From positions 34,658,001 to 34,722,000 of the forward strand of contig OZ287748.1 in the NCBI GenBank assembly GCA_965649765.1: DNA of 64,000 bases, in the 5' to 3' direction. Of the stretch, positions 1 to 64,000 are shown one piece after another. The notes beneath the pieces are model-generated. The model searched no databases, had not been told where the DNA came from, and worked only from the letters and a program-made list of their open reading frames with translations. This DNA is from Bispira polyomma. Its lineage: Eukaryota. Numbering within the stretch: position 1 is the stretch's first letter; every line of letters begins with the position of its first letter. Made by a program: the position numbers and the translations under genes.

Positions 1-170
1 TTACACGTCTGTCCACGGTGTCCTTTTCTCTAGTCATAAGGGGTGACCAAGTGAAAGAGGGTTAGGAAATGGATTCAAATCGTCCCACCATAGCCTTGTG
101 TGATATTTCAGTAGTTAAATATTTGTCAATAGCTTCAGGATATGAGTGAGCCGAGTGATGATTCTCAACT
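1..170 (-). pseudogene. Reverse transcriptase N-terminal fragment
   Basis: Manual translation ENHHSAHSYPEAIDKYLTTEISHKAMVGRFESIS*PSFTWSPLMTREKDTVDRRV matches the NHxSA...SPxMTR..RRV region of the other copies. Confidence 0.85.
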
Positions 171-489
171 GCTGGAGTCAAAATGCTACAACTTTTGATC
201 ATAATACCCTACCATGATTTCAGTCCAGTAAGGAATGATAAGGCATGATGCCAAGGAAAATCTACAAGATTTATAATTAGACACTTTAGAAGCTTAAATT
301 TGAGAAAACCATGTAAGCATAATGCTCAACATTGGACATGTTAGCTCAGGTACGGGTGGTGCCTGAGTACCACATGTGTCACTTGCAATAAACCCCATTG
401 TTCTATCATGTGGAACCCCACATTGCTTCTTATTATCAATATTCACACAATCACTCTTATCTACAACAATATCTTTTCTCTTAAAGTCT

Positions 490-2003
490 CTATTAATTAC
501 ACCTCATTATATCATTTACACGGCACTTTCTTGGGTTTTCACTGGCTGGAGGCCTGCGTCTTGGTTGTGGTTTTACTGGAAATGGTAGTTGATCCACTAA
601 ATACTGCGGATTGTGAGTCATTTTATTCTCGGCTAATTTTCTGGTATCTGTACATTTCACCACTTCACCCTCCATCTGATGCATTGAGACAGCATATGTT
701 CCCTGAGCGATAGGCCAAGACAAGTCCTCGGATAATTTAATTGTTTCTGAAAGTTCACATAACATGGCCTGGGAAGTCTTGCCATCTTCAGTCTGAAGCG
801 CATTTTTCAGGTAGCCAACAATAAAATTTCAAAATTTCCAAGTGATAAATCGTCATAAGTAAATCGCTTACGTGAATGGCCTATGAGGCAGTTCTCGTTT
901 GGCCAAGGTTGGCTAGGAATGGGGTTGGGGGTTTATGCAACACTATACTGACCACTCTTCTTCCTTTTATTACCTTGGGTCAGTTCCGCCTTCACCCTAG
1001 CCTCCGAGGCTCCCATCTTTTCATCGACCAGAAGTAATTGGATCTAAGAGATTCTGAAGTCATATCTTGAAAACTCGTCTGTCTGGCCTGCTCTGTTGAT
1101 GTCACTGTGTGTATAGCTGCTGGCCTCTGCTGGGGCTGCTGCTGTAGCTGCACGTAGTTGTCAAAATGATCAGTCATTGGGAACAGTGTGTTTGATTTGA
1201 TGTCCCTCACCAAGGATGCCCCATGTTGAAGCCCAACGGTAAAGCCGACAGCTGCAATCTTTGTTAAAGAGTTGACATCTCACTGTGTTGAGAGAGCAGG
1301 TTTTGTTGTACAGGTCTCTGTTGTATCCCATGAATGCCCGTGAAATTATGCATTGGTGGCTGCTACTGATATGCATTCTGAGGAACACTCGTTGACAGCG
1401 TGGTCACCATTGCTGGTGGTTGTGTGAAGGTCTGCTGCTGAGTGAATGTCTGATGCTGTGAAAAGTCCAGCCTCCCAGATCCCGCGCTCTCCAAAGCTCT
1501 TGCTGGCTTGAGTTTCTTTGCACTTGCTGGTATAACCTTTTTCGTTTGGGGATCTTTAACTATGACAGATATGTCCTTAAAAGGGTGAGCAATTCTCGAG
1601 CCTTCAGTCACGTTTTTCACTGTGAGAGGTGTCCTCTATGATTCCGTGAAGAGAGGCTCCTCCATTGCTTACGGCGAGTTATCGTCCACGAGATTTTCTG
1701 TCTCGGTCTCTGTGGCAGACATGTGCTTACTGGCTCATGGCTTCTCTTTCACAGATAACGCTGCCATTTTCGTTTCCATACTTTCTAGCTTCTGCCCAAA
1801 TGTTTGCATGGTAACAAGCATTGTAGCAAACAGCCTTTCTGCTTTACAGTTAGATCTTCTTTTTCTCCAATCACTTTCTGATACCTCACCTTTTTTCTGT
1901 CGGCTTCCTTGCCTACAGACTGTGGACTTCGGCTGCATTTTGAAATAATGGGCCTTTCATGCTCTAATTCACACTTTTTACAATACGCCACATATCTGGG
2001 CAT
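490..2003 (-). pseudogene. gag-like ORF1, frameshifted; N-terminal CxxCxxxH..C zinc finger
   Basis: ORF fragments 1785-2003, 1735-1938, 1363-1620, 992-1213 and 493-765; motif QGNKRKKSGQY parallels KGGRRRKSGRY in the 35-40 kb element. Confidence 0.8.
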
Positions 2004-3489
2004 CTGTGTATTAGTGCCATACTAGACACTATAAACTAAAAATAATGTAAAACAAATAAAACCTTCAAAAAGGAAATACTTGTGGATAGAATTAACTGGT
2101 CATGTTCCATGTGTTTTGAAGTCGAAACTGAGTATCTGCTGGTCGTGCTTAGGCTTATATATGGAGATTTCGGACCCAAGGGGAAAAGTTCATTAACCCA
2201 TGGGGTACTGGGAAGAGTCCATAAAAAAGTGGAAAGGGTTACGACTGATATCATTTAAAGGTACAAGAAAGGGTTAATAGTTTAATTTGGGTAATGTATT
2301 CCTAAATGACTAGTTAAAATTAAATACTACTGGGTCTACATTGTAATGTTCACAATCATTACAGATTGAAAGATGGGTCCAGCAATTGCCTCATTTTTCA
2401 GGCACCAAGTCGTTTGTATGGATATTATAAGCATTTGTTGATATATTTCTGTTTTTTTTTTACCACTTCTAATTACTACAATGACAAAAGCCTGGGTCTA
2501 TTATAAATTTCCTGTCCAATGACTTTTTTGAGATTTCTGTGTTTCTCAAATTTTTGTGAGGCGCAGATGTTGTTTTTACTCTGACAAGGTTACCGCCATT
2601 GTAAAATTTGCCGCCATCTTAGAGAAAATATGTAAAGTCTGATATTGGCCCCATGTTAAAATAATATGCAAGGTCTTCATGGATTGGTTGGAAGCAATTG
2701 ACCAAGCCAAACTGATGGGTCTCAGAATAATATTTTATTGTATTTCTTACAAAACAATATTGTACAATCATATCATATATTATTTATATTCAACAATGTA
2801 CTTACTAGATCAAATTTCACTGATAAAATGGCTCTCGTATCTTCCTAAGCTTTTATATTTGTCACGGTCTATACTAAACTTTGGAGATTCGTGGAATCCT
2901 AGACTCGGAAAGCTCCTGGGTTTACAACAATTTCCAAACTGTGCACCTGTATCTTTTTAAAAAAGCAACTCTTGTTCAATTACTGTTAGATAGGTATATG
3001 ATTTTAATGCCAAGGTCATTGGTACAGAACTCAGACATCTATCTGACAACACCTTTACAGTTATCTTGTCTGCAAATAATTGGATTGTAATCTTATTATC
3101 GTCAACATTAACTTCATCTGTGGACTTGAAAGTCTTGATAAGAAAACCTACATTTGAGTTTATTCTGATAATGTTAGACAGTACTGCTGCCAAGCCCTAA
3201 ACCTAGATTTAGTTACAAAGTGCAAATCAATAACAATGTTTTATTGAAAAATGGTGTATACGCTTAAATCACAATTATTATATAAGCTAGTGTTATATAC
3301 AAGTGTTCATTGTGTCATTGGAGCTGTCAAAGCAACAACTTGTGTCCGGTATCTGGGAAAATACCGTCTCTTGTAATGACACAAAGATGTATGTCTGTAG
3401 TCAAATACAAAATCTGCTTGATAGATTTAGTTAGCTAGTCAGTATTTCAAGCAAGCATGAATTAACGACTTTAGCCAGGACAAGAGTCT

Positions 3490-6395
3490 CTTCTTACCCT
3501 GCTTCTTTACTTGTTCCATTGGCCTGGCAGGTTGGGAGTAAAAGTAAGATGGGGAAAATAGAAGTGAAATGAGTTTTAATATTGACCAAATTGATGAAGG
3601 AAATAATTTTGGCACAGACAGTAGGACAATTTTCTTAAAATATGCATTGATCTGGAAGCATTGACCTTACTGGATCTGTTAGCTGTTACCTTTTACTTCT
3701 GTAGCACTGATGTTAATTCTAGCAATGATGTTATACTAAATAGGGTGCACTCAAGCTGTGACATTATTTACCCTGACAATATCAAAGAATCTTTTATTGC
3801 CAGGGTAAATAAAGCAAATCCAGTTTGTGACGTTCACAGAACTTTTACTGAAGATAGATGATGAGATAAATTGTGAACGAATTATAGCCTAGTCATAAAC
3901 TTTTATTTATTACTTCAGCCTTGGCATTATACGACTGTGTTGACATTTGTATTTGTGTTGATTACCTAAAAGACAAAAACTTCACAAGGAGATATAAATT
4001 GTTTTTTTTTTTATGGATATAGTCTTATTTAGATATTCCTTGACAAAACAAATGTTTTCTCAACTTTAAATGCCCACCATATACACAGAAAAAGATGTAG
4101 CTTTATACCGCCCCTCAGAATAACAGATAACTATAAAGCTAATGTGATATGTCCTGTTAAATAATGTTTTATACCCAAACTGCATGTGAAGAAACTATGC
4201 AAAATAAGCCACATGATGTACAAAATTAATTATGTAGTAGGTTGAGATAAATAAGGGAAATATATCATTCTTCTTGCAAGAATGAAAGGTAATTTTTCGT
4301 TCACGAGTTTCATTGATGTGGTTATTAGAAAAAAGGGAACATCACTGAGAGCTGGCAATAACTAATCATATAATTTTATTGTAAGCACTTCTCTGCTTTG
4401 TAGTGACAAATTTTACTCTAATGATCCTGCTTTGCAATATTTTTTTCTGTCAGACTCTGTAGTTGTAGAAATGTTAGATAATAGTAAATAACGTCTATGA
4501 ATGCTGCATGATTTTTTATTTGCATAGATTTCTCAGCATTCATAGCAAAGCCTTCTGTAGTTGTTCTTGTTTCTGACAAGTAGTACATTCTCGCACTGCC
4601 ATGATATTTGGACATTGGTTTAAGTCAAAATAAGTAAAAATACAAGTAAAAGTCAACCATAAATTCATTCAGGGTGTCAGGCTAATACACAGGTAAAATG
4701 GTTAAAAGGTAAACAAGTAAATATGTCCCATGTTGCTAAGTAAAATGCTAAACAACGAATCTCATTGGCTGAACCCACAAACAGCAGGGTCTTTAAGTCA
4801 ATAATAAGTCTGCATTAAGCCACAGACAAGTGTGGCAGGAAACTAAAATTCTTTCCCCACCCAACCTAATCCTTGGATTAGGTCAATGCTCATTAAGTCA
4901 GTCCACAAATTAACGAAGGCAATTGAGGTGTACGTTTCGCTCCTTATGCTTGAACAGAGACACTGATGGAATAGCTCAATAAGCAGTTGTTTCATCTTAA
5001 ATCACACCTAATTGTTGTAATTGTTAATAAGTTTGAAGTTTCTTAAGGCATTGTATGTGTATGATAAGAACATTCACCACTGTATCAGCTGTTTTTAAGG
5101 GAGTTATACTTTATTCTGGTCCTTGTACCTCGGTTAGAGGCTTTTATTATATGTATCTTAAAATAAACATCATGTGCAAGTTTAGGTCAACTTAAACATT
5201 ATCTTCAGAATTCTCAAGCCCCGCAGATTAGGGTCACCTCAAACTCTTAAGATAGGTTCACCTTAGTGACCCTCAGGTTAGGGCAACCTTAAACTACATT
5301 TAAGATGCAACCTTAAATTCAGTTTAAGATCACCATGAGTAAAAACTTAAACATTGTCTAAACTTTACAAAGCAGAACTTACACTCAAATGTTTGTTCAA
5401 GATGACCTTTACTTCTTAATGTATACCTTGTAATCATCTAAGTCATATTGTATAACCTATTAAGAAATGTAAACAGACCGTAGTCTAGAAATTTACTATA
5501 TATATTTTATACATTTGATATAATAAAATTTTATATCCTCATTGCATTTATTATTGACTTGGGAGTGATGGGGACTGCAAGGGATTTTACCTAGTTTTCT
5601 CTTCTACTTCAGATTCTAGTTCAAGTATTGCAAAGTTTTATAATGATTCTCCTGACATAGTTATTAAAGCAATGGCCTGACACAAGGTCTGATCCAAAAC
5701 TAGAGTTCTTTATTTAGAGATACATAAAAGAATAGAAAAGGGTAAAAAGGACAAAAGCAGCAATTGCTGTAATTTGGCAAGATTTTCTTTCTAGTTTTTT
5801 ATGTTTTATGAAAAATGGTCATATTCTCCATATCATGAGTCTGTTAACTGTTTCATTAGTGACCAGTATATAGTTGCCTCTGTAGGTAGTTCACCCTTTC
5901 TTGCCTACCAAGAAAACTTCCATTTTTATAGCGCTGATGTTATTTTCTAGTAACAATGTTATGCTCAATAAACCTGTAATATAATATACCCTGACAACAT
6001 CAAAGACTGTTTTTTTTTTTGCCAGGGTAAATATATAAAGCAAATTCACTTTGTGACATTGACAGAACTTGTACCGAAAATAGACCATAAAATGAAATTT
6101 TTAACGAATTTAGCCTTGTCATAAACTTTTAATTATTATGTTGGCATTAATATATTTTTAATAGTGGAAATAGTCTATTTTGCTACTTCTTCGAAATATC
6201 AAATGCCAGTGTCCCATTTATTCATGTTTTATACACAATTTGCACATGGCAAAAATATGCAGAACCTACACGATGTACAAAAATAAGGGAAATATATATT
6301 TATTGCAAGCACTACCATGCTTTATAGTGACGAAGTTTGCTTTAATGGTGCCTTTTAAAAAATATGTCTCTGTTAGACTCAGTAATTGTTAAATT
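3490..6395. repeat. Diverged direct duplication (about 3490-4480 vs about 5660-6395)
   Basis: Collinear shared blocks, e.g. TTGCCAGGGTAAAT, TTTGTGAC..T.ACAGAACTT and TAGCCT.GTCATAAACTTT at about 3797-3903 and 6019-6130; also GATGTACAAAA...TAAGGGAAATATAT. Confidence 0.75.
5160..5530 (+). repeat. Remnant resembling the palindrome-rich 3' (B) repeat of the YR elements
   Basis: Cluster of GGTCACC/GGTTCACC/GGCAACC+TTAA motifs at 5230-5340, followed by AATAAA near 5522. Confidence 0.4.
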
Positions 6396-6640
6396 ACAGT
6401 ATGGGGTAGCGCCTCGGCGCTACCTTATTCAGTGCTGGGATACCAGGCTAATCGTGGAGGGGCGGGGGCTGTCCACGACTATAAAAGCCCTCGCCCCCTA
6501 ACTTTTGCCGCCTTTTTCGAAGTTTGCAGAACAACAACCAGTTAAAAATGGGGTGGCTATTGGGTTTATTTACTTGAATTTTAACGGTTTTAGTATTTTA
6601 ATGGTTTTAGTATAGTATTTATTCAAACTTATACCTAGTC

Positions 6641-6855
6641 ATGCCTCCGGTGAGAGAATACTCATGTTCAAAATGTTTTAAAAGACATGCATGGGGTAAA
6701 ACAGGGCTCGGTTACATGCAGGTTCTTCCAGGAAGGGACTTGCAAGTATCCAACAAGCCACAAAACGGGCACACAATTTTATAAGCACACCTGTGAGACT
6801 TGTGAGGCCAGTCATAGAACCAATACGTGTACCAAAAAAGCTACAAAAAAACTAG
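6641..6855 (+). pseudogene. gag remnant: N-terminal zinc finger joined by deletion to the C-terminal CCCH/CCHC fingers
   Basis: MPPVREYSCSKCFKRH followed directly (frameshifted) by CRFFQEGTCKYPTSH...HTCETCEASHRTNTC. Confidence 0.8.
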
Positions 6856-7398
6856 TTAGCCACTGCCCATGCAAACGAAAACATTGATAATGTAGTATTG
6901 ACCAGAATGCTTTATAGTTCAAATTTCAAAGAGTTTAATTTGTTTTGTAAGGAAACGGTACAAAATGTGCCAGTATGTCAAGGGAAAGAGAAATAGTTTT
7001 AGTTACAGTGACGCAGTTAAGGGCGGAACTGGTGTAGCTTGTAAATATGTAAGGCAAGATGAAAATGTGTGTAAACACCATGGGTGGGAAAATACTGCCC
7101 AAAGCAAAGGTAAATATAACTCTCGCGTTCAAAATGTCGTTGACCACAAAATACAGGTGGAAAAACGTTCTAAACTTGAACAAAGTGTCAATAAAAGTCC
7201 AAAGTATCCCAGTACCCAGACTGTCACCCTTCAGAATAGGTTTGCTGTTTTTGAAGAAAGGTGTGAGGGAAACAATGGGGATAGGGCTGAAAGAGGTGAT
7301 AAATTTAATTACACCCCACAGAACCATGGAAGTGGGGGTGAAAGTGTTAAAAAACACCTACTACAAAGGGCTTTCCTAATAACAACATTTTCAATGAC

Positions 7399-9357
7399 TT
7401 GGGTGGAGAATACAATGGACATACTAAAAATACTAAGACCAATAAATCACACATGGCTGGTCGTGACAATGAGAGTGGATGCCCCACTGTTACCCCTCCT
7501 ATTCAGAAAATTACTCAGGGGAGTGAAGGGTCCAGTGGTAATATTGATGAATATAGTGTGGGGTCTGACAAATATTCCTGGGAATTGCGCCAGAAGCAAA
7601 ATAAAAAATTACTGTTAGAAAAAGCTCAAGGTGTGGATACGTTTACTGAGTGGCAAATACAGACGGACGGAATTTCCATATGGCTTTACTCCCATAAGTA
7701 CTTTAGGTAACAGAATTTCTGACACAAATGCAAAGCATAAAAATCTATCCATTTTAGAAATGCACGAGTTGATTCGGGCTGATGGTAGAAACAATTTTTC
7801 TGGCTTACAGATACCTGTCCCTTCCCAGCTACACGCCGGCGTATGGGCTAAGTATTTAAGCAATTATTGGGATTGGCAATTGCCCTTATTAATAAAATAC
7901 GGTTTTCCACTGGATTTTGATAGGTCGAGTCCAATCCAATCAGAAGGCGAGAATCACAAATCGTGGATACTTACATGAAGGAAGAGTGTGATTGGGGCGC
8001 GATGCTGGGTCCTTTTAAGGAACAGCCAATCCAAAAACTCCATTTTTCTCCATTAATGACACGTGACAAATCGAGCTCAACCAATAGAAGGGTAATTGTC
8101 GACCTTAGTTGGCCAAAAGGGGCTTCGGTTAATGCTGGGGTCTCACCAACAACTTACTTAGGTACTGAATTCATCCTTTCTTACCCATCCGTTGATAATT
8201 TGACGAAAGAAGTTCTTAAGTTTGGTAAAGGTTGCAAAATTCTAAAGGTAGACGTGAGTAGTTTCGTCACGTGCCTATGGACGCTGACGACATAGACCTG
8301 TTGGGCTTAAAATGGAAGTCCTATTATATAGATAAATCTCTACCTTTCGGTTACCAGAATGGTTCAACTATTTTTTAAAGACTTTCGGACTCAGTTAGGT
8401 TTATTATGAAATCAGAAGGCTTTACAGGGCACAACTAAATCGACGATTTTTTGGCAATATAGCTTCCCAGCAAAATTGAGGCCATCTATATCCGGTTGCA
8501 AGCACTACTGGTGGAACTTGGATTAACTGTTAATAAGAAAAAACTGGTAGCGCCTGCTACAGAAGTAACGTGTCTGGGTAGAGTAGTAAACACTGAAAAT
8601 TGCACCTGTTCTATACCTACTGAAAAATTACTCCAGATTAAAGCAATTTGTGTTGAATGGCAAGGAAAAACCCACTGCACCAAGAGGGAGTTACAATCTC
8701 TTCTTGGACTATTATTGTATGTCGCAAAATGTATTAAATATGCAAGGGTATTTTTGAATCGGATGCTCGAAATGCTGAGGCAAAACCATAGCAAAAGGCA
8801 GTTTAGGGTCACTACCAAATTTACTAGGGACCTTAACTGGTTCATAAAATTCATGGAACAGTTTAATGGCATTTCCTTCTTCTCTCATCACAAAGTCACA
8901 GCACAGATCAAATTAGATGCCTGTTTAACGGATATGGGAGGGGATCTATGGAAATCAGGTGTATCAGCTCAAAATACCCGAGCATATGAACCATGATAAT
9001 ATTGCCAATCTGGAAATGTTAAATATATTAGTAGCTTTGAAGATCTGGGCCTCGGTGTGGCAGGGCCATAAGTTACTGGTCAAATGTGACAATCAGGTGG
9101 TGGTAAGCATATTACAAAGTGGTAAAACCAGAGATCCCGTGTTGGCCACGTATTCTAGAAACATTTACATGCTAATTAGCCAGTTTAATATTGAACTAAA
9201 TGTCATACATATTATGGGGGTACAAAATAAGGTGGCAGATTTGCTGTCAAGGTGGAAAGAAACCACTGACAACCATCGACTATTACATGAATTGGCTGGG
9301 CCTGTTCAATGGGTACCTACTGCAGAAACCTTATTATATGTCAACCCTGATATTTAA
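7399..9357 (+). pseudogene. pol: reverse transcriptase plus DIRS-type RNase H, several frameshifts and stops
   Basis: YWDWQLPLLIKYGFPLD, SPLMTRDK..RRVIVDLSWP, LPFG, (Y>*)IDD, RELQSLLG, LDACL, IANLEMLN, CDNQ and NKVADLLSR. Confidence 0.93.
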
Positions 9358-9388
9358 TGTCTGCCTATTTTGTAATATTTGTATGCAG

Positions 9389-10357
9389 TTAAACATCCGG
9401 GTGAGGCACTACTCACTGGGAGGGCTGTTCAGAGGCTGAATTCTGCTTTTGCGAGTTCTACCAGTAAAGCATATGACAGGATGTTCAGGCTTTTCTTGGC
9501 GTTTGGGGCCTTCATGTCTTGGCCCCCGGCTAAGGTGACAACGTTCCAACTTTTATGTTTTCTAGAGTTTCTCTCCTGTAATAATGTCTCTCATGCACAA
9601 ATTGTAAATTACATCTCAGTCATCAAGGCGCCTTATATTTTGGTTAGTGTAAATGTGGATGCCTTCTTGGATCCTAATATTAGTTATTACAATCGGGCTC
9701 TTCTGGTGAACAGACCACTGCAGGCCAAGTTGAAGTCTCTCTTTGATATACCACTTATGACTGCTTTAGTCAAGAAATGTGATTCAATGTATATGAGGCA
9801 GGTATTTAAAGCTGTGTACTTGTTAAGCTTTTTTCAGCTTCTTAAGATTATCCAACTTGTGTCCTCATTCCATGAATGCTTTCTCCCCTCTAAAGCAACT
9901 GGCTCAGGCTGATGTCTTGTTCAAGCATGGCTATGCAGTAATCATGATAAAGTGGTCCAAGACCCTGCAAACCAACGACCAAGTAAAGTTAATCACCATT
10001 CCTGCTCTTTCTGGCTCTGTTTTATGCCCGGTTAGGGCCATCAGAAAAGTTTTGAGTATTTACCCCTGGGGGTAAAAACCTCCCCCTGTTCCAATTTAAA
10101 TTAGCAAGTCAGTGGATTCCGCTGACTGATACTAGGGTGCGCAGGCACCTTAATAACATCCTGCAGGTGCTTGATTTGTCGGTTTCTTCTCTCACTTTTC
10201 ATGCTTTCCGGCGTTCAGGTGCCACTTTTGCGTTTAATAATATTTGGAGGACATTCAACGCCATGGCACCTGGACGTCGGATTGCATCTGGCGCTACATA
10301 ACGGACTCTGCTGATGCTGGATCCCAGGTGGCAGATTCCTTCAAAGCTGCGTTATAA
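9389..10357 (+). pseudogene. Tyrosine recombinase, frameshifted
   Basis: FLRLSNL (shifted), KWSKT, LCPV, HAFRRSGAT and HGTWTSDCIWRY catalytic motifs. Confidence 0.92.
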
Positions 10358-12764
10358 CCTACCCCTAGTTAATTTGGTGTTTGGTGGTATTTTATTGTCA
10401 GTCTCTACATAGAACTTTAACTGTAAATCTTAAAAAATTGTAGAATAGTAAACACAACATATATACCACACACAATATATGTTGTCATGCAATAATTCAT
10501 TAACAGTAAAGAAAATAACATTTCTCTCGGCATAAGGTCCCCTTCCAGTCAACCAGTACATAATGTACTCATTTGGCTTTTGCTAATCCTCTTTTAACTT
10601 AAAACTTGAGCATTAGGAATTTATCTGCTTAAGGTGACCTCATACCTCGATTTTAGGTGACCTTAATAAACATTAACGTCACACTAAGTTAAAAGTTTAA
10701 GGTAAATCTTAATCTCCTATGGTCACCTCAACTTACCACTTTAAGGTGGTCTTAACTCTCATGCATTGTGAGCTTATGTGACTTTAAGGTCACCTTATGC
10801 CCTGAACCACAACTGTACATAGTAAGACTAGCTGATATTTTTAATAAATATTTTTAACCGCAATCTGTGTTCTGCTTCTCAAACTTATACCAAATTATTT
10901 TTACACCAGTTATAAAAAATTTGGCCGTCCTTCCCGAGGCACTGTAAAGAACTTCTATGGATGCTAATGACTGTTTGCATGATTATAGATGAATTCAATA
11001 TCATATCAGTGAGATTAACCCTGCCAAGGGAGTAAATACAATGACCTGACTGCCAGGGCTGTAAAGATTGTACACTAGGAAACAATGTATATGGATGCAG
11101 ATTACGCAAGCCTAGTGGACAAGCACTGCAACAAAGCCTTCTACAGTTGTTTATGTTTATCTGGCGCAAGTAGTCCATTATCACACTGTCATGATGGATT
11201 GGACATGATAAAAACCCCCTTGATTAGCATCCATCAGTATCAATATTCATGAGCTATAACTCTGGTATCTATAAAAAATTTTATATACATATAAAATAAG
11301 CATAATAATAGAGGTATGTGTGTGCAGTTATATGACTGTGGTATATTCACATCACATTGGTAAAACTTACCAGATGAAGATCCTGAGATTGATGCTGCAC
11401 ACAAAGAGCCAAAACATTGTTTCATTATTTCCAGAAATAATATTTTATAAAACCACATCACAAGGGGATGTTGAGTTCTCTCTTACCATTTTACTATTAT
11501 ACCCAACATAATTGTTAACACAGTACATACACCAGCACGCTAAAGACTCAGATCTTGGAATGTAAAAGCTTTACATACATTGTGATGCTGCAAAGAAAAT
11601 TGACACAAGAGTTGCTTTCATTTTTTCATTCTTTCAATTTTAAGCATGTGTTTGTCAAGGACTAAAGAAGTAATGAAGTGTGTGCCTAATACATGCAACT
11701 CATGACCACTAAACTTAGCTTACTTAAAAGTGAAATCTTTTGTATACATTTTTCAAGAAATAATGTATTATGCATTTTTAAAGTGCTTTATTGATGCGAG
11801 ACATCTCAACAACAGAATCCATTAACCAATTGAGAAGTCTAACAAGAGGAGGTAACTAGAGGGAATAAGTGAGTTTGAAGAAATATGTTTTAGGTATTTA
11901 CCCAGAAAACGCTTTGAGTAATCTGAACATTGTAGTTTACTTGATAAAGAAAGATTCTGTCCAAATGGTCCATTCCAGGTCCCTCTGTAGTATACCAATA
12001 CGGGGAGTAATTTCCCCCCTCTGCTTGATGCAGAGGTAAACTCTATTGCCAAAAGCTTTGCTGGTGTTAGCAGTAATGTCAGAAAATACTAGTATTTCAA
12101 ATAAGCACAAAGTACAAGGAAGTTGCTTTAATGAACATGATCAGAAATAAATGATGGAAGATAATTATTTGTAAAAAATATCTAAGTTGAAATTTTCTCT
12201 GTGTGTAGTGCAATGTTTTAGACCAAAATATGTTCATTAGGATCTTTGTTGATACTGAATTGATTTTTTTGAATTCGATATATTACCAACTAATGTATGT
12301 TAACTTTGAATGTGAATTTAAATAGCTTCTGCAGTGCCCCTAATTAAAATTGGACGTCACTTGACTAAGTAGCAAAACATTTTTACAATCAAACATAAAT
12401 ATATTTAAAAGCAAAGAAAAGTGGCAGTTTTATCCTTGTAATGTATTATGGTTAAATAATGTAGTATACATGAATAAAAAATGTAACAAGACAAAGATGC
12501 AAACATTAGGAGACAGACCTTTATCTTAGTACAGGAGAAAATTGTGGTGGGATGACGCCTATGCGACAGCCTCCTCAGTTTTGGTGGCAGGTCAACAGGG
12601 GACCAATTAGGCCACCTGGGGTCACGGGGGCAAGTATAAAAGAGTTTGCTGCCAACAGGCGCCATCATTATTTTAAAAGGATTTAATACATAAACAGTGT
12701 TTTACAACTGGGGCTTTACTACCCCTAATATTGTTTTTATACCTCGTTTTATATCTATTTAAAT

Positions 12765-13822
12765 ATGCCTAACAAGGAATATCCTTGTAGTGTGTCTTCT
12801 GGCCGACACAAACATCGGGTTGGCAAAAATTGTAAATATAACTTGGTGGATAGCATCGCTGATAAAGTACCTGCTGTCGGTCCTGCTACTCCAGAGGTTT
12901 CTGATTCTGTTTCTGGGTTGATTCTACAACAACTGGTGGCAATGAATGAAAAGATGGATAGCATGGACCAGCGGGTACAGGCTACGGAGGAGGCGCTGTG
13001 TACACCCAGCGCCAGTAAGGCCTGTAATACTTCTTCTAAATCAACTTCTAGTGTAGTTAATACTAGTGAACCAGTAGTTGAGGCCGTTGTGCCATCCCCA
13101 GAGTATTTACGTTCCAATGCAGGGTTACAAAACCAGGTCAATGAGCGTCTGCTACATTTGCAGTACTTAAATGATTTAACGGCAGGTAAATTTAAATCCC
13201 AGAGAGGTGGTGCTGAGACCCCCATAAAAAGAAACGTGGACTGGCCACAGAATTTTTCCTTATCTGGTGTCAAAAAGGTTAGACTTGCCTATGATGACCT
13301 TTCATTGGTTTAATTTATTTCTGGCTTTATCCGGTGCACCCAAGAACAAAAGTTACATACTGTCCGAGAGGCCATGTTAGAAAATCTTGCCATTCTGTAA
13401 TGGACGGCGAGTTCTTGTTTCTTTCAAGAAGGAACATGTAAATTTAAGGCCAGCCATTGAACCTTTGGGCAGTGGTTCAAACACTGCTGTGAGAGTTGTG
13501 ATGGTGCTCACCAGACCAAGCTATGTCCCAAGAAGGGGGCCGCGGTGGCCTTGTGGTTAGCAAGCATTGCGCTTCACAATCACTGGTCTCTCACCTCTAG
13601 GCTGTGTGAGTTCGAATCCTGTCGATGCCTATGTGGGAAAGGTGATAGTTCCATACTGTGAGCCGCTGGTTTAAGTGCAGAACCTTGATCAACTGTATGC
13701 AGTGTTTCCTCCAGCATTTCCAACTACCCATCCCAATATAACCTGAACAGGTACTAGAGTGGACGTTAAATATCCCAATTAAAAAAAAAAAATGTCCTTA
13801 GAAAGTGACTACAAAAAACTGA
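12765..13822 (+). pseudogene. gag ORF1 with premature stop, deletion and SINE insertion
   Basis: 182-aa ORF MPNKEYPCSV..GKFKSQRGG..WPQNF; C-terminal fingers at 13415-13530; gag end ACA AAA AAC TGA at 13811-13822. Confidence 0.88.
13535..13791 (+). mobile_element. tRNA-derived SINE; the central and 3' part resembles MetaSINE/RUDI-type SINEs
   Basis: Pol III A box TGGCCTTGTGG, B box GTTCGAATC and poly(A) tail; imperfect TSD ATGTCCCAAGAA / ATGTCCTTAGAA; second copy at 18053. The family assignment is from memory of the consensus only. Confidence 0.9.
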
Positions 13823-14985
13823 GGGGCCACTGCCACAGTGCAGTGGCTAACACAAAACCTGTAAATAAAATATATTCTAGGGTTGTATATAATTTGGCAT
13901 TCTCTGATTTTAAACTGTTTAACTATGTATGTTTAAATTCTGATGTATGTGCAAAGCAAAGTGTCCAAAGATCTTATCGGGACATGCTAAAACAGGGCAC
14001 TGGTGGTGCTGTTGGAAATTTTAGCAAAAAACCTGAGTCGGGCGAAATTGGGAAATACTTGAAATCAGGGCCCAGCCTGCCAAGGTCCTGTCAAAAACCT
14101 ATTCCCGAGGCAAATGTGGTAAACATGCTATTAATAAGTCATTGTTCCCTACAAAACGTGGGAACAGAAACAAAGTCAAACCTGTTGTCAACAAACCATT
14201 GTTTTGGTTCAGTTCAACTGTTAAAAACCATGTTAAAAACAGTGAATGTGTCAAACCATAACCATGTTTCCACTGTCAACCCAATTAAATTGAGTGGTAT
14301 CGGGTGTAACAATGGACCGGGGGGGGGGGGGGGGCGTCTTCCCCATTTTCAAACCAATTCATTTGGGCAGTGTTAAACATAACAATGAACCCAGTAGTTT
14401 TAGGTGGGCCCTTCACAATATGTTTGCTTGTTTGGACAGGCAGTGTGCAGAAACAATTAATGAGAGTGACACTCAACTTAACAGAGCGAATCAGTACTGT
14501 GACCCGACTTTGCCACAACAAAGGCAACCAACTTCCAAATTATTACAATGTGATGACAAGTATGCTTTGGACCTCGTTAGAGGGCCTGACAAAAGACAGC
14601 GTTTGAATGAGGCTAAGGACTGTGTGCCATACAAGTTGTGGGACATTTAAAAGAGTGGTAAATATGGGTTTATTCCAATTAGCAACTGGGGTGACCCTGT
14701 AGTTGAGTACTCAAGTGACAAGTTACCAATGGACGTGTTTACTTTACACAGGCATCTTAGGTCGGATAGATTTCACAACTATAGGGGCCTACAAATACCT
14801 GTCAATACACAACTCAATGCCCAAGTGTGGGCCAAGTATCTGAAAAACTATTGTGATTGGGAACTCCCCTTATTGGTAAAATTCGGGTTTCCTCTAGATT
14901 GTGACAATTTCCACCAAAGATAATGTTCTCATGCAGGAGCTGGTGTACAGTGACTGAAGATCACTTTTTGCTTAATAACTATATA
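13813..14985 (+). pseudogene. pol N-terminal region, RT core deleted
   Basis: Frame KKLRGHCHSAV..., then CDDKYALDL, YGFIP and GLQIPV..WELPLLVKFGFPLDCD, fused to the RNase H tail. Confidence 0.8.
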
Positions 14986-15031
14986 TATGCATTTCTATGT
15001 CTCCTTTACCTGGTAGTACTTTGTGTTACAG

Positions 15032-15871
15032 ACAAAAATCCATCGCAACAGTTGCTATATAGAAATGCAACCAAGAAGCTCCACCTGGCCTTTTGCAGAT
15101 CCACTGACAGATCATATACAGCTATGTATAAGGTGTACTTGGCTTATGCTATATTCTTGGATCTGCCCATTGATCAGGTGACAGTTATTGATCTTTTTGC
15201 ATTTTTAGAATTGTTGCAACATAACGCAGTAAAAGCTGCCCATATGGCAAATCATTTATCTGCCATTAAGGCTAAGTGCATTGTCCATAATGTACCAATA
15301 TATGCCTTCAGTGACCCACATGTTGCCTATTATCAAACAGCTGTGCAATTAGCTGCCCCATCCATGTAAAACATAAATGTAAAAGAAGATTATAGACATT
15401 CCACTTTTGACCAGTATCGTGAATACTTCACATAAGAATAAAGCTGTCCTCCTTATCAAATGGTCAAAAACGATGCAAAGCAACAACCAGATTAAGTTAA
15501 TTACAATCCCATGTCTACTGGGCTCCCCTCTTTGCCCAGTAAGGTCACTGGAGGACATTTTGGCTATTACCCCTTCTGAACGTAATACCCCTCTGTTTCA
15601 GTTTAAAGACAATGCAAAGTGGGTGCCTCTTACCGACACTCGGGTTCGTCGGCATTTTAAAAATGTACTTGCCAGGCTGCAACTAAAAGATTTACCCTAC
15701 ACACCTTCTGACGTTCAGGTGCAATGTTTGCTTTTCAGCATAATGTTAGTATTCAAAATATTCAAAATCATGGCACCTAGACGTCGGATTGCATGTGGCG
15801 GTACTCGTGGATGCTGGTGATCAGGTGGCTAATACATTCAGACAACATCTCTCTGCTACTTCCCCTTCCTA
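15032..15871 (+). pseudogene. Tyrosine recombinase, deleted and frameshifted
   Basis: Highly similar to 46203-47194 (LHLAFCRSTDRSY, KWSKT, LCPV, DTRVRRHF); the FLRLSNL block is missing. Confidence 0.88.
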
Positions 15872-16169
15872 AACTCCTTGCTGGGTTTGGGTGTATGTAG
15901 TCAACCTTAGTTTATATCTAATTTAAATCATTAAGTAATATCGTTGATTCATTGTACTGAGATGGTAATAATGTACAGTGTACATTACAACTATCACTTT
16001 AACTTAGCATTATTTGCATGTTACAACTATTACTTTAACTGATCTTGTTAACTTTCTCTTAACTTAAAGTAGTTAACTTTGCAGTCGGTAGCAGTATTTA
16101 AGTGCAAATGCCAAACTTTACCTCTCTCAGTTCAAAAAATTAAGGTCACTTTATTCTGGTAAATAGCCT

Positions 16170-17290
16170 ACGGGACACCATTGAATTTTTTGAGGAAAGT
16201 TCGAAACAAGTTGAGATCTTTGTGAAGCTTGGTGCTAATTTTAAATTTTTTGCCTTTGTAGTTACTTCTAAGGAGCTGAAGCATCCGATTTAAGAAGAAT
16301 CTTGAATATTTCACAGACTTTGAAACATATAGCAATGAACCCAATAAGCACTGGAGTTCCCTTTTTGTGCAATACCTTTTTGCAGACAACTTTTCACACA
16401 TATTTTGAATGGTGGATAATTTCTCTTCCAGGATTGAAGTAGTAAACTGAAGTAGACCAGCTTTTTCTCACTCAAAGTCAGACCTAGTTCAGCCAACAGG
16501 GCTTGTAATCGGTGATAAGTTCGGTATACTTTTGAAAGAATCGAGTAACATAAAAGATTGTCCATGTAGTTCATGATACAATGACCTTCACCTTGCATAA
16601 TATATCTCACCCCATCCAAAATGCGCTGGAATATTGCCGAGCCATGCTTATAGCCAAAGGAGACGAACCATCCACGTAATAACCATCCCAGTAAAGCCCT
16701 AGCAAGTTCAGTTCTTTGGGATCTATAGGCACGTGTCAAAACGTGCGACTTATATCTGCTTAGTGAACCCCTACCCATAGCAAGTACCTGAGTGGTGATT
16801 GTATCAAAAGGTGGATATGTTAGCAAGAACTCTTTGTCTAGATACAAATTTGGAAACACGGCAGAATTCACTGAATGTCCTTCCGGCCAACTGAGATCTA
16901 TAATGACACAACGGTTAATAGAACTAGACTTGTCTCGGGTCATGAAAAGGGAGGTATGCAAATTAAAAATTGGTGGCACCTCAAAGGGCCAATACATAGC
17001 CCCCAATCTACATTATTCTTCCAAATAATGACTAACATTGTAAGGATACTGATTTGCAGAGGAGTGATTTTTAAGGTCAGACTTAAAGTCGCCATGTTCA
17101 GTGCAATCAAGGAGGAAACCAAATTTTATCAATAAGGGAAGTTCCCAGTCCCAATAGTCTCTCAGGTACTCAACCCACACTGTGAATTTTAATTGAGAAG
17201 TGACTGGGATTTGTAGTCCCCTATAATTAGGGCGAACATCCATTTGCAATTGTTTGTGAAGTGCAAATACATTAACAGGACTTTGTTCAT
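16170..17290 (-). mobile_element. Inverted reverse-transcriptase fragment of another family A copy
   Basis: YWDWELPLLIKFGF, FMTRDKSSSINRCVIIDLSWP, FGYKHGSAIFQR, YMDN and RELQCLLGSLLYVSK on the minus strand. Confidence 0.9.
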
Positions 17291-18009
17291 GAAAACTGTC
17301 TGAAACTTACATTGTTACTTTTAAATATTAGGAGTTCACTGAACCTATAACTTTGCCCAAGTAATATGACTGTATTGACGATCTATTTACTGAGACTCCT
17401 AAGATATTTAGCTGCTCACAAGGGAGACAGTGATGGGGGGATAATGTTTGACACTTTGACATTTCTGTTTTAGATCCATATGATGTGTACTCCCTTTGTT
17501 TTTTTTTTCTTTTTGGATGATGTTACAGGAAATAATTGGGTTACCAGGGTTGGAGTGAGCCCCACTTTGCTGCTCCCTCAGAAAACATACTAGGACCCAT
17601 TACCGGCCAGGTACCTACTTGTACACCTGGGTACAGAGGGACAACTTCGTGTAAAGCACCTTGTTCAAGAGTACAATCTCGAGGCCTGAAGTATTCTGTA
17701 GTGTTGTGTTATGTTTGTTGGTGAAAATACAAAATTTAAAGTCTAAACGTATTGATGTCTGATGAAACACATTGATATAGATAACTTTTCTGTTTTTGTA
17801 AGAAATATGTTCCAGTAAATATCCAATATAGTGTTCAGTTCATCATACACATCAAATAATAGTGCAAGACAGATGGGAGGCAAGAGTGCACTGCAAAGCA
17901 TTACCTGTTCCATTATCAAGACTGATTGTGGAGAGGGGCCGATTGTATTATCTTGGCCACTATGGAGGCATTTTTAACATTTTGCATAAATTTAAATGCA
18001 AAGATTACG

Positions 18010-19443
18010 AAGCAACACCCTAGTGATGGTGGTTTTAGTTCTAGGGGGAACCGGGGGCCGCGGTGGCCTAGTGGTTAGCAAGCATTGCACTTCATAATCA
18101 CTAGTCTCTCACCTCTGGGTGGCGTGAGTTCGAATCCTGTCGATGCCTATGCGGGAAAGGTGGTAGTTCCTTACTGTGGGTCGCTGGTTTCAGTGCAGAA
18201 CCTTGATCAACTGTATGCAGTGTTTCCTCCAGCGTTTTCAACTACCCGTCCCAATATAACCTAAACAGGTACTAGAGTGGACGTTAAATATCCAAATTCA
18301 AAAAAATTCTAGGGGGAACCAGTCTACTCTTCGTCACGGTCATTAGCCAGTACTATAAAAGCAGTTGAAATTTGAACTGCTCTCCCTTTCAAACCTCAGC
18401 ACAGAAGAAACAACTTCATTCACCCTCCCTCCACCCATTCACCTTCCCTGTAGCTAATGCTTGTGGTATAGTTTCAGATGTTACTGAGTCTACCATATTG
18501 GAGCAGCAGTGATCCCTTAAGCAAGTCCTGTGTGTGCCTCTGGCTCCAGGCTCGTTTGTATTATCACTGTGTCTCCACTGCGTCCTGATTGGGTGTAAGA
18601 CGAGAAGTATTGTTTCCATCTAGGCCTTGTGACGAACTTTAAAACAAATGAATCCAGACTTCAGTGCTGTGGTTTTGCCCCGCCTGGGATCTCTGCTGCT
18701 GTACTAATAGATGTTACCGATTGTGTTTTATTTAAAGTTGTTGTTCCTCCATCTATATAATGTAGATAAGGGGTCGTATTGCTCGACCAAGAAAGACTGG
18801 GGAAAATGAGCTAGAGTGGGGAACAAGCAAAAGTGACTTTCAAGATGGCCGTCATATTTATCTATCGGGTTGGTTACCCTCAAACCACGAACTGTTGGTG
18901 TAGTACACGTTTAGAATGTGTTCGAATACCACCTAACCGTTTATAGTGCTAAAGGTCTCCTGCCAGCCAGCTGAATGTGCCACAAAACCGTTCATTGATG
19001 TGTCAACTAATGAACTTTATCTCAAATTGACAATTTAATGTCTTTTTTAACAAAATATGTACCATGCAATACAATTTACATGTCTTGTTTTACTCATTGG
19101 TGGTCTGAGACATCTATGTCTCAGCTGCATCACTAAAATGGTTTTGAACAACATCAAATAGTAAACGTCAAAACTAAATCACCTAGGTTAGGGTAACCTT
19201 AAACTTAGGTTCAAAAACTCTCACCTTAGTTATAGTCACCTTACCATGGTAACCTCAAACGTTTTCCAAATTCCTATCTTAATTTATGGTTACCTTAAAG
19301 TAAATTATATATGGTTACCTTATGCCCCCTTAAACTGAATTGTACATAGTAAATGTTAGCTTTTAAATAAACAATGTACCGCAATTTTCTTACTGTGTTC
19401 ATTCAAACTTAAGATCATGACTTAACTGGCCACCAAGGAACTG
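18010..19443 (+). mobile_element. Short non-autonomous A-spacer-B unit of a Ngaro-like element, with a SINE inserted
   Basis: TACTATAAAAG...AACAACTTCA, then CACCCTCC...AGTTTCAG as at 31118-31234; GGTNACC array 19180-19330; AATAAA..ACCGCAAT..CAAACTT; terminus GGAACTG. The left boundary is uncertain. Confidence 0.7.
18053..18306 (+). mobile_element. tRNA-derived SINE, same family as 13535
   Basis: A box TGGCCTAGTGG, B box GTTCGAATC and A tail; perfect 14-bp TSD TTCTAGGGGGAACC at 18039-18052 and 18307-18320. Confidence 0.95.
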
Positions 19444-20992
19444 TGAAAAGAAAGCCAAAACGATAAATCTTAACCTTACAAGGATAAGTCTTAACCTTAA
19501 AAGAAACCTTAATCCTACCACAACTCATAAAGATAAGTCTGCCAGCCTTCCCGATTGGCGACTCCTACTGCTGTTTAAGATGAAATTTACAAAAAAAATT
19601 TTGTTTTTCCTGTGATTTTGGTTCTTGTAGTAGCTGATTCAGGAAAAAAGTTGTTAAATGAAAAGTAGAAGTCTTTTCATCAAAAGATAAGTCGTTGGAG
19701 CAAAAGGTAGGTCCTTAGTAGATTAGGAGTGACCCGAGTGACCATAAATTATCGGCCTATCATCACCCACTTACAGAGGTTATTAAACATGTTTAAAAAC
19801 CTCGCCCAAGGACCCTGGTTGTCCCAAATACCAAAGATAAGTCTTACGACTTCACTGACCTCCTTGATTATATCTCAGAGTACCAGAATATGCCTCAAGC
19901 ACATAATCGTAGTGGATGGGGCTATGATCGGTAGTGTAGAATATAGGTATAAGACACTGTAGGTACTTTTAGCTACTATTGGCAACTCTATTTTTACTGT
20001 AGAACCTGTCCTATTATAGTGTCTATAATTTAATAACTTTAATATATAAAATATTTTGATTTATTTAATTTGAGAACTTCTTTGTAGTTTCCAATAATAC
20101 AACAAAAAAACTTCTGACAATCCCATTTGTTTTCAATATAAGGTTTTAAGTTGCTTGCAAGCATCGTCAAAATGGAAACAAGCTTAAGCGATACACACAA
20201 ACAGAAAGCATTGGGGTCATGAATATTATTAACTGTTAACCCTTTTCATAAGGTGTTAGGGTTCATTTTAACCCATCTGCCATTATATTAACACAATTTC
20301 AGAAGGATACAAAAATTAACATGCAGATCTTGCAATGCAAAAACTTTATTAATTTTATTTGCTTTTGTTGCTGAACCAGCACTAAAACCAAGAAATGTAA
20401 ATCCGTGGGTATAAATTAATTAAAAAGTAAAGACTAGGAAAACTTATTCTATTTCATATCTATTCAGTGTATGAATGAAATGATTTGTAAAGTAAGACCA
20501 CTATTTTTGATATAGATAATATGTCAGATCATATGTCGATTGTACCAATAACCATTGTGGTGTCTTATAATTTGCTTTCCGGGATAGAGAAGCAAGAGTT
20601 TATCAAAGTTGTGCAATCCTATTAGTCCAATGTAGTATAAGAATAGCTATATGTGATTTTCTTTAGCAATAGCTTTTTGCAGCTGTAGACTCTTTTATCA
20701 AAGCATTGTAGCCTTGTGGCAAGCTTTAAAGATGGCTTTTACAATTATTTCTTCTTTAGAGTAAAAAAGTACAAGTAGGTGGTTTTGGAGAACATCCTTT
20801 GATAAGGGTTTTAGTGGAAAGGATGATAACGTTTATGTAAAAAAGTCACTTCAAATCTCATATTCTTAAAATTTTGTCTTTATGTAAATTAGTACAAAAT
20901 TTAACGCAGCCATTTATCTATTATGCAAATGGTATAATACATGACTAAATCATTGGTTTGTTAATCTTTAATGAATAATTTCTCCAAATAAA

Positions 20993-20996
<4 letters not shown>

Positions 20997-21040
<44 letters not shown>
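20997..21040. repeat. (AT)n microsatellite
   Basis: About 22 perfect AT units. Confidence 0.98.
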
Positions 21041-21045
<5 letters not shown>

Positions 21046-24000
21046 AAAAATTGTCAGTACTAATAATCCTAACTTTATGACAAGTATACATAGAGCAAGT
21101 TTGACGCAAGAAGAAAAGAAACTGCCTTTTTTATCGATTATTCAATAACATCAATGAAGCCAAAAAGTGGAACAAAAGTGAGATTCAAACAAGATAAGGT
21201 AGACCTTTATCATAGTTTGGACATCAGTCCTTGTGAGCAACATTGCAGAATTAAGGAGCTAGAATTGATAAGGTCTACAGATCCAGATAGAGATTGTAAG
21301 ATTGCACTGAACGTGAAGGAAGTAGTTTAAGGATTTATTTTTTCACATGCTAGTATTTAATGTACAAGATTGATAAACGTTAAAATTACAGAAAGTTTGC
21401 AGAAAGAAACACAAATAAAAAGGGCTAGCCATAGAGTAATAAAATGACACTATTGTTAAGGGATTTATTTATCCATTGAAGCAAATCAGCCAAGAGACAT
21501 TTTTTTACTCAATCTAGTTTTTATTGTAACATTTAGGTTTTGTATGTTGTCTAGTATTTGAAAATGAAAATAAATATAGTCAAGCTAAAATTAAAATAAA
21601 TTAAATATTTGATTCTGAAGAAGGAAAAGTGTCTGTACAATGCTTTGGTGTGATCATCTTACTCTTCCTCATTGAAAACTACGAAAAAGGTTACTTTTAA
21701 GGCCATTCGTACAAGATAGATTGCAATTTTGTTTCAAATCACACAGTTACTCAGTTCTGGTGGAGGTTATGCCATATTATGTATAGTATTAACAATCAAA
21801 GGAAAAGTAGAGGTTAATATGCTTAAGTTATAAAAACTTGAGTTTTCTTCTAATTAAGTGGGCCAGTCTTTGCTTATAGGCAGCAATTTTTGCCCTGCCA
21901 ATTTATGCGTTGTGGTGTAAAAGAAAAAAAAACTGTATCCACGTGACATCGTCAGATTTGTCAATCTGTTATATCTGAAGGATAATTTCATTTCAGCCAT
22001 CAGTTTCCTTTGAATAATAATAAAAGGAGTAGTAAATATGGGGTTAATAGGGAGAATTCACCAAGGAGACAGTGATTTGCATTGAGATGGTGGGCTGAGT
22101 AGGTTACCCACTGGGAGATGCTGTATTTTGGGTGCTGCAGATAATCAAGAGTCAAGGCCTGTGGGAGGACAGGACAATATTTATAAAATTATTTCATGAG
22201 GTGCACAAAATGCCATAGTTTGTCAGTTTTTCAAGATGGGAATATATACCATCTTGTTAATACCTATAGTGTTTAACAAGCGTATATAACTTGAATAGTA
22301 AATTGCAAGCACTGTTATTTGACACTGATTATTTACAAAACAATGTAATCTAGTCGTACTTTTATAGCGCATAATCTTCGTACAACAAATTCTAAGGTGC
22401 AAAACCACCTGGGTGCTGCAGATAATCAAGAGTCAATTGCATTTTGTTGTGTAACCACAACAACCAGTGACTTTTGTTCTATTATAAGACTTACTATACT
22501 ATTTCGTGCATAATTAATTACTTTTCTGCAAACCAAAGCATGATCAATGAAATTTTATAGTACACCTCTGGACAATAAACCTGTCACTTCCTCTTTAGTT
22601 TCTACACAATAGGTCTCAATTCACAATTCACAATAGGTCGCTATTCCATCATTTTGGGTTAAGCATTGTTTTTACAACTGTGCATTAGTGACAACTAGTT
22701 TATTGTTGTCAGAAACCTAAACAGAATAGTAGTAGGTCAATATTTTTGAATTGCAAACAAATGGCCTTTACCCTGTACACTACCAACTTTACCTTATACA
22801 TTCTGTGTCTGAGATTCACACCCCCGATAGCGCAGGTGAAAGCTCAGCCTCACCTTTGTAAACCAAAAATGCTGCTGAGATCAATGTCTTACAATTTTAG
22901 ACTTGTCACATGACATATCCATATATATTTGATGGACATGATCTAGGAACAGCTCTGTGGTTTTACACAAAGTCGTATTCTAAATATTTGCAAGCTTTAT
23001 ATCGATGTAAAGAAAGCTATTTTGCTAATTTGAAAGCTATTTTGCTAATTAGTTTTCAAAGCTAATTTGTTTTCTTTCTTTATTGTAGTTTTTGCGTATA
23101 AATATTCTTCTTTCTTTTTATGTACATAGTAAATTGAAAAAAAATAGGTCATGTTCACTTACTAGTATGAAAGAATATAAATGTTTTGTTAATGTGTAAA
23201 ATTGTTATGGTTCATGTTTTTGTAACCATGTGCATCAGCTACCCTTCGAGGTGCAGTTTTTTGTAAAGTCCATGTAGGAAGGTTGCAACCTCTGCCCTCT
23301 GCACAGAGTGTCTGAAAAAAGTGTTTAAATAGTTGAAACCCAATACATAGAACCTAATACATGGAAAATACCATTAATGATCAATATGTACGTTGTACTG
23401 AAATCTGTGCTAATAAATTTTAGTTTTAGGTTGTCACAAGGAATAAGCTACCCAGACTTATACAACCTTCATTCAAGCTAGTGTAATCACCCATTATCTC
23501 AGCTTAACTTGTGGTAACCTTAAACTAAATTTAGGATTTTTTTGAAAGTCAAGCTGACAATTCACTTCATGTTTTGTGATTAATGTGTCGTCTCTGTCGC
23601 ACTGCAGTAAAGTTAAGGTTCACTCTTTTTTGTAGAAGTAAATGTCTGTAGTTAGGTGCAGGTCTTGTATGGTAGAAGCACCAACACAAAAATATGATGT
23701 AGTTAATAGCCAGGAAATGTATAACAAATGTTACTGTGCCCTCATTCAGTGTTTCATTAACAATCCATCTCTCACAATTAATGGAATGGCTTCACAGAAA
23801 CTGATAAGAGGAAGTATGCAATATAAATATAAATGTTTCAGTGATATGGTTGTGTTAATAACTATACTGTCATAGTTTGTAGTTGATTTGCCCTGTGTTT
23901 GTAACTAAAACTTAATCAAATAAAAATAAAAAACTCCATTATTGTCCTGCTATGTATTAAACATTTCATGTTTTTGTAACAAAAATGAATACAATATTTG

Positions 24001-27000
24001 CTTATTTGTGACACAGAACGTTGTAAATTAATAGCAATATTACAACATAGATTTAGTTTTCATATAAGTTTGTTGTCAGAGTAGATTTAGGCTATCGGGC
24101 TCTTAATGGAAGCGAGGAAGCCACCATGATAGAGTAGACAGTGCAAGGTTTTTGTCTGCCACAGTATCCACCACTGAAGTAATTAAATGTGTACTGATAT
24201 GGATAAGGCAGATGCTATGGATGAGATAGAGACTACACATCTATCTGGGGTATCTGGTGTTTTACCAAATGTCGAAAAAATGTCCGACAAGTCGACTGCA
24301 GAGTCAAAACAAAAACACATTTTTCCACAAAAATAAAATTCTTTGGTTTGTAAATACACAAATTATAGACCTAATATTGGGGAATATATGGAATATAAAT
24401 GTAGATAAGGGGATAAAGTTGATCACATATAAAAAATATATTATAAAGTTAGAACAATTAAAGGTTTGATAAAAGTATATTTAGCAACTGTCTCTAAACT
24501 GGAGGCTACAAACATCATCATGAATTGTTAATTCTTGCGAATCAAGGTACATTTTTGTTTTAAAAATCAAATTTAAAGTCATCACTAACTAGTCTTATGG
24601 TGGCATTTTTGCATTGGTGAATTAGCTATATTTAAGATTATTGTTTTATAGGAACAAAAGTAATGGTAAAATATTATGAAACTGAACCACAGTTTAAATT
24701 GGAAAAATATTTTGTTTCAAAATTCCTTCGTAAATTGTGAATTTTTCTATTTTCATTGGAATTTAAAAACCATCAGTAATTAGCTCTGGGGTATCTATGA
24801 TGTAATAGACGACAATGTAACAGAGAGAAAGTGAACTTTTTATGGATAAGTTTTTATCAAAGATGATTAGTGTAGTGTAGAGTTACGGTCTGAGAAGGCA
24901 CTGCTGTAAAGAAATAGCAAAAACTGCAATATGTGACACAGTATAACTTTCAGTCCTGCTAATTGTAACATCGGCGCCTATGACCTTTGAGTGGAAGCAA
25001 TGACCTTGAGAAAGACAAGTATTTGGGATATATATTATGTTAATCTATCTCTAAACAAAAATATATAAAAACTGGTTAAATTTTTAAATGTAAAATAAGG
25101 CCACCTTAATGAGGTTAGGGTTACCCTAGCCTAAGGAAACCATAAGTGTTACTTTAAGTAGACCGATATCAAGGTAATTTTAAAGCTCAATTAAGTAAAA
25201 TTGAACTAAATGTGAGGTAACCTTACGTGTTTACGTTTAATCTGGCATTAGCCTTACACTTACATTGATATAGTTGAGGTTACCATATATTTGAAACTAT
25301 CAGGTGGCCTTAAATAAATTAGAAGATTGTAAAATATAGAGTGTAAAATATATAGTAAATGAGAGAGAATAACCACTAAGGCCCAGGACTTACAGAAATA
25401 GGAAAAAACAACAATATGTGACAGTATAACTTTCAGTTGCGCTATTTGTAACATAAAACTCGAGCTCAAGAAAATGAAAATATGAACTGAATAGATGCCA
25501 AACGTTTCATATTTGATATGAAAACAAACATTGCAGATTAACATTTCATCTAAATTTAAATCATCTTTAAAGTAAACACACCAAATTACAGTTATAGACA
25601 TTATTTTTCTGCAAAATGTCTGTAGTGTGTGAACAAAATTGCACATTATTGTGTATCTATTTATGAACACATTTGATATATTTTTTTCACATAGATATCA
25701 AAATTGTGTTGTGTCTGTTTTCGATTTCTATTTAAGTATAAGAAAATTCAATTGATACACAATAATAAAATGAATGTGTGGACAACTTGACATTATCGAT
25801 TTTCTCACTCTTAAAATATACTTTTGTTGCAACCAGTAAAGCTTTTTGAATGATAATAAGACAAGTTAATATGGGGTTAATAAGGGGAATTCACCAAAGA
25901 GACAGTGATTTGCATTGGCATGATGGGCTGAGTAGATTACCCACTGGGAGAGGATACTGTATTTTGTGTGCTGCAGATAATGAGTCAAGGCTGGTCGTAG
26001 GACAATATATGAGGATATTTATTCTCCATGAGATGTACAGAATTTGTCAGTTTTCTTGGATAAAAAAAATAGAAAATGTCTGTAAATTTTTAACAAGAGT
26101 ATCAAACTAGGTTGGTTAATTGTAAATACCTAATTAGCAGTAGTCATACAATAAACATTTATTATATGTCAATATAATATTCTATATTATTGCCATGCTT
26201 TTTGAGAAAGAAATTTTGTCCAGCTATAAGTGTTAAAATTGACAATCAAAAACACCAGAGACAAAAACCTTACAAAACGATTCTTAAAAGGTACATAAAT
26301 TGCTGCTAATCACACACCATGGCATCATATCCACAGTTTTTGTTATGTTCACGCTTCCTATTTAGTCCTCAGTATTTGTAATTTATGTATGTTCTGAAGT
26401 AATATCGTGAACAATCGTTTTCTCCGGAAATTAATCTTAAAGATTTGTTTTTCTATTGGAAAAAAGTATTCCACAGTGAAGTCCCTGTAGAATAAAGCAG
26501 TTTTCCGTGCTGTAATCTTTTTACTATACAAAGGGACACTAATTCTAAATGAAGGCCACTGCGTGGGTCATATTGCAAACCTATAGTGGCTGCACAATAT
26601 GCAGTTAATTGTTTATCTTGATATCCACAGTCCACAGGGAAATGAGAATAATACCTCCCAGATCGGGTGTTATGGTTTAACTACAGTAGATCTGCCATTA
26701 AATAGGGCATTTATCCACCATTGCTAAATAACGTGATCACATTGCAGAGTCTGAGTAAATATTCTTACCTTACAGCATTTTGTGTTCCAAAAATTTACTA
26801 CAAACATATGTCTATATATAAAGATAGTGTATTTGTCTGCTACTGGTGAATACATTTATGACATTGCAGCACCAACAAATGTCTGGATATAAAAAAATCT
26901 ACAACCAGAGAAATTATTTTACTTCTTACTTCTAGAAATTACACTTGTTCTAAATTTTTCTTGATAAATGAGTCGATAAATGGATAAGTCAAGCAAGCCT

Positions 27001-27410
27001 CAATGCCCACAGTGGCGGCCCATGAGGAAACACATTTAAAAGGATGCTTGCACTTCATTCATTCATTCATAACTAACAAAATTTAAGGCGATGACTCAGC
27101 CTAAAGTGGTACGACATTGATTGCGCCATAACAAATGTTGTACTTCATTCATTCATTCATAACTAACAAAATTTAAATAATGTAACGTTCTGAGCAAAAT
27201 TGTATATATATATCATCAATTTCTAGAAAAGGAAAGAGTAAACCAAATATAAATTTATTTGATATCAAACATATTTACAGTGATCAAACATATTTACATT
27301 GCTGTTAAACCAGCAATGCTGGGGCTGTCTGAGAATCAAAAAATTACATCTAACAACATATCTACTAACTTAAATATCAATAACCCAAAAATACTAGAAA
27401 ATAAATAAAT

Positions 27411-27560
27411 TAGTAGGCAGCGCCCCGGCGCTGGCGTTTTCAGTTCAGAGTACCAGTCTGAAGCAGCTAATTAACCTCGTTGCGGCTTACTATAAAAGAC
27501 GGAGCATTTTAAATTCTCCCGCCTTTCTTATTTTCATTTACTAGGAACAACTTCAAAACA
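27411..27560 (+). repeat. Split direct repeat A1 (GC hairpin and TATA box)
   Basis: Repeated at 31039-31189 with a few substitutions and indels; contains TATAAAAG. Confidence 0.95.
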
Positions 27561-27663
27561 ATAGGCTTGGCGGTTGGCGGTTGAAATTTGAATTTTTGTT
27601 GATGCGCTTGGATATTTTACTTTTTTTAGTGTTTTAATTTTACATTGTATTTCCATGTTCACA

Positions 27664-28635
27664 ATGCCAAGTATTAAAGATTTTAGTTGTTCCAAGTGTG
27701 GGGGAAAACATGAAAGGCCAGTCGGTAGAAAATGTGTTTATTTCGTTGCAATACGTGGCTGTCGCCGGCTCCAGTGAAGCTTCTGTCTCCTCTCCAGGCG
27801 ATCTGATTTCTGGACAAATTCTAACGCAGTTACAATCCATGACGGAAATGATGGAGAGGATGGATCAGCGAGTACAGCTCATGGAGGCGGCGATAGCGGG
27901 AGACCTCACCAAAAATCAGGCGGGTAGTAGCTTTCTTTCTATTAATTCAGTGGTCGAACCAAATGTCGAACCTAGTGCCAGTGATAATGTCATTCCTACT
28001 GTCAAATTTCTAAAGAAAAACTTGGCCATTCAGACTCAAGTAGAGCAGAGATTAGTAGAACTTAAAGCTTTGAACGAAAACCCTACCCAAGGTAAGCTTA
28101 AATCCCAGTGAGGCGGGGGTACTGAAGTTCTGGTCAAGAAATTGGTCGAATGGCCTCAAAATTATGTCCTTACTGGTAGTCTTAAAACTCGTCCAAGTTA
28201 TGACGACCTCACTCTGAGCCAGTGGGTCTGTGGTTTTACTAGGATAGTACAAGATGAGAAATCACCGGAAATCCGCGAAATTATGTTGGAATACATGGCC
28301 AACTTGATGGAGGACTCCCAGGATTTTTCCTGGGAGTCAGCCAAAGCTTGTCACGCCGTAATACTCTCCACTATGGAAATGGACAAGCTCAAGTGGACAG
28401 AAGTTGACAAAATTCATCGTTTAAGAAGGGCGCACGCCCAAAGGCACAGTGTTGGTAGTAGCAGTCAGGGGAGTAGCAAAAATAGTGCTAAGTCATCTGC
28501 AAATTCTTTCAAGAAGACACGTGCAAGCATCAAAACAACCATAAGACTGGCACTACATATTTCTGACATGTGTGTGAAGGGTGCGGGGGTAACCACAAGA
28601 ACTCGACTTGTCATAAGAAGGGTTAAAAAAACTAA
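27664..28635 (+). pseudogene. gag ORF1
   Basis: MPSIKDFSCSKCGGKHERPVGRKC; GKLKSQ*GG; WPQNY..YDDL..FSWESAKACHA; CEGCGGNHKNSTC; ends AAA AAC TAA. Confidence 0.88.
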
Positions 28636-28917
28636 GGGGCCACTGCAGTAATGCAGTGGGCGAAAAAGATAGAAAGTGAGTTCTCAGTCGCACTGTATAT
28701 AATAAGGATTTCGATTCATTTCACTTGTTTGACAAGTCGGTGATTAAAAAGATGTGTACATATAATAGAGGTATAGCAAGTAAACATAGTTACAGCGAAG
28801 TCGTGGTCAAACCGCGTAGTAGCAGTAAATGTGTAGAAAATTGTGTGTCAAAAGGTGTACATAAAAATACCAGTATCAATGTAAATGTATTGAAAGAAAA
28901 ATTAGGGGGCAAAGAAA

Positions 28918-30957
28918 GTGCTCTCTAGACATGCAAACAAAGCAACAGTGGGGGCGATCAGAGCTAGGCAAGCACACCAGGTAAGAGGGAATATAATACA
29001 CCCTATTGTGAAAGCTCGGGCTCCTGTACTTGTAAACAGAAATAAAAAGTCTATTGATTTTAACAAAGCAAACAACCAGTGGCAGATTGACACAACTAAC
29101 AGATTTAGTGTGCTTGGTCGGCCTGACACCTCCATTGTTGAGGGCCACAGTGACAACACTGGAATTAAGTGTTTATGGGACCCTATTGTTAGCAACACAA
29201 TGACCAGTGGGGGAGAGTTTAGTCCCAAAGGTAGGGCAAGTATTTCTCGTAAGGGGAGTTCACCCTCACAGGTCAGTATAAAGAAGCAGAACAAAAGGTG
29301 TTTAATCAAGGAAAGCCTTACCAGTGATGGATGTTTATTCAATTCCAAACAAAAGCAGAATAAGTGTGAATTGTTGAAAAAAGCAAAAACAAATGAAACC
29401 CACATCAAATGGCGTGAACAAAACAAGGTCCACTATGGTTTTATCCCTTTGAATACCTTGGGTACAAAAATATGGGACACTAGTTCAGAAAATCTGGGTA
29501 CTGACATTTTTAAAATGCACAAATTGCTGCGAAAAGATGGTAGGCAAAATTTTAAAGGTCTCCAATTACCAGTAAAATCTCAGCTTCACCCTGATAGGTG
29601 GAAACAGTATTTGAGCAAATATTGGGATTGGCAGTTACCTCTACTCATTAAATATGGGTTTCCTCTTGACGTATGTCGGGATAGTATTAGGCAATCAAAA
29701 TGGTCTAATCATAAATCCGCATTGGAATTTCCCGAACACGTCGATTTCTTTTTGAAGGAAGAATGCGACTTTGGTGCAATGCTTGGGCCATATATGGACC
29801 CTACAATCAAATATTTGCATTTCTCACCAATGATGACACAAGAAAAAACAACCTTGAGTAAAAGGTGGGTCATCGTTCATCTGAGCTGGCCGAAGGGCAA
29901 CTCAGTTAACGCTGGTGCTTCACCCACTACCTACTTGGGTACAGATTTTATACTGTCTTATCCTTCAATAGATCACTTAACAAATGAGATATTAAAACTG
30001 GGAAGGGGTTGTAAAATATTCAAAATTGACATTAGTAGGGCGTTTCGCCGTGTACCTATTGACCCTGGGGACATTGATTTGTTAGGCCTGAAGTGGGATT
30101 CTTACTATATAGATAAGTCAATCCCGTTCAGTTATCAGAACGGGAGTACTATCTTTCAGAGAATTTCAGATGCTGTAAGATACATAATGTGCTCTGAAGG
30201 TCATAATGTCCACAATTATTTGGATGATTTTTTATGCATCTTGCTTCCAGGTCAAATTGACAAAATTTATACACGTTTACAGGTACTACTTTCGGAACTA
30301 GGACTGACAGTCAGCAAAAAGAAATTAGTCCTTCCTAATACCGTTGTTATATGCCTGGGTATCAGTATTGATACGGTTAAATTTACTACCTCGATTCCTA
30401 GTGAAAAATCGCAAGAAATTAAGAATATCTGTGTCAGATGGAGAAGTAAAAAATCTTGTACCAAAAAAGAGCTTCAGTCTTTGCTAGGTTCTTTATTGTA
30501 TGTAGCAAAATGTATCAGATATGCAAGAGTATATTTAAATCGAATGCTCGCATTATTGAGAGACAACCATAACAAAACTAGATTTCCTCTGACGGAAGAG
30601 TTTACAAGAGACCTTAGGTGGTTTATAACGTTTATAAATCAATTTAATGGAGTTTCTTTTTTCAATCATAAGCCTGTGGACGCAAAAAATTGAGTTAGAT
30701 GCCTGCCTAACAGGCATGGGAGGCATATATAAAAACCAAGTATATAAACTTTCAGTCCCTACCCATATGTCTCATAATAATATTGCAGCACTTGAAATGC
30801 TCAATATATTGGTAGCTCTAAAATTGTGGGCGGAGGCCTGGCGGGGATTCCGAGTATTGTTTAAGTGCGACAACCAGGCGGTGGTTAGTGTCCTTGAAAC
30901 AAGGCGAACAAAAGATCCAATACTTGCTACGTATACTCGCAACATATATATGTGGAT
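28918..30957 (+). pseudogene. pol: RT intact across a 591-aa frame; RNase H frameshifted near 30690 and truncated
   Basis: KIDISRAFRRVPIDP, IPFSYQNGSTIFQR, YLDDF, KELQSLLG; then LDACLTGMGG, LEMLN and CDNQAVV. Confidence 0.95.
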
Positions 30958-31038
30958 AATAAAATCTTAAACCGCAATCTTTTACTTGGTTATCAAACTT
31001 CATATATTATGTAATAGGACGGCTACACAGGGGAACTG
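30957..31038 (+). repeat. Split direct repeat B1 (3' remnant)
   Basis: 82 bp with one mismatch to 32349-32430. Confidence 0.95.
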
Positions 31039-31189
31039 TAGTAGGCAGCACCCCGGCGCTGGCGTTTTCAGTTCACAGGGTACCAGTTTGAAGCAGCTAA
31101 TTAACCTCGTTCGGCTTACTATAAAAGACGGAGCATTATAAATTCTTCCGCCTTTCTTATTTTCATTTACTAGGAACAACTTCAAAACA
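31039..31189 (+). repeat. Split direct repeat A2
   Basis: Copy of 27411-27560, directly abutting B1. Confidence 0.95.
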
Positions 31190-31970
31190 CCCACCCTCCA
31201 CTGCCCTTTGTAACTCTTGTTTTCTCAGTTTCAGAATGTATGGCATGGGAGAGCAGTCTGCCAGCACCTCTGCCTCAGTAGCGTCAGGGCGATGCTCAGG
31301 CTTGTTGGATGTGGTATGTCGCCCATCCTCGCAATCTCACTGGCGTCCCGCCAGCTTGTACGCTAAGATGACGACCAGTTATACTATTCTAGGCCTGTGG
31401 ACATGGCTTTGACGAACGTTAGACCGATTGGGCGGGTCGCCGTTACAGTGTGGATGTGTGTATTATGTGGTTGCTGGACGGTGCTCTTCAGTGTAATGTT
31501 TAATTTAAGGGTTTTCATTTATGTGCTTCCTCTAGTAGGTTAAATGTCAAGCTTTAAGGGGCTGTATTATTCAGCCATTTAAGACTTTTGCAGCTGAGCT
31601 AGCTGAGGAAGTTAATTAAGTCGATTGTGGAGTCATCCTTACAAGAGACTTGTGATGTAGCATGTAAAATAGCAAAATGCTCATGAATATCACAGACTTT
31701 GCTAGATGTCAATGTTACCCTCTTTTATACTGCCTTTGGAAGGAGAGCTGCTATGTTCAAGGACTTTTAAAAAGTTATTTTAAAATTTTAGTTTTTTAAA
31801 CTTTTAAATTTCTCTTATATTTTACTTATCTTACAGACATACATTTATGCTTCTATTTTATATCATGCTTTTACACACAGTATTATAGTGGTCTGCCACA
31901 TGTTATGTGACAGAACATTTTCACTTTAATGTATGAAAATAAAAAATTACAGTAACTATATTACTGTACT

Positions 31971-32430
31971 GGGCATAAGGTCACCTTACATAACAGTACA
32001 TAATGTACTCTTTCCTCTCAAATTTGATTCAAGAATCTTAAACTGAAGTTATATTTAAGTCTACCTTAACATGAGGTTGCCTTACTGCAACCCTAAACTT
32101 TACATGTTTCTTTTGCCTTAACTTGATCTTAAATTCAACTTAAGTAATTGGTAGACTTAACTTAAGCTGGACATAAGTTTTGATCCTTGCTATACTTAAC
32201 TTAATTGTATTTCAAAAGGTTTATTTATGGTAGCCCTATTCTTAAACTAAGGCTACCTTAGAAATTTCATAATTCCTGTAGTTAAGGTGAACTTATGCCC
32301 TAAACTCAGAACTGTGTACATATAGTAGTCTAACATATTAATGCCTAGTAATAAAATCTTAAACCGCAATCTTTTACTTGGTTATCAAACTTCATATATT
32401 ATGTAATAGAACGGCTACACAGGGGAACTG
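31971..32430 (+). repeat. Split direct repeat B2 including the palindrome array and poly(A) signal
   Basis: 32349-32430 matches B1; the upstream GGTNACC array resembles the post-YR tails of other copies. The left limit is inferred. Confidence 0.8.
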
Positions 32431-35400
32431 ATGTGGCTTTCACCCCAACATCCTAATACCTCATGATTCCTTTTGTTGTTGACTACTACTTGTTTTCTTT
32501 CAACCAGAACAGCGAATATGCTGAGGAGTGCAGGTCTTTATATACCAAAACCCCAGTCAGAACAGAACAACTCAAATTACCTGACATTCCCAGCCCCCTA
32601 TTGGTTTAGAGATTTAGTATGTGTCCCAATTCTGAAGTAACAACTTCCTGCTGCACAAAGCATGAACACCACCTAGAAACTGTCACGTATGCAAACATAC
32701 TGCACAAATGTGGCAAGAGAAAGTAAAGTTACATATAACAAAACAAACAAAGGTTAGTATTTAATCAAATAATCTTAATATCCCCCTAATACATAATTCA
32801 ACACAACAAGACAGTATCAGTCCGTAATTGCTTAACCACTTCACTAGCGTAACCGATTCAGAGGCGATGACCCAGTCTAAAGTGGTATGATATTGATTGA
32901 GTTTAACATTAAGTTTGAGTGACTTTGAGTGACAAAAACTTTGTCCAATCTTTTAATTTCTGGTTTGAATCAAATAATCAGATGTAGATTTAATAGCTTT
33001 ATTTTTTCATATCATACCTAATGATTATTAGTTACCATTGAAAAAGAAGTGTAACTCCTTTTTGTCTGATAAAAGTCTATTAAAATGATATGATATATGC
33101 TGCCACACAGGAATTGGCACTCATTAAAACAGAAGAATGTTGGGCCAAACCTCAAGTAAGGACTAAAATATATCTTTACAACACATTGCTTTAATTAAAT
33201 GAAGCCAGTAAATGGGAAAAGATAAAAATGCAACAAGAACCAGACAAACAGACACTTCTGAGTCAGGGTAAAATATCAGTGCAACAATGTGAAGGTATTT
33301 ATCTGTGTGCTTTAATTTAAGCTACAAGATAATAATTATCTGTACTTATTTATCTATTTACTTTTTTCAGGGGTGTATATGAATAGTTAGTATTGCCCCC
33401 AACTTCAAGTTTTGTTTTGACCCATGTATATTTGTTTGTCACCAAAATTTTGTGGAGGGGTGGAGTTTGGACCAAGAAATATTTAACTATTTTTTTGGAT
33501 TTTTTAGTAGATACGGGTATAAAGGCAGATTTCGATTTTTTTTTTTTTTTTTTTGGGGGGGGGGGGGGGGGGCATTGTAACACCTTGGTGAGTGCACAAC
33601 TGAGTGTCCATATTACTATTAAAACCTAAGTTTATTTTGTAAACTAAATAAGTTCTTTAGTTACTATGTCATTTAAGAAAAGCTATCCCAACAAAGGAAA
33701 ACAAGACCAATAGAAATACTGGAAACCAAGTTCATCTTAAGCAACATCCAAAAAACTACTAACTAAAAACAACTGGCCTTCAGCAAGTCTACTGCTCACT
33801 TTCCCACATACATTCTGTGTCTGAGATTCATACCCACGACTGCCGAGATGAGAAGCCAGTGTTACCTCTGCCAATCAATAAAGCTGCTGAGATCAATGTC
33901 TTTTAGACTTGTCACAAGTCTTGTCCCTGTGTGAATAATATACAATATTTGTTCAACAGGAACAGCTGTGTTGTTTTATACAAAGTCATATCGTAAATAA
34001 TCACAAATTATCTATTGGATACCAGAAACCAATTCTAATACTGCATATATGGAGTACACCCTTTAAGAACCCATATATGTACTATAATCTGTGCTAATAA
34101 ATTGAATCTGTAAGCCGTCACTTGGGACAAGCTGATAATGGAGATGTTGGAAGCCTATTTAGACTGTAAGACACTGAACATTTGCCAGTTTCATGTATCT
34201 GATGTCCTTGTGGTGTACACGTGATATAAGAAGAACTCACTTAAGAACTCAATCTTGCAAATCACAATCATAGTGAACCTACATTACACCTTAAACTTAA
34301 AATATATATGAGCTAAAATGTTTCAAATAAGTGGAACATCAATGATAACTAGTATTACTCTATTATAGGTATTAACAAACAAATAGCTTTTATTATTGGC
34401 ATTTCTAGGGTTGTGATTTCAGCAGCGGCTAAGGCGAACCTTACATATAAAACCTTCACTCTGAGTAGTGACAAATCTGTCATCTTCACTTATTCTCTGA
34501 ATATCTTAAACTAAGTTTGTGTTTTTCAAAAATTCAATTCTGCAATTCATTTCAGGTCCTGTGACATCGAAATAATTCCTGACAAGTTTGATTAGGGACT
34601 TAAAACGTAAACGTAAAATACTTTGGTTTTGTAAATACATGTACATACACATACATAATCATATACATACATAATAAATATACAATAAAATAAATACATC
34701 AAATACATACACACATAAATTAGAGAGTTAATATTTGCGAATATAAATATATGGAACATCAATGCAGATAGGGAGAGTAAGTTGATAACATACCTTCGAC
34801 AAATAACTGTTTTGATAAAAAGTACATCACAGGCAATAAACATCATCACCAATTGTTAATTTTTCAGAAGCAAGGTAAAAACATTTTCTACAAATGTACC
34901 TTAAAGTCATTTTATTATTGGTGAAAAAGCCAATTTATGTTTATTAATTTTTAAAAGGAAAAGAAGTAAAAGTAGAAGTGTGTCCATATAAAAAGCAACT
35001 AGGCAAGTCCAGGAAAATCTTTCCATTTCTCTGAATTTACCTGCAAAGACCTTTTTAGGTCTTAATTTTATTATTATTTGTTACTTTAGACTTACAACAT
35101 TCTTAGGTTTGATCCAGTGCTTAAGTTTTACACTAAAGCTAAATTTGAAGATGCTATTTTAATTATAACATAAATAGCATGAGAAATAAAATACATTTTT
35201 TTACAAAAGTATGAAAATGAAGCATGTGTATCTGTCTAATCTTGCTGAATGCCAATATTTTGGCTTTAAACCATTTTGTACAATACGAAAATTATTATGT
35301 ATTCTACGTGCAAAATGTAATTGTGACATTTATAGGTAAAAGAGCTAAAATATAATCTCATTGCAGTAGCAGAAAAGGAAGTAGTGGATAAAGTTACTTT

Positions 35401-35643
35401 ACCAAAATTGTTATGGTGAGTTTGGGGGTAATAAACGCAAAGCTTCAGTCAGAATCGCCTGGTCCAAATTTGGACTCGTCCACTCTTGACCAATAGAGGC
35501 TGACCATCCAGTATATAAGCGGCTGCATCACTCCTCCACTTAATTATATTAAACTTTTATGTTAAATTAATTGAATAAATGCAATATAGGGTTTATTCCA
35601 TTTTAAATACTTTTAGTGACTGGTACTTCCCTGATTTTGTACT

Positions 35644-37033
35644 ATGGCGACTGCTCAACAGGATAATAATCAAAAGACTTCTGTGTTTTGTAAACGAGAG
35701 ACCAGAAAACTCGCATTGTTTAAAAACCCGACTTCCACAAAAGTTGGTAAGGAGTGTGATCGGCGTGAGGTGGGTCATCAAGAGACACCCTCCAAGGAGA
35801 GTGAACCGTCACATCGCCGTACTCACTCCAGCAAAAGCAATGACGCCATATTAAGCTCTGTCCTGGCTTCAGTGCAGAACCAACTGGTGTCATTAGAACA
35901 GATGGTTATAAGGCCTCTCTGCGAAAGTGGACACTCCTCGTTTGCGTGAGCCTGAGATTACCTCGGCCCCGAGAGTTGAGGCAGATGACCAAGAGCCCCT
36001 GTTTAACACGGGTGCAGTACTGACTAGTCCTTCTTCTAGGTATTCCAAGACATTTGAAGACACAGCAGTTCTTCTGCAGGACACGGTGAAAGCGAAGAAA
36101 ACTCCAGTCAAGAACAAGAAGCACAAGTTGACTTGAGAATGAGGATCTCGCCATGGGATGAGATCTCGCCTCTCACATATCAGGGTTGGCCCCAATACAA
36201 CCTCTCATGGGGAGTGGGAACTGGCAGCAACCAAACCGGCGGCCTGTACAGATACAACAGCCACACAACCCAACGTGTACTGCCACAGCTAGTGATGACA
36301 GGAAACGTGCTTTGGAGATGGACCCTGATGGCCCCACCACACTGGACTCCCTGAGATCTAATCCAATGGTGAAGGTCCTGGTGGATGAGTGGATTGCTGC
36401 ACTTGAGGCTTGTGTCAAACTGAAGATTGGGAAAGGTGGGCGGCGTCGCAAAAGCGGCAGATATAACACAACTGAGACTGCCTCCTCCCACATGAGATGA
36501 CCCAATGAGGCCTGGTTAATTGGGCCAAATAGGAAAAGAAGACAGACTTATGACCACTTGACAATGGGTAATTTTGTAATCGGCTTAGTTAAAAACATAT
36601 TAGACACACCTGAGCCCATCACTAGTAGGGCGATGCTGACTGAGATGGGCGAGACAATCAAACTTAGTGAGAATTTTTCCTGGAACATCGAGAGAGGGGC
36701 GTTTGCTGTCAGCATGCACCAATTCGATGATGGCTCTATTAACTGGACGGACACTCGCATCTTGGGGGACAACATGTTAATTTATTCCCAAACTGCAGCA
36801 GATCTGTGACCCTTCCTAAGACTACCCTTGTGGCAACAACTTCCACTACCAGTAAGAAGGTTGCGTGTAAATGGTGGAAAGAGGGCTCATGCTCTCATTC
36901 CAGTGACCACCAAGACAGTTCTGGACAGACTTTGTTTAGGCACATTTGCTACTACTGTTTTAAGGTCTTAAAACGGGCAAATAACCATACCGAGGCAGAA
37001 TGCCAAAACAAGAAGAAATCTACTACTGAATAG
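35644..37033 (+). pseudogene. gag ORF1, family B
   Basis: Fragments ending in CKWWKEGSCSHSSDH...HICYYCFKVLKRANNHTEAEC zinc fingers. Confidence 0.85.
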
Positions 37034-37040
37034 GACTAGC

Positions 37041-39126
37041 ATGACTGTACTGATTCATCACACCATGACTCTAATTTACTTAAGACTAGTGGTGGCGGGT
37101 GTTCTGTTTACACAACAGCCTCATCTCGTAGGGGGGTGGGGGGGGGGAGGCACGAGACTATCAATAGTTGACTCTTACAATTTAATTTCTAGCATGCATG
37201 GCTCTTATAACAACCTTAAAGACTTGAAAGTGAGTGTGTTTGTAGGCACTCCCCTTTTTAGACTTTGCACCCCTGAATGTGTCAGACATAACATGTGTTT
37301 CTGTAATAGTGCGGGTTCTCAACTCGTAGTTAATGATCCTCGAGATCAGATATCACAAGACACTTGTTGGGAGAGCCGGCCTCCCGTACACCAGGGTGTA
37401 GAAAAGAAAGTTAAGTTTAAAAATAAAGTTCCATTCAATAGAAAGTTTGGTTTTGTAGCTAGTGATACTTTGGCTATAAATGCCCCAGAGGGGCCTCAAG
37501 TTGATATTGATAGTTTAGAACATTATTTGTACATGGCAGACCAAATCAAGGACTCGGGTGTCCCCAACTATAAGGGTTGCAGATTTCCCCTTCCTTCAGC
37601 CTTTATTGGCAAGGTTGGAACGAGTATAGAAATGGTTATCATGATCAGAGGTTGTTTGACTATGTCAAATATGTTTTTCCATTGGGTGTAGCCCCCAATC
37701 ACCATATTAGCAGCACTGCCTCCGAGAATCATCACTCTGCGAAGTGTGAAATCAAAGCCATTGAAAAATACATTTCAATTAAATTTATAGAAGGAGCCTT
37801 ATTAGCCCCTTTCAAAATATTTTCCATTCGGATTTTACTTGGGCCCCCCTCAGGACCAGGAATAAAGATGGGGGCTCTTTTGTAGATATCTCATATGGGA
37901 ACACCTCAGTCAACCAAGCCATGTGCTGAGAAACCTATGATGGTAGTCAGTTTACATTAGTTATCCCCCACATTAATGATTTAATTCCTCAACTCACCCA
38001 GTTAGGTGATAAGGCCAGGTTATTTAAGGCTGACATTTCTAGAGCATTCCGTAACATCAGGATGGACCCTGTGGATGCTATTCATCTGGGCATCTCATGG
38101 GATGGCAGGTACTATCTGGATTGAAATTTGCCCTTCGGGGCTGTCCATGGCACTTCTATCTTCCAGCGATGCACAGATTTCATAAGATATATTAGAGTTT
38201 ACATGGTTACACAGTGTACAACTACATAGATGATATTTACGCAGTTTTGCATCAGGATCAGACACAAGCTGCTTTTGAAACTCTACTGGCAGTGATTAAA
38301 TCCTTAGGTTTTCCCCTCAACCCCAAGAAAATTGTTATTCCCACTACATGTATTACCATTATGAGCATACAAATTGATGTGACCAAACGAGAGTTCAGTA
38401 TTTCCCCTGAGAAAATAGAGGACATTATGACCACTTGTAAAACTAGCATTATAGCCCACCAGGTAACTAATTAATCACTACAATCACTATTAGGTAAGCT
38501 TCTGTACATATCCAAATGTGTCCCAGGTTCTCGAGTCATTATTAACAGGCTTCTGGCCTTACTGAGACTTAATAAAGATCAATGGGTTTTCCCTGCCGAT
38601 GAGGCATATCGAGAGGACATTTTATGGTTCATAGTCTTTTTACAGCAGTTTAACGGTATAGCGTATTATAAAAGTGAATCTCGCCCAGACGAGGTGTTTG
38701 TAGATGCAACTTTGACAAGGCTGAGGGGTGTGGAAAGACCACGTGTACTCGGTGGCCATTGCCCCACCCATATTAAACATTCTATCCATCAGCCACTATG
38801 AAATGTATAACGTCTTGGTGGCTCTAAGGTTGTGGGGTCCACAATGGCATAATTCAGATATTCATATTCGTTGTGATAATGAAAGTGCAATCAATGTAAT
38901 TACTACTGGTAAAACCAGAGACTCCTTTTTGGCCCTAGTTCTTTGGAATTTGTAGCTTATATTAGCAAAATACAATATAAAACTCATAGTATCACACATA
39001 CCAGGTAAACTTAATCAGACAGCTGACAAGCTGTCTCGTTCAAGTCAAAGTCAAGTCAGGAATGATTTTACTGACAGTGTCATAGAAAATGTACATCTGA
39101 ACATGATGTTTTTGTTTGATTTGTAA
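37041..39126 (+). pseudogene. pol: RT plus RNase H
   Basis: ENHHSA, KADISRAFRNIRMDP, LPFG, YIDD, VDATL, EMYN, CDNES and NQTADKLSR, with many shifts. Confidence 0.9.
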
Positions 39127-39132
39127 TTGTAG

Positions 39133-40094
39133 GCATGTCACCCCACTTGTTACCTATGTTGGATGCAGCTATGCAGAGATCCCTGCATGCTATACAAACC
39201 AGTACCCAGAGACAGTACAAAAATCAGTTTAGACTGTTTGTGGCATTTAATATTGTTTTTACCAGATTCATGATTGTGGGTCCGAGGCGACCATGTTAAT
39301 GTTTATAGAGTTTCTAGCATCACAAAGTGTAACATATGGGGTGGTCTTTAACTATATCTCTGCAGTGAAATTCTTTTTCATTAAATATTCCTTGCCCCAT
39401 ATGGTGTTTAAGGCACCAATGGTTAAAAAGGGCCTCAAGTCCCTCATGCACACAGGCCCTCGTACCATGAGAACCAAAGGTATTTTTTCCTTCCAGCAGT
39501 TGAATGAAATCTCACGTCTGTGCAACGTGTGTGAGAGTTCACTCACATATCTAACAGCCTTTTTAGTGGCCTTCTACAGCTTTCTCAGAATTTCCAGTAT
39601 TTCACCAAGCTCCAGTACACAGTATGACCCCACCAGGAATATTTGTAGGGAGGATGTCACATTTCAATACCCAGGTGCCCACATAGCATTAAAATGGACC
39701 AAAAATTTGCAGGGCACCAAGCCAACCTCACATTATAAAGTTACCCTGTGTAGAGAACCCCCTGATGTGCCCAGTTCGGGCCCTCAAGTCACTGCTTGAT
39801 AAGTTTAAAGCACCCCAAGATCCTCTATTCTTGATCGATCATTATGAGATATTGACGCAGTCTTTGCTTAGATGCAGTTTAGCCTCATTCTTGAGAATCA
39901 TGGAAGTGCCACTTTTAGGGCACGGTTTCCGTACCTTTCGTTGTTATGCATAGCATGGGAATGTAGATATGGATAGCATTCGTATGCATGGTATATGGAG
40001 GAGTAATGCAGTCTGGTCTTACACCAGCTCCAACACTTCTCAAACCAACACATTCTCTCTCACTTTTCAACATTTGGTAAACTCTTCTACATAG
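39133..40094 (+). pseudogene. Tyrosine recombinase, frameshifted
   Basis: FYSFLRISSI, KWTK, MCPVRAL, (H>R)TFR and HGIWRSNAVWSY. Confidence 0.88.
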
Positions 40095-42873
40095 ATGCTT
40101 TTTTTGGGCTTGGGCTATCAATTCCCCATTTTGTAAACTTATGTTATGACTAACTTTTAGAAATTAATAAAATTGATTCCCAAGTCGTTAACTCCCATCT
40201 TTTCAATTCTCATTTATTTCCTGGACGAGATTCTGACTGAATAATAATATATGTCACTGAGAGACATGGTGGTTGGAAATACGTGCCAAGACCTTCAACT
40301 GTATTTCATATTTGACTAACAGTACATTTATTTTTACATCAGTAAAACCTCCACTTTCCAAGATCTGGAACAGCTGCAAGGATATACAAAACAATCTATG
40401 TACTGTTATTTATGTCAAAGTTATTTTTAGCTATTCAGTCATTGCATTATGTAGTCACTATTGCTTATCATTTATTTTACTTCTTAGATATTTTAAAATA
40501 GTAGCTTTAAAGTTTATGAGGCTTTTCATACAATCGCTTCCATCTTTATTGTTTTTATAAACCTCATACGCTGGTAAACAAGATTCATTCCTGGTTCAGG
40601 TGTTCTTATTTAAGTTAACCTGATATTCTCATGTTATCATAGCTCAATCTATTCCTGTGTTTAAAAGTAATGTTGTCAATCCTATAATGTACTCATGTAC
40701 CATAAAAGTTGATTGCATCATATTAATTATTTCTGGTTTTCAGATTTATGTAAAAAAAAAAACCCATACAAATTCAATAGCTCAACATGTGTTGTACATC
40801 ACACATTGTCAATATTTCTGTACCTTATTGATATATCAATTTTTTACCTGAGTTTGATTTCTATATATCCATTGAATCCATAATTCTGGGTGTCAGTTAC
40901 AATATGTGATTTTGATGATAGAATGATATATTTTGTTTTACAGATTTTTTTTAAAGTTTTTATTGTCATAACATGTCTTTGTAGTCAATGCGATATTAGA
41001 GTCCCAGGTTTTTTTATGATATACCATCGATAGAAACAGAATGCTTCTGTATAGCCTTCCTGAAGGCTTGAGTTTTGTCAAAACCTGTGTTCTGTGTTCA
41101 ACAATTTTAGAAACATGCACATTTAACATGCACATTTAATTTAGCAGAAAGCACTATTAACATCCAAATATTACTCTTGTTGCAGAATACAAGTATCATA
41201 AGGGGAAATTATGCATGCATAGTTGTGGCACTTAGAAAAATTTGTAGAAACAAAGTAAATCCACTAACTCATTAGCTTTACACATCTATTAGCTCAACGT
41301 TATATAGGAATTTAACTATTTATCATTTCAGTTTAAGGTTTACTTAAATGTTTAACTATAACTTCGTCAGCTTCTGTGGATTGGGCTGTATACTGTGTGC
41401 ACATAGGTGAATTTAATTCCAAGCCCATAATCATATAATCTTTATTAGTGAGGAAACCTTGGGATAAAATTTTACATTGTGAAGCTGTATCCCCAATAAC
41501 CAACAACAGATGATCATTGACTCGTGTTGAATATTTTGAAACAAGAAGTAATTAGTTCAGTGTGGAGTTACAGTCTGAATAGGTACTGCTGTAGAGAAAT
41601 AGTAAAAACTTGCAATATGAGTTACAGTATAACTTTCAGTTGCTTTTTTTGTAACATAAAACTCGATGCTTAAGATAATAAAATGATGACCTGAATAGAT
41701 GCCAGAACTTTGTATATTTGAACTGACAAGAGATATTGGAGATGAACACTTGTTTCCAACATAACCTATCTTCAAAGTACACACAATAAGTTACAGTAAT
41801 AGACGTTACTTACAGCTAGTGCTTCCTTTTCTGCACATTTCTGTAGTGTGTGTAAACAAATGTGCTTATTATTGTGGATCTATTTATGAAAATATTTGAA
41901 TTATTTTTAATATTGAGATCAAAATTGTCTTGGGCTGGTCTTCTATTTTTATTTAAGTGTCAGAAAAAAATCAATGACACAAAAAAATAAATATACAAAC
42001 AAATCTGTAGACATTACTGTGTTGACAACAAACCATCATCGATTTTCTCACCCTATTATGTGAAAATATACTTTCGTTGCAGCCAGGAAAGCTCTTTGAA
42101 TAATAATAAAGGGAGGAGTAAATATGGGGTTAATAGGGAGAATTCACCAAGGAGACAGTGATTTGCATTGTGATGGTGGGCTGAGTAGGTTACCCACTGG
42201 GAGATGCTGTATTTTGGGTGCTACAGATAATATGTCAATGCTTGTGGCAGGACAATATATAAAGATATTTCATCTTCAAGAGGTTGTACAGAATTTGTAA
42301 GATTTCTCGGATAAGCAGATATAAGATGTCTGTAAAGTTTTAACAAGAGTATCGAACTAGGTGGGTCAATTGTAAATACTGATAATTACCAGTAGTCATT
42401 AAATAAAGAAAATTACTATTTTATAATTTCATTTAATTATTCCATGTATATTAAATTTTAATGGTTATTAAATGGCTGCTAGGATATTATTTTTCATTTG
42501 GCCTGCAAAATCTAGGATGAACCATTCGGATTGGTTCAAGAGAACCTTTGTATGACATTTTACTTTATTTTATGATATGTTGGTGTTATATAGTTCATTA
42601 TTGCCATGCACCTTTCTGTGAAAGAAATTTTAACTGCTAAAATATTGGTGGGCTGACGCCTATGCGGCAGCCCCCTCAGTTCTGGTGGCAGGTCACTGGG
42701 GGGCCAATTAGGCCACCTGGGGTCATGAGGGCAAGTATAAAAGGGTTTGCCGCCAATAGGCGCCATCATTAATTTAAAAAACTTTGCTGGAACAAGAGTG
42801 TTTTACAACTGGGCCTTTACTACCCCTACTATTGTTTTTAAACCTCATTTTAAATTATACATTATCTGTGATT

Positions 42874-43781
42874 ATGCCTAATAAGGAATATCCGTGTAGT
42901 GTATGTTCTGGCAGACATGAACAGCCGGTTGGGAAAAAATGTCGTTATAGCTTGGTAGACAGCGTCGCTGATGAAGTGGCTACCGTCGGTCCTGCTACTC
43001 CAGAAGTCTCGGATCCTGTTTCCAGCCTTATACTACAACAACTGGTGGCCATGAATGAGAAGATGGATAGCATGGATCGACGAGTACAAGCTACTGAGGC
43101 GGCGCTGTGCACTCCAAGCGCCAGTAAGGCATGTAATCTTTCTTCTAAAACTGATTCTAGTGCAACCAAGGTTACTGAACCCGTGGCTGAGGCCGTTATA
43201 CCCTCTCTAGAATACTTGCGTAATAATGAAGGTTTGCAATCTCAGGTTGATCAGCGGCTACTGCAATTACAGCAGTTAAACGATATTACCGGAGGTAAAT
43301 TTAAGTCTCAAAGGGGTGGTGCTGAGGCCCCATAAAAAGAAATGTGGACTGGCCACAAAATTTTGTCTTATCTGGCGTCAAAAAAGTTAGACCCACGTAT
43401 GATGACCTTTCTCTGGTTCAGTTTATATCTGGTTTTATTCGTTGCATTCAAGAGCAAAAAGTCCATACTGCCCGAGAGGCTATGTTAGACTATCTCGTGA
43501 ATTTAATGGACAACGCCCATGATTTCTCTTGGGACGCCGCTAAAGCTTCACATGCCATATTGCTTACCAATATGAAACTGGATCGTCTCAATTGGACAGA
43601 CACTGACAAGGTCGACCGGATATGCCGTGCTCATGCACAACGTCATATACCCTCGGCATCTAGTGGGTCTAGCTCTTATAAAACCAGTAGTAATGGTAAA
43701 AACAAAAGTCAAGGTAAATCAAATGGTGTCAATTGTCGTTTCTTCCAGGAAGGAACATGTAACTTTAGTGCTAGCCATCGC
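42874..43781 (+). pseudogene. gag ORF1; 1-nt deletion near 43330 and 3' end deleted
   Basis: MPNKEYPCSVCSGRHEQPVGKKC...GKFKSQRGG, then WPQNF...CRFFQEGTCNFSASH. Confidence 0.9.
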
Positions 43782-46163
43782 ATGTTTGTTTTAATTCTCG
43801 TGTGTGTGTAAAGCCAAGTGTACGACGTTCCTATCGGGACGTGTTGATAAAAAAGACAATGGGTGCCCCAAAAACTTTCAGTAGAAAACCCAGTGTGGGC
43901 GAAATTTGGGAAACAAGCCAAACTGAATCCCAACCAGTTAAAGTTGCTCTCAAAACGTTTGCATATGGGGGTAAAAACGTGGGCTGTTAACCCGTTGTTA
44001 ACAATCAAGTGCTTTCCAAAAATAATATGCCAACCAAGAGCTGTGACCATTTCAATTCAGTTAATATGTCAAGCAAAGGTGACGCCTCCATTGTGAATTC
44101 CAAGTTAAATGGTGTCAAACAAAACCACGAGAGAAAAAGGGCCCCCATTGTTGAAACAATTAAGTCCAGCTCGGTGAAAAACAGCAATCAACCCGGCGAG
44201 TTTCAATTAGCCCTTCATAATAGGTTTGATTGTTTGGATATCCCTTGTGTAGAAACAAATGGTGTTGTCGACGACCAAGGGGGGGGGGGGGGGCAAAGCG
44301 GGTGAAAAGACTGCGCCTCTGCCCAAACAAGCTACTACTAAATTGATTCATTGTGATGATAAGTATGCCTTAGACCTCCCTAAAGGCCCTGACAAAAGAA
44401 AACACTTGAATGATGCACAAGACTGCGTGACTTACAAATTGTGGGACATCCAAAATAGTGGTAAATATGGGTTTATTCCGGTGAGTGATTGGGGTGACCC
44501 TGTGAAAGACCATTCTGGTGACAGGCTAACAATGGATGTGTTCACCATGCACAAATATCTTAAATTGGATGGGCGTCCTAACTATAAAGGACTTCAGATA
44601 CCCGTTAGTACACAACTTAATGCCCCTGTGTGGGCCAAGTATCTAGTAGACTACTGGAATTGGGAGCTTCCTTTATTGATAAAATTCGGGTTCCCCCTTG
44701 ATTGTGATAGAAAACATGAGCTTAAGTCAGAACTTAGTAATCACTCTTCTGCCACCCAGTACCCTGATCATGTGACACACTATCTAACGGAAGAATGTCA
44801 GTTCGGTGCTATGTACGGACCATTTACAGTCCCCCCCATTGGGGATATCCACACTTCACCTTTCATGACCTGACATAAATTGAGCTCGGTTAACTGACGG
44901 GTAATCATAGATCTGAGTTGGCCACAAGGCCATTCGGTTAATCCTGCGGTTTGTTCCAACTCGTAGTTAGACAAAGAACTTGTGCTTACCTACCCGTCTA
45001 TTGATACTATCACCAGTCAAGTCTTGGCCATGGGTAGGGGATCACTCATATTTAAGGCCGACATTAGTCGGGCATTCAGGCACGTGACCATCGATCCGAA
45101 AGACATAAATCTATTAGGTTTGTACTGGGATGGGTATTACATTGATGGGTCACTACCTTTTGGCTATCGACACGGCTTGGTTATTTTCCAGCGAATTTCG
45201 GACGGAATAAGGTACACAATGGAGAGTGAAGGTCACCACATTACCAACTACATCGACGATATCTTATGTTGCTCTATTCCTTCGAAAATACACAAAACAT
45301 ATGACCGATTACAAGCACTGTTAGTAGAGCTGGGTTTAACCCTAAGCCAGAAGAAGCTGGTTCCCCCCTCTACCAGAGTAACGTGCCTGGGCATTGTTAT
45401 AGACACCATACAGTTCACCACCTCCACAGGAGAAAATGGCTGCCATTCAGACTATGTGTAGTAAGTGGGTGACCAAAAAATCTTGTACCAAACGGGAACT
45501 TCAGTGCTTACTTGGTTCCTTACTTTATGTTTCTAAGTGTGTCAAATATTCACGTTTTTTCTTGAATCGAATGTTGCAACTCCTTAGAAGCAATCATAAC
45601 AGTAAAACCATGAAAATCACCCCCGAGTTTCGCAGAAATCTGAACTGGTTTGTGGCGTTCCTCAATAAGCATAATGGGGTAACCTTTTTTCACCATGTCC
45701 CCACTACTGCCACCATAGAATTAGATACCTGTCTCACTGGTATGGGTGGAGTATATGGGCAGCAAGTTTATTTTCTCCCCATACCTGCCTCCATGCAGAA
45801 TCAAAACATCGCCTCATTGGAAATGTTAAACATATATGTTGCTTTAAGGTTGTGGGTTGAACAGTGGGAGGGTCAAAAGATACTCATAAAGTGTGATAAC
45901 CAGGCTGTGGTTAGTGTCCTCACCCATGGTAGAACTCGTGACTGTGAGTTGGCTCTCTACTCACGCAATATATTTATGTTGGCCAGTCAGTTTGACGTTA
46001 AGCTAAAAGTCATACATATTCTAGGTGAGAACAACACTGCTGCAGATTTGCTGTCCCGTTGGACTAACTCAGTAAAGGATAATGTTCTCTTGCAGGAGCT
46101 GGTGGGCTTGCCTCAGTGGTGTCCAGTCTCAAAACTACTTATTGCTCAATCATGAAATTTAAT
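43782..46163 (+). pseudogene. pol: RT plus RNase H, with stops and frameshifts
   Basis: KADISRAFRHV, LPFGYRHG, YIDD, LDTCL, LEMLN, CDNQ and NTAADLLSR. Confidence 0.95.
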
Positions 46164-46202
46164 GTATATATGTTGTTCTCCTGCCAGTGTTCTGTTTTAC
46201 AG

Positions 46203-47194
46203 ATAGAGATCTCCTGCAACAGTTATTATACAAAAATGCAACCAAGAAACTGCACCTGGCTTTCTGCAGATCAACTGACAGGTCCTACACAGCCATGCAA
46301 AGGCTGTATTTGGCTTATGCCTCTTTCATGAATCTGCCTTTTGACCAGGTGACAGTTTTTGACTTACTTGCCTTTTTAGAACTGTTGCAACACAATTCTG
46401 TAAAACCAGCCCATATGGCAAACTATCTATCTGCCATTAAGGCTAAATGTATTGTTTATAATGTTCCCTCAAATGCCTTCAGTGACCCACGCATTGCCTA
46501 TTACCAAAAGGCGGTACAGCTAGCTGCCCCCCTTCATGTTAAGCTAAAGAAAATTATTGACATACCCACTTTAACTCATATTGTTAAAATTTCTCTCACT
46601 ACTTATATGGGTGTGATGTTTAAAGCCGTTTACCTTGTCAGCTATTTTTCTTTTTTACGCTTGTCGAATCTAGTCCCCCATTCTGCTTTGCAGTTCTCAC
46701 CTCTTAAGCATCTGGCTAGGGCCGAAGTTATGATTCACAAGGATAAAGCTGTGCTCCTAGTGAAATGGCCAAAGACCATGCAAAGCAACAATCAAATCAA
46801 ATTAATCACTATTCCTAGGCTTTCGGGCTCCCCTCTCTGCCTGGTGAGGTCACTGGAGGACATTTTGCTGCTAACCTCCCCTGAGCCTAACTCCCCGTTG
46901 TTCCAATTCAAGGTTAATGGCAAGTGGTTGCCTCTAACTGATACTCGAGTGCGTCAGCATTTTAAAGATATCCTTGCTAGGTTGCAGCTAAAACATTCTG
47001 GCCTTACCTTTCACGCTTTCCGTCGTTCAGGTGCCACTTTTGCTTTCAATCATAATGTCAGCATTCAAAATATTCAAAATCATGGCACCTGGACGTCGGA
47101 CTGCGTGTGGAGGTACGTCACAGACTCGGTGGATGCTGGCCACCAAGTGGCTGACACCTTCAAACAGCATCTTTCCACTACTTCTTCCTCCTAA
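46203..47194 (+). CDS. Tyrosine recombinase, uninterrupted frame (probably exon 2 of a spliced Gag-YR mRNA)
   Basis: Open frame with FLRLSNL (R), KWPKT (K), HAFRR (HxxR) and HGTWTSDCVWRY (Y); preceded by the acceptor TCTGTTTTACAG. Confidence 0.88.
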
Positions 47195-50100
47195 GTCCTA
47201 TTGTTGGGCTTTGGGTGTTTGTAGTTAATAATACCTCATGCGTAACAGTTGAACTATTACGTAATTTCATTAAATTATTGCCTAGTCTAGTCTAAATGTA
47301 ATGTACTACATGCTAAGAATGTTAACCGTACTATCACTTGCACGTGGCACTATTACTTTGACTTTCTATTACTTTATTACTTGTCTGTCAATATCTTTAA
47401 TTTGACACCATTGTATAAAAGTGCAAGGGCTAAAGTTCAAACTCTCAGTCATAATTTATGGTCACCTTACTGTTGCTAATTGCCTACGGGCTGTGTGATT
47501 TCCATAAACAAGTAAATTTGCGTAAGGTGACCTTTAAATCTTTAATTATGTTACATAAAATATTTATGACTTTAAGTGACCTTAAGTCACTTACGTTGCT
47601 ATTTAAATTATAATTTACCTAAGGTGACCTTAAGTCACCCTGTTTAAGTTGTTATATTAAATTATAATTTACCTAAGGTGACCTTAAGTTGCCCCGTTTA
47701 AGGTGACCTTAAGTGTCACGCTGTATTAAAACTTATATGATGCAAGTCATCTTGTACATAGTAGTTTTAACACTTAGATTAACATAATAAATATTTTACC
47801 GCATTCTGTGTCATTTATATCTTGCCTTCTTGACCTCTGACCCCTCTGGCCTGTCACTCGGGGAAATGATGATCCAAATCATCACAGAAAACTCCCTATA
47901 AAAAGCTCCATTAATTATGGCTACTCACATCTCAGCACGTTTCATATTTAGTTCTCAATATATGTAAGTTGCCTTGGTACATGAATTAATATGATGAACA
48001 ATCTTTTTCCCCAGAAAGTACTCGGAAAGATGTGTTAAATAGTTGTCCATCAGAAAAACATCACCACACTAAAATCCCTTGCGTGCCACAGAAGTAGAAA
48101 ATGGAACAAACAGCATTCCATGCTGTGATCTTCTTACTCTACAAAAGGACACTAATGCTAAATGAAGGCCACTAAGAGGTCATATTGCAAACCAATAGTG
48201 ACTGCACAATATGCAGTAAATTGTTTATCTTGTGTTTGATATTCACAGTCCATAGGAAATGTGATGTTACTACTACAGTATATCCATAGCCAATAAAATG
48301 GGTATTTGTCTACCACTGGCAAAATTTGTTATCATCTCACTCCCCCATGGCATCCCTTAAGGTTTTTTGTTTGGCCCTCTCCTCTTCACCATGTTCAACA
48401 CTCCCCTTTGTAAATCTCTTAGTTTAGCGTCACTTATCAAGAATTATTCCCATGTTACAGGATTTTGTCATCCACATATTTACTACCATCACTTGTCTGA
48501 ATATAAAAATCTGCAACCTGATATCTGATTTTACTTATTACTTAAAAGATACAATGGCTCCTAATTCCCAGTTATCTTTAAAATCCATGTCAGTACTTTC
48601 AATGTTGTGGTCCTTCACCAGCGCTCTACCCTACTATCTTTAGCAACGTCAACAGACCAAACAACTCTCTGTTTCTTTTGTTAGACCCGACAGATGGACT
48701 GGAGTTAGGGCTTTTTAAAGACTGTCCCAATGTTATGGAACAAAAACATCCCAGTTGAGCCCAGATCACAAGAAGCACTTTTTGATTTAGGAGAAAAAGT
48801 AAATCCTATCTTTTAAAGCTTGCTGAACGACCCTTAATTGTTTTGTACTCACATGCTACTAAAATAAAATTAAAATAATTACAATTTAAAGATGGTCGTT
48901 TAGCTACCAATTTTGATCGGTATCTACGAACCTTTATTATAATTATGTCCCATCTTTTTGATTGGCTCCAGATTGTATCATACACATTCTAGTCACAATG
49001 TAATTACCAGGAAGTAAAGCATTTGAAGGCATATGTCATATAAGTATTATGCACATAATACTATGGCAGCAAAGTGACTGAATATCGACAGAATGACAAT
49101 TGTACCTTTTTTGTCTATCTAAAGTCTACAAAGTATTGCTTGACATCTTAGAAACATTGTAACATAATTGCATGATGTTCATTTTTTTCCAGAGAGATAT
49201 AAATCAATACCATGATAACCGACCAAAGCTATACATATAAAGGTGATGACCCAGCGTAAAGTGGTACTTATGACATTATTTAAGTTTAATATTGAGTGAC
49301 TTTTTGCATCTTAGCTTTCATAACAAACAGCTGTCCGTACAGGTATTATGCACATTATTAGCAATAAAGTTTTAAATTTCTATGGATTGATCGGTGGCAC
49401 AATTTATCATAATGCAAATGTTATTAGAATTAGTTTTTTTTTCTAAAAAGAATTTTTTGTTTGTTTCTGGAATCATTGGAAATTGATTATCTTTTCATTG
49501 CATATTTAATGATTAATAGAATGTGCCCCAAAAAGAGTTCCTATCAACAGAACTCCTTTTACTCCTTTATGTCTGATAAAAGTCTATTAAAGTGATATGA
49601 TAGATGCTGCCAAATAGCAATTGCCATTTACCATTTAATTAAAACAGGAGAATAGTGGGCAGAACTTAAAAGAAGGATTAAAAGAAATATCTTTACAACA
49701 CATTGTAAAAATAATTAACTGAAGCCTGTAAATGGAGGAAAAAATAAGAACGTAACAAGAACCAGACAACCAGACACTTTTAAGTCAGGGTCAAAATATC
49801 AGTGCAACAACGAAAAGGCACTTATCTGTGTGCTATAATTAAATTACAAGGTAATAATTTTCTGCACCTTTTATCTATTTACTTTTTTCAGGGGTGTATG
49901 TGATTAGTTAATAATGCCCTAAACTTTAGGTTATGATTTTACCCATGTATATTTGTTTGTCACCAAAATGCGAAAAAACTATATGGAATTTGGTGGAGAG
50001 ATGGAGTAAAGGCTAAGGAAGAATCCATCATGTAATGTAATGGGTATAAGTGCAGACCGAATTACTTTTTTTTTGCATTATGGCACCTTGGCAAGCACAC

Positions 50101-50845
50101 CATTAAATGGCCTTGTAGTTCACAATTTAGAATTTTTGCTCATTTTGGAAACTGCATAAGTTCTAAAAGTTCTAGTTACTATGTCATTTAAGAAAATCTA
50201 ACCCCACAAAGTAAAATAAGATCAACAGAAGTACTAGAAACAAAGTTCAACTTAATGCATAATTGCTACAAATATCAATACCTTGATTCCATACATGCTA
50301 TGGTATATTGAATTGCTAAAATGTCCTGTCTGAATTTTTATTTTAGATTATTTGTGCTCTAGAATATTTTATTAGTCATGAATAATATTTTTTTAACACT
50401 TTTCTGACTTTTGTCTATTTCCAGTGGTGCCGAAGATTAACAAAACGAGTATAACTGTGTTTCTGTGTTTTCTTGCACAAATAATTTTGTTGACAACTGA
50501 TAAATATTGGTACAACATTAAAAATATTTTCTTAAATCAGTGCAGTTTGGTTACACTTGTACAACTGTATCCAAAGTGACTGTAAAACATAGCAACAAAT
50601 ATAACTATGACTTTCACTTAGAAAAGGCAATGCGTCATCATCGTAAAGTCTGCCATTGGAAAAGTACAACTGATGTAATTTGAGATTTTTAGTCCAGATA
50701 TTCACTATTTTATATGTCTCTGTATGAAAGGTAATAATCAAAGGTCTAAAGAAAGCAGAAGAAACTTTCCTAGTAGAGTCTCCATTTATGTAGTATCTGG
50801 CATTTTGTGGCATTTTTTACAACTGTGTATGATTTTTTAATAGCC

Positions 50846-50990
50846 AGTTTATTGTTGGAGGAAACCAGAAGGGGATAGTGGGCAATTTTCAACTGTCGTC
50901 GGCAAGTCTACAACCAACTTTCTGACATACATTCAGTGTCTGAGGTTCACACTAACGACTGGCGAGGTAATAGGCCATTGTTACCTCTGC
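50846..50990 (-). mobile_element. Old decayed tRNA-SINE-like relic; paralogous copies near 22690-22860 and 33715-33870
   Basis: CCAGTTTATTGTTGGAGGAAACC is the reverse complement of a GGTTTCCTCC..AATAAACTG SINE core; a B-box-like GTGAACCTC lies on the minus strand. Confidence 0.55.
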
Positions 50991-51122
50991 AAAATAAAAA
51001 AAAAATGCTGCTAAGATTGAATCTCTTACAATTTTAAACTTTTTACATGCCATATTCCTATGGGAACAATATGCTATATTTGATGCACAAAACAGCTATA
51101 TTTTTTGCACAAAGACATATTC

Positions 51123-51944
51123 TGAAAAATTCAGTAAATACGGGAACCTACTGATTTGGTCAGTAAATATGCGTAATCTCTAAAAACTTCAGTTAATATG
51201 CGTATTTACTGAACTTTCGTCTCCATTATTTCACAAGTTTACTGGTTGTCATTTCAGTAAACTTATGTAATGTAAAAATTTAATTTGTTTATTTTTATGT
51301 TGAATTTAAAGTGTTTAATTTAGATTTCAGTTAATTTAGATTCAAAAGATAAATATCACTGTTTGGTAATTTTCATATATTGATCTTTTAGGTTAAATTA
51401 ATGACCACTTCTTTATAAAATTCTTTATAATGATGATAATAATGACAAATGTAGTAACTAAAAATACATAATGAACTTACCACTACCAGCCATTTATACA
51501 TGAACATATTTTTTTTGTAATAATATAATTAATTAAATATTTATGATCAGAGTTGAACATACTACATGACATGTAATGTATAAGAACATATTATTAAAAT
51601 TACCAAATCTATTTTAAAAGTTCTTTTCAAGTGTAAATATTATTAAGAATAATTGTAAGATTATTATTTTGTGTAATAAGTAAAGATGGACTCATTAATA
51701 ACTTGTAAAATCACCACCAACATATAATGATACATCATATGGATAAAAAAGACTTAATGTAAATAAGAATAAAGAATAATAATAAGACAATTCAGTAAAT
51801 ACGTGAACTTACTGGAGCTAAACATCAGTAAATATGCTTATTTACTGGAATTTTTAGGGATTACGCGTATTTACTGACCAAATCAGTAAGTTCGCGTATT
51901 TACTGAATATTCATATTTACTGATTTGACATATTTACTGTAACA
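51123..51944. mobile_element. MITE / non-autonomous DNA transposon with about 90-bp terminal inverted repeats
   Basis: 51123-51212 is the inverse of 51825-51913; internal TCAGTAAATA/TATTTACTGA subrepeats; right end TGTAACA; the outer left end appears lost. Confidence 0.85.
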
Positions 51945-52899
51945 TATAAATATATATCGAATGCCAGAAACATGATAAAAGGAGAGTTTCATTAACTGGA
52001 TCTCTCATATTTGCTAAACCTGACACCGGAAACTGGTAAGAGTAAACATGTATATAGTATAAATATAAATCTTTCAGTTTTAAATACTATTGTATATTGT
52101 TTCGAAACTGGCATAACTTGGCCTTTTGAAATGAATGTCATATTTTGTGTTTGCTTTGTCCTGTGTTTAGTAACTGAAACTTTACCATAAAGAAAGATCC
52201 AGTTTTTGTCATGCTGTGTAATTGAACACTAAATAATTGTTTATTTATGAAATTTACTTTGCTACTTAAAATATTTCCAGTTTTTTTATCGACTAGTAAA
52301 TCTGGTAAATGTGTCATAATGTGGATGAGGCAGATTAGATGGATGAGACAGAAACCACATAGGGATATCTGGTCTGTGCTTTTCCAAATAACATCGAAGG
52401 AATTTCAAGTTCATTGGGGAGTTAAATATAAACATGTTTTTTTCACATGAAAGTAAAAAAAATATTTGTTTTGAAATTATATACACAAAATAATTAGAGA
52501 GTTAATATTTGGGAATACAAATAGAACATAAGATAGATAGGGAGACTAAATAGATAACATCACGTAACATTAATACAGGTAGACAAATAATTGTTCTTAA
52601 ATAGTGCCTATGATACTTTTATAAACACTTGCACAAATATATTTGATTCCTGTTGCCCTGTTTAAAAAAAATACGTTTAAAGTAAAGTCTTAGGAAAGTC
52701 TCAGCCATGGTATAAAAAACTTTATTGAAACCAGTAGCAAGCATAGTCTTTTAAATACAAAATATATAAGAAATAAATTAACTAGCATATTAAGGCTGGA
52801 AGAAAAAAACCTATAATAATAAACTATTGTCTCTACACAAAAAATATATAAAATGGTACCTGGAAAAGTGAAACAGAGTTGCTAATTAGGCAATTAGGT

Positions 52900-53032
52900 A
52901 CAATCGCCACCCCCTTGGACTATCGCCACTGCCCCTTATCGTCACTTCCCTTATCGCCACTCCCCCCTATCGCCACTTTCCCCCCTCTATCGCCACTTCC
53001 CTCTATCGCCTTCCCCCTATCGCCACTCCCCC
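52900..53032. repeat. 17-19-bp minisatellite (CTATCGCCACTNCCCC)
   Basis: About 7-8 imperfect tandem units. Confidence 0.9.
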
Positions 53033-54075
53033 TCCCACCCTCTTTACCTAGCCATTTGAATTGTGCATCGCCAAAGTCGTGGCGATCGCTACTCGGATCG
53101 CCACAAAAGTCTGAGGTATAGTAGGTACCAATATATTGTTTGTTTTTTTTTTCTTTAAGAAGCTGCTGAAACAAGGTAATTACGTCTCCTACACATCTAC
53201 TTTAAAGTAAAATCTTCCCCCTCTTACGATGCTTTTTAAAGGAGTTTTAATGGAAAAGAAGGAAAGGTACAGATATGTTAATATAGACCAGGGAACTTAT
53301 TATTATTCTTTATTACATTTTATTTTATGACATTAAGGCATCATAGGGTTCCTAGAACAGTCTTTCCTTTTACTAAAGCTAAATGCTAAGATGCTGTTAG
53401 GATCATATTCTAGAGGAAATAAATCATAGACCAGTAACAGGCATAAGTCAGTAATAACAACTGAGATAGAGAAGCTGTACAAGTATAGGTACAGACAACA
53501 AAAAACTTAACAGAGACAATTGTCCTAGAACCGGATCAGTACATAACACATGCCAGTATGTCTATTAGGCCATCAGCTTTTTTTATTCCTGGCATTAGAA
53601 ACAGAAGCCAATAAAGGCTGTTCAATTTCTGAAGTCCCATGTATCAGACTTTCAGAAAAACTTTGCTAAATGTCACTAGGTTCTATTTGTTTGTTTTTTT
53701 TGGTGCTCAAAATGATGTATAGTATCAAATAGTGGTAAATATGTGACATTACTGACAACAAATTAAGTCACTCGTAACTGTTGATGCAACTTAAATGAGA
53801 ATTAATCACAATAGAAAGATCATCAGAGTGAGCATATGTTTGTAGAAAAGTAATATACAATTATTGAATATATACAGTTATTAGCCCTTTAAAAGTAGTT
53901 CGTAATCCAAGTTTTAGTTGCTGGGTTTAAGTTCATTTTAGAATCTTAATAAACTTTAAGTTTGAACTATTCTGTAAATATTCACCTCTATACCAACGTG
54001 TAGAGAATAAAATTCCTTTTACTGTGTTCTACATTATACAGTTTATGTCATACTAAACCATCATCTACCTGTAAG

Positions 54076-54304
54076 TTACCATCTGTAGCTCATATAGCAT
54101 TTTACCACTCAGTTCACAACTTGACCTTTCAAGGTCATCTTCCATGAAAACTCTCCTCCTTGTCTTTCACTCTGTTCTAGATTGCATAGTTACACATACT
54201 AAGCAATCGCCTACCTTTATATTACCACCTGTAATTCAAATATCTATTCACCACTTAGTTTACAATTTGACCTTCCAAGGTTATCTTCTATCAAATTTTT
54301 TCTC
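54076..54304. repeat. Diverged direct repeat, period about 146 bp, containing a TTGACCT..AGGTCA palindrome
   Basis: 54076-54158 aligns with 54222-54304. Confidence 0.65.
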
Positions 54305-55125
54305 ACTGGCTCATTGACAAGGAACATGAACCAACAGGGATCTGTCAGTTCAATTCCAAAAATTAGCCCAATAGTTAAATATCCTGGGTGCTGGGTGCAA
54401 TCCACCACATAAATATAGCTGACAAAAACTGACACTTTGTTATCTCTTATAGCCAATGAGTCATAAACAAAGCACAGTGGTTCCTGAATGTGAAAATTGC
54501 CGAATATTATCAGTTGCCTTGGGTTCAGTCATGATAGGGCAGAGCTTGTGTTATCTAAATTTGTTTGGAAGGTCCATTGGTAAGATAACATCTTTGGGCA
54601 AGATGGCGGTCCTGTGTTACTGGGTCCCAACCCCAGTGACAGACTAAATATCATTGGGGACATTGACAAATGGTCATTCCTAAGACTCTCTCTTTAGTTA
54701 GGGGAATGATAGTAACTGATAGATTGCTAGTTGGAGTATTAGCAGTAAAAAAGGCCTTTTTTTTATACATTTATTTCACTATATATTATAATATTACAAT
54801 TATAGACAACAGGAATGTTACAATTATTTACATTTCCAAAACAACATAGATATAACAGTCCAAAAAATACATATATACAGTATATATATATTCGAAAAAT
54901 AAAAAATAGGTTACACACCTGTACATATTCAAGTACTTTTGTATAATACATATGAAATATATGCTCTTAGAAAATAATATTAACTACAAGTACAAATTGA
55001 GAAAACAAGTAAATCGAAATTATTTTTGTCGAAATACATTACATTACCGTTAAAGGGATAAATATATACTACAACTGGTAACTTTCTCAAAAGGTAGAGT
55101 TTTTATACTTAGGTGTATGATCACC

Positions 55126-58100
55126 TTAGATTCCTCCAAAAAGTGATTACCAAAACCGCCATTTTTTATCAAATATATCGGATGCCAAAGTAATTTTAGA
55201 AACATATTTTTCTTCAAAGTATCTTTTTTTATCTGCTTTTAAAGAGAAAAGATATCCAAATTATTTTTTTTTCTTTGAACAACAGTAAATATAATATCTT
55301 GTGGATAAAAGAACAATATTTAAGGGCCAAAATTTTTTATCTGGCGTGCAATACCCGAGAATTTTTGTGCTGTCATCTAACAATACCTTAAAAATTTAAC
55401 TTTCTATAAATCCACTGCTTAGTATTTTCCCAGAGATCTACTACTTTTGAACATTGTACAAAAAGATGGGTTATACTTTCGGGATGCTGTTTACATAGTG
55501 AACACAAGTTACATTCGGCTATTTTAACCTTAAATAAGTATTCTTTAGGATCTAAAATGTTGAATATAGTTTTGTACTGAAACCAAATTAGCGCATTGTC
55601 TACAACAGATTTAAAACAAGCTTTGAATATCCATCTCCATTCTTCATCTAAGTCATTGTGTGTTCCTAGTAGTTGTATCCACTTTGCTTTGCATAAAGGT
55701 AGATTATCATCAATTTGTCAATAAATCTATCATCAATAAAACGATTTACATCTTTTATTGTATTTTTTTAGCAACTTTAGATGTAATAGACAAGCCGGTC
55801 TGATATACAATGTCGAGTTGCCTTTTTTGTATCTGAATATGCATTTTTGTACTAATATTTTGATTGTATAATAATCTACTATATTTGTGTTAAAATTGTA
55901 TTTGTTTTTCAAATCTTCAATAGTTACTACATTCAAATGTGAGTCAATGATATCACCAGTTAAATATACATTGTTCTTAAACCATTTAGGGAAGAAAAGA
56001 GTTTGGTCTGAAATTTGGTTATTGTACCAAAGACATGTTTGTGTGATTTCTGAATTACAGGATATGTTTAGTTTCCTGTATAACAAATGCCAAGTGGTGA
56101 AAACTTCAATCCAAAAGTTGTTTTTAATGTTCTTTACTAACACCATTCCCCACTCCCCACCCATCATTAAGAATTTATGTAGTTTGCCACTTATTTCAGC
56201 AAGTAACTTGTACCACTAAGAACCATTACCCAAAAGGATTCTTCTTATCCATGAAACTTTCAATGCTTGAATAAAATGACGTATGTTGACCATTTTTAAG
56301 CCACCATCAAAGTAATTTTTGCATATTGTATTTCTTTTGATCTTGTCCAGTTTTTTTGTTTCATAGAAATTGAAAAATATTTTGTTGATTTCCCCTACAA
56401 AACTTTCTGGCATTGGTAAAGAGGTAAAAAGATGAATAAATTTGTACAACAAAGTTGTTTTTATCACTGTTATTTTTCCTAATGGAGTGAGTTTTCGGCT
56501 TTGCCATATTTGGATATCTTTTTTAATTGTTTCTGTAGCCTTTTCATAATTTTCTTCTGGCATAGTACTCAAATTTACTAAAAATTCTATTCTTAATAAT
56601 GTAAATTCAGTTTTACCCCAATCCAGTGTTTCAAAGATAATCATTTTTTCTTTTGAATATCTTTTCCTATTTTCCTACCTATCCATATTACTTTGGTCTG
56701 TTCCTTATTCATTTTCAGCCCTGAGAAGTTACCAAAAATCTCAATTGTATTTAAAGCTGATTGTAGAGAGTGCTGGCTTCCATCTAAGATTAAATTGATG
56801 TCATCTGCAAACTGTGTTTAAATTTGGTAGAATTCAGATAAAATCCTACAATATTAGGGTTTATTTTGATTAACATAGAGATAATTTCTGCCCCTATCAA
56901 AAACAAATATGGAGAAAGTGGGTCCCCTTGTCTGCAACCCCTTTGGATTGCTATTTCTTGTAATAAAAAAACACACTGTAAAACATAAGCTTTAATATCA
57001 GTGTTAAACATTTGTACCCATTTGATGAAACTTTCTTTATAGTCAGAGAAAGATAGAGCTTTGTATAAAATACGCCAGGAAATAGAGTCAAAAGCTTTTT
57101 CGAAATCTAAAAGTAGCAAAAGCCCAGAAATATTTTTAGTTTCAGAAATTTGCATAATATCGTATATCAATCGTGTTCTTTCACTCATTTGTCTATCGGG
57201 TATAAAACCTGTTTGAGTTTTAGATATAACTTGATCGAGAGTATGTTTAAATCTATGAGACAAAACTCCTGAAGCTAGTTTATAGATGACACATAGAAGA
57301 GATATTGGACGCCAATTTTTAAGCAAGCTCCTGTTTTTGTTTCCTTTAGGGATACATGTAATTATGCACTTGCGTAGAGTAGTTGATAATTTACCCTTTT
57401 TAAAACAGCAGTTGGTAAAGAAGTACTTTAATTTTCCCCAAAATACTTTTAAAAATTCAGAGTTGATACCATCCAGCCCAGGAGTGTTATTGTTTTTCAT
57501 TCTTTTCAAAACCATTCCCAGATGTTTGTAGAGGTCCTCCCAACTCGGTGTCTTTAATTTTATTCATTTGGATCTTTTCTAAAAGTTGTGCAAGATCCAC
57601 ATGTTTTAATTCACTATCTCTACTTTTGAAAAGGTTTTCATAGTATTTTTATATGGACCATTATTTGGTCTTGGTCCGTACCATAATGATTTTCATTTAT
57701 TTGCAGTTTCTTTATGGTTTTATCTACAAATTTTTACTTTCTGGGTTGCAAAGGAAATTGGAAGGTTTTTCTCCATCAATGAGCCATTGTGTTCGCAATC
57801 TTATAGCTTCTCCTTTGACCCTATCTGCTCCAATACACTCTAATTCTGATTTCTTGTTCAATAATAATTGAACATTACTGCTATGCAATTGCTACATGAT
57901 TCCAAGTTTGTTATGTCCTTAATAAGTAGATTTTCTTTGCGATTTTTTGATTTTTTCAAGAAAGAGGCAAATTTGATTGTTTCTCCTCTTATTCTAAAAA
58001 GAAGAACTTCCAGATAAAGATCCTCATCGATAGTAAAAGAAATATAATCATATTTGGTCATTAAGAATTCTATATTATTAACTGGCAGTGCATACTTATA

Positions 58101-58924
58101 AATCTCCTCTTGTATTATGTTATTTATTAAATTTACATTTTTTAGTAAACTATTGTTAAATTTCCAAAACCCTTTACCGACTTTAAATTTGTTTAGTTCA
58201 ATCTCTGGACTTATAATAGAATGGTTTGACCGATAACCTGGTTTAATATCACATGTATTTACTATATCAGTCAATGCATTTGACACCAAAAAAAAGTCCA
58301 GTCTGGCCTGCTTCAGCGGATTTTGTTTTTTCCAGGTATACTTATGACTAGTTGGGTGAAGGTATTGATAGATATCCAACAGCTCCAATTCATTTGACAG
58401 GTTCAAGACAGATGATCTTGCCTTGGGGTTGTTCACATGCTTATAATTATATGTGTCTATTATCGGGTCCAGTACTAAGTTAAAATGTCTGCACAAAAAT
58501 TTGGTAATATGATTTATGCTTTTGCAAACAGATTTTAATTTCTGTAAAAAAATCGAGACAATCTATATTTGGGGCATATAGCGATAGTAAATTTATAATA
58601 CCCACACCTGTTTTAACATTCAGAACAATAAAGTTTCCTTCGTTGTCCATAGTGAAAGAAAGTATTTCAAATCCAAAATTATTATTGAACAATATTGCAA
58701 CTCCTCTCGAGTTTGTTTTTGATCCATTAATATAGCAATTGTTGCCCCACATTTATTTCACTTTTTTTATTAGATCTTTTTTGATACAATGTGTATCCTG
58801 GAAAGATACAATACTAGCTTTAGTTTCTTTGAAGGACATCTCTTCGTTTTTGTAAATTTTGTAAGCCTTGACAGTTTGCGAATAGCATCACGATACTATT
58901 TCCGGAAAAGTTTTTCACTATCAT
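55126..58924 (-). pseudogene. LINE ORF2: AP endonuclease, RT and C-terminal Cys/His region
   Basis: NCQGL, QDTH, SRGVAIL, YAPN, RLDFFL, SNH, WKFNNSLL, PGLDG, NWRPISLL, DFEKAFDS, GCRQGDPLSPYLF and FADD. Confidence 0.95.
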
Positions 58925-59321
58925 AGGAAGTACTCTCTACACTTACAAGTATAAACTTCATTATACAAAGTTTCATTGAACAGTATAGTAATAATGAATA
59001 TGATTGATGGACAATATTGTCTACCGTTTCCTTCAATTCGTCTATCATTCTATATAAATAATTTATTTTAACTAATCTGATTTCACAGAAATAAAAATGA
59101 TAAACAACAACACTAACAACATAACTTATGTACACACAAATATAAAGTAAAAATACTAGTACAAGTCCTTCCTCAGGTAAGACGCCCATTATTAGTTTTT
59201 TACTGAATCACTTTTCTATACAAGATACTGTTTTAATCTACAAAGTAACCCTCTTTTTCTTGTACTTAACAACATACACTATCGAATATACAGATATTCT
59301 ATATTGTGAGAGACTTTAAAA

Positions 59322-59738
59322 ACTAATTTGAATAAATATCTCGGTAAATCCACATACACTACAAGACCACAAACTCCCCCAGCAAGATATTAATCTCTGG
59401 TGTAAGAAGAATCAAAAATAGAATCTAATTTGAATAAATATCTCAGTAAATTCACATACACTACAATAACACAAACTCCACACCAGCAGGATATTACTCT
59501 CTGGTGCAAGAAGAATAAAATATAGAATCTAATATGAATAAATATATCAGTAAATCCACATACACTACAATAACACAAACTCCCCACCAGCAAGATATTA
59601 CTCTCTGATGCAAGAAGAATCAAATATAAAATCTAATTTGAATGAATATCTCGGTAAATCCACATACACTACAATAACACAGACTCTCCACCAGCAAGAT
59701 ATTACTCTCTGGTGCAAGAAGTATCAAATATAGAATCT
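59322..59738. repeat. About 103-bp tandem repeat, four copies, between LINE ORF1 and ORF2
   Basis: Unit CTAATTTGAATAAATATCTCGGTAAATCCACATACACTACAA...CCAGCAAGATATTACTCTCTGGTGCAAGAAGAATCAAATATAGAAT. Confidence 0.95.
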
Positions 59739-59839
59739 ATAGATCCACATTATTATTATTTGCTATTTGTTACAATTGTTTTATCAAATTTTGATTAATT
59801 AAAGATGTTCTATCTAAATCTATAAGGTTTTGACAACTA

Positions 59840-60280
59840 TGCCTGTACTTTTGATATATTGAGGACTTCACTGGGCACTTTTCTGATTCAATCAAAATGG
59901 GCTTTTTCAAAGATAATTCCGCCATGATTGCGTGAAACTATAAACACGATATTTGAGAAGTTTTTTTTGCCACATTAAGTCCTTTAAAATGGCACTTCCA
60001 CCCCATTCACCGTCATCACAGTATTCCTTCACCATCTGCCCTTCACCGTCCATGTAATCATAAGCATACAGAATGTGGTCACTCCTTGACGACCTGTCAT
60101 TTTGCAGCACAGCTCTCAGTGATTGGATTGCTTCGGCTTGTGTGTGAATTGGGTACAGGTGACCTTGAAACACACTTCTTTTTATGTGGTGTTAGTCTGA
60201 GTGCAACATGATGTCAAAGGAGAAAGGCTCACCTAAAAATGTAACGTAGTCCCATGGTTTTAGCTCAAAGGCGTCTGTGT
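59840..60280 (-). pseudogene. IMPACT/YigZ (UPF0029)-like domain, probably the C-terminus of LINE ORF1
   Basis: SVFQGH...DHILYAY...YCDDGEWGGSAILKDLM, then after a frameshift NIVFIVSRNHGG. This fits the family pattern SxFxAH / HNxYAY / DDGE / VSRxxGG. Confidence 0.78.
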
Positions 60281-61077
60281 TGAGCTTTGAATTTTCATTC
60301 ATATTTAGATACTTGAAAATAACTTGCTCTATAATTAACAATAATGTAATAACTAGTATAGATCTAACCCCAATGGAAATTAAATTCCAAAAATGTTTCG
60401 ATTCATCACAGCAAGAAAATAAATATGTAATGGTTTTTTCAGCATTTGAACATAAATATTGGAATCATCGTTATGTGTGGTAGTTAAAGTTTTTCTAACC
60501 AAAAAAAAAGGTTAAGTGCCTGTTAAAGTAAGATAAATTGTTGCCAATCACACTTCTAGGACAGCATCTACAATTTGTGACACTTTTTAGTCACCTTTCA
60601 CGTTTATTAGTTGAAAATTACCAGTGTACCAAAAGCAATATGAGAAAAGAACTATTAAAGAAAAGACCGTGATATTAAAAGATCTGTTAAAGATTTTTTC
60701 ATCAGGAAAAATATCTCCACACTAAAATCCCATGTTTAGTAGATCAGTACAAAGTGGAAAAACAGTATTCCGTGCTGTGATCTTCTTACTCTACAAAAAG
60801 ACACTAATTCTACATGAAGGCCACTAAAGGGCTGTAGTGCAAACCTATACTGGCTGCACAATATGCAGGTAATTGTAATTGTTTGGTAATTGTGTTGATG
60901 TGCACAGTCCACAGAGAAATGAGAGTAATACCTCCCAGATGGAATGTTATGGTTTAACTACAGTAGATCTGCAATTAAATGGGGTATTTGCCTACCACTG
61001 GTACATAACGTCATCACATTCCAGTGCCTAATGAATTGTTCTTATCTTACAGCATTTTGTCCTTTCAAATTTACTAC

Positions 61078-61265
61078 NNNNNNNNNNNNNNNNNNNNNNN
61101 NNNNNNNNNNNNNNNNNNNNNNNNNNNNNNNNNNNNNNNNNNNNNNNNNNNNNNNNNNNNNNNNNNNNNNNNNNNNNNNNNNNNNNNNNNNNNNNNNNNN
61201 NNNNNNNNNNNNNNNNNNNNNNNNNNNNNNNNNNNNNNNNNNNNNNNNNNNNNNNNNNNNNNNNN
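61078..61265. other. Assembly gap
   Basis: Run of 188 N. Confidence 1.
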
Positions 61266-61615
61266 NTGCTGGCTTTAAGTTAATGTTCCCTCATACCTAT
61301 GAGGTCACCTTAGCTTAAATAGAATATAGTGTGTAACTATAACGTAGTTAATTATTAAATATACTCACAATTGGCAACAGGTACCTCTTATTTATTCCTT
61401 AAACTCACAAATTTAGAATTTCAATTAGCTAAGTAGCTCTTAATTCCCATTTTCAAACTCATGGTACCTGCTGCCCTTGTTAGGGTGACCTTAGTCATTT
61501 AAGAGATCCCTAGATATGTTATAATAAAGTATATGTCTTGTGTTGTACATAAAATGTAGTAGTAGTAAAATAATATGTTACACCCGCAATACTCAGTGTA
61601 CTCACTGGTCACCCA
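61266..61615 (+). repeat. 3' (B-repeat-like) end of another YR element next to the gap
   Basis: AGGTCACCTTA, AGGGTGACCTTA and TGTACATA...CCGCAAT as in the other tails; it interrupts two otherwise neighbouring background blocks. Confidence 0.55.
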
Positions 61616-64000
61616 TAGACTACTTACTTTTACTGTTTTTGTAGGTTTTATGGAACAACCTTACTAATAAGTTCAGATCACAAGAAGCACTTTTGGGAGA
61701 GAACTTTGAAACTTACGGACCCACCCTTGATTGTTTTGTATCCACATGCTACTTCCTTCCTTACGATTTTTACAATTTTTGGGTATATTCTTTGGTTGAT
61801 AGATTTTGATGTTACATTTTAGAAGCTGATTACCATCATATACTGGATTCTACATTGCATTTGTATGTGAGAGATCTTCTGAAGCATAACAACAAAATCA
61901 ATTAACCAAGGAATGACATTTGTTGCGGTAGACAAAGATTTACTTTGGCATTGTAAGGGTTGAGAGCAAGATTTGAGTGTCATCAGCATACATGTTGTGT
62001 TTAACATTGTGATTATTAGTATGTGTGCTGAGGAGATGTATATAGAGGGTAAAAAGCCTGACGACTGACCCCTGGGGTAGTTTGTATGGCAGGTTGAAAG
62101 AGGATGATCAGTATATATGTCTGCCCATTGGTCTTGATGATATATTTTGCAAAGTGTTTATTTTCATGCCATATTTGATGAATTGATGAAATGTTTTTCA
62201 CTCCCTTTTGTCTTAGAAAAGTCAAATAAAACTAGATGATAAATGTTGCCCCAAAGGAATTGGTATTTGCCATTTGAAGAATATTTCACATTGAGATACT
62301 GGACAGAACTTTATAGCACCACTAAAATATTTTAAGACATTGTAAAAATAACTACATGTCAGGAAATAGGGAAAAGATCAAAACGTAATAAACCCAGACA
62401 CACACTTTTGTGAGTCATGGTAAAAATATCGGTGCAATTATGTGAAGATAACTATTTGCCTGCTGTGATTATAGCTACAGGGTAATAATTTTCTGTAGTT
62501 AGTTATCCATTTTTAAAGGGATGTATATGATTAGTTAGTACATGTAATGCCCTATGCTTTTAGTAGCTCTGTCTAGTCTGCAGATGCCATGATGATGGAT
62601 TGTGTTACTCGGCACATATGTTTTGATTTGCAAACACTAAAAATTATCAGGATATATTTCACTCATTTTATTTTTTATTTTTTATTTATAACAAACTACA
62701 GACTTTCAATTGCATTCAAATATTCACTATTTCAAATATATTCACTTTATAGAAAGAATACATATAAAAGGTAATGATAAAATGTCTGAAATGAGAATGA
62801 ACTTTCAGATGAGACAGTCTCCATTTTAAGTATCTATCATTTTGTACATGGTTAAAATAGTTTTGATTTATAACGAAGTTGTATTTAATAATTTTGGGTC
62901 TAACATCGTTGTCATAACAACCAGTGGTACACTTGCCACCTGTACGTATATGACAACAATATGTAACTAAATAGCCAGAAATAGCTATAGTTCAAATTCT
63001 TGCCTAATAAAATAACAAAAACAATCCATTACTATTTTTTAGGACCTGGTGAAAAAACAACATTTGATATTTTTGGAACTTATCATTAAATGCAGTATTT
63101 ACTCATTTATGAAATTCCCTTTTAAAATATTCAAAATTCTTTTGGAAATCAATCAATTGTTAATTAATTGCGAGTTATTTATTTTTGTAAAAGTCAAAAG
63201 GTGAGTAGTTTTCTGAGTATTTCACCTTTTTCTTGGATTGTAAAAAAGGCACGATGAAGCCATCAGGATACAGTGAGCAGTGCAGGCAGGTATTTTCCTA
63301 GCACAGTATTCACCAGTAAATGTGTAGTAATATTGATCAGACAGATTTACCCCTTTAATTGATACCCCACCTGACGTGTGGAATCTGAAACCTCTCTACC
63401 ATTCAACAGGCTCAAAGTTTGAAATTCTGAGTGATATAAACCTACATTTATACAACATTTTACAGGGAGCAGCTGCATTCATGCATTGCACACCTAGTGT
63501 TTGGTTACATTTGATTTTCACAAACATCTAAAATAAGTTTGTAGAATTCTGTCAGTACTGTCAAATCTACAAGTACCTTACTGGGTAACATCTACTATTA
63601 GTTCCCGATTATTTAACTCATCATTATATCTTTCCCTTTGTCTGAAATACATTCATTCTCTTAGTTACTGTTGTTTATTGTCAATTTTCGTTTGGGCAGG
63701 GATAGAATTCCGTAGGAAGTCAGGACAAACTCTCAAAGCAGTACCGAGAGAAGTAAGCATTTGATTAATGTGTACTGTATCAATACTTCGAACCATTGCA
63801 AAACTTTTATTAGAAGGCATCAATTGTTACCCAGTGACAGACATAAGCTAGCAATAACACCCGAGACAGAAAAACTGTAAATGTGTGGATATACAAACAA
63901 AAGAATGGTGTATCTTAACCTAACAGAGAAATTTCACCTTATTTAACTCCAAACATTGTGCAACGAAACATTAAAAATGAGATTAGATTCTGTTTATTCT

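What the first reader, a model, noticed from the sequence alone, without database searches (positions are those of the whole stretch)
13811..13848. Conserved -1 ribosomal frameshift cassette at the gag/pol junction
Seen: gag ends A AAA AAC + stop. At 13813-13819 it is followed after 6 nt by the stem GCCACTGC-CACAGT-GCAGTGGC. At 28626-28632 it is followed after 7 nt by CCACTGCA-GTAA-TGCAGTGG (a GNRA loop). At 6845-6852 there is one extra A and only the 5' arm GCCACTGC survives. The -1 frame reads a conserved KLRGHCxxAV and stays open for about 190 codons at 13.8 kb. Established: X XXY YYZ plus a 5-9 nt spacer and an RNA structure is the canonical -1 frameshift signal. Inference: Gag-Pol is made by frameshifting and Gag-YR by splicing, giving three proteins from one start codon.
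Basis: partly seen in the sequence, partly recalled or inferred. Interest (0 to 1): 0.7.

Follow-up and report, generated by a model that had tools for sequence, protein, structure and literature searches.

The report
Ribosomal frameshift signal in Ngaro retrotransposons
A very abundant jumping gene in this animal-sized genome keeps a short slippery sequence and an RNA hairpin at the end of its coat-protein gene, which likely makes some ribosomes slip back one letter to produce the copying enzyme, as retroviruses do, while its sister lineages keep a single stop codon there that ribosomes likely read through.

Summary
Real, and a textbook-type signal in a class where I found it unreported. The three sites lie in decayed copies of Ngaro-type (DIRS order) tyrosine-recombinase retrotransposons; none of the three window copies can use the signal as it stands. 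Genome-wide the cassette is strongly conserved: 1,107 exact matches, control 0. Among copies picked by Gag protein, not by the motif, 89 of 103 carry A AAA AAC in the gag frame, and pol lies in the -1 frame with no conserved AUG. Of 41 conserved Gag columns only the Lys and Asn of the heptamer use a single codon. The hairpin keeps a 6-8 nt spacer while the gag stop moves, and it covaries between clades. -1 frameshifting is therefore likely (0.88) but unmeasured. Gag-YR splicing is supported by signals only; the scan noted that splice before in this genome, and readthrough in diatom elements.

The parts
13813..13819 (+). Slippery heptamer A AAA AAC at the gag 3' end (Lys-Asn, then TGA)
   Evidence: sequence; conserved in 89 of 103 Gag-selected copies
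13820..13825 (+). 6-nt spacer containing the gag stop
   Evidence: core stem starts 8 nt after the heptamer in 58 of 60 short-loop copies
13826..13847 (+). Hairpin, 8-9 bp with a 6-nt loop (likely frameshift stimulator)
13813..14376 (+). -1 frame, 187 codons, N-terminal part of pol; does not reach RT in this copy
12765..13534 (+). gag of this copy (ATG 12765), broken by stops and an internal deletion
13535..13788 (+). SINE-like insert with A-tail and degenerate target duplication, just upstream of the slip site
   Evidence: no tRNA or Rfam match
13186..15031 (+). Predicted phase-1 intron (donor in gag, acceptor before YR); RT core deleted inside it in this copy
   Evidence: inferred, no RNA
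15032..15869 (+). Tyrosine recombinase remnant
   Evidence: tblastn to the 46163-47194 ORF
12540..16040 (+). Whole decayed Ngaro-type copy holding the finding
28626..28659 (+). Second cassette (heptamer, 7 nt, 8-bp stem); gag stops one codon before it in this copy
6845..6866 (+). Third, decayed cassette: one extra A, 3' arm lost
43781..43782 (+). Deletion point in the 42.6-47.9 kb copy: about 190 bp including the junction are missing
37031..37033 (+). gag TAG of the 35.4-40.2 kb copy, member of the in-frame (likely readthrough) clade

Best explanation
This is the gag/pol junction of a Ngaro-type tyrosine-recombinase retrotransposon, where a conserved A AAA AAC heptamer and a hairpin 6-8 nt downstream likely make a minority of ribosomes shift -1 and so would produce a Gag-Pol fusion. 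Shown: the heptamer sits in the gag frame at the gag end, pol overlaps in -1 without a conserved AUG, and heptamer and stem are conserved at the nucleotide level with compensatory pairs. Inferred: ribosomes pause at the hairpin with tRNA-Lys on AAA and tRNA-Asn on AAC, both slip back one base and continue as ...K-N-L-R-G-H-C; the rest stop at the adjacent gag stop, giving Gag in excess (efficiency not measured; a few to about ten percent is my guess from recalled stem-loop cases). The three window copies are dead relics of this design.
For: Gag-protein-selected loci: 120 fetched, terminal zinc finger located in 103, exact heptamer in the gag frame in 89, one mismatch in 12, two in 2; the -1 frame has fewest stops in 80 of 101 (158 stops against 525 and 1,331 in the other frames). 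Seven of 26 hand-picked full-length copies, from all three subclades, have gag of 338-372 codons and a -1 frame of 809-851 codons through RT; first pol Met at codon 2-436. Among 22 subfamily representatives, 41 Gag columns are conserved in amino acid; only Lys (AAA 22/22) and Asn (AAC 22/22) use one codon, and the preceding codon varies (Ser, Ala, Thr, Val, Pro) but ends in A in all 21 aligned. Stem: 17 rows, 90.6% of cells paired, 3 pairs changed on both sides, covariation 0.196, 0 of 500 shuffles as high, slid controls 18-49%. Genome-wide, the pair next to the core is C-G or G-C: no C-C among 16 and no G-G among 23 non-matching cases against 1,107 S...S matches (63 C-G and 37 G-C among the 100 listed, counted by eye). 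A third clade has a longer-looped stem with further compensatory and G-U changes. The stem keeps its distance from the heptamer while the gag stop moves from +0 to +1 to +7 codons. 56 of 61 Gag homologues from other, unnamed assemblies that end in the finger have KN after it. A_AAA_AAC is among the most shift-prone heptamers (PMC5009743, passage) and is used by MMTV, HTLV, BLV, EIAV and astroviruses (PMC3835772, table passage).
Against: No frameshift, ribosome or RNA data. The hairpin is short (8-10 bp), weaker than a pseudoknot; six of ten pairs never vary and so say nothing; the main compensatory change may be a single event between two clades; rows are related. The 22 representatives were chosen among copies with the exact heptamer, and the two queries for the second and third clades were chosen because they end in KNE. 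17 of 120 loci were dropped because the finger was not found. A few copies have gag and pol fused (3 seen; the one I resolved has an extra base upstream of an intact cassette). 12 of 30 relatives of the 28.6-kb copy have a TAA just before the heptamer, partly as one clade, so copies that cannot reach the site have still spread.
Confidence: 0.88

Rival explanations
1. Pol is made from a spliced mRNA that joins the gag donor to an acceptor near the junction, as the scan has proposed for related elements in another genome.
Against: No acceptor at a conserved place and phase opens into pol in 22 representatives; best candidates scatter in position and phase and mostly score 3-7 against 7.5-12 for the YR acceptors. 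It would not explain the heptamer or the hairpin.
Confidence: 0.05
2. Ribosomes stop at the gag stop and restart, or scan to an internal pol AUG; the hairpin is a packaging or priming element and the A-run only codes Lys-Asn.
For: The hairpin lies right behind the stop in one clade; structured cis-elements are common in retroelements (recalled).
Against: A pol-frame AUG from the overlap to codon 30 exists in only 4 of 22 representatives; protein-like motifs (SRxVYN, SYxDV) are kept upstream of the first Met; the hairpin tracks the heptamer, not the stop; synonymous sites of the heptamer are frozen.
Confidence: 0.04
3. RNA polymerase or RT slips on the A-run and adds an A, fusing the frames at the RNA level.
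For: The run is an indel hotspot in genomic copies (6.8-kb copy; several).
Against: The run is only six A, shorter than usual slippage tracts (recalled); a fixed phase, the terminal C and a downstream hairpin at fixed distance are not needed for it.
Confidence: 0.03

Closest known systems
-1 frameshift signals A AAA AAC plus 3' structure of deltaretrovirus gag-pro (HTLV, BLV), MMTV, EIAV and astroviruses
   Same: Same heptamer, 6-9 nt spacer, downstream structure (PMC3835772, passages and table); deltaretrovirus stimulators are generally taken as simple stem-loops.
   Different: Host element is a YR retrotransposon with no protease or DDE integrase; stem only 8-10 bp; no conserved pseudoknot found; untested.
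Ngaro retrotransposons (order DIRS)
   Same: gag, RT/RNase H, YR in that order, split direct repeats A1-ORFs-B1-A2-B2, no methyltransferase (definitions in PMC8547959, PMC4157794, PMC3266345, passages).
   Different: A ~480-750 bp spacer lies between A2 and B2; no hydrolase ORF seen; the papers I could read give no gag-pol expression mechanism. The 2015 review, as quoted in PMC13003380, proposes frameshifting at the RT/RH-YR overlap, where these families instead show a variable frame and splice signals.
LTR retrotransposon gag-pol recoding (Ty3/gypsy -1 sites; Tca2 stop bypass)
   Same: 28 of 51 animal elements have pol in -1, many with heptamers (PMC5009743, passage); Tca2 has a stop between gag and pol (PMC2194720, abstract start only).
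   Different: Different order of elements; here both modes occur as sister clades in one genome.
Gammaretrovirus UAG readthrough (MuLV)
   Same: For the sister clades: gag and pol in frame, one UAG, usually followed by G (PMC4178896, abstract start only).
   Different: No conserved pseudoknot: only a weak 5-bp hairpin in one subclade and no consensus fold in the other.

Membership tests
-1 programmed ribosomal frameshift signal | X XXY YYZ heptamer in the upstream frame | tested here: met
   89 of 103 exact
-1 programmed ribosomal frameshift signal | Downstream ORF in -1 that overlaps at the heptamer and lacks its own start | tested here: met
-1 programmed ribosomal frameshift signal | 3' RNA structure 5-9 nt downstream, conserved | tested here: met
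-1 programmed ribosomal frameshift signal | Pseudoknot (common, not required) | tested here: not met
   short variable loops; loop-to-downstream pairing above shuffles in 2 of 7 long-loop representatives, not conserved
-1 programmed ribosomal frameshift signal | Measured frameshifting or transframe protein | not testable with these tools
   needs reporter, profiling or mass spectrometry
Ngaro retrotransposon | gag-like ORF, RT/RNase H ORF, YR ORF downstream on the same strand | tested here: met
   Pfam RVT_1, RVT_3/RT_RNaseH, weak Phage_integrase
Ngaro retrotransposon | Split direct repeats A1-ORFs-B1-A2-B2 | tested here: met
   3 of 20 full-length loci; 6 further copies; many copies end at B1
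Ngaro retrotransposon | No methyltransferase domain | tested here: met
   none in two whole pol ORFs; pol ends shortly after RNase H
Ngaro retrotransposon | RT groups with reference Ngaro elements | not tested
   no named reference sequences were at hand; PMC4157794 warns that structural features are homoplastic
DIRS1-like or PAT-like retrotransposon | Methyltransferase domain; inverted repeats with ICR for DIRS1 | tested here: not met
Programmed UAG readthrough (sister clades) | Single conserved in-frame stop between gag and pol | tested here: met
   47 of 48 TAG; frame 0 fewest stops in 38 of 48; one copy 524 + 802 codons
Programmed UAG readthrough (sister clades) | Conserved 3' stimulatory structure | tested here: inconclusive

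The most novel reading that the evidence does not exclude
Ngaro-type retrotransposons run the full retroviral expression plan from one start codon, Gag, a recoded Gag-Pol and a spliced Gag-recombinase, and within one genome the superfamily has switched between -1 frameshifting and UAG readthrough at the same junction while keeping the pol N-terminal R-G-H-C / D-C motif, a natural experiment in swapping recoding modes.
Probability: 0.6. Interest if true: 0.62.

Novelty: new member of a known kind. Interest (0 to 1): 0.47.

Why it matters
How DIRS-order retrotransposons express their AUG-less second and third ORFs is open in the papers I could read. This gives a sharply testable 35-nt answer for pol, backed by more than a thousand genomic copies, and shows that the frame offset in such elements is programmed rather than decay, which matters for annotating them. 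The sister-clade switch to readthrough parallels the split among retroviruses. The mechanism itself is textbook.

Tried and rejected
No RNA holder listed for the element, so expression and splicing were not testable. A degenerate probe for already-spliced copies of two subfamilies found 0 matches; this covers only those subfamilies. Two metagenome scans for relatives found none, so no DNA junction from another species was seen; the outside evidence is protein ends only. Rooting the RT tree failed: no Dam-bearing element in the genome and no usable gypsy RT in fetched loci; the direction of the switch is unknown. The careful tree did not finish; the quick tree is used. Pseudoknot: not supported. 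GNRA loop as a conserved feature: rejected. Frameshifting into YR: rejected for these families because the YR frame relative to pol is -1 in 27, +1 in 10 and 0 in 8 of 45 copies. The sister clades' TAG-G as a splice acceptor: considered; acceptor-like score median 4, maximum 7, below the YR acceptors, and out of phase with the known donor; not excluded. My first frame labelling was off by one and was redone. The two primary descriptions (Goodwin and Poulter 2004; Poulter and Butler 2015) are not held and may already mention a gag-pol slip site. No supplements were read.

Full report
1. Observation. At 13813 the order is heptamer, 6 nt, 8-bp stem; it folds at -16.7 kcal/mol, z -2.35; the 28626 site at -16.8, z -5.97; the 6845 site has lost its 3' arm. 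All three copies are broken. At 13.8 kb a ~255-bp insert, 92% identical to 18053-18306, sits just upstream, the gag frame is open only four codons before the site, and parts of gag and the RT core are deleted. At 28.6 kb an in-frame TAA overlaps the heptamer's first A and the -1 frame closes after 17 codons. At 6.8 kb the extra A fuses the frames. The window alone is thus weak evidence; the family had to be examined.

2. What the element is. The window holds about seven pieces of YR retrotransposons. It lies in a 1.035-Gb assembly of 75 contigs; that it is an animal is inferred. Well-preserved copies elsewhere have gag (about 330-380 codons, ending in a zinc finger), pol with RT and RNase H and no methyltransferase match, then YR. 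Split direct repeats A1-ORFs-B1-A2-spacer-B2 appear in 3 of 20 full-length loci and 6 more copies; 22 copies match one 5.5-kb element end to end at 95-100% (query included), so the family is young. These features fit Ngaro as defined in PMC8547959 (section 11 and passages), PMC4157794 and PMC3266345 (passages); placement by RT tree against named references was not tested.

3. Conservation. A first pattern gave 565 matches, control 0, but it presupposes the motif. I therefore sampled by Gag protein with four queries (two chosen because they end in KNE; top 30 loci each). Of 120 loci, 103 had a locatable terminal finger; 89 carry the exact heptamer in the gag frame, 12 one mismatch, 2 two. In the next 100 codons the -1 frame had fewest stops in 80 of 101, tied in 7, and lost in 14. 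In 40 copies with at least 300 open codons the first pol Met lies anywhere from codon 2 to 436. Seven of 26 hand-picked full-length copies run 809-851 codons from the heptamer through YxDD behind an open gag. In 22 subfamily representatives (chosen among exact-heptamer copies), 39 of 41 conserved Gag columns use several codons; only the Lys and Asn of the heptamer use one, and the codon before them changes amino acid but always ends in A. Outside this genome, 56 of 61 unnamed ENA Gag homologues ending in the finger have KN after it; 59 of 120 were truncated or read off-frame and were not counted.

4. The hairpin. Three clades use it. In the first the stop follows the heptamer at once; in the second one codon later; in the third one to seven codons later, with a longer loop. 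The stem stays 6-8 nt from the heptamer: 77 of 89 exact-heptamer loci keep the core, 58 at offset 8, 17 long-loop at offset 9, 2 elsewhere. On 15 representatives plus two window sites, 90.6% of cells pair, three pairs change on both sides, and no shuffle of 500 reaches the covariation score; six pairs are invariant and uninformative. Genome-wide, 1,107 sites match with C or G at the covarying pair, and at the 7-nt spacing C-C and G-G are absent among the 16 and 23 non-matching cases; 19 of the 23 are G-U. This may trace to one compensatory event between clades. The long-loop clade adds G-U and one C-G/U-A change. No conserved pseudoknot.

5. Mechanism. By established knowledge (PMC5009743 and PMC3835772, passages), A AAA AAC with a structure 6-9 nt downstream is a strong eukaryotic -1 signal. 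Inferred: tandem slippage of tRNA-Lys and tRNA-Asn yields Gag-Pol at a minority rate. Rivals (splice into pol, restart at an AUG, polymerase slippage) fit poorly.

6. Sister clades. Using the gag of the 35-40 kb window copy as query (30 top loci plus 40 hand-picked lower hits), 56 of 70 had a finger and 48 a stop within 16 codons: 47 TAG, next base G in 42; frame 0 has fewest stops in 38 of 48. One copy has 524 codons, TAG, 802 codons, then YR; five have a sense codon in its place and read on. None has the heptamer. On a quick RT/RNase H tree of 44 rows (5 of 49 left out as too short) the 28 frameshift and 16 TAG rows fall on two sides of one branch, SH-aLRT 100; it is unrooted. Readthrough is the likely reading; a conserved stimulator is not evident and a splice acceptor is not excluded.

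7. Gag-YR splice. The best acceptor after the pol stop is in phase with a phase-1 donor in 39 of 45 copies (all AG: 141 of 410; 4 of 49 skipped); an AG-GT donor in phase 1 sits at a conserved Gly of gag in 32 of 39 (10 without the motif); the YR frame relative to pol varies. This supports splicing over the YR frameshift proposed in the 2015 review as quoted in PMC13003380 (passage). I saw no RNA and no spliced copy. Five earlier notes on this genome make the same claim; they are not independent support.

8. Novelty. Nine full-text searches and term look-ups in PMC8547959, PMC13003380, PMC3783388, PMC6681497, PMC9210276, PMC3266345, PMC4157794, PMC7192593, PMC5009743 (first 300,000 characters) and bioRxiv 10.1101/2022.06.16.496473 (passages only) showed no slip site or gag-pol recoding for DIRS-order elements. 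The two primary papers are not held. Earlier scan notes cover the splice and diatom readthrough; look-ups for the frameshift returned nothing. Verdict: a new member of a known kind of signal, interest 0.47.

Noticed in passing
window 35417-40240; L081-L150, L256-L275: Sister clades with gag and pol in frame behind one TAG, usually TAG-G; likely readthrough. Pol begins with R-G-H-C or D-C like the frameshift clades; a GG(A/G)CTG motif recurs in different frames.
   Followed up: partly
window 28624-28626; L211-L237, L003, L013: A TAA just before the heptamer occurs in 12 of 30 relatives, scattered and as one subclade: a recurrent change beside the A-run, and copies that cannot reach the slip site still spread, probably in trans.
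   Followed up: partly
window 13535-13788 and 18053-18306: SINE-like repeat with A-tail; perfect 14-nt target duplication at 18 kb; both copies inserted at G-run sites resembling its own 5' end; no tRNA or Rfam match.
   Followed up: partly
L064, L065, L076: Most young copies end exactly at B1 with no A2-B2; only a minority carry the full split repeats, which include a ~480-750 bp spacer.
   Followed up: no
L061, L062, L063 and further hits: Copies with gag and pol fused in one frame of 900-1,240 codons; the one resolved has an extra base upstream of an intact cassette.
   Followed up: partly
L170-L177: This subfamily has two A AAA AAC heptamers in the gag frame 12 nt apart; the hairpin is spaced to the second.
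   Followed up: no
window 6.6-47.9 kb; L015, L016: Seven YR-element pieces of several families cluster within 48 kb, with more just upstream of the window; possible insertion hotspot or repeat cluster.
   Followed up: no
window 55388-58562 (-): Decayed LINE-like element (RVT_1, zf-RVT).
   Followed up: no
window 51126-51911 and 59317-59739: A 786-bp MITE-like unit with 119-nt inverted arms and 29-nt subrepeats; a 104-bp tandem repeat.
   Followed up: no

Follow-up and report, generated by a model that had tools for sequence, protein, structure and literature searches.

Canonical double-stranded recombination sites of tyrosine recombinases (YRs), those of the loxP and dif type, consist of inverted arms around a spacer of 6-8 bp. 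The spacer of dif measures 6 bp (PMC4246890). At the integron attC site one strand is exchanged and replication provides the resolution (PMC3458562). The attP(+) site of CTX phage needs compatibility with its target only next to the cut and is inert once double-stranded, and the VGJ phage exchanges one strand on double-stranded sites (PMC4246890).

Another group of YR substrates belongs to retrotransposons of the order DIRS. Ngaro elements within this order are described with the arrangement A1-ORFs-B1A2B2, the gene order gag, reverse transcriptase/RNase H (RT/RH) and YR, no methyltransferase and no target-site duplication (PMC8547959, PMC4157794, PMC9210276), all of which holds for the elements described here. 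For DIRS-1, single-stranded DNA is reported as cDNA copied from the mRNA, and the authors favour a double-stranded circle; the same account describes the substrate and specificity of DIRS-order recombinases as without experimental study as of 2020 (PMC7192593).

Ngaro-type elements in the window

The window, that is the whole 64,000-nt stretch of DNA analysed, contains several retroelements whose frames encode RT, RNase H and YR. Their full plan, known from other copies in the searched genome (eukaryotic and likely animal, 1.04 Gb, 75 contigs), reads A1 - gag-like - RT/RH - YR - B1|A2 - unique spacer C - B2. The split direct repeats (A1-ORFs-B1-A2-B2) have their internal copies 3' of the YR, spacer C between A2 and B2 is unique and 49-1034 nt long, and the genes lie on one strand in the order gag-like (named by position only), RT/RNase H, YR. 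A methyltransferase domain had no Pfam match in 22 frames, and an RH frame ending at 46155 is followed by a YR frame starting at 46163. Because of the direct repeats, the gene order and the absence of a methyltransferase, the window elements are classed from their sequences as Ngaro-type YR retrotransposons, an assignment by plan rather than by placement against named references. A PAT-like identity was rejected because no methyltransferase domain follows RT/RH, and a genome search for the methyltransferase family, for DIRS1-like or PAT elements to compare, gave no match. Long terminal inverted repeats and an inverted internal complementary region are absent from the window elements; the latter was rejected because the repeats are direct.

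The copy at 27411-32430 (+ strand, as are all elements of this type listed here) retains its internal junction. It opens with A1 (27411..27560), followed by broken gag-like frames (27638..28651; named by position, no Pfam match) and a truncated RT/RNase H region (28906..30955; RVT_1 E 1.7e-07). About 1.7 kb has been lost, comprising the RH end, the whole YR and most of B1, in a deletion that joins RH (~30955) to the last 82 nt of B1. The first-pass annotation had taken 30957-31038 as B1; its end is exact, but the segment is this 82-nt remnant (30957..31038, with AATAAA at 30958-30963) and not the full repeat, a full-length B measuring ~545 nt. A2 follows at 31039..31189, with TATAAAA at 31120, then the unique spacer C (31190..31887; in the family's reference copy its sense frames reach 52 codons at most) and B2 (31888..32430), which closes the element with GAACTG at 32430. 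Just past A2 lies a pyrimidine tract ending in AG (31172-31235; 86% similarity in another family) that has the look of a spacer-C splice acceptor.

Short forms of the plan A-ORFs-B are found for family F1 at 6400..10944 (arms 6430-6435 and 10939-10944), for family F5 at 35423..40239 (11-bp perfect arms, 35446-35456 and 40229-40239) and for family F4 at 42646..47868 (long imperfect arms, 42677-42736 and 47821-47868). Within the last span lies an open YR frame (46163..47194, 343 aa stop to stop; PF00589 E 0.0022). The left end of a second F4-like element occupies 12545..12581, with CAGT at 12576, and an F6-related copy at 18006..19443, its start read by eye, is likely an A-C-B remnant whose 3' arm, TAGTTC from 18036, is interrupted by a 254-nt insertion. 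Short forms are frequent in the genome: the YR stands directly before the right end (A-ORFs-B) in 51 of 121 classified right ends, and 7 left ends run into spacer C. Such short forms may be products of recombination between B1 and B2, or of replication.

Several further features accompany these elements. The 254-nt repeat is SINE-like and present in two copies 92% alike (13535-13788 and 18053-18306), the second interrupting an A repeat with a flanking duplication of ~13 nt; Rfam and ARAGORN gave no Rfam or tRNA match for it. An inverted repeat with arms of 24-25 nt occurs within the YR coding region at 47012-47107 and 10201-10287, in the same place in two families of ~55% protein identity, and the B repeats hold arrays of AAGGTGACCTT-like palindromes (47523-47714, 10530-10800, 19180-19330). 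A reverse-strand RT fragment of a related element (16187-17258) lies beside the 3' part of the element starting at 12545. Reverse-strand frames at 55733-58562 (RVT_1 E 5.7e-20) have no nucleotide match to the YR elements, and 59317-59739 is a tandem repeat with a unit of ~103 nt. Elsewhere in the sample, an F4-like element at locus L238 (oriented 1371-7878) carries an F13 element ~7-10 nt within its left-end hairpin.

The B|A junction hairpin

Junctions were sampled from 120 stretches of 10 kb, around YR matches of three different queries and around known ends, set by self-BLAST repeat boundaries and then shifted to the nearest TG|T (0-2 nt in family references). Among the first 80 stretches, 35 had adjacent and 2 non-adjacent A and B repeats, 4 were skipped for tandem repeats, 2 were without a YR match, and the rest missed one or both repeats. 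The next 40 gave 14 with adjacent repeats, made up of 11 true junctions, 2 host repeats (L317, L321) and an ambiguous case (L323) in which the same 5 nt after both B ends precede a hairpin-less repeat, possibly a local duplication. Twenty families were grouped by eye, one subfamily (F5b) being left out, and a metagenome locus (L164; YR ~29% identical, junction located by motif and not by repeats) brought the number to 21. The metagenome scan gave 4 loci, of which only L164 has a junction, none being recognised in the short downstream DNA of L161-L163. Related loci were not found in viral and genome contig collections; junction-pattern matches in viral contigs, among the matches listed, were taken as chance. 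The tree is mainly YR-based and contains only elements found in this analysis.

In the 20 families and the metagenome element the B|A junction reads ACTG^T-(24-40 nt)-T-CAGT, with ^ for the cut, or a one-base variant of it; all 21 read TG^T-(24-40 nt)-T-CA, and each is predicted to fold as a single imperfect hairpin. In the 27411-32430 copy, the last bases of B1, GAACTG (31033..31038), form the 5' arm of the outer stem, the predicted YR binding arm, with the cut at 31038|31039. The 30-nt core (31039..31068) begins with a +1 T opposite the T at 31068 and continues with a weakly paired centre, a predicted inner stem (31046-31049 with 31058-31061) and a loop. The 3' arm, CAGTTC (31069..31074), lies within A2, and A1 has the same core with its CAGT arm at 27441. 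The first-pass annotation had pictured two arms flanking a hairpin-containing core; the pairing stands, but arms and inner hairpin make up one continuous imperfect hairpin with T.T at the junction. The ends that it listed are exact (ACTG at 10944, 19443, 31038, 32430 and 40239; AATG at 47868), as are the CAGT starts at 6430, 27441, 31069, 35446 and 42677. Its offset of 30-32 nt between element start and CAGT applies to the copies starting at 6400, 27411 and 31039 (30 nt) and at 42646 and 12545 (31 nt), but not to the 35446 copy, which starts at 35423 and has a core shortened to 23 nt, 8 nt below the 31 nt of its family. A fixed 30-nt spacer was likewise rejected for the families as a whole, the range being 24-40 nt with no clear helical period.

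Watson-Crick pairing, with one copy per family, is found at positions -1 and -2 in 21/21, at -3 in 19/21, at -4 in 20/21, at -5 in 21/21 and at -6 in 17/21, and the +1 position at the cut is a T.T mismatch in all 21. One family carries AATG/CATT, a compensated change in the core motif itself. At -5 the pair is G-C in 12 families, A-T in 5 and C-G in 4; with family-majority states on the YR tree, this amounts to at least 5 changes on each side, all coinciding, a result reached by none of 3000 independent-site simulations. Position -6 is Watson-Crick in 19/21 with family-majority states, with at least 8 co-changes (0/3000 simulations), and +3, within the core, is paired in 17/21 (5/3000); -7 and +2 were non-significant in the tree test. 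RNAalifold returned the same 9 pairs with T.T left open, and controls with slid partners were 32-43% paired, against 89%. At least five of six Watson-Crick pairs occur in 20/21 families, compared with 9.3% (10859/116299) of other element positions given equal spacer freedom, a contrast that is not a p-value because the families are related. An inner stem of 4-9 Watson-Crick pairs starting from +4 to +8 is present in 13/21 by a simple longest-stem rule, and in several families it is short (4 bp) or off-register. The distal arms are weakly complementary (59/20000 permutations). The F5 clade has asymmetric bulges, whereas the loops of other families are more symmetric.

Covariation across families was the check that the first-pass annotation had itself named, and the junction passed it in the tree simulations, RNAalifold and the slid controls. 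The imperfect complementarity that it had noted within pairs holds across families, but single pairs are modest against shuffles: for five window pairs the score was reached by 118, 17, 62, 0 and 13 of 2000. Taken by itself the window junction is non-significant, its folding z lying between -1.2 and -1.9 on the + strand and between -0.1 and -1.1 on the - strand. With single pairs and the window junction only modest, the case rests on the family comparison, which confirms the predicted junction hairpin as real and conserved across 20 diverged families. The element class itself is known; the hairpin adds a new feature to its structure.

Strand asymmetry

The sense strand folds better than its complement in 17-19 of 21 families, by 1.1-1.4 kcal/mol with DNA energies over six arm lengths. 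Among the non-Watson-Crick states from -8 to +6, G.T occurs 37 times and A.C twice (~25 versus 2 in parsimony steps), beside 50 purine-purine and 36 pyrimidine-pyrimidine states, and G skew is positive at the junction in 19/20 families compared with 2-8/20 in four flanking windows. The distal arms reverse the trend (G.T 5, A.C 11). Copy-level departures, intended as a neutral control, are skewed too (G.T 5, A.C 1), and of 13 single reference copies with 24-nt arms, 5 gave the more stable fold on the antisense strand. For attC, a strand asymmetry of 2.12 kcal/mol and G.T pairs at 1.24 versus 0.39 are reported (PMC5027507); the G.T values in Ngaro-type junctions are 0.91 versus 0.20. With RNA energies the sense-strand bias is greater (-4.0 versus -1.4 kcal/mol). 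The internal junction is likely transcribed, and the bias fits RNA equally; the strand data do not separate RNA from (+) DNA.

Scars and targets

Insertion scars were read from 131 distinct right ends and 95 distinct left ends, deduplicated by flank, the left ends including one sister-family junction (L130). An earlier count on fewer loci had omitted 4 left ends; one of these, L109, was a genuine flank in which 5 nt match the end of B. Across the 131 right ends, the match of the flank to the beginning of A is 0-4 nt long, at most 4 nt of A being carried, and the first 6 nt are kept within 2 mismatches at 95/95 left ends. The two ends overlap by 0-3 nt in 59 elements with both ends, and several insertions in host repeats equal the empty site letter for letter. 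A target-site duplication and a shared trinucleotide were both rejected. From the end and empty-site data it follows that the cut point is single, that scars are of one type and that neither a duplication nor overlap homology is involved. Truncated right ends, the mirror scar, were not found: 8 of 139 ends have at least 3 mismatches in their last 9 nt and, by eye, seven of these are small indel shifts and one has point changes. Two staggered YR exchanges without homology should leave two scar types.

The target shows a loose preference. At +1, A is found in 69/131 (1.62-fold, p 1.4e-6), T in 42 (0.99-fold), C in 11 and G in 9, both depleted; overlap homology would favour T at this position, where T is at background. 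At -2 the base is A or T in 92/95, A is raised 1.56-fold at -4 and G 1.9-fold at -5. The resulting host consensus, G-A-N-W-T^A, bears a loose likeness to the outer arm of the element. An A at +1 would pair with the hairpin because the base opposite +1 in the folded strand is T, a suggestive reading of the preference and nothing firmer; it may instead reflect protein contacts or DNA bending. Target positions +2 to +4 do not match the hairpin partner (40 versus 38, 28 versus 30, 29 versus 33), +1 to +4 agree with the element no more often than chance, and A also shows a mild excess at +3, +4, +5 and +8.

Permuted elements were not seen. None of 75 junctions leads into gag, nor does any of the 26 first found via the B-end and junction searches able to show such copies, and the sole 'gag' call is a copy with a longer A. 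Contigs from two sequencing runs, aligned to the junction, contained no joints, although such contigs are uninformative on ends and strand. Their absence counts against a double-stranded circle because its two equal junctions should yield permuted elements.

The recombinase

The model of the YR (pLDDT 88) takes a Cre/Xer/IntI fold, with Cre (Z 16.9, rmsd 4.2, 272 aligned), the integron integrase IntI (Z 16.0, rmsd 4.0, 248 aligned) and archaeal Xer (Z 16.0) in a tie. IntI has a hairpin-binding insertion. A PDB sequence search with the YR profile gave no match, and the predicted model is uninformative on substrate form.

Proposed mechanism and alternatives

The first-pass annotation had suggested a YR recognition site. 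This remains the best reading because the cut falls at an invariant structural place and host targets resemble the outer arm, but it is not a standard double-stranded inverted-repeat site, its spacer ranging between 24 and 40 nt and its pairing differing between the strands; a folded single strand is the better fit. The alternative in the same annotation, a fold-back used in priming or strand transfer, may also apply. That the junction hairpin is a folded single-stranded recombination site on sense (+) DNA, recombined by one strand exchange, is given about an even chance of being right. The fuller proposal, that Ngaro elements enter the chromosome as a folded (+) single strand of DNA, with one strand exchanged and replication resolving the product, as a eukaryotic counterpart of integron cassettes and CTX phage, is advanced tentatively, at slightly less than even chance. 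Reverse transcription would expose a new B2|A1 junction as (+) single strand, freed by strand displacement or extruded from a circle, which would then fold. One YR monomer would sit on the outer stem and cut at G^T while a second occupied the inner stem; a double-stranded host site with a loose resemblance to the outer arm would be the partner in the exchange of a single strand, and resolution would be left to host replication or repair. While double-stranded, the internal B1|A2 copy would be inert, its role being that of template for the new junction.

The sense-strand bias and its increase with RNA energies suit equally well a hairpin of RNA or RNA-DNA hybrid, which might pause or guide RT for template jumps, prime synthesis or aid read-through of the poly(A) signal in B1, while the YR used a short double-stranded motif and exchanged one strand like the VGJ phage. 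In 13/20 families A has a TATA box 62-152 nt from its start, and in 17/20 B has an AATAAA 52-179 nt from its end; the ends must therefore be restored from the internal copy of the junction, and a 3' hairpin has been proposed as the DIRS-1 primer (PMC7192593). Such a role would leave unexplained the cut at an invariant stem mismatch (21/21), the near-invariant CAG partner triplet, the +1 A preference and the absence of permuted insertions, and it is considered unlikely, with perhaps one chance in a few. Covariation as such is expected of any inverted repeat, including a double-stranded bipartite site with inverted YR boxes, ACTG and CAGT, that stay unpaired and are joined by looping or by an inner-palindrome cruciform on a supercoiled circle. 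The weak complementarity of the distal arms without G.T bias and the ordinary, Cre-like YR fold accord with such a site; the G.T excess near the cut, pairing that goes on inside the core at +3, a spacer without phase and the missing permuted elements do not, and it appears distinctly improbable.

The arms could also be the shrunken relic of a DIRS1-like inverted terminal repeat (ITR) that holds linear cDNA ends for ligation before textbook integration of a double-stranded circle. DIRS1-like 'divergent ITRs' of 9-36 bp with terminal extensions (PMC3266345) are shaped like the arm and its 30-nt extension, yet exchanges of that kind without overlap homology predict a second scar where one was seen, and the genome held no DIRS1-like element for comparison; the chance of this being so is slim. 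Chance complementarity, or shared ancestry without function, could account for the z of the window junction alone and for an inherited ACTG/CAGT, but is refuted by the compensatory changes on the tree and by the same design in the metagenome element at ~29% YR identity, and its probability is close to negligible.

Returning to the folded (+) strand, the finding names a substrate of 40-55 nt, its likely strand, the cut bond and a target preference, and the recombinase question thereby becomes testable with oligonucleotides. To our knowledge, folded-strand site-specific recombination is known only from bacteria and phages; if the proposal is true, it operates in animal genomes too. It would then replace the double-stranded circle model for Ngaro and account for insertion without homology or duplication, the silent internal junction and the missing permuted copies, and recombination of one hairpin with another could be a source of the common short A-ORFs-B and A-C-B forms. 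Genome engineers might take an interest in a YR able to place a hairpin-tagged strand cleanly into loosely specified targets.

Comparison with known systems

A description of this hairpin was not found in the Ngaro and DIRS literature searched; supplements, other papers or Repbase notes may mention it. The published Ngaro accounts cited above describe direct repeats only, whereas the elements described here have a covarying junction hairpin and scars of one type; the unique spacer of 49-1034 nt between A2 and B2 likewise goes beyond the plan given there. Compared with loxP and dif, the arms are 24-40 nt apart and element and target share no overlap homology. DIRS1-like elements are YR retroelements as well, with single-stranded cDNA shown for DIRS-1 (PMC7192593) and ends that, as here, combine imperfect terminal complementarity with a terminal extension (PMC3266345); if the proposal is true, they may share the geometry. 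In contrast to them, the Ngaro-type elements have no long inverted repeats, no inverted internal copy and no methyltransferase, and their targets share no triplet of the kind in the DIRS1-like published model, 3-bp homology on a double-stranded circle.

The closest likeness in shape is found among folded bacterial and phage sites. The attC site is also an imperfect hairpin with a conserved triplet pair at the crossover, a loose centre, a second stem and a variable loop, with G.T pairs and G skew on one strand (PMC5027507), as in the folding computed here. The triplets differ, CTG/CAG here and AAC/GTT in attC, and in the Ngaro-type hairpin the cut lies at the inner stem edge by a T.T mismatch, with no fixed extrahelical bases shown. 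Unlike attC, the Ngaro-type junction belongs to a eukaryotic retroelement with its own YR and has neither an attI nor a cassette array. The attP(+) site of CTX, acted on by XerC/XerD, is likewise a folded (+) strand with two binding arms and a mismatched centre, cut at the border between arm and centre (PMC4246890). CTX depends on host recombinases and a fixed dif target, whereas the Ngaro-type elements bring their own enzyme and enter many loosely defined sites.

Follow-up and report, generated by a model that had tools for sequence, protein, structure and literature searches.

The window analysed here, a 64,000-nucleotide stretch of the Bispira polyomma genome (assembly GCA_965649765.1, contig OZ287748.1, positions 34,658,001 to 34,722,000), contains a decayed IMPACT/YigZ domain (Pfam UPF0029, here termed the ancient domain), and this stretch is confirmed to be the broken 3' end of ORF1 from a 5'-truncated L1/Tx1-like LINE. 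Comparison with longer copies shows that the full-length ORF1 comprises a coiled coil, an RRM and a CTD, with the fold of human L1 ORF1p, followed in frame by the ancient domain, which has been added to this complete ORF1 and replaces none of it.

The initial annotation described an intronless decayed frame with four characteristic motifs, lying on the same strand as ORF2 and about 0.9 kb from it, and these features can be located precisely (Table 1). The motifs SVFQGH, HILYAY and DDGE all fall in one minus-strand open frame (60191-59910). An extra base in an A run near 59968 shifts the reading, so that VSRNHGG and the last helix are encoded in another frame. The two in-frame stops of the decayed ORF1 are at 60194-60192 and 59890-59888, its own stop ends at 59837, and the distance from there to the ORF2 ATG at 58924 was measured as 912 bp. 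The first frame alone matches Pfam PF01205 with 35.7 bits (E 9.3e-9, against a cut-off of 27), and pieces of ORF2 on the same strand match RVT_1 (E 6e-20) and zf-RVT (E 6e-8). The ORF1 remnant shows 88% and 72% amino-acid identity to residues 278-428 of the ORF1 of an open family copy, L032. Just the last ~150 codons of ORF1 are retained in the window, and the membership of the domain in ORF1 is therefore deduced from the family copies, not from the window alone. No target-site duplication was found at the ends of the window copy. We observed a short sequence common to both sides of the truncation point (60292/60293); this join arose either by an insertion that removed target sequence or by a template switch that produced a chimera. 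The window copy is dead and without any of the functions proposed below. Elsewhere in the window (6900-17000, 27600-30700 and 36900-47200) there are several other decayed elements, whose frames resemble RT/RNase H and tyrosine recombinases; by eye these are DIRS/Ngaro-type retrotransposons.

Table 1. Components of the LINE copy and of its upstream flank (window coordinates).
Feature	Position	Strand	Remarks
3' untranslated region, short A tail at its end (54757)	54757..55139	-	3' end shared by 21 family copies
ORF2 (endonuclease, reverse transcriptase, zf-RVT), split over several frames	55140..58924	-	lower limit approximate
Non-coding ORF1-ORF2 spacer, 912 bp, common to family copies	58925..59836	-	
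104-bp tandem repeat x4, within the ORF1-ORF2 spacer	59323..59739	.	copy number differs among family members
Decayed ORF1 3' remnant (end of CTD, linker, ancient domain, stop)	59837..60292	-	two internal stops and one frameshift; 5'-truncated at 60292
IMPACT/YigZ ancient domain (Pfam UPF0029), decayed	59840..60212	-	Pfam E 9e-9
Piece (~210 bp) of the 3' end of another L1-like ORF2, outside the element	60293..60500	-	78% identity to L134 (ORF2-encoding)

To characterize the element, we searched the genome (1.03 Gb) at the DNA level with the domain region of the window; scoring 40 of the 91 candidates yielded 18 other matching loci, and in 17 of these 18 close relatives the similarity continues colinearly into the same ORF2. 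Longer family copies reach ~1.5 kb beyond the point corresponding to 60292 and encode an ORF1 of ~430 residues. A 3' end with an A tail is common to the family copies, strings of 13-19 bp are shared by both ends in eight of the 19 copies tested, and in two copies, the full-length L031 (~6.95 kb) and L035, the domain is enclosed within duplications of 11 and 13 bp. A tails, target-site duplications and 5' truncation are marks of target-primed retrotransposition. The open ORF2 of a sister family (L089) possesses the Pfam domains Exo_endo_phos, RVT_1 and zf-RVT and is nearest to human L1 ORF2p (E 1e-113, vs E 2e-25 for R2), and on these two grounds we classify the group as L1/Tx1-like. The 3' flanks of the 22 copies compared are mutually unlike, so no fixed target site is evident. 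In one family, five ORF1 copies are 99.2-99.9% identical, which indicates that this family spread recently.

The AlphaFold model of the L032 ORF1, calculated from a 20-sequence alignment (pLDDT 80), comprises a disordered N-terminus, a long helix (residues 77-130) that agrees with the coiled-coil matches in the ORF1s, an RRM, a CTD and the ancient domain. The top Foldseek matches of the model are Yih1 (6bqi, E 2e-6) and human ORF1p (2yko, E 2e-6). According to VIA-align, residues 305-428 superimpose on 2cve with Z 16.0 (rmsd 2.0, 114 aligned) and on 1vi7 with Z 15.0, and the scores against L1 ORF1p are Z 9.6-9.7; for the RRM and CTD, 2w7a gives Z 9.6 (rmsd 2.8, 86 aligned) and 2ldy Z 9.2 (rmsd 6.1, 129 aligned). 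Pfam detects UPF0029 in all six ORF1s tested (87-94 bits) and Transposase_22 weakly in one of them (E 0.086); it reports no RWD domain in any of the six, the N-terminal part being modelled as coiled coil-RRM-CTD. In the families of the 20-sequence alignment ORF1 terminates a few residues past the ancient domain. The domain thus indeed forms the end of a LINE ORF1, as had been suggested from the window: in the family copies it is the in-frame C-terminus and it travels with ORF2.

Analysis of the genome-wide distribution of the domain reveals the same linkage. A PF01205 profile search gave 427 candidates, of which 150 were scored, all above the cut-off, and 57 loci were sampled from this list (odd-numbered rows 31-149, minus three already included). 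A position upstream of ORF2, which the initial annotation proposed to check in genomic copies, was found in 54 of them: at most 7.6 kb downstream there is an EN or RT match on the strand of the domain (in 44, an EN within 3 kb), and the RRM-CTD lies upstream of the domain in 51; the opposite-strand control for the 57 loci gave no EN, one RT and no RRM-CTD match. Neither of the two outcomes that, according to the initial annotation, would refute it (no profile match, no link to ORF2 in other copies) was observed. The three loci without an ORF2 match are L081, where an LTR-type insertion follows, L117, with ORF1 only, and L094, with neither flank. The domains of this genome fall into 23 groups at 75% identity, a number that decayed copies may inflate. 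Among the PF01205 matches we also observed one IMPACT-ORF1 family (rows "109 aa, 1 TAA", e.g. L101, L102 and L106) with a common stop near the end of the profile match, and its domain may be slightly shortened family-wide.

Coding-sequence comparison shows the ancient domain to be under purifying selection between families: in the pairs listed, with 50-70% domain identity, pS is 0.73-0.92 vs a domain pN of 0.18-0.35. Differences within families are few and unskewed, as expected after insertion. The mean identity is 39.5% for the ancient domain, 34% for the RRM, 33% for the CTD and 29% for the coiled coil, and 13 of the 16 invariant columns of the 20-sequence ORF1 alignment fall in the ancient domain, but because some of the families were found through the domain itself, its lead over the RRM in conservation is overstated. 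In order to identify the residues concerned, we compared 140 ORF1 domains with 84 domains from RWD-bearing hosts (picked by similarity to one query) and 11 bacterial domains. In E. coli YigZ numbering, the pocket residues, which bacteria and hosts have in common, are kept in the ORF1 domains as follows: H51 96%, D71 99%, D72 96%, E74 94%, R101 94%, G109 96% and S20 76%. For YigZ, a Ser-His-Glu triad has been proposed. The S20 position is occupied by Asn in 17% of the ORF1 domains, and some ORF1 families have DDRE in place of DDGE. The eukaryote-type helix signature G-x-x-R-F-x-x-I is kept at 84-98%, and the Pro insertion after DDGE, present in 11 of 11 bacterial domains, occurs in none of the 140. 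The DRK motif, a Lys, two Asp and an Arg of the last helix fall from 86-99% in the 84 RWD-bearing hosts to 0-11% in the ORF1 domains. The net charge of the ORF1 ancient domain is about zero, as in the host and bacterial domains. According to the available part of a published account (PMC4503747), the invariant residues of the ancient domain gather on one face and its function is not known.

The host IMPACT gene is found at a separate locus (G000:C4:58679581-58684929; L150, L151), with one pattern match on contig C4; its RWD exon lies 4 kb upstream of the ancient domain, three GT-AG introns interrupt the ancient domain itself, and in the tree this domain clusters with other hosts and not with the LINE domains. 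Intron structure and tree grouping rule out that the LINE domain is a recent copy of this gene. With regard to deeper origins, the A1 profile scores 94 bits for Yih1 vs 27 and 19 bits for the bacterial structures, the profile scores of the LINE domains are 103 bits for hosts, 60 for short bacterial proteins and 48 for YigZ and so favour hosts, and in the domain trees the LINE domains branch on the side of the eukaryotes as seen from canonical YigZ. The short bacterial proteins (L313-L327) represent a standalone ancient-domain type of ~110-120 residues with eukaryote-type motifs, distinct from YigZ; it was found in about 15 of 401 bacterial genomes searched, and several of its genes adjoin a gene for a predicted lipoprotein-like protein. 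We also noticed a database protein (P0161) in which three host-type ancient domains follow one another and no RWD domain was seen. In two domain trees (~123 columns; one of them a quick tree of 105 rows) the LINE domains are outside a host clade (support 97-100). When the short bacterial subfamily was included and seven rows, among them the long branch P0181, were dropped, the LINE domains formed one group (99) among unresolved hosts. AU tests reject none of three groupings: p is 0.41 for LINE domains with metazoan hosts, 0.26 with the IMPACT of this genome and 0.67 with the short bacterial subfamily, and in the last of these tests the quick unconstrained tree scored below the constrained ones. 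The capture of a host domain proposed by the initial annotation therefore stands insofar as the domain belongs with the eukaryote-type subfamily and not with canonical YigZ, and is not a recent copy of the intron-containing gene of this genome; the donor is not fixed by phylogeny, as the trees do not separate host IMPACT from a short bacterial donor. We regard one old capture, with host IMPACT as the donor, as probable.

The C-terminal slot of ORF1 is not reserved for the IMPACT domain. A genome search with the RRM-CTD of an ORF1 bearing neither domain gave 1126 candidates, of which 150 were scored, and among the best 30 loci the slot holds IMPACT in 17, a NADAR domain in 12 and a deleted remnant in one (L245), with no locus having both. 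The NADAR-ORF1 loci (L273-L312, e.g. L281 841-2166) carry NADAR at the ORF1 end where others have IMPACT, and Pfam confirms NADAR in all four ORF1s tested (E 1e-28 or better). In 40 further loci, chosen by hand and chiefly for long frames that were not on the IMPACT list, we found 34 NADAR and six IMPACT domains, with RT downstream in 32 of the 34 NADAR loci. In the RRM-CTD tree (73 rows, 128 columns, cut with a profile derived from IMPACT-type ORF1s) all 47 IMPACT rows are on one side of a branch with SH-aLRT 98. The RT tree (82 rows) mixes the two types, and a careful RT tree (32 rows) rejects the IMPACT/NADAR split (p-AU 1.1e-6), with 6-7 changes in the bootstrap trees. In two NADAR families (L275 and L287 vs L276 and L303) the ORF2s are 93% identical while the ORF1s have no DNA match, and the similarity starts within the spacer, some hundreds of bases short of ORF2, which is a sign of recent ORF1 exchange. 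ORF1 types that are clean on the ORF1 tree and scrambled on the RT tree, together with the join in the spacer, allow us to infer that whole ORF1s have been exchanged between ORF2 lineages. In L282 and L307 a NADAR-type ORF1 precedes a non-L1 ORF2 (CR1-like by inspection). The N-terminus of this ORF2 contains a 2A-like motif, GDIETNPGP; 2A peptides in APE-type LINEs are on record in the available part of PMC3708506.

A profile search of 1.84 billion representatives retrieved 927 proteins at E 1e-30 or better. The best 150 of these comprise 142 with the RRM-CTD and the ancient domain, six with the RRM-CTD alone, most of which stop where the ancient domain would start, and two with the domain alone. 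In the ESM Atlas the fused region falls into eukaryotic clusters, with Mollusca the commonest (scores 0.90, 0.82 and 0.79), which we take as a lead. One ORF1 relative, from a contig of 1.8 kb, bears the label of a Bacteroidetes MAG protein and is presumably host DNA in a metagenome. The 19 pattern matches in viral contigs include no relative, and the phage collection gave seven weak matches, all unannotated records, the four examined of which resemble ordinary bacterial YigZ. In the literature searched, outside whose scope lie Repbase and most subscription papers, we found no IMPACT domain in a LINE ORF1, and none is mentioned in the available parts of PMC4120745 and PMC10294476; the available parts of two PMC5203782 supplements contain no UPF0029, PF01205, NADAR, DUF1768 or YigZ. 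The IMPACT-ORF1 fusion was thus not found in print, and NADAR-ORF1 is already published: the available part of PMC12477816 reports NADAR in ORF1 of Crassostrea gigas Tx1 LINEs (Repbase families).

What the domain does for the element can be approached by analogy. L1 ORF1p forms a trimer via its coiled coil and coats its own RNA via the RRM-CTD. An ORF1p trimer coating the element RNA would likewise show three ancient domains on the particle. A spliced host IMPACT mRNA would probably have provided the domain in one old capture, with the RWD half left out, and later spread among ORF2 lineages would have proceeded via whole-ORF1 exchange across the long spacer. The domain may have a role akin to that of its slot-mate NADAR and maintain the retrotransposition intermediate or counter host defences against it. 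NADARs of other organisms remove ADP-ribose from bases, and the reversal of ADP-ribosylation on guanine is described in PMC11125620 (available part). We consider it an even chance that ORF1p coats the RNA and presents the domain as an accessory module, an enzyme or a ligand binder, whose universally conserved pocket binds, or acts on, a ligand related to nucleic acid, and that this module processes or shields the nucleic acid of the element. The "enzyme" reading is suggested by the conservation and by the analogy with NADAR; sharing a slot with NADAR does not imply the same job, and the available parts of PMC4503747 and PMC10931611 describe an activity of the ancient domain as established in no organism. 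A bolder version, possible but doubtful, is that the coat-protein slot of mollusc L1-like elements, filled by NADAR or IMPACT, is traded between RT lineages, and that the ancient domain is a hydrolase removing a host-imposed mark or lesion as transposon counter-defence; if this were true, ORF1-IMPACT would be the first handle on the chemistry of the ancient domain.

Several other explanations have to be weighed against an accessory module with an active or ligand-binding pocket. The domain, with its ribosomal protein S5 domain 2-like fold, could be without catalytic activity and serve to broaden RNA binding or to arrange the particle, with the pocket preserved as a binding site. Its position directly after the RNA-binding RRM-CTD, the naming of some database matches as "ribosomal protein S5 domain 2-type protein" and the variable position of the putative nucleophile (S/N) speak for this explanation, to which we nonetheless give limited credence: the domain is close to neutral overall, like its host and bacterial counterparts, the best-kept His, Asp, Asp, Glu and Arg look like a set typical of active sites, and NADAR-type and mammalian ORF1s function without the ancient domain. 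The modulation of GCN1-GCN2 put forward by the initial annotation is weakened. An RWD-less copy could tune the host translation stress response by binding GCN2, IMPACT or another RWD protein in trans, or by docking ORF1p on ribosomes, and the domain is of the eukaryote type, with its helix signature retained; according to the available part of PMC13094546 the ancient domain touches the RWD domain intramolecularly in Yih1, as it might in trans. On the other hand, it is the RWD domain, absent from ORF1, to which GCN1 binding has been assigned (PMC10931611, available part). The charged surface residues fixed in RWD-bearing hosts, moreover, are lost. The pocket is equally kept in bacteria, which to our knowledge have neither GCN1 nor GCN2, and we consider this role unlikely.

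The idea of a once-captured passenger that is now folded ballast at the ORF1 end is largely refuted and very improbable. A partly deleted domain in one of 30 loci (L245) and a common stop near the domain end in several copies speak for it, but amino acids are conserved despite saturation at synonymous sites, the pocket residues are near-invariant in 140 proteins, and a useless C-terminal domain would presumably be lost by a single stop codon. A chance IMPACT retrocopy beside a LINE, which the window copy taken alone might suggest, lacking as it does the rest of ORF1 and a target-site duplication, has practically no probability left: it is refuted by the in-frame fusion in many independent families, and stands against the ORF2 linkage and enclosing duplications of the family copies and against a host gene that is separate (contig C4), intron-split, RWD-bearing and grouped with hosts. 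We retain the accessory module as the working model. The ancient domain occurs in all kingdoms without a known activity, and elements that keep its pocket without RWD would give a selectable read-out, retrotransposition; the either/or pairing with NADAR points first to nucleic-acid damage or modification. IMPACT-ORF1 also adds a subtype to the ORF1 classification and provides tree-level evidence of whole-ORF1 exchange among L1-like lineages, and it cautions against reading the hundreds of "IMPACT-domain proteins" of such genomes as an expanded stress regulator; they are ORF1s of transposons.

Among the closest known systems is the Type II (L1-type) ORF1p of human LINE-1 (2yko, 2w7a, 2ldy; PMC4120745, available part), with the same disordered N-terminus, coiled coil, single RRM and CTD, encoded upstream of an EN-RT ORF2. 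IMPACT-ORF1 differs in the extra C-terminal ancient domain of ~125 residues and in a spacer of ~1 kb or more, and a subtype with this domain is absent from the five-type ORF1 scheme as given in the available part of PMC4120745. The Crassostrea gigas Tx1 NADAR-ORF1 is similar in having an ancient enzyme-type domain in an L1/Tx1-like ORF1; the NADAR of the present genome occupies the same post-CTD position as the IMPACT domain and differs in fold and family, while IMPACT, the two-domain alternation and ORF1 exchange are not described in the available part of the C. gigas account (PMC12477816). The esterase-bearing type IV ORF1ps, e.g. ZfL2-1 (PMC3905857, available part), likewise possess a captured enzyme domain within ORF1 in several LINE clades, and transfer of the esterase ORF1 between lineages has been proposed (PMC4120745, available part). 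They belong to other clades, are lipid-directed and lack structural RNA-binding domains (PMC3905857, available part), whereas IMPACT-ORF1 has its RRM-CTD intact. Bacterial YigZ (1vi7, 2cve) shares the fold (Z 15-16) and the pocket, but its canonical form has the Pro insertion after DDGE and a second C-terminal domain, neither of which is found in IMPACT-ORF1. Eukaryotic IMPACT/Yih1 (6bqi) shares with IMPACT-ORF1 an ancient domain that shows every universal motif as well as the eukaryote-type signatures; compared with it, IMPACT-ORF1 has no RWD domain and no introns, has lost the host surface residues, evolves faster and is present in hundreds of copies. The short standalone bacterial subfamily, finally, has the eukaryote-type motifs in common with IMPACT-ORF1.
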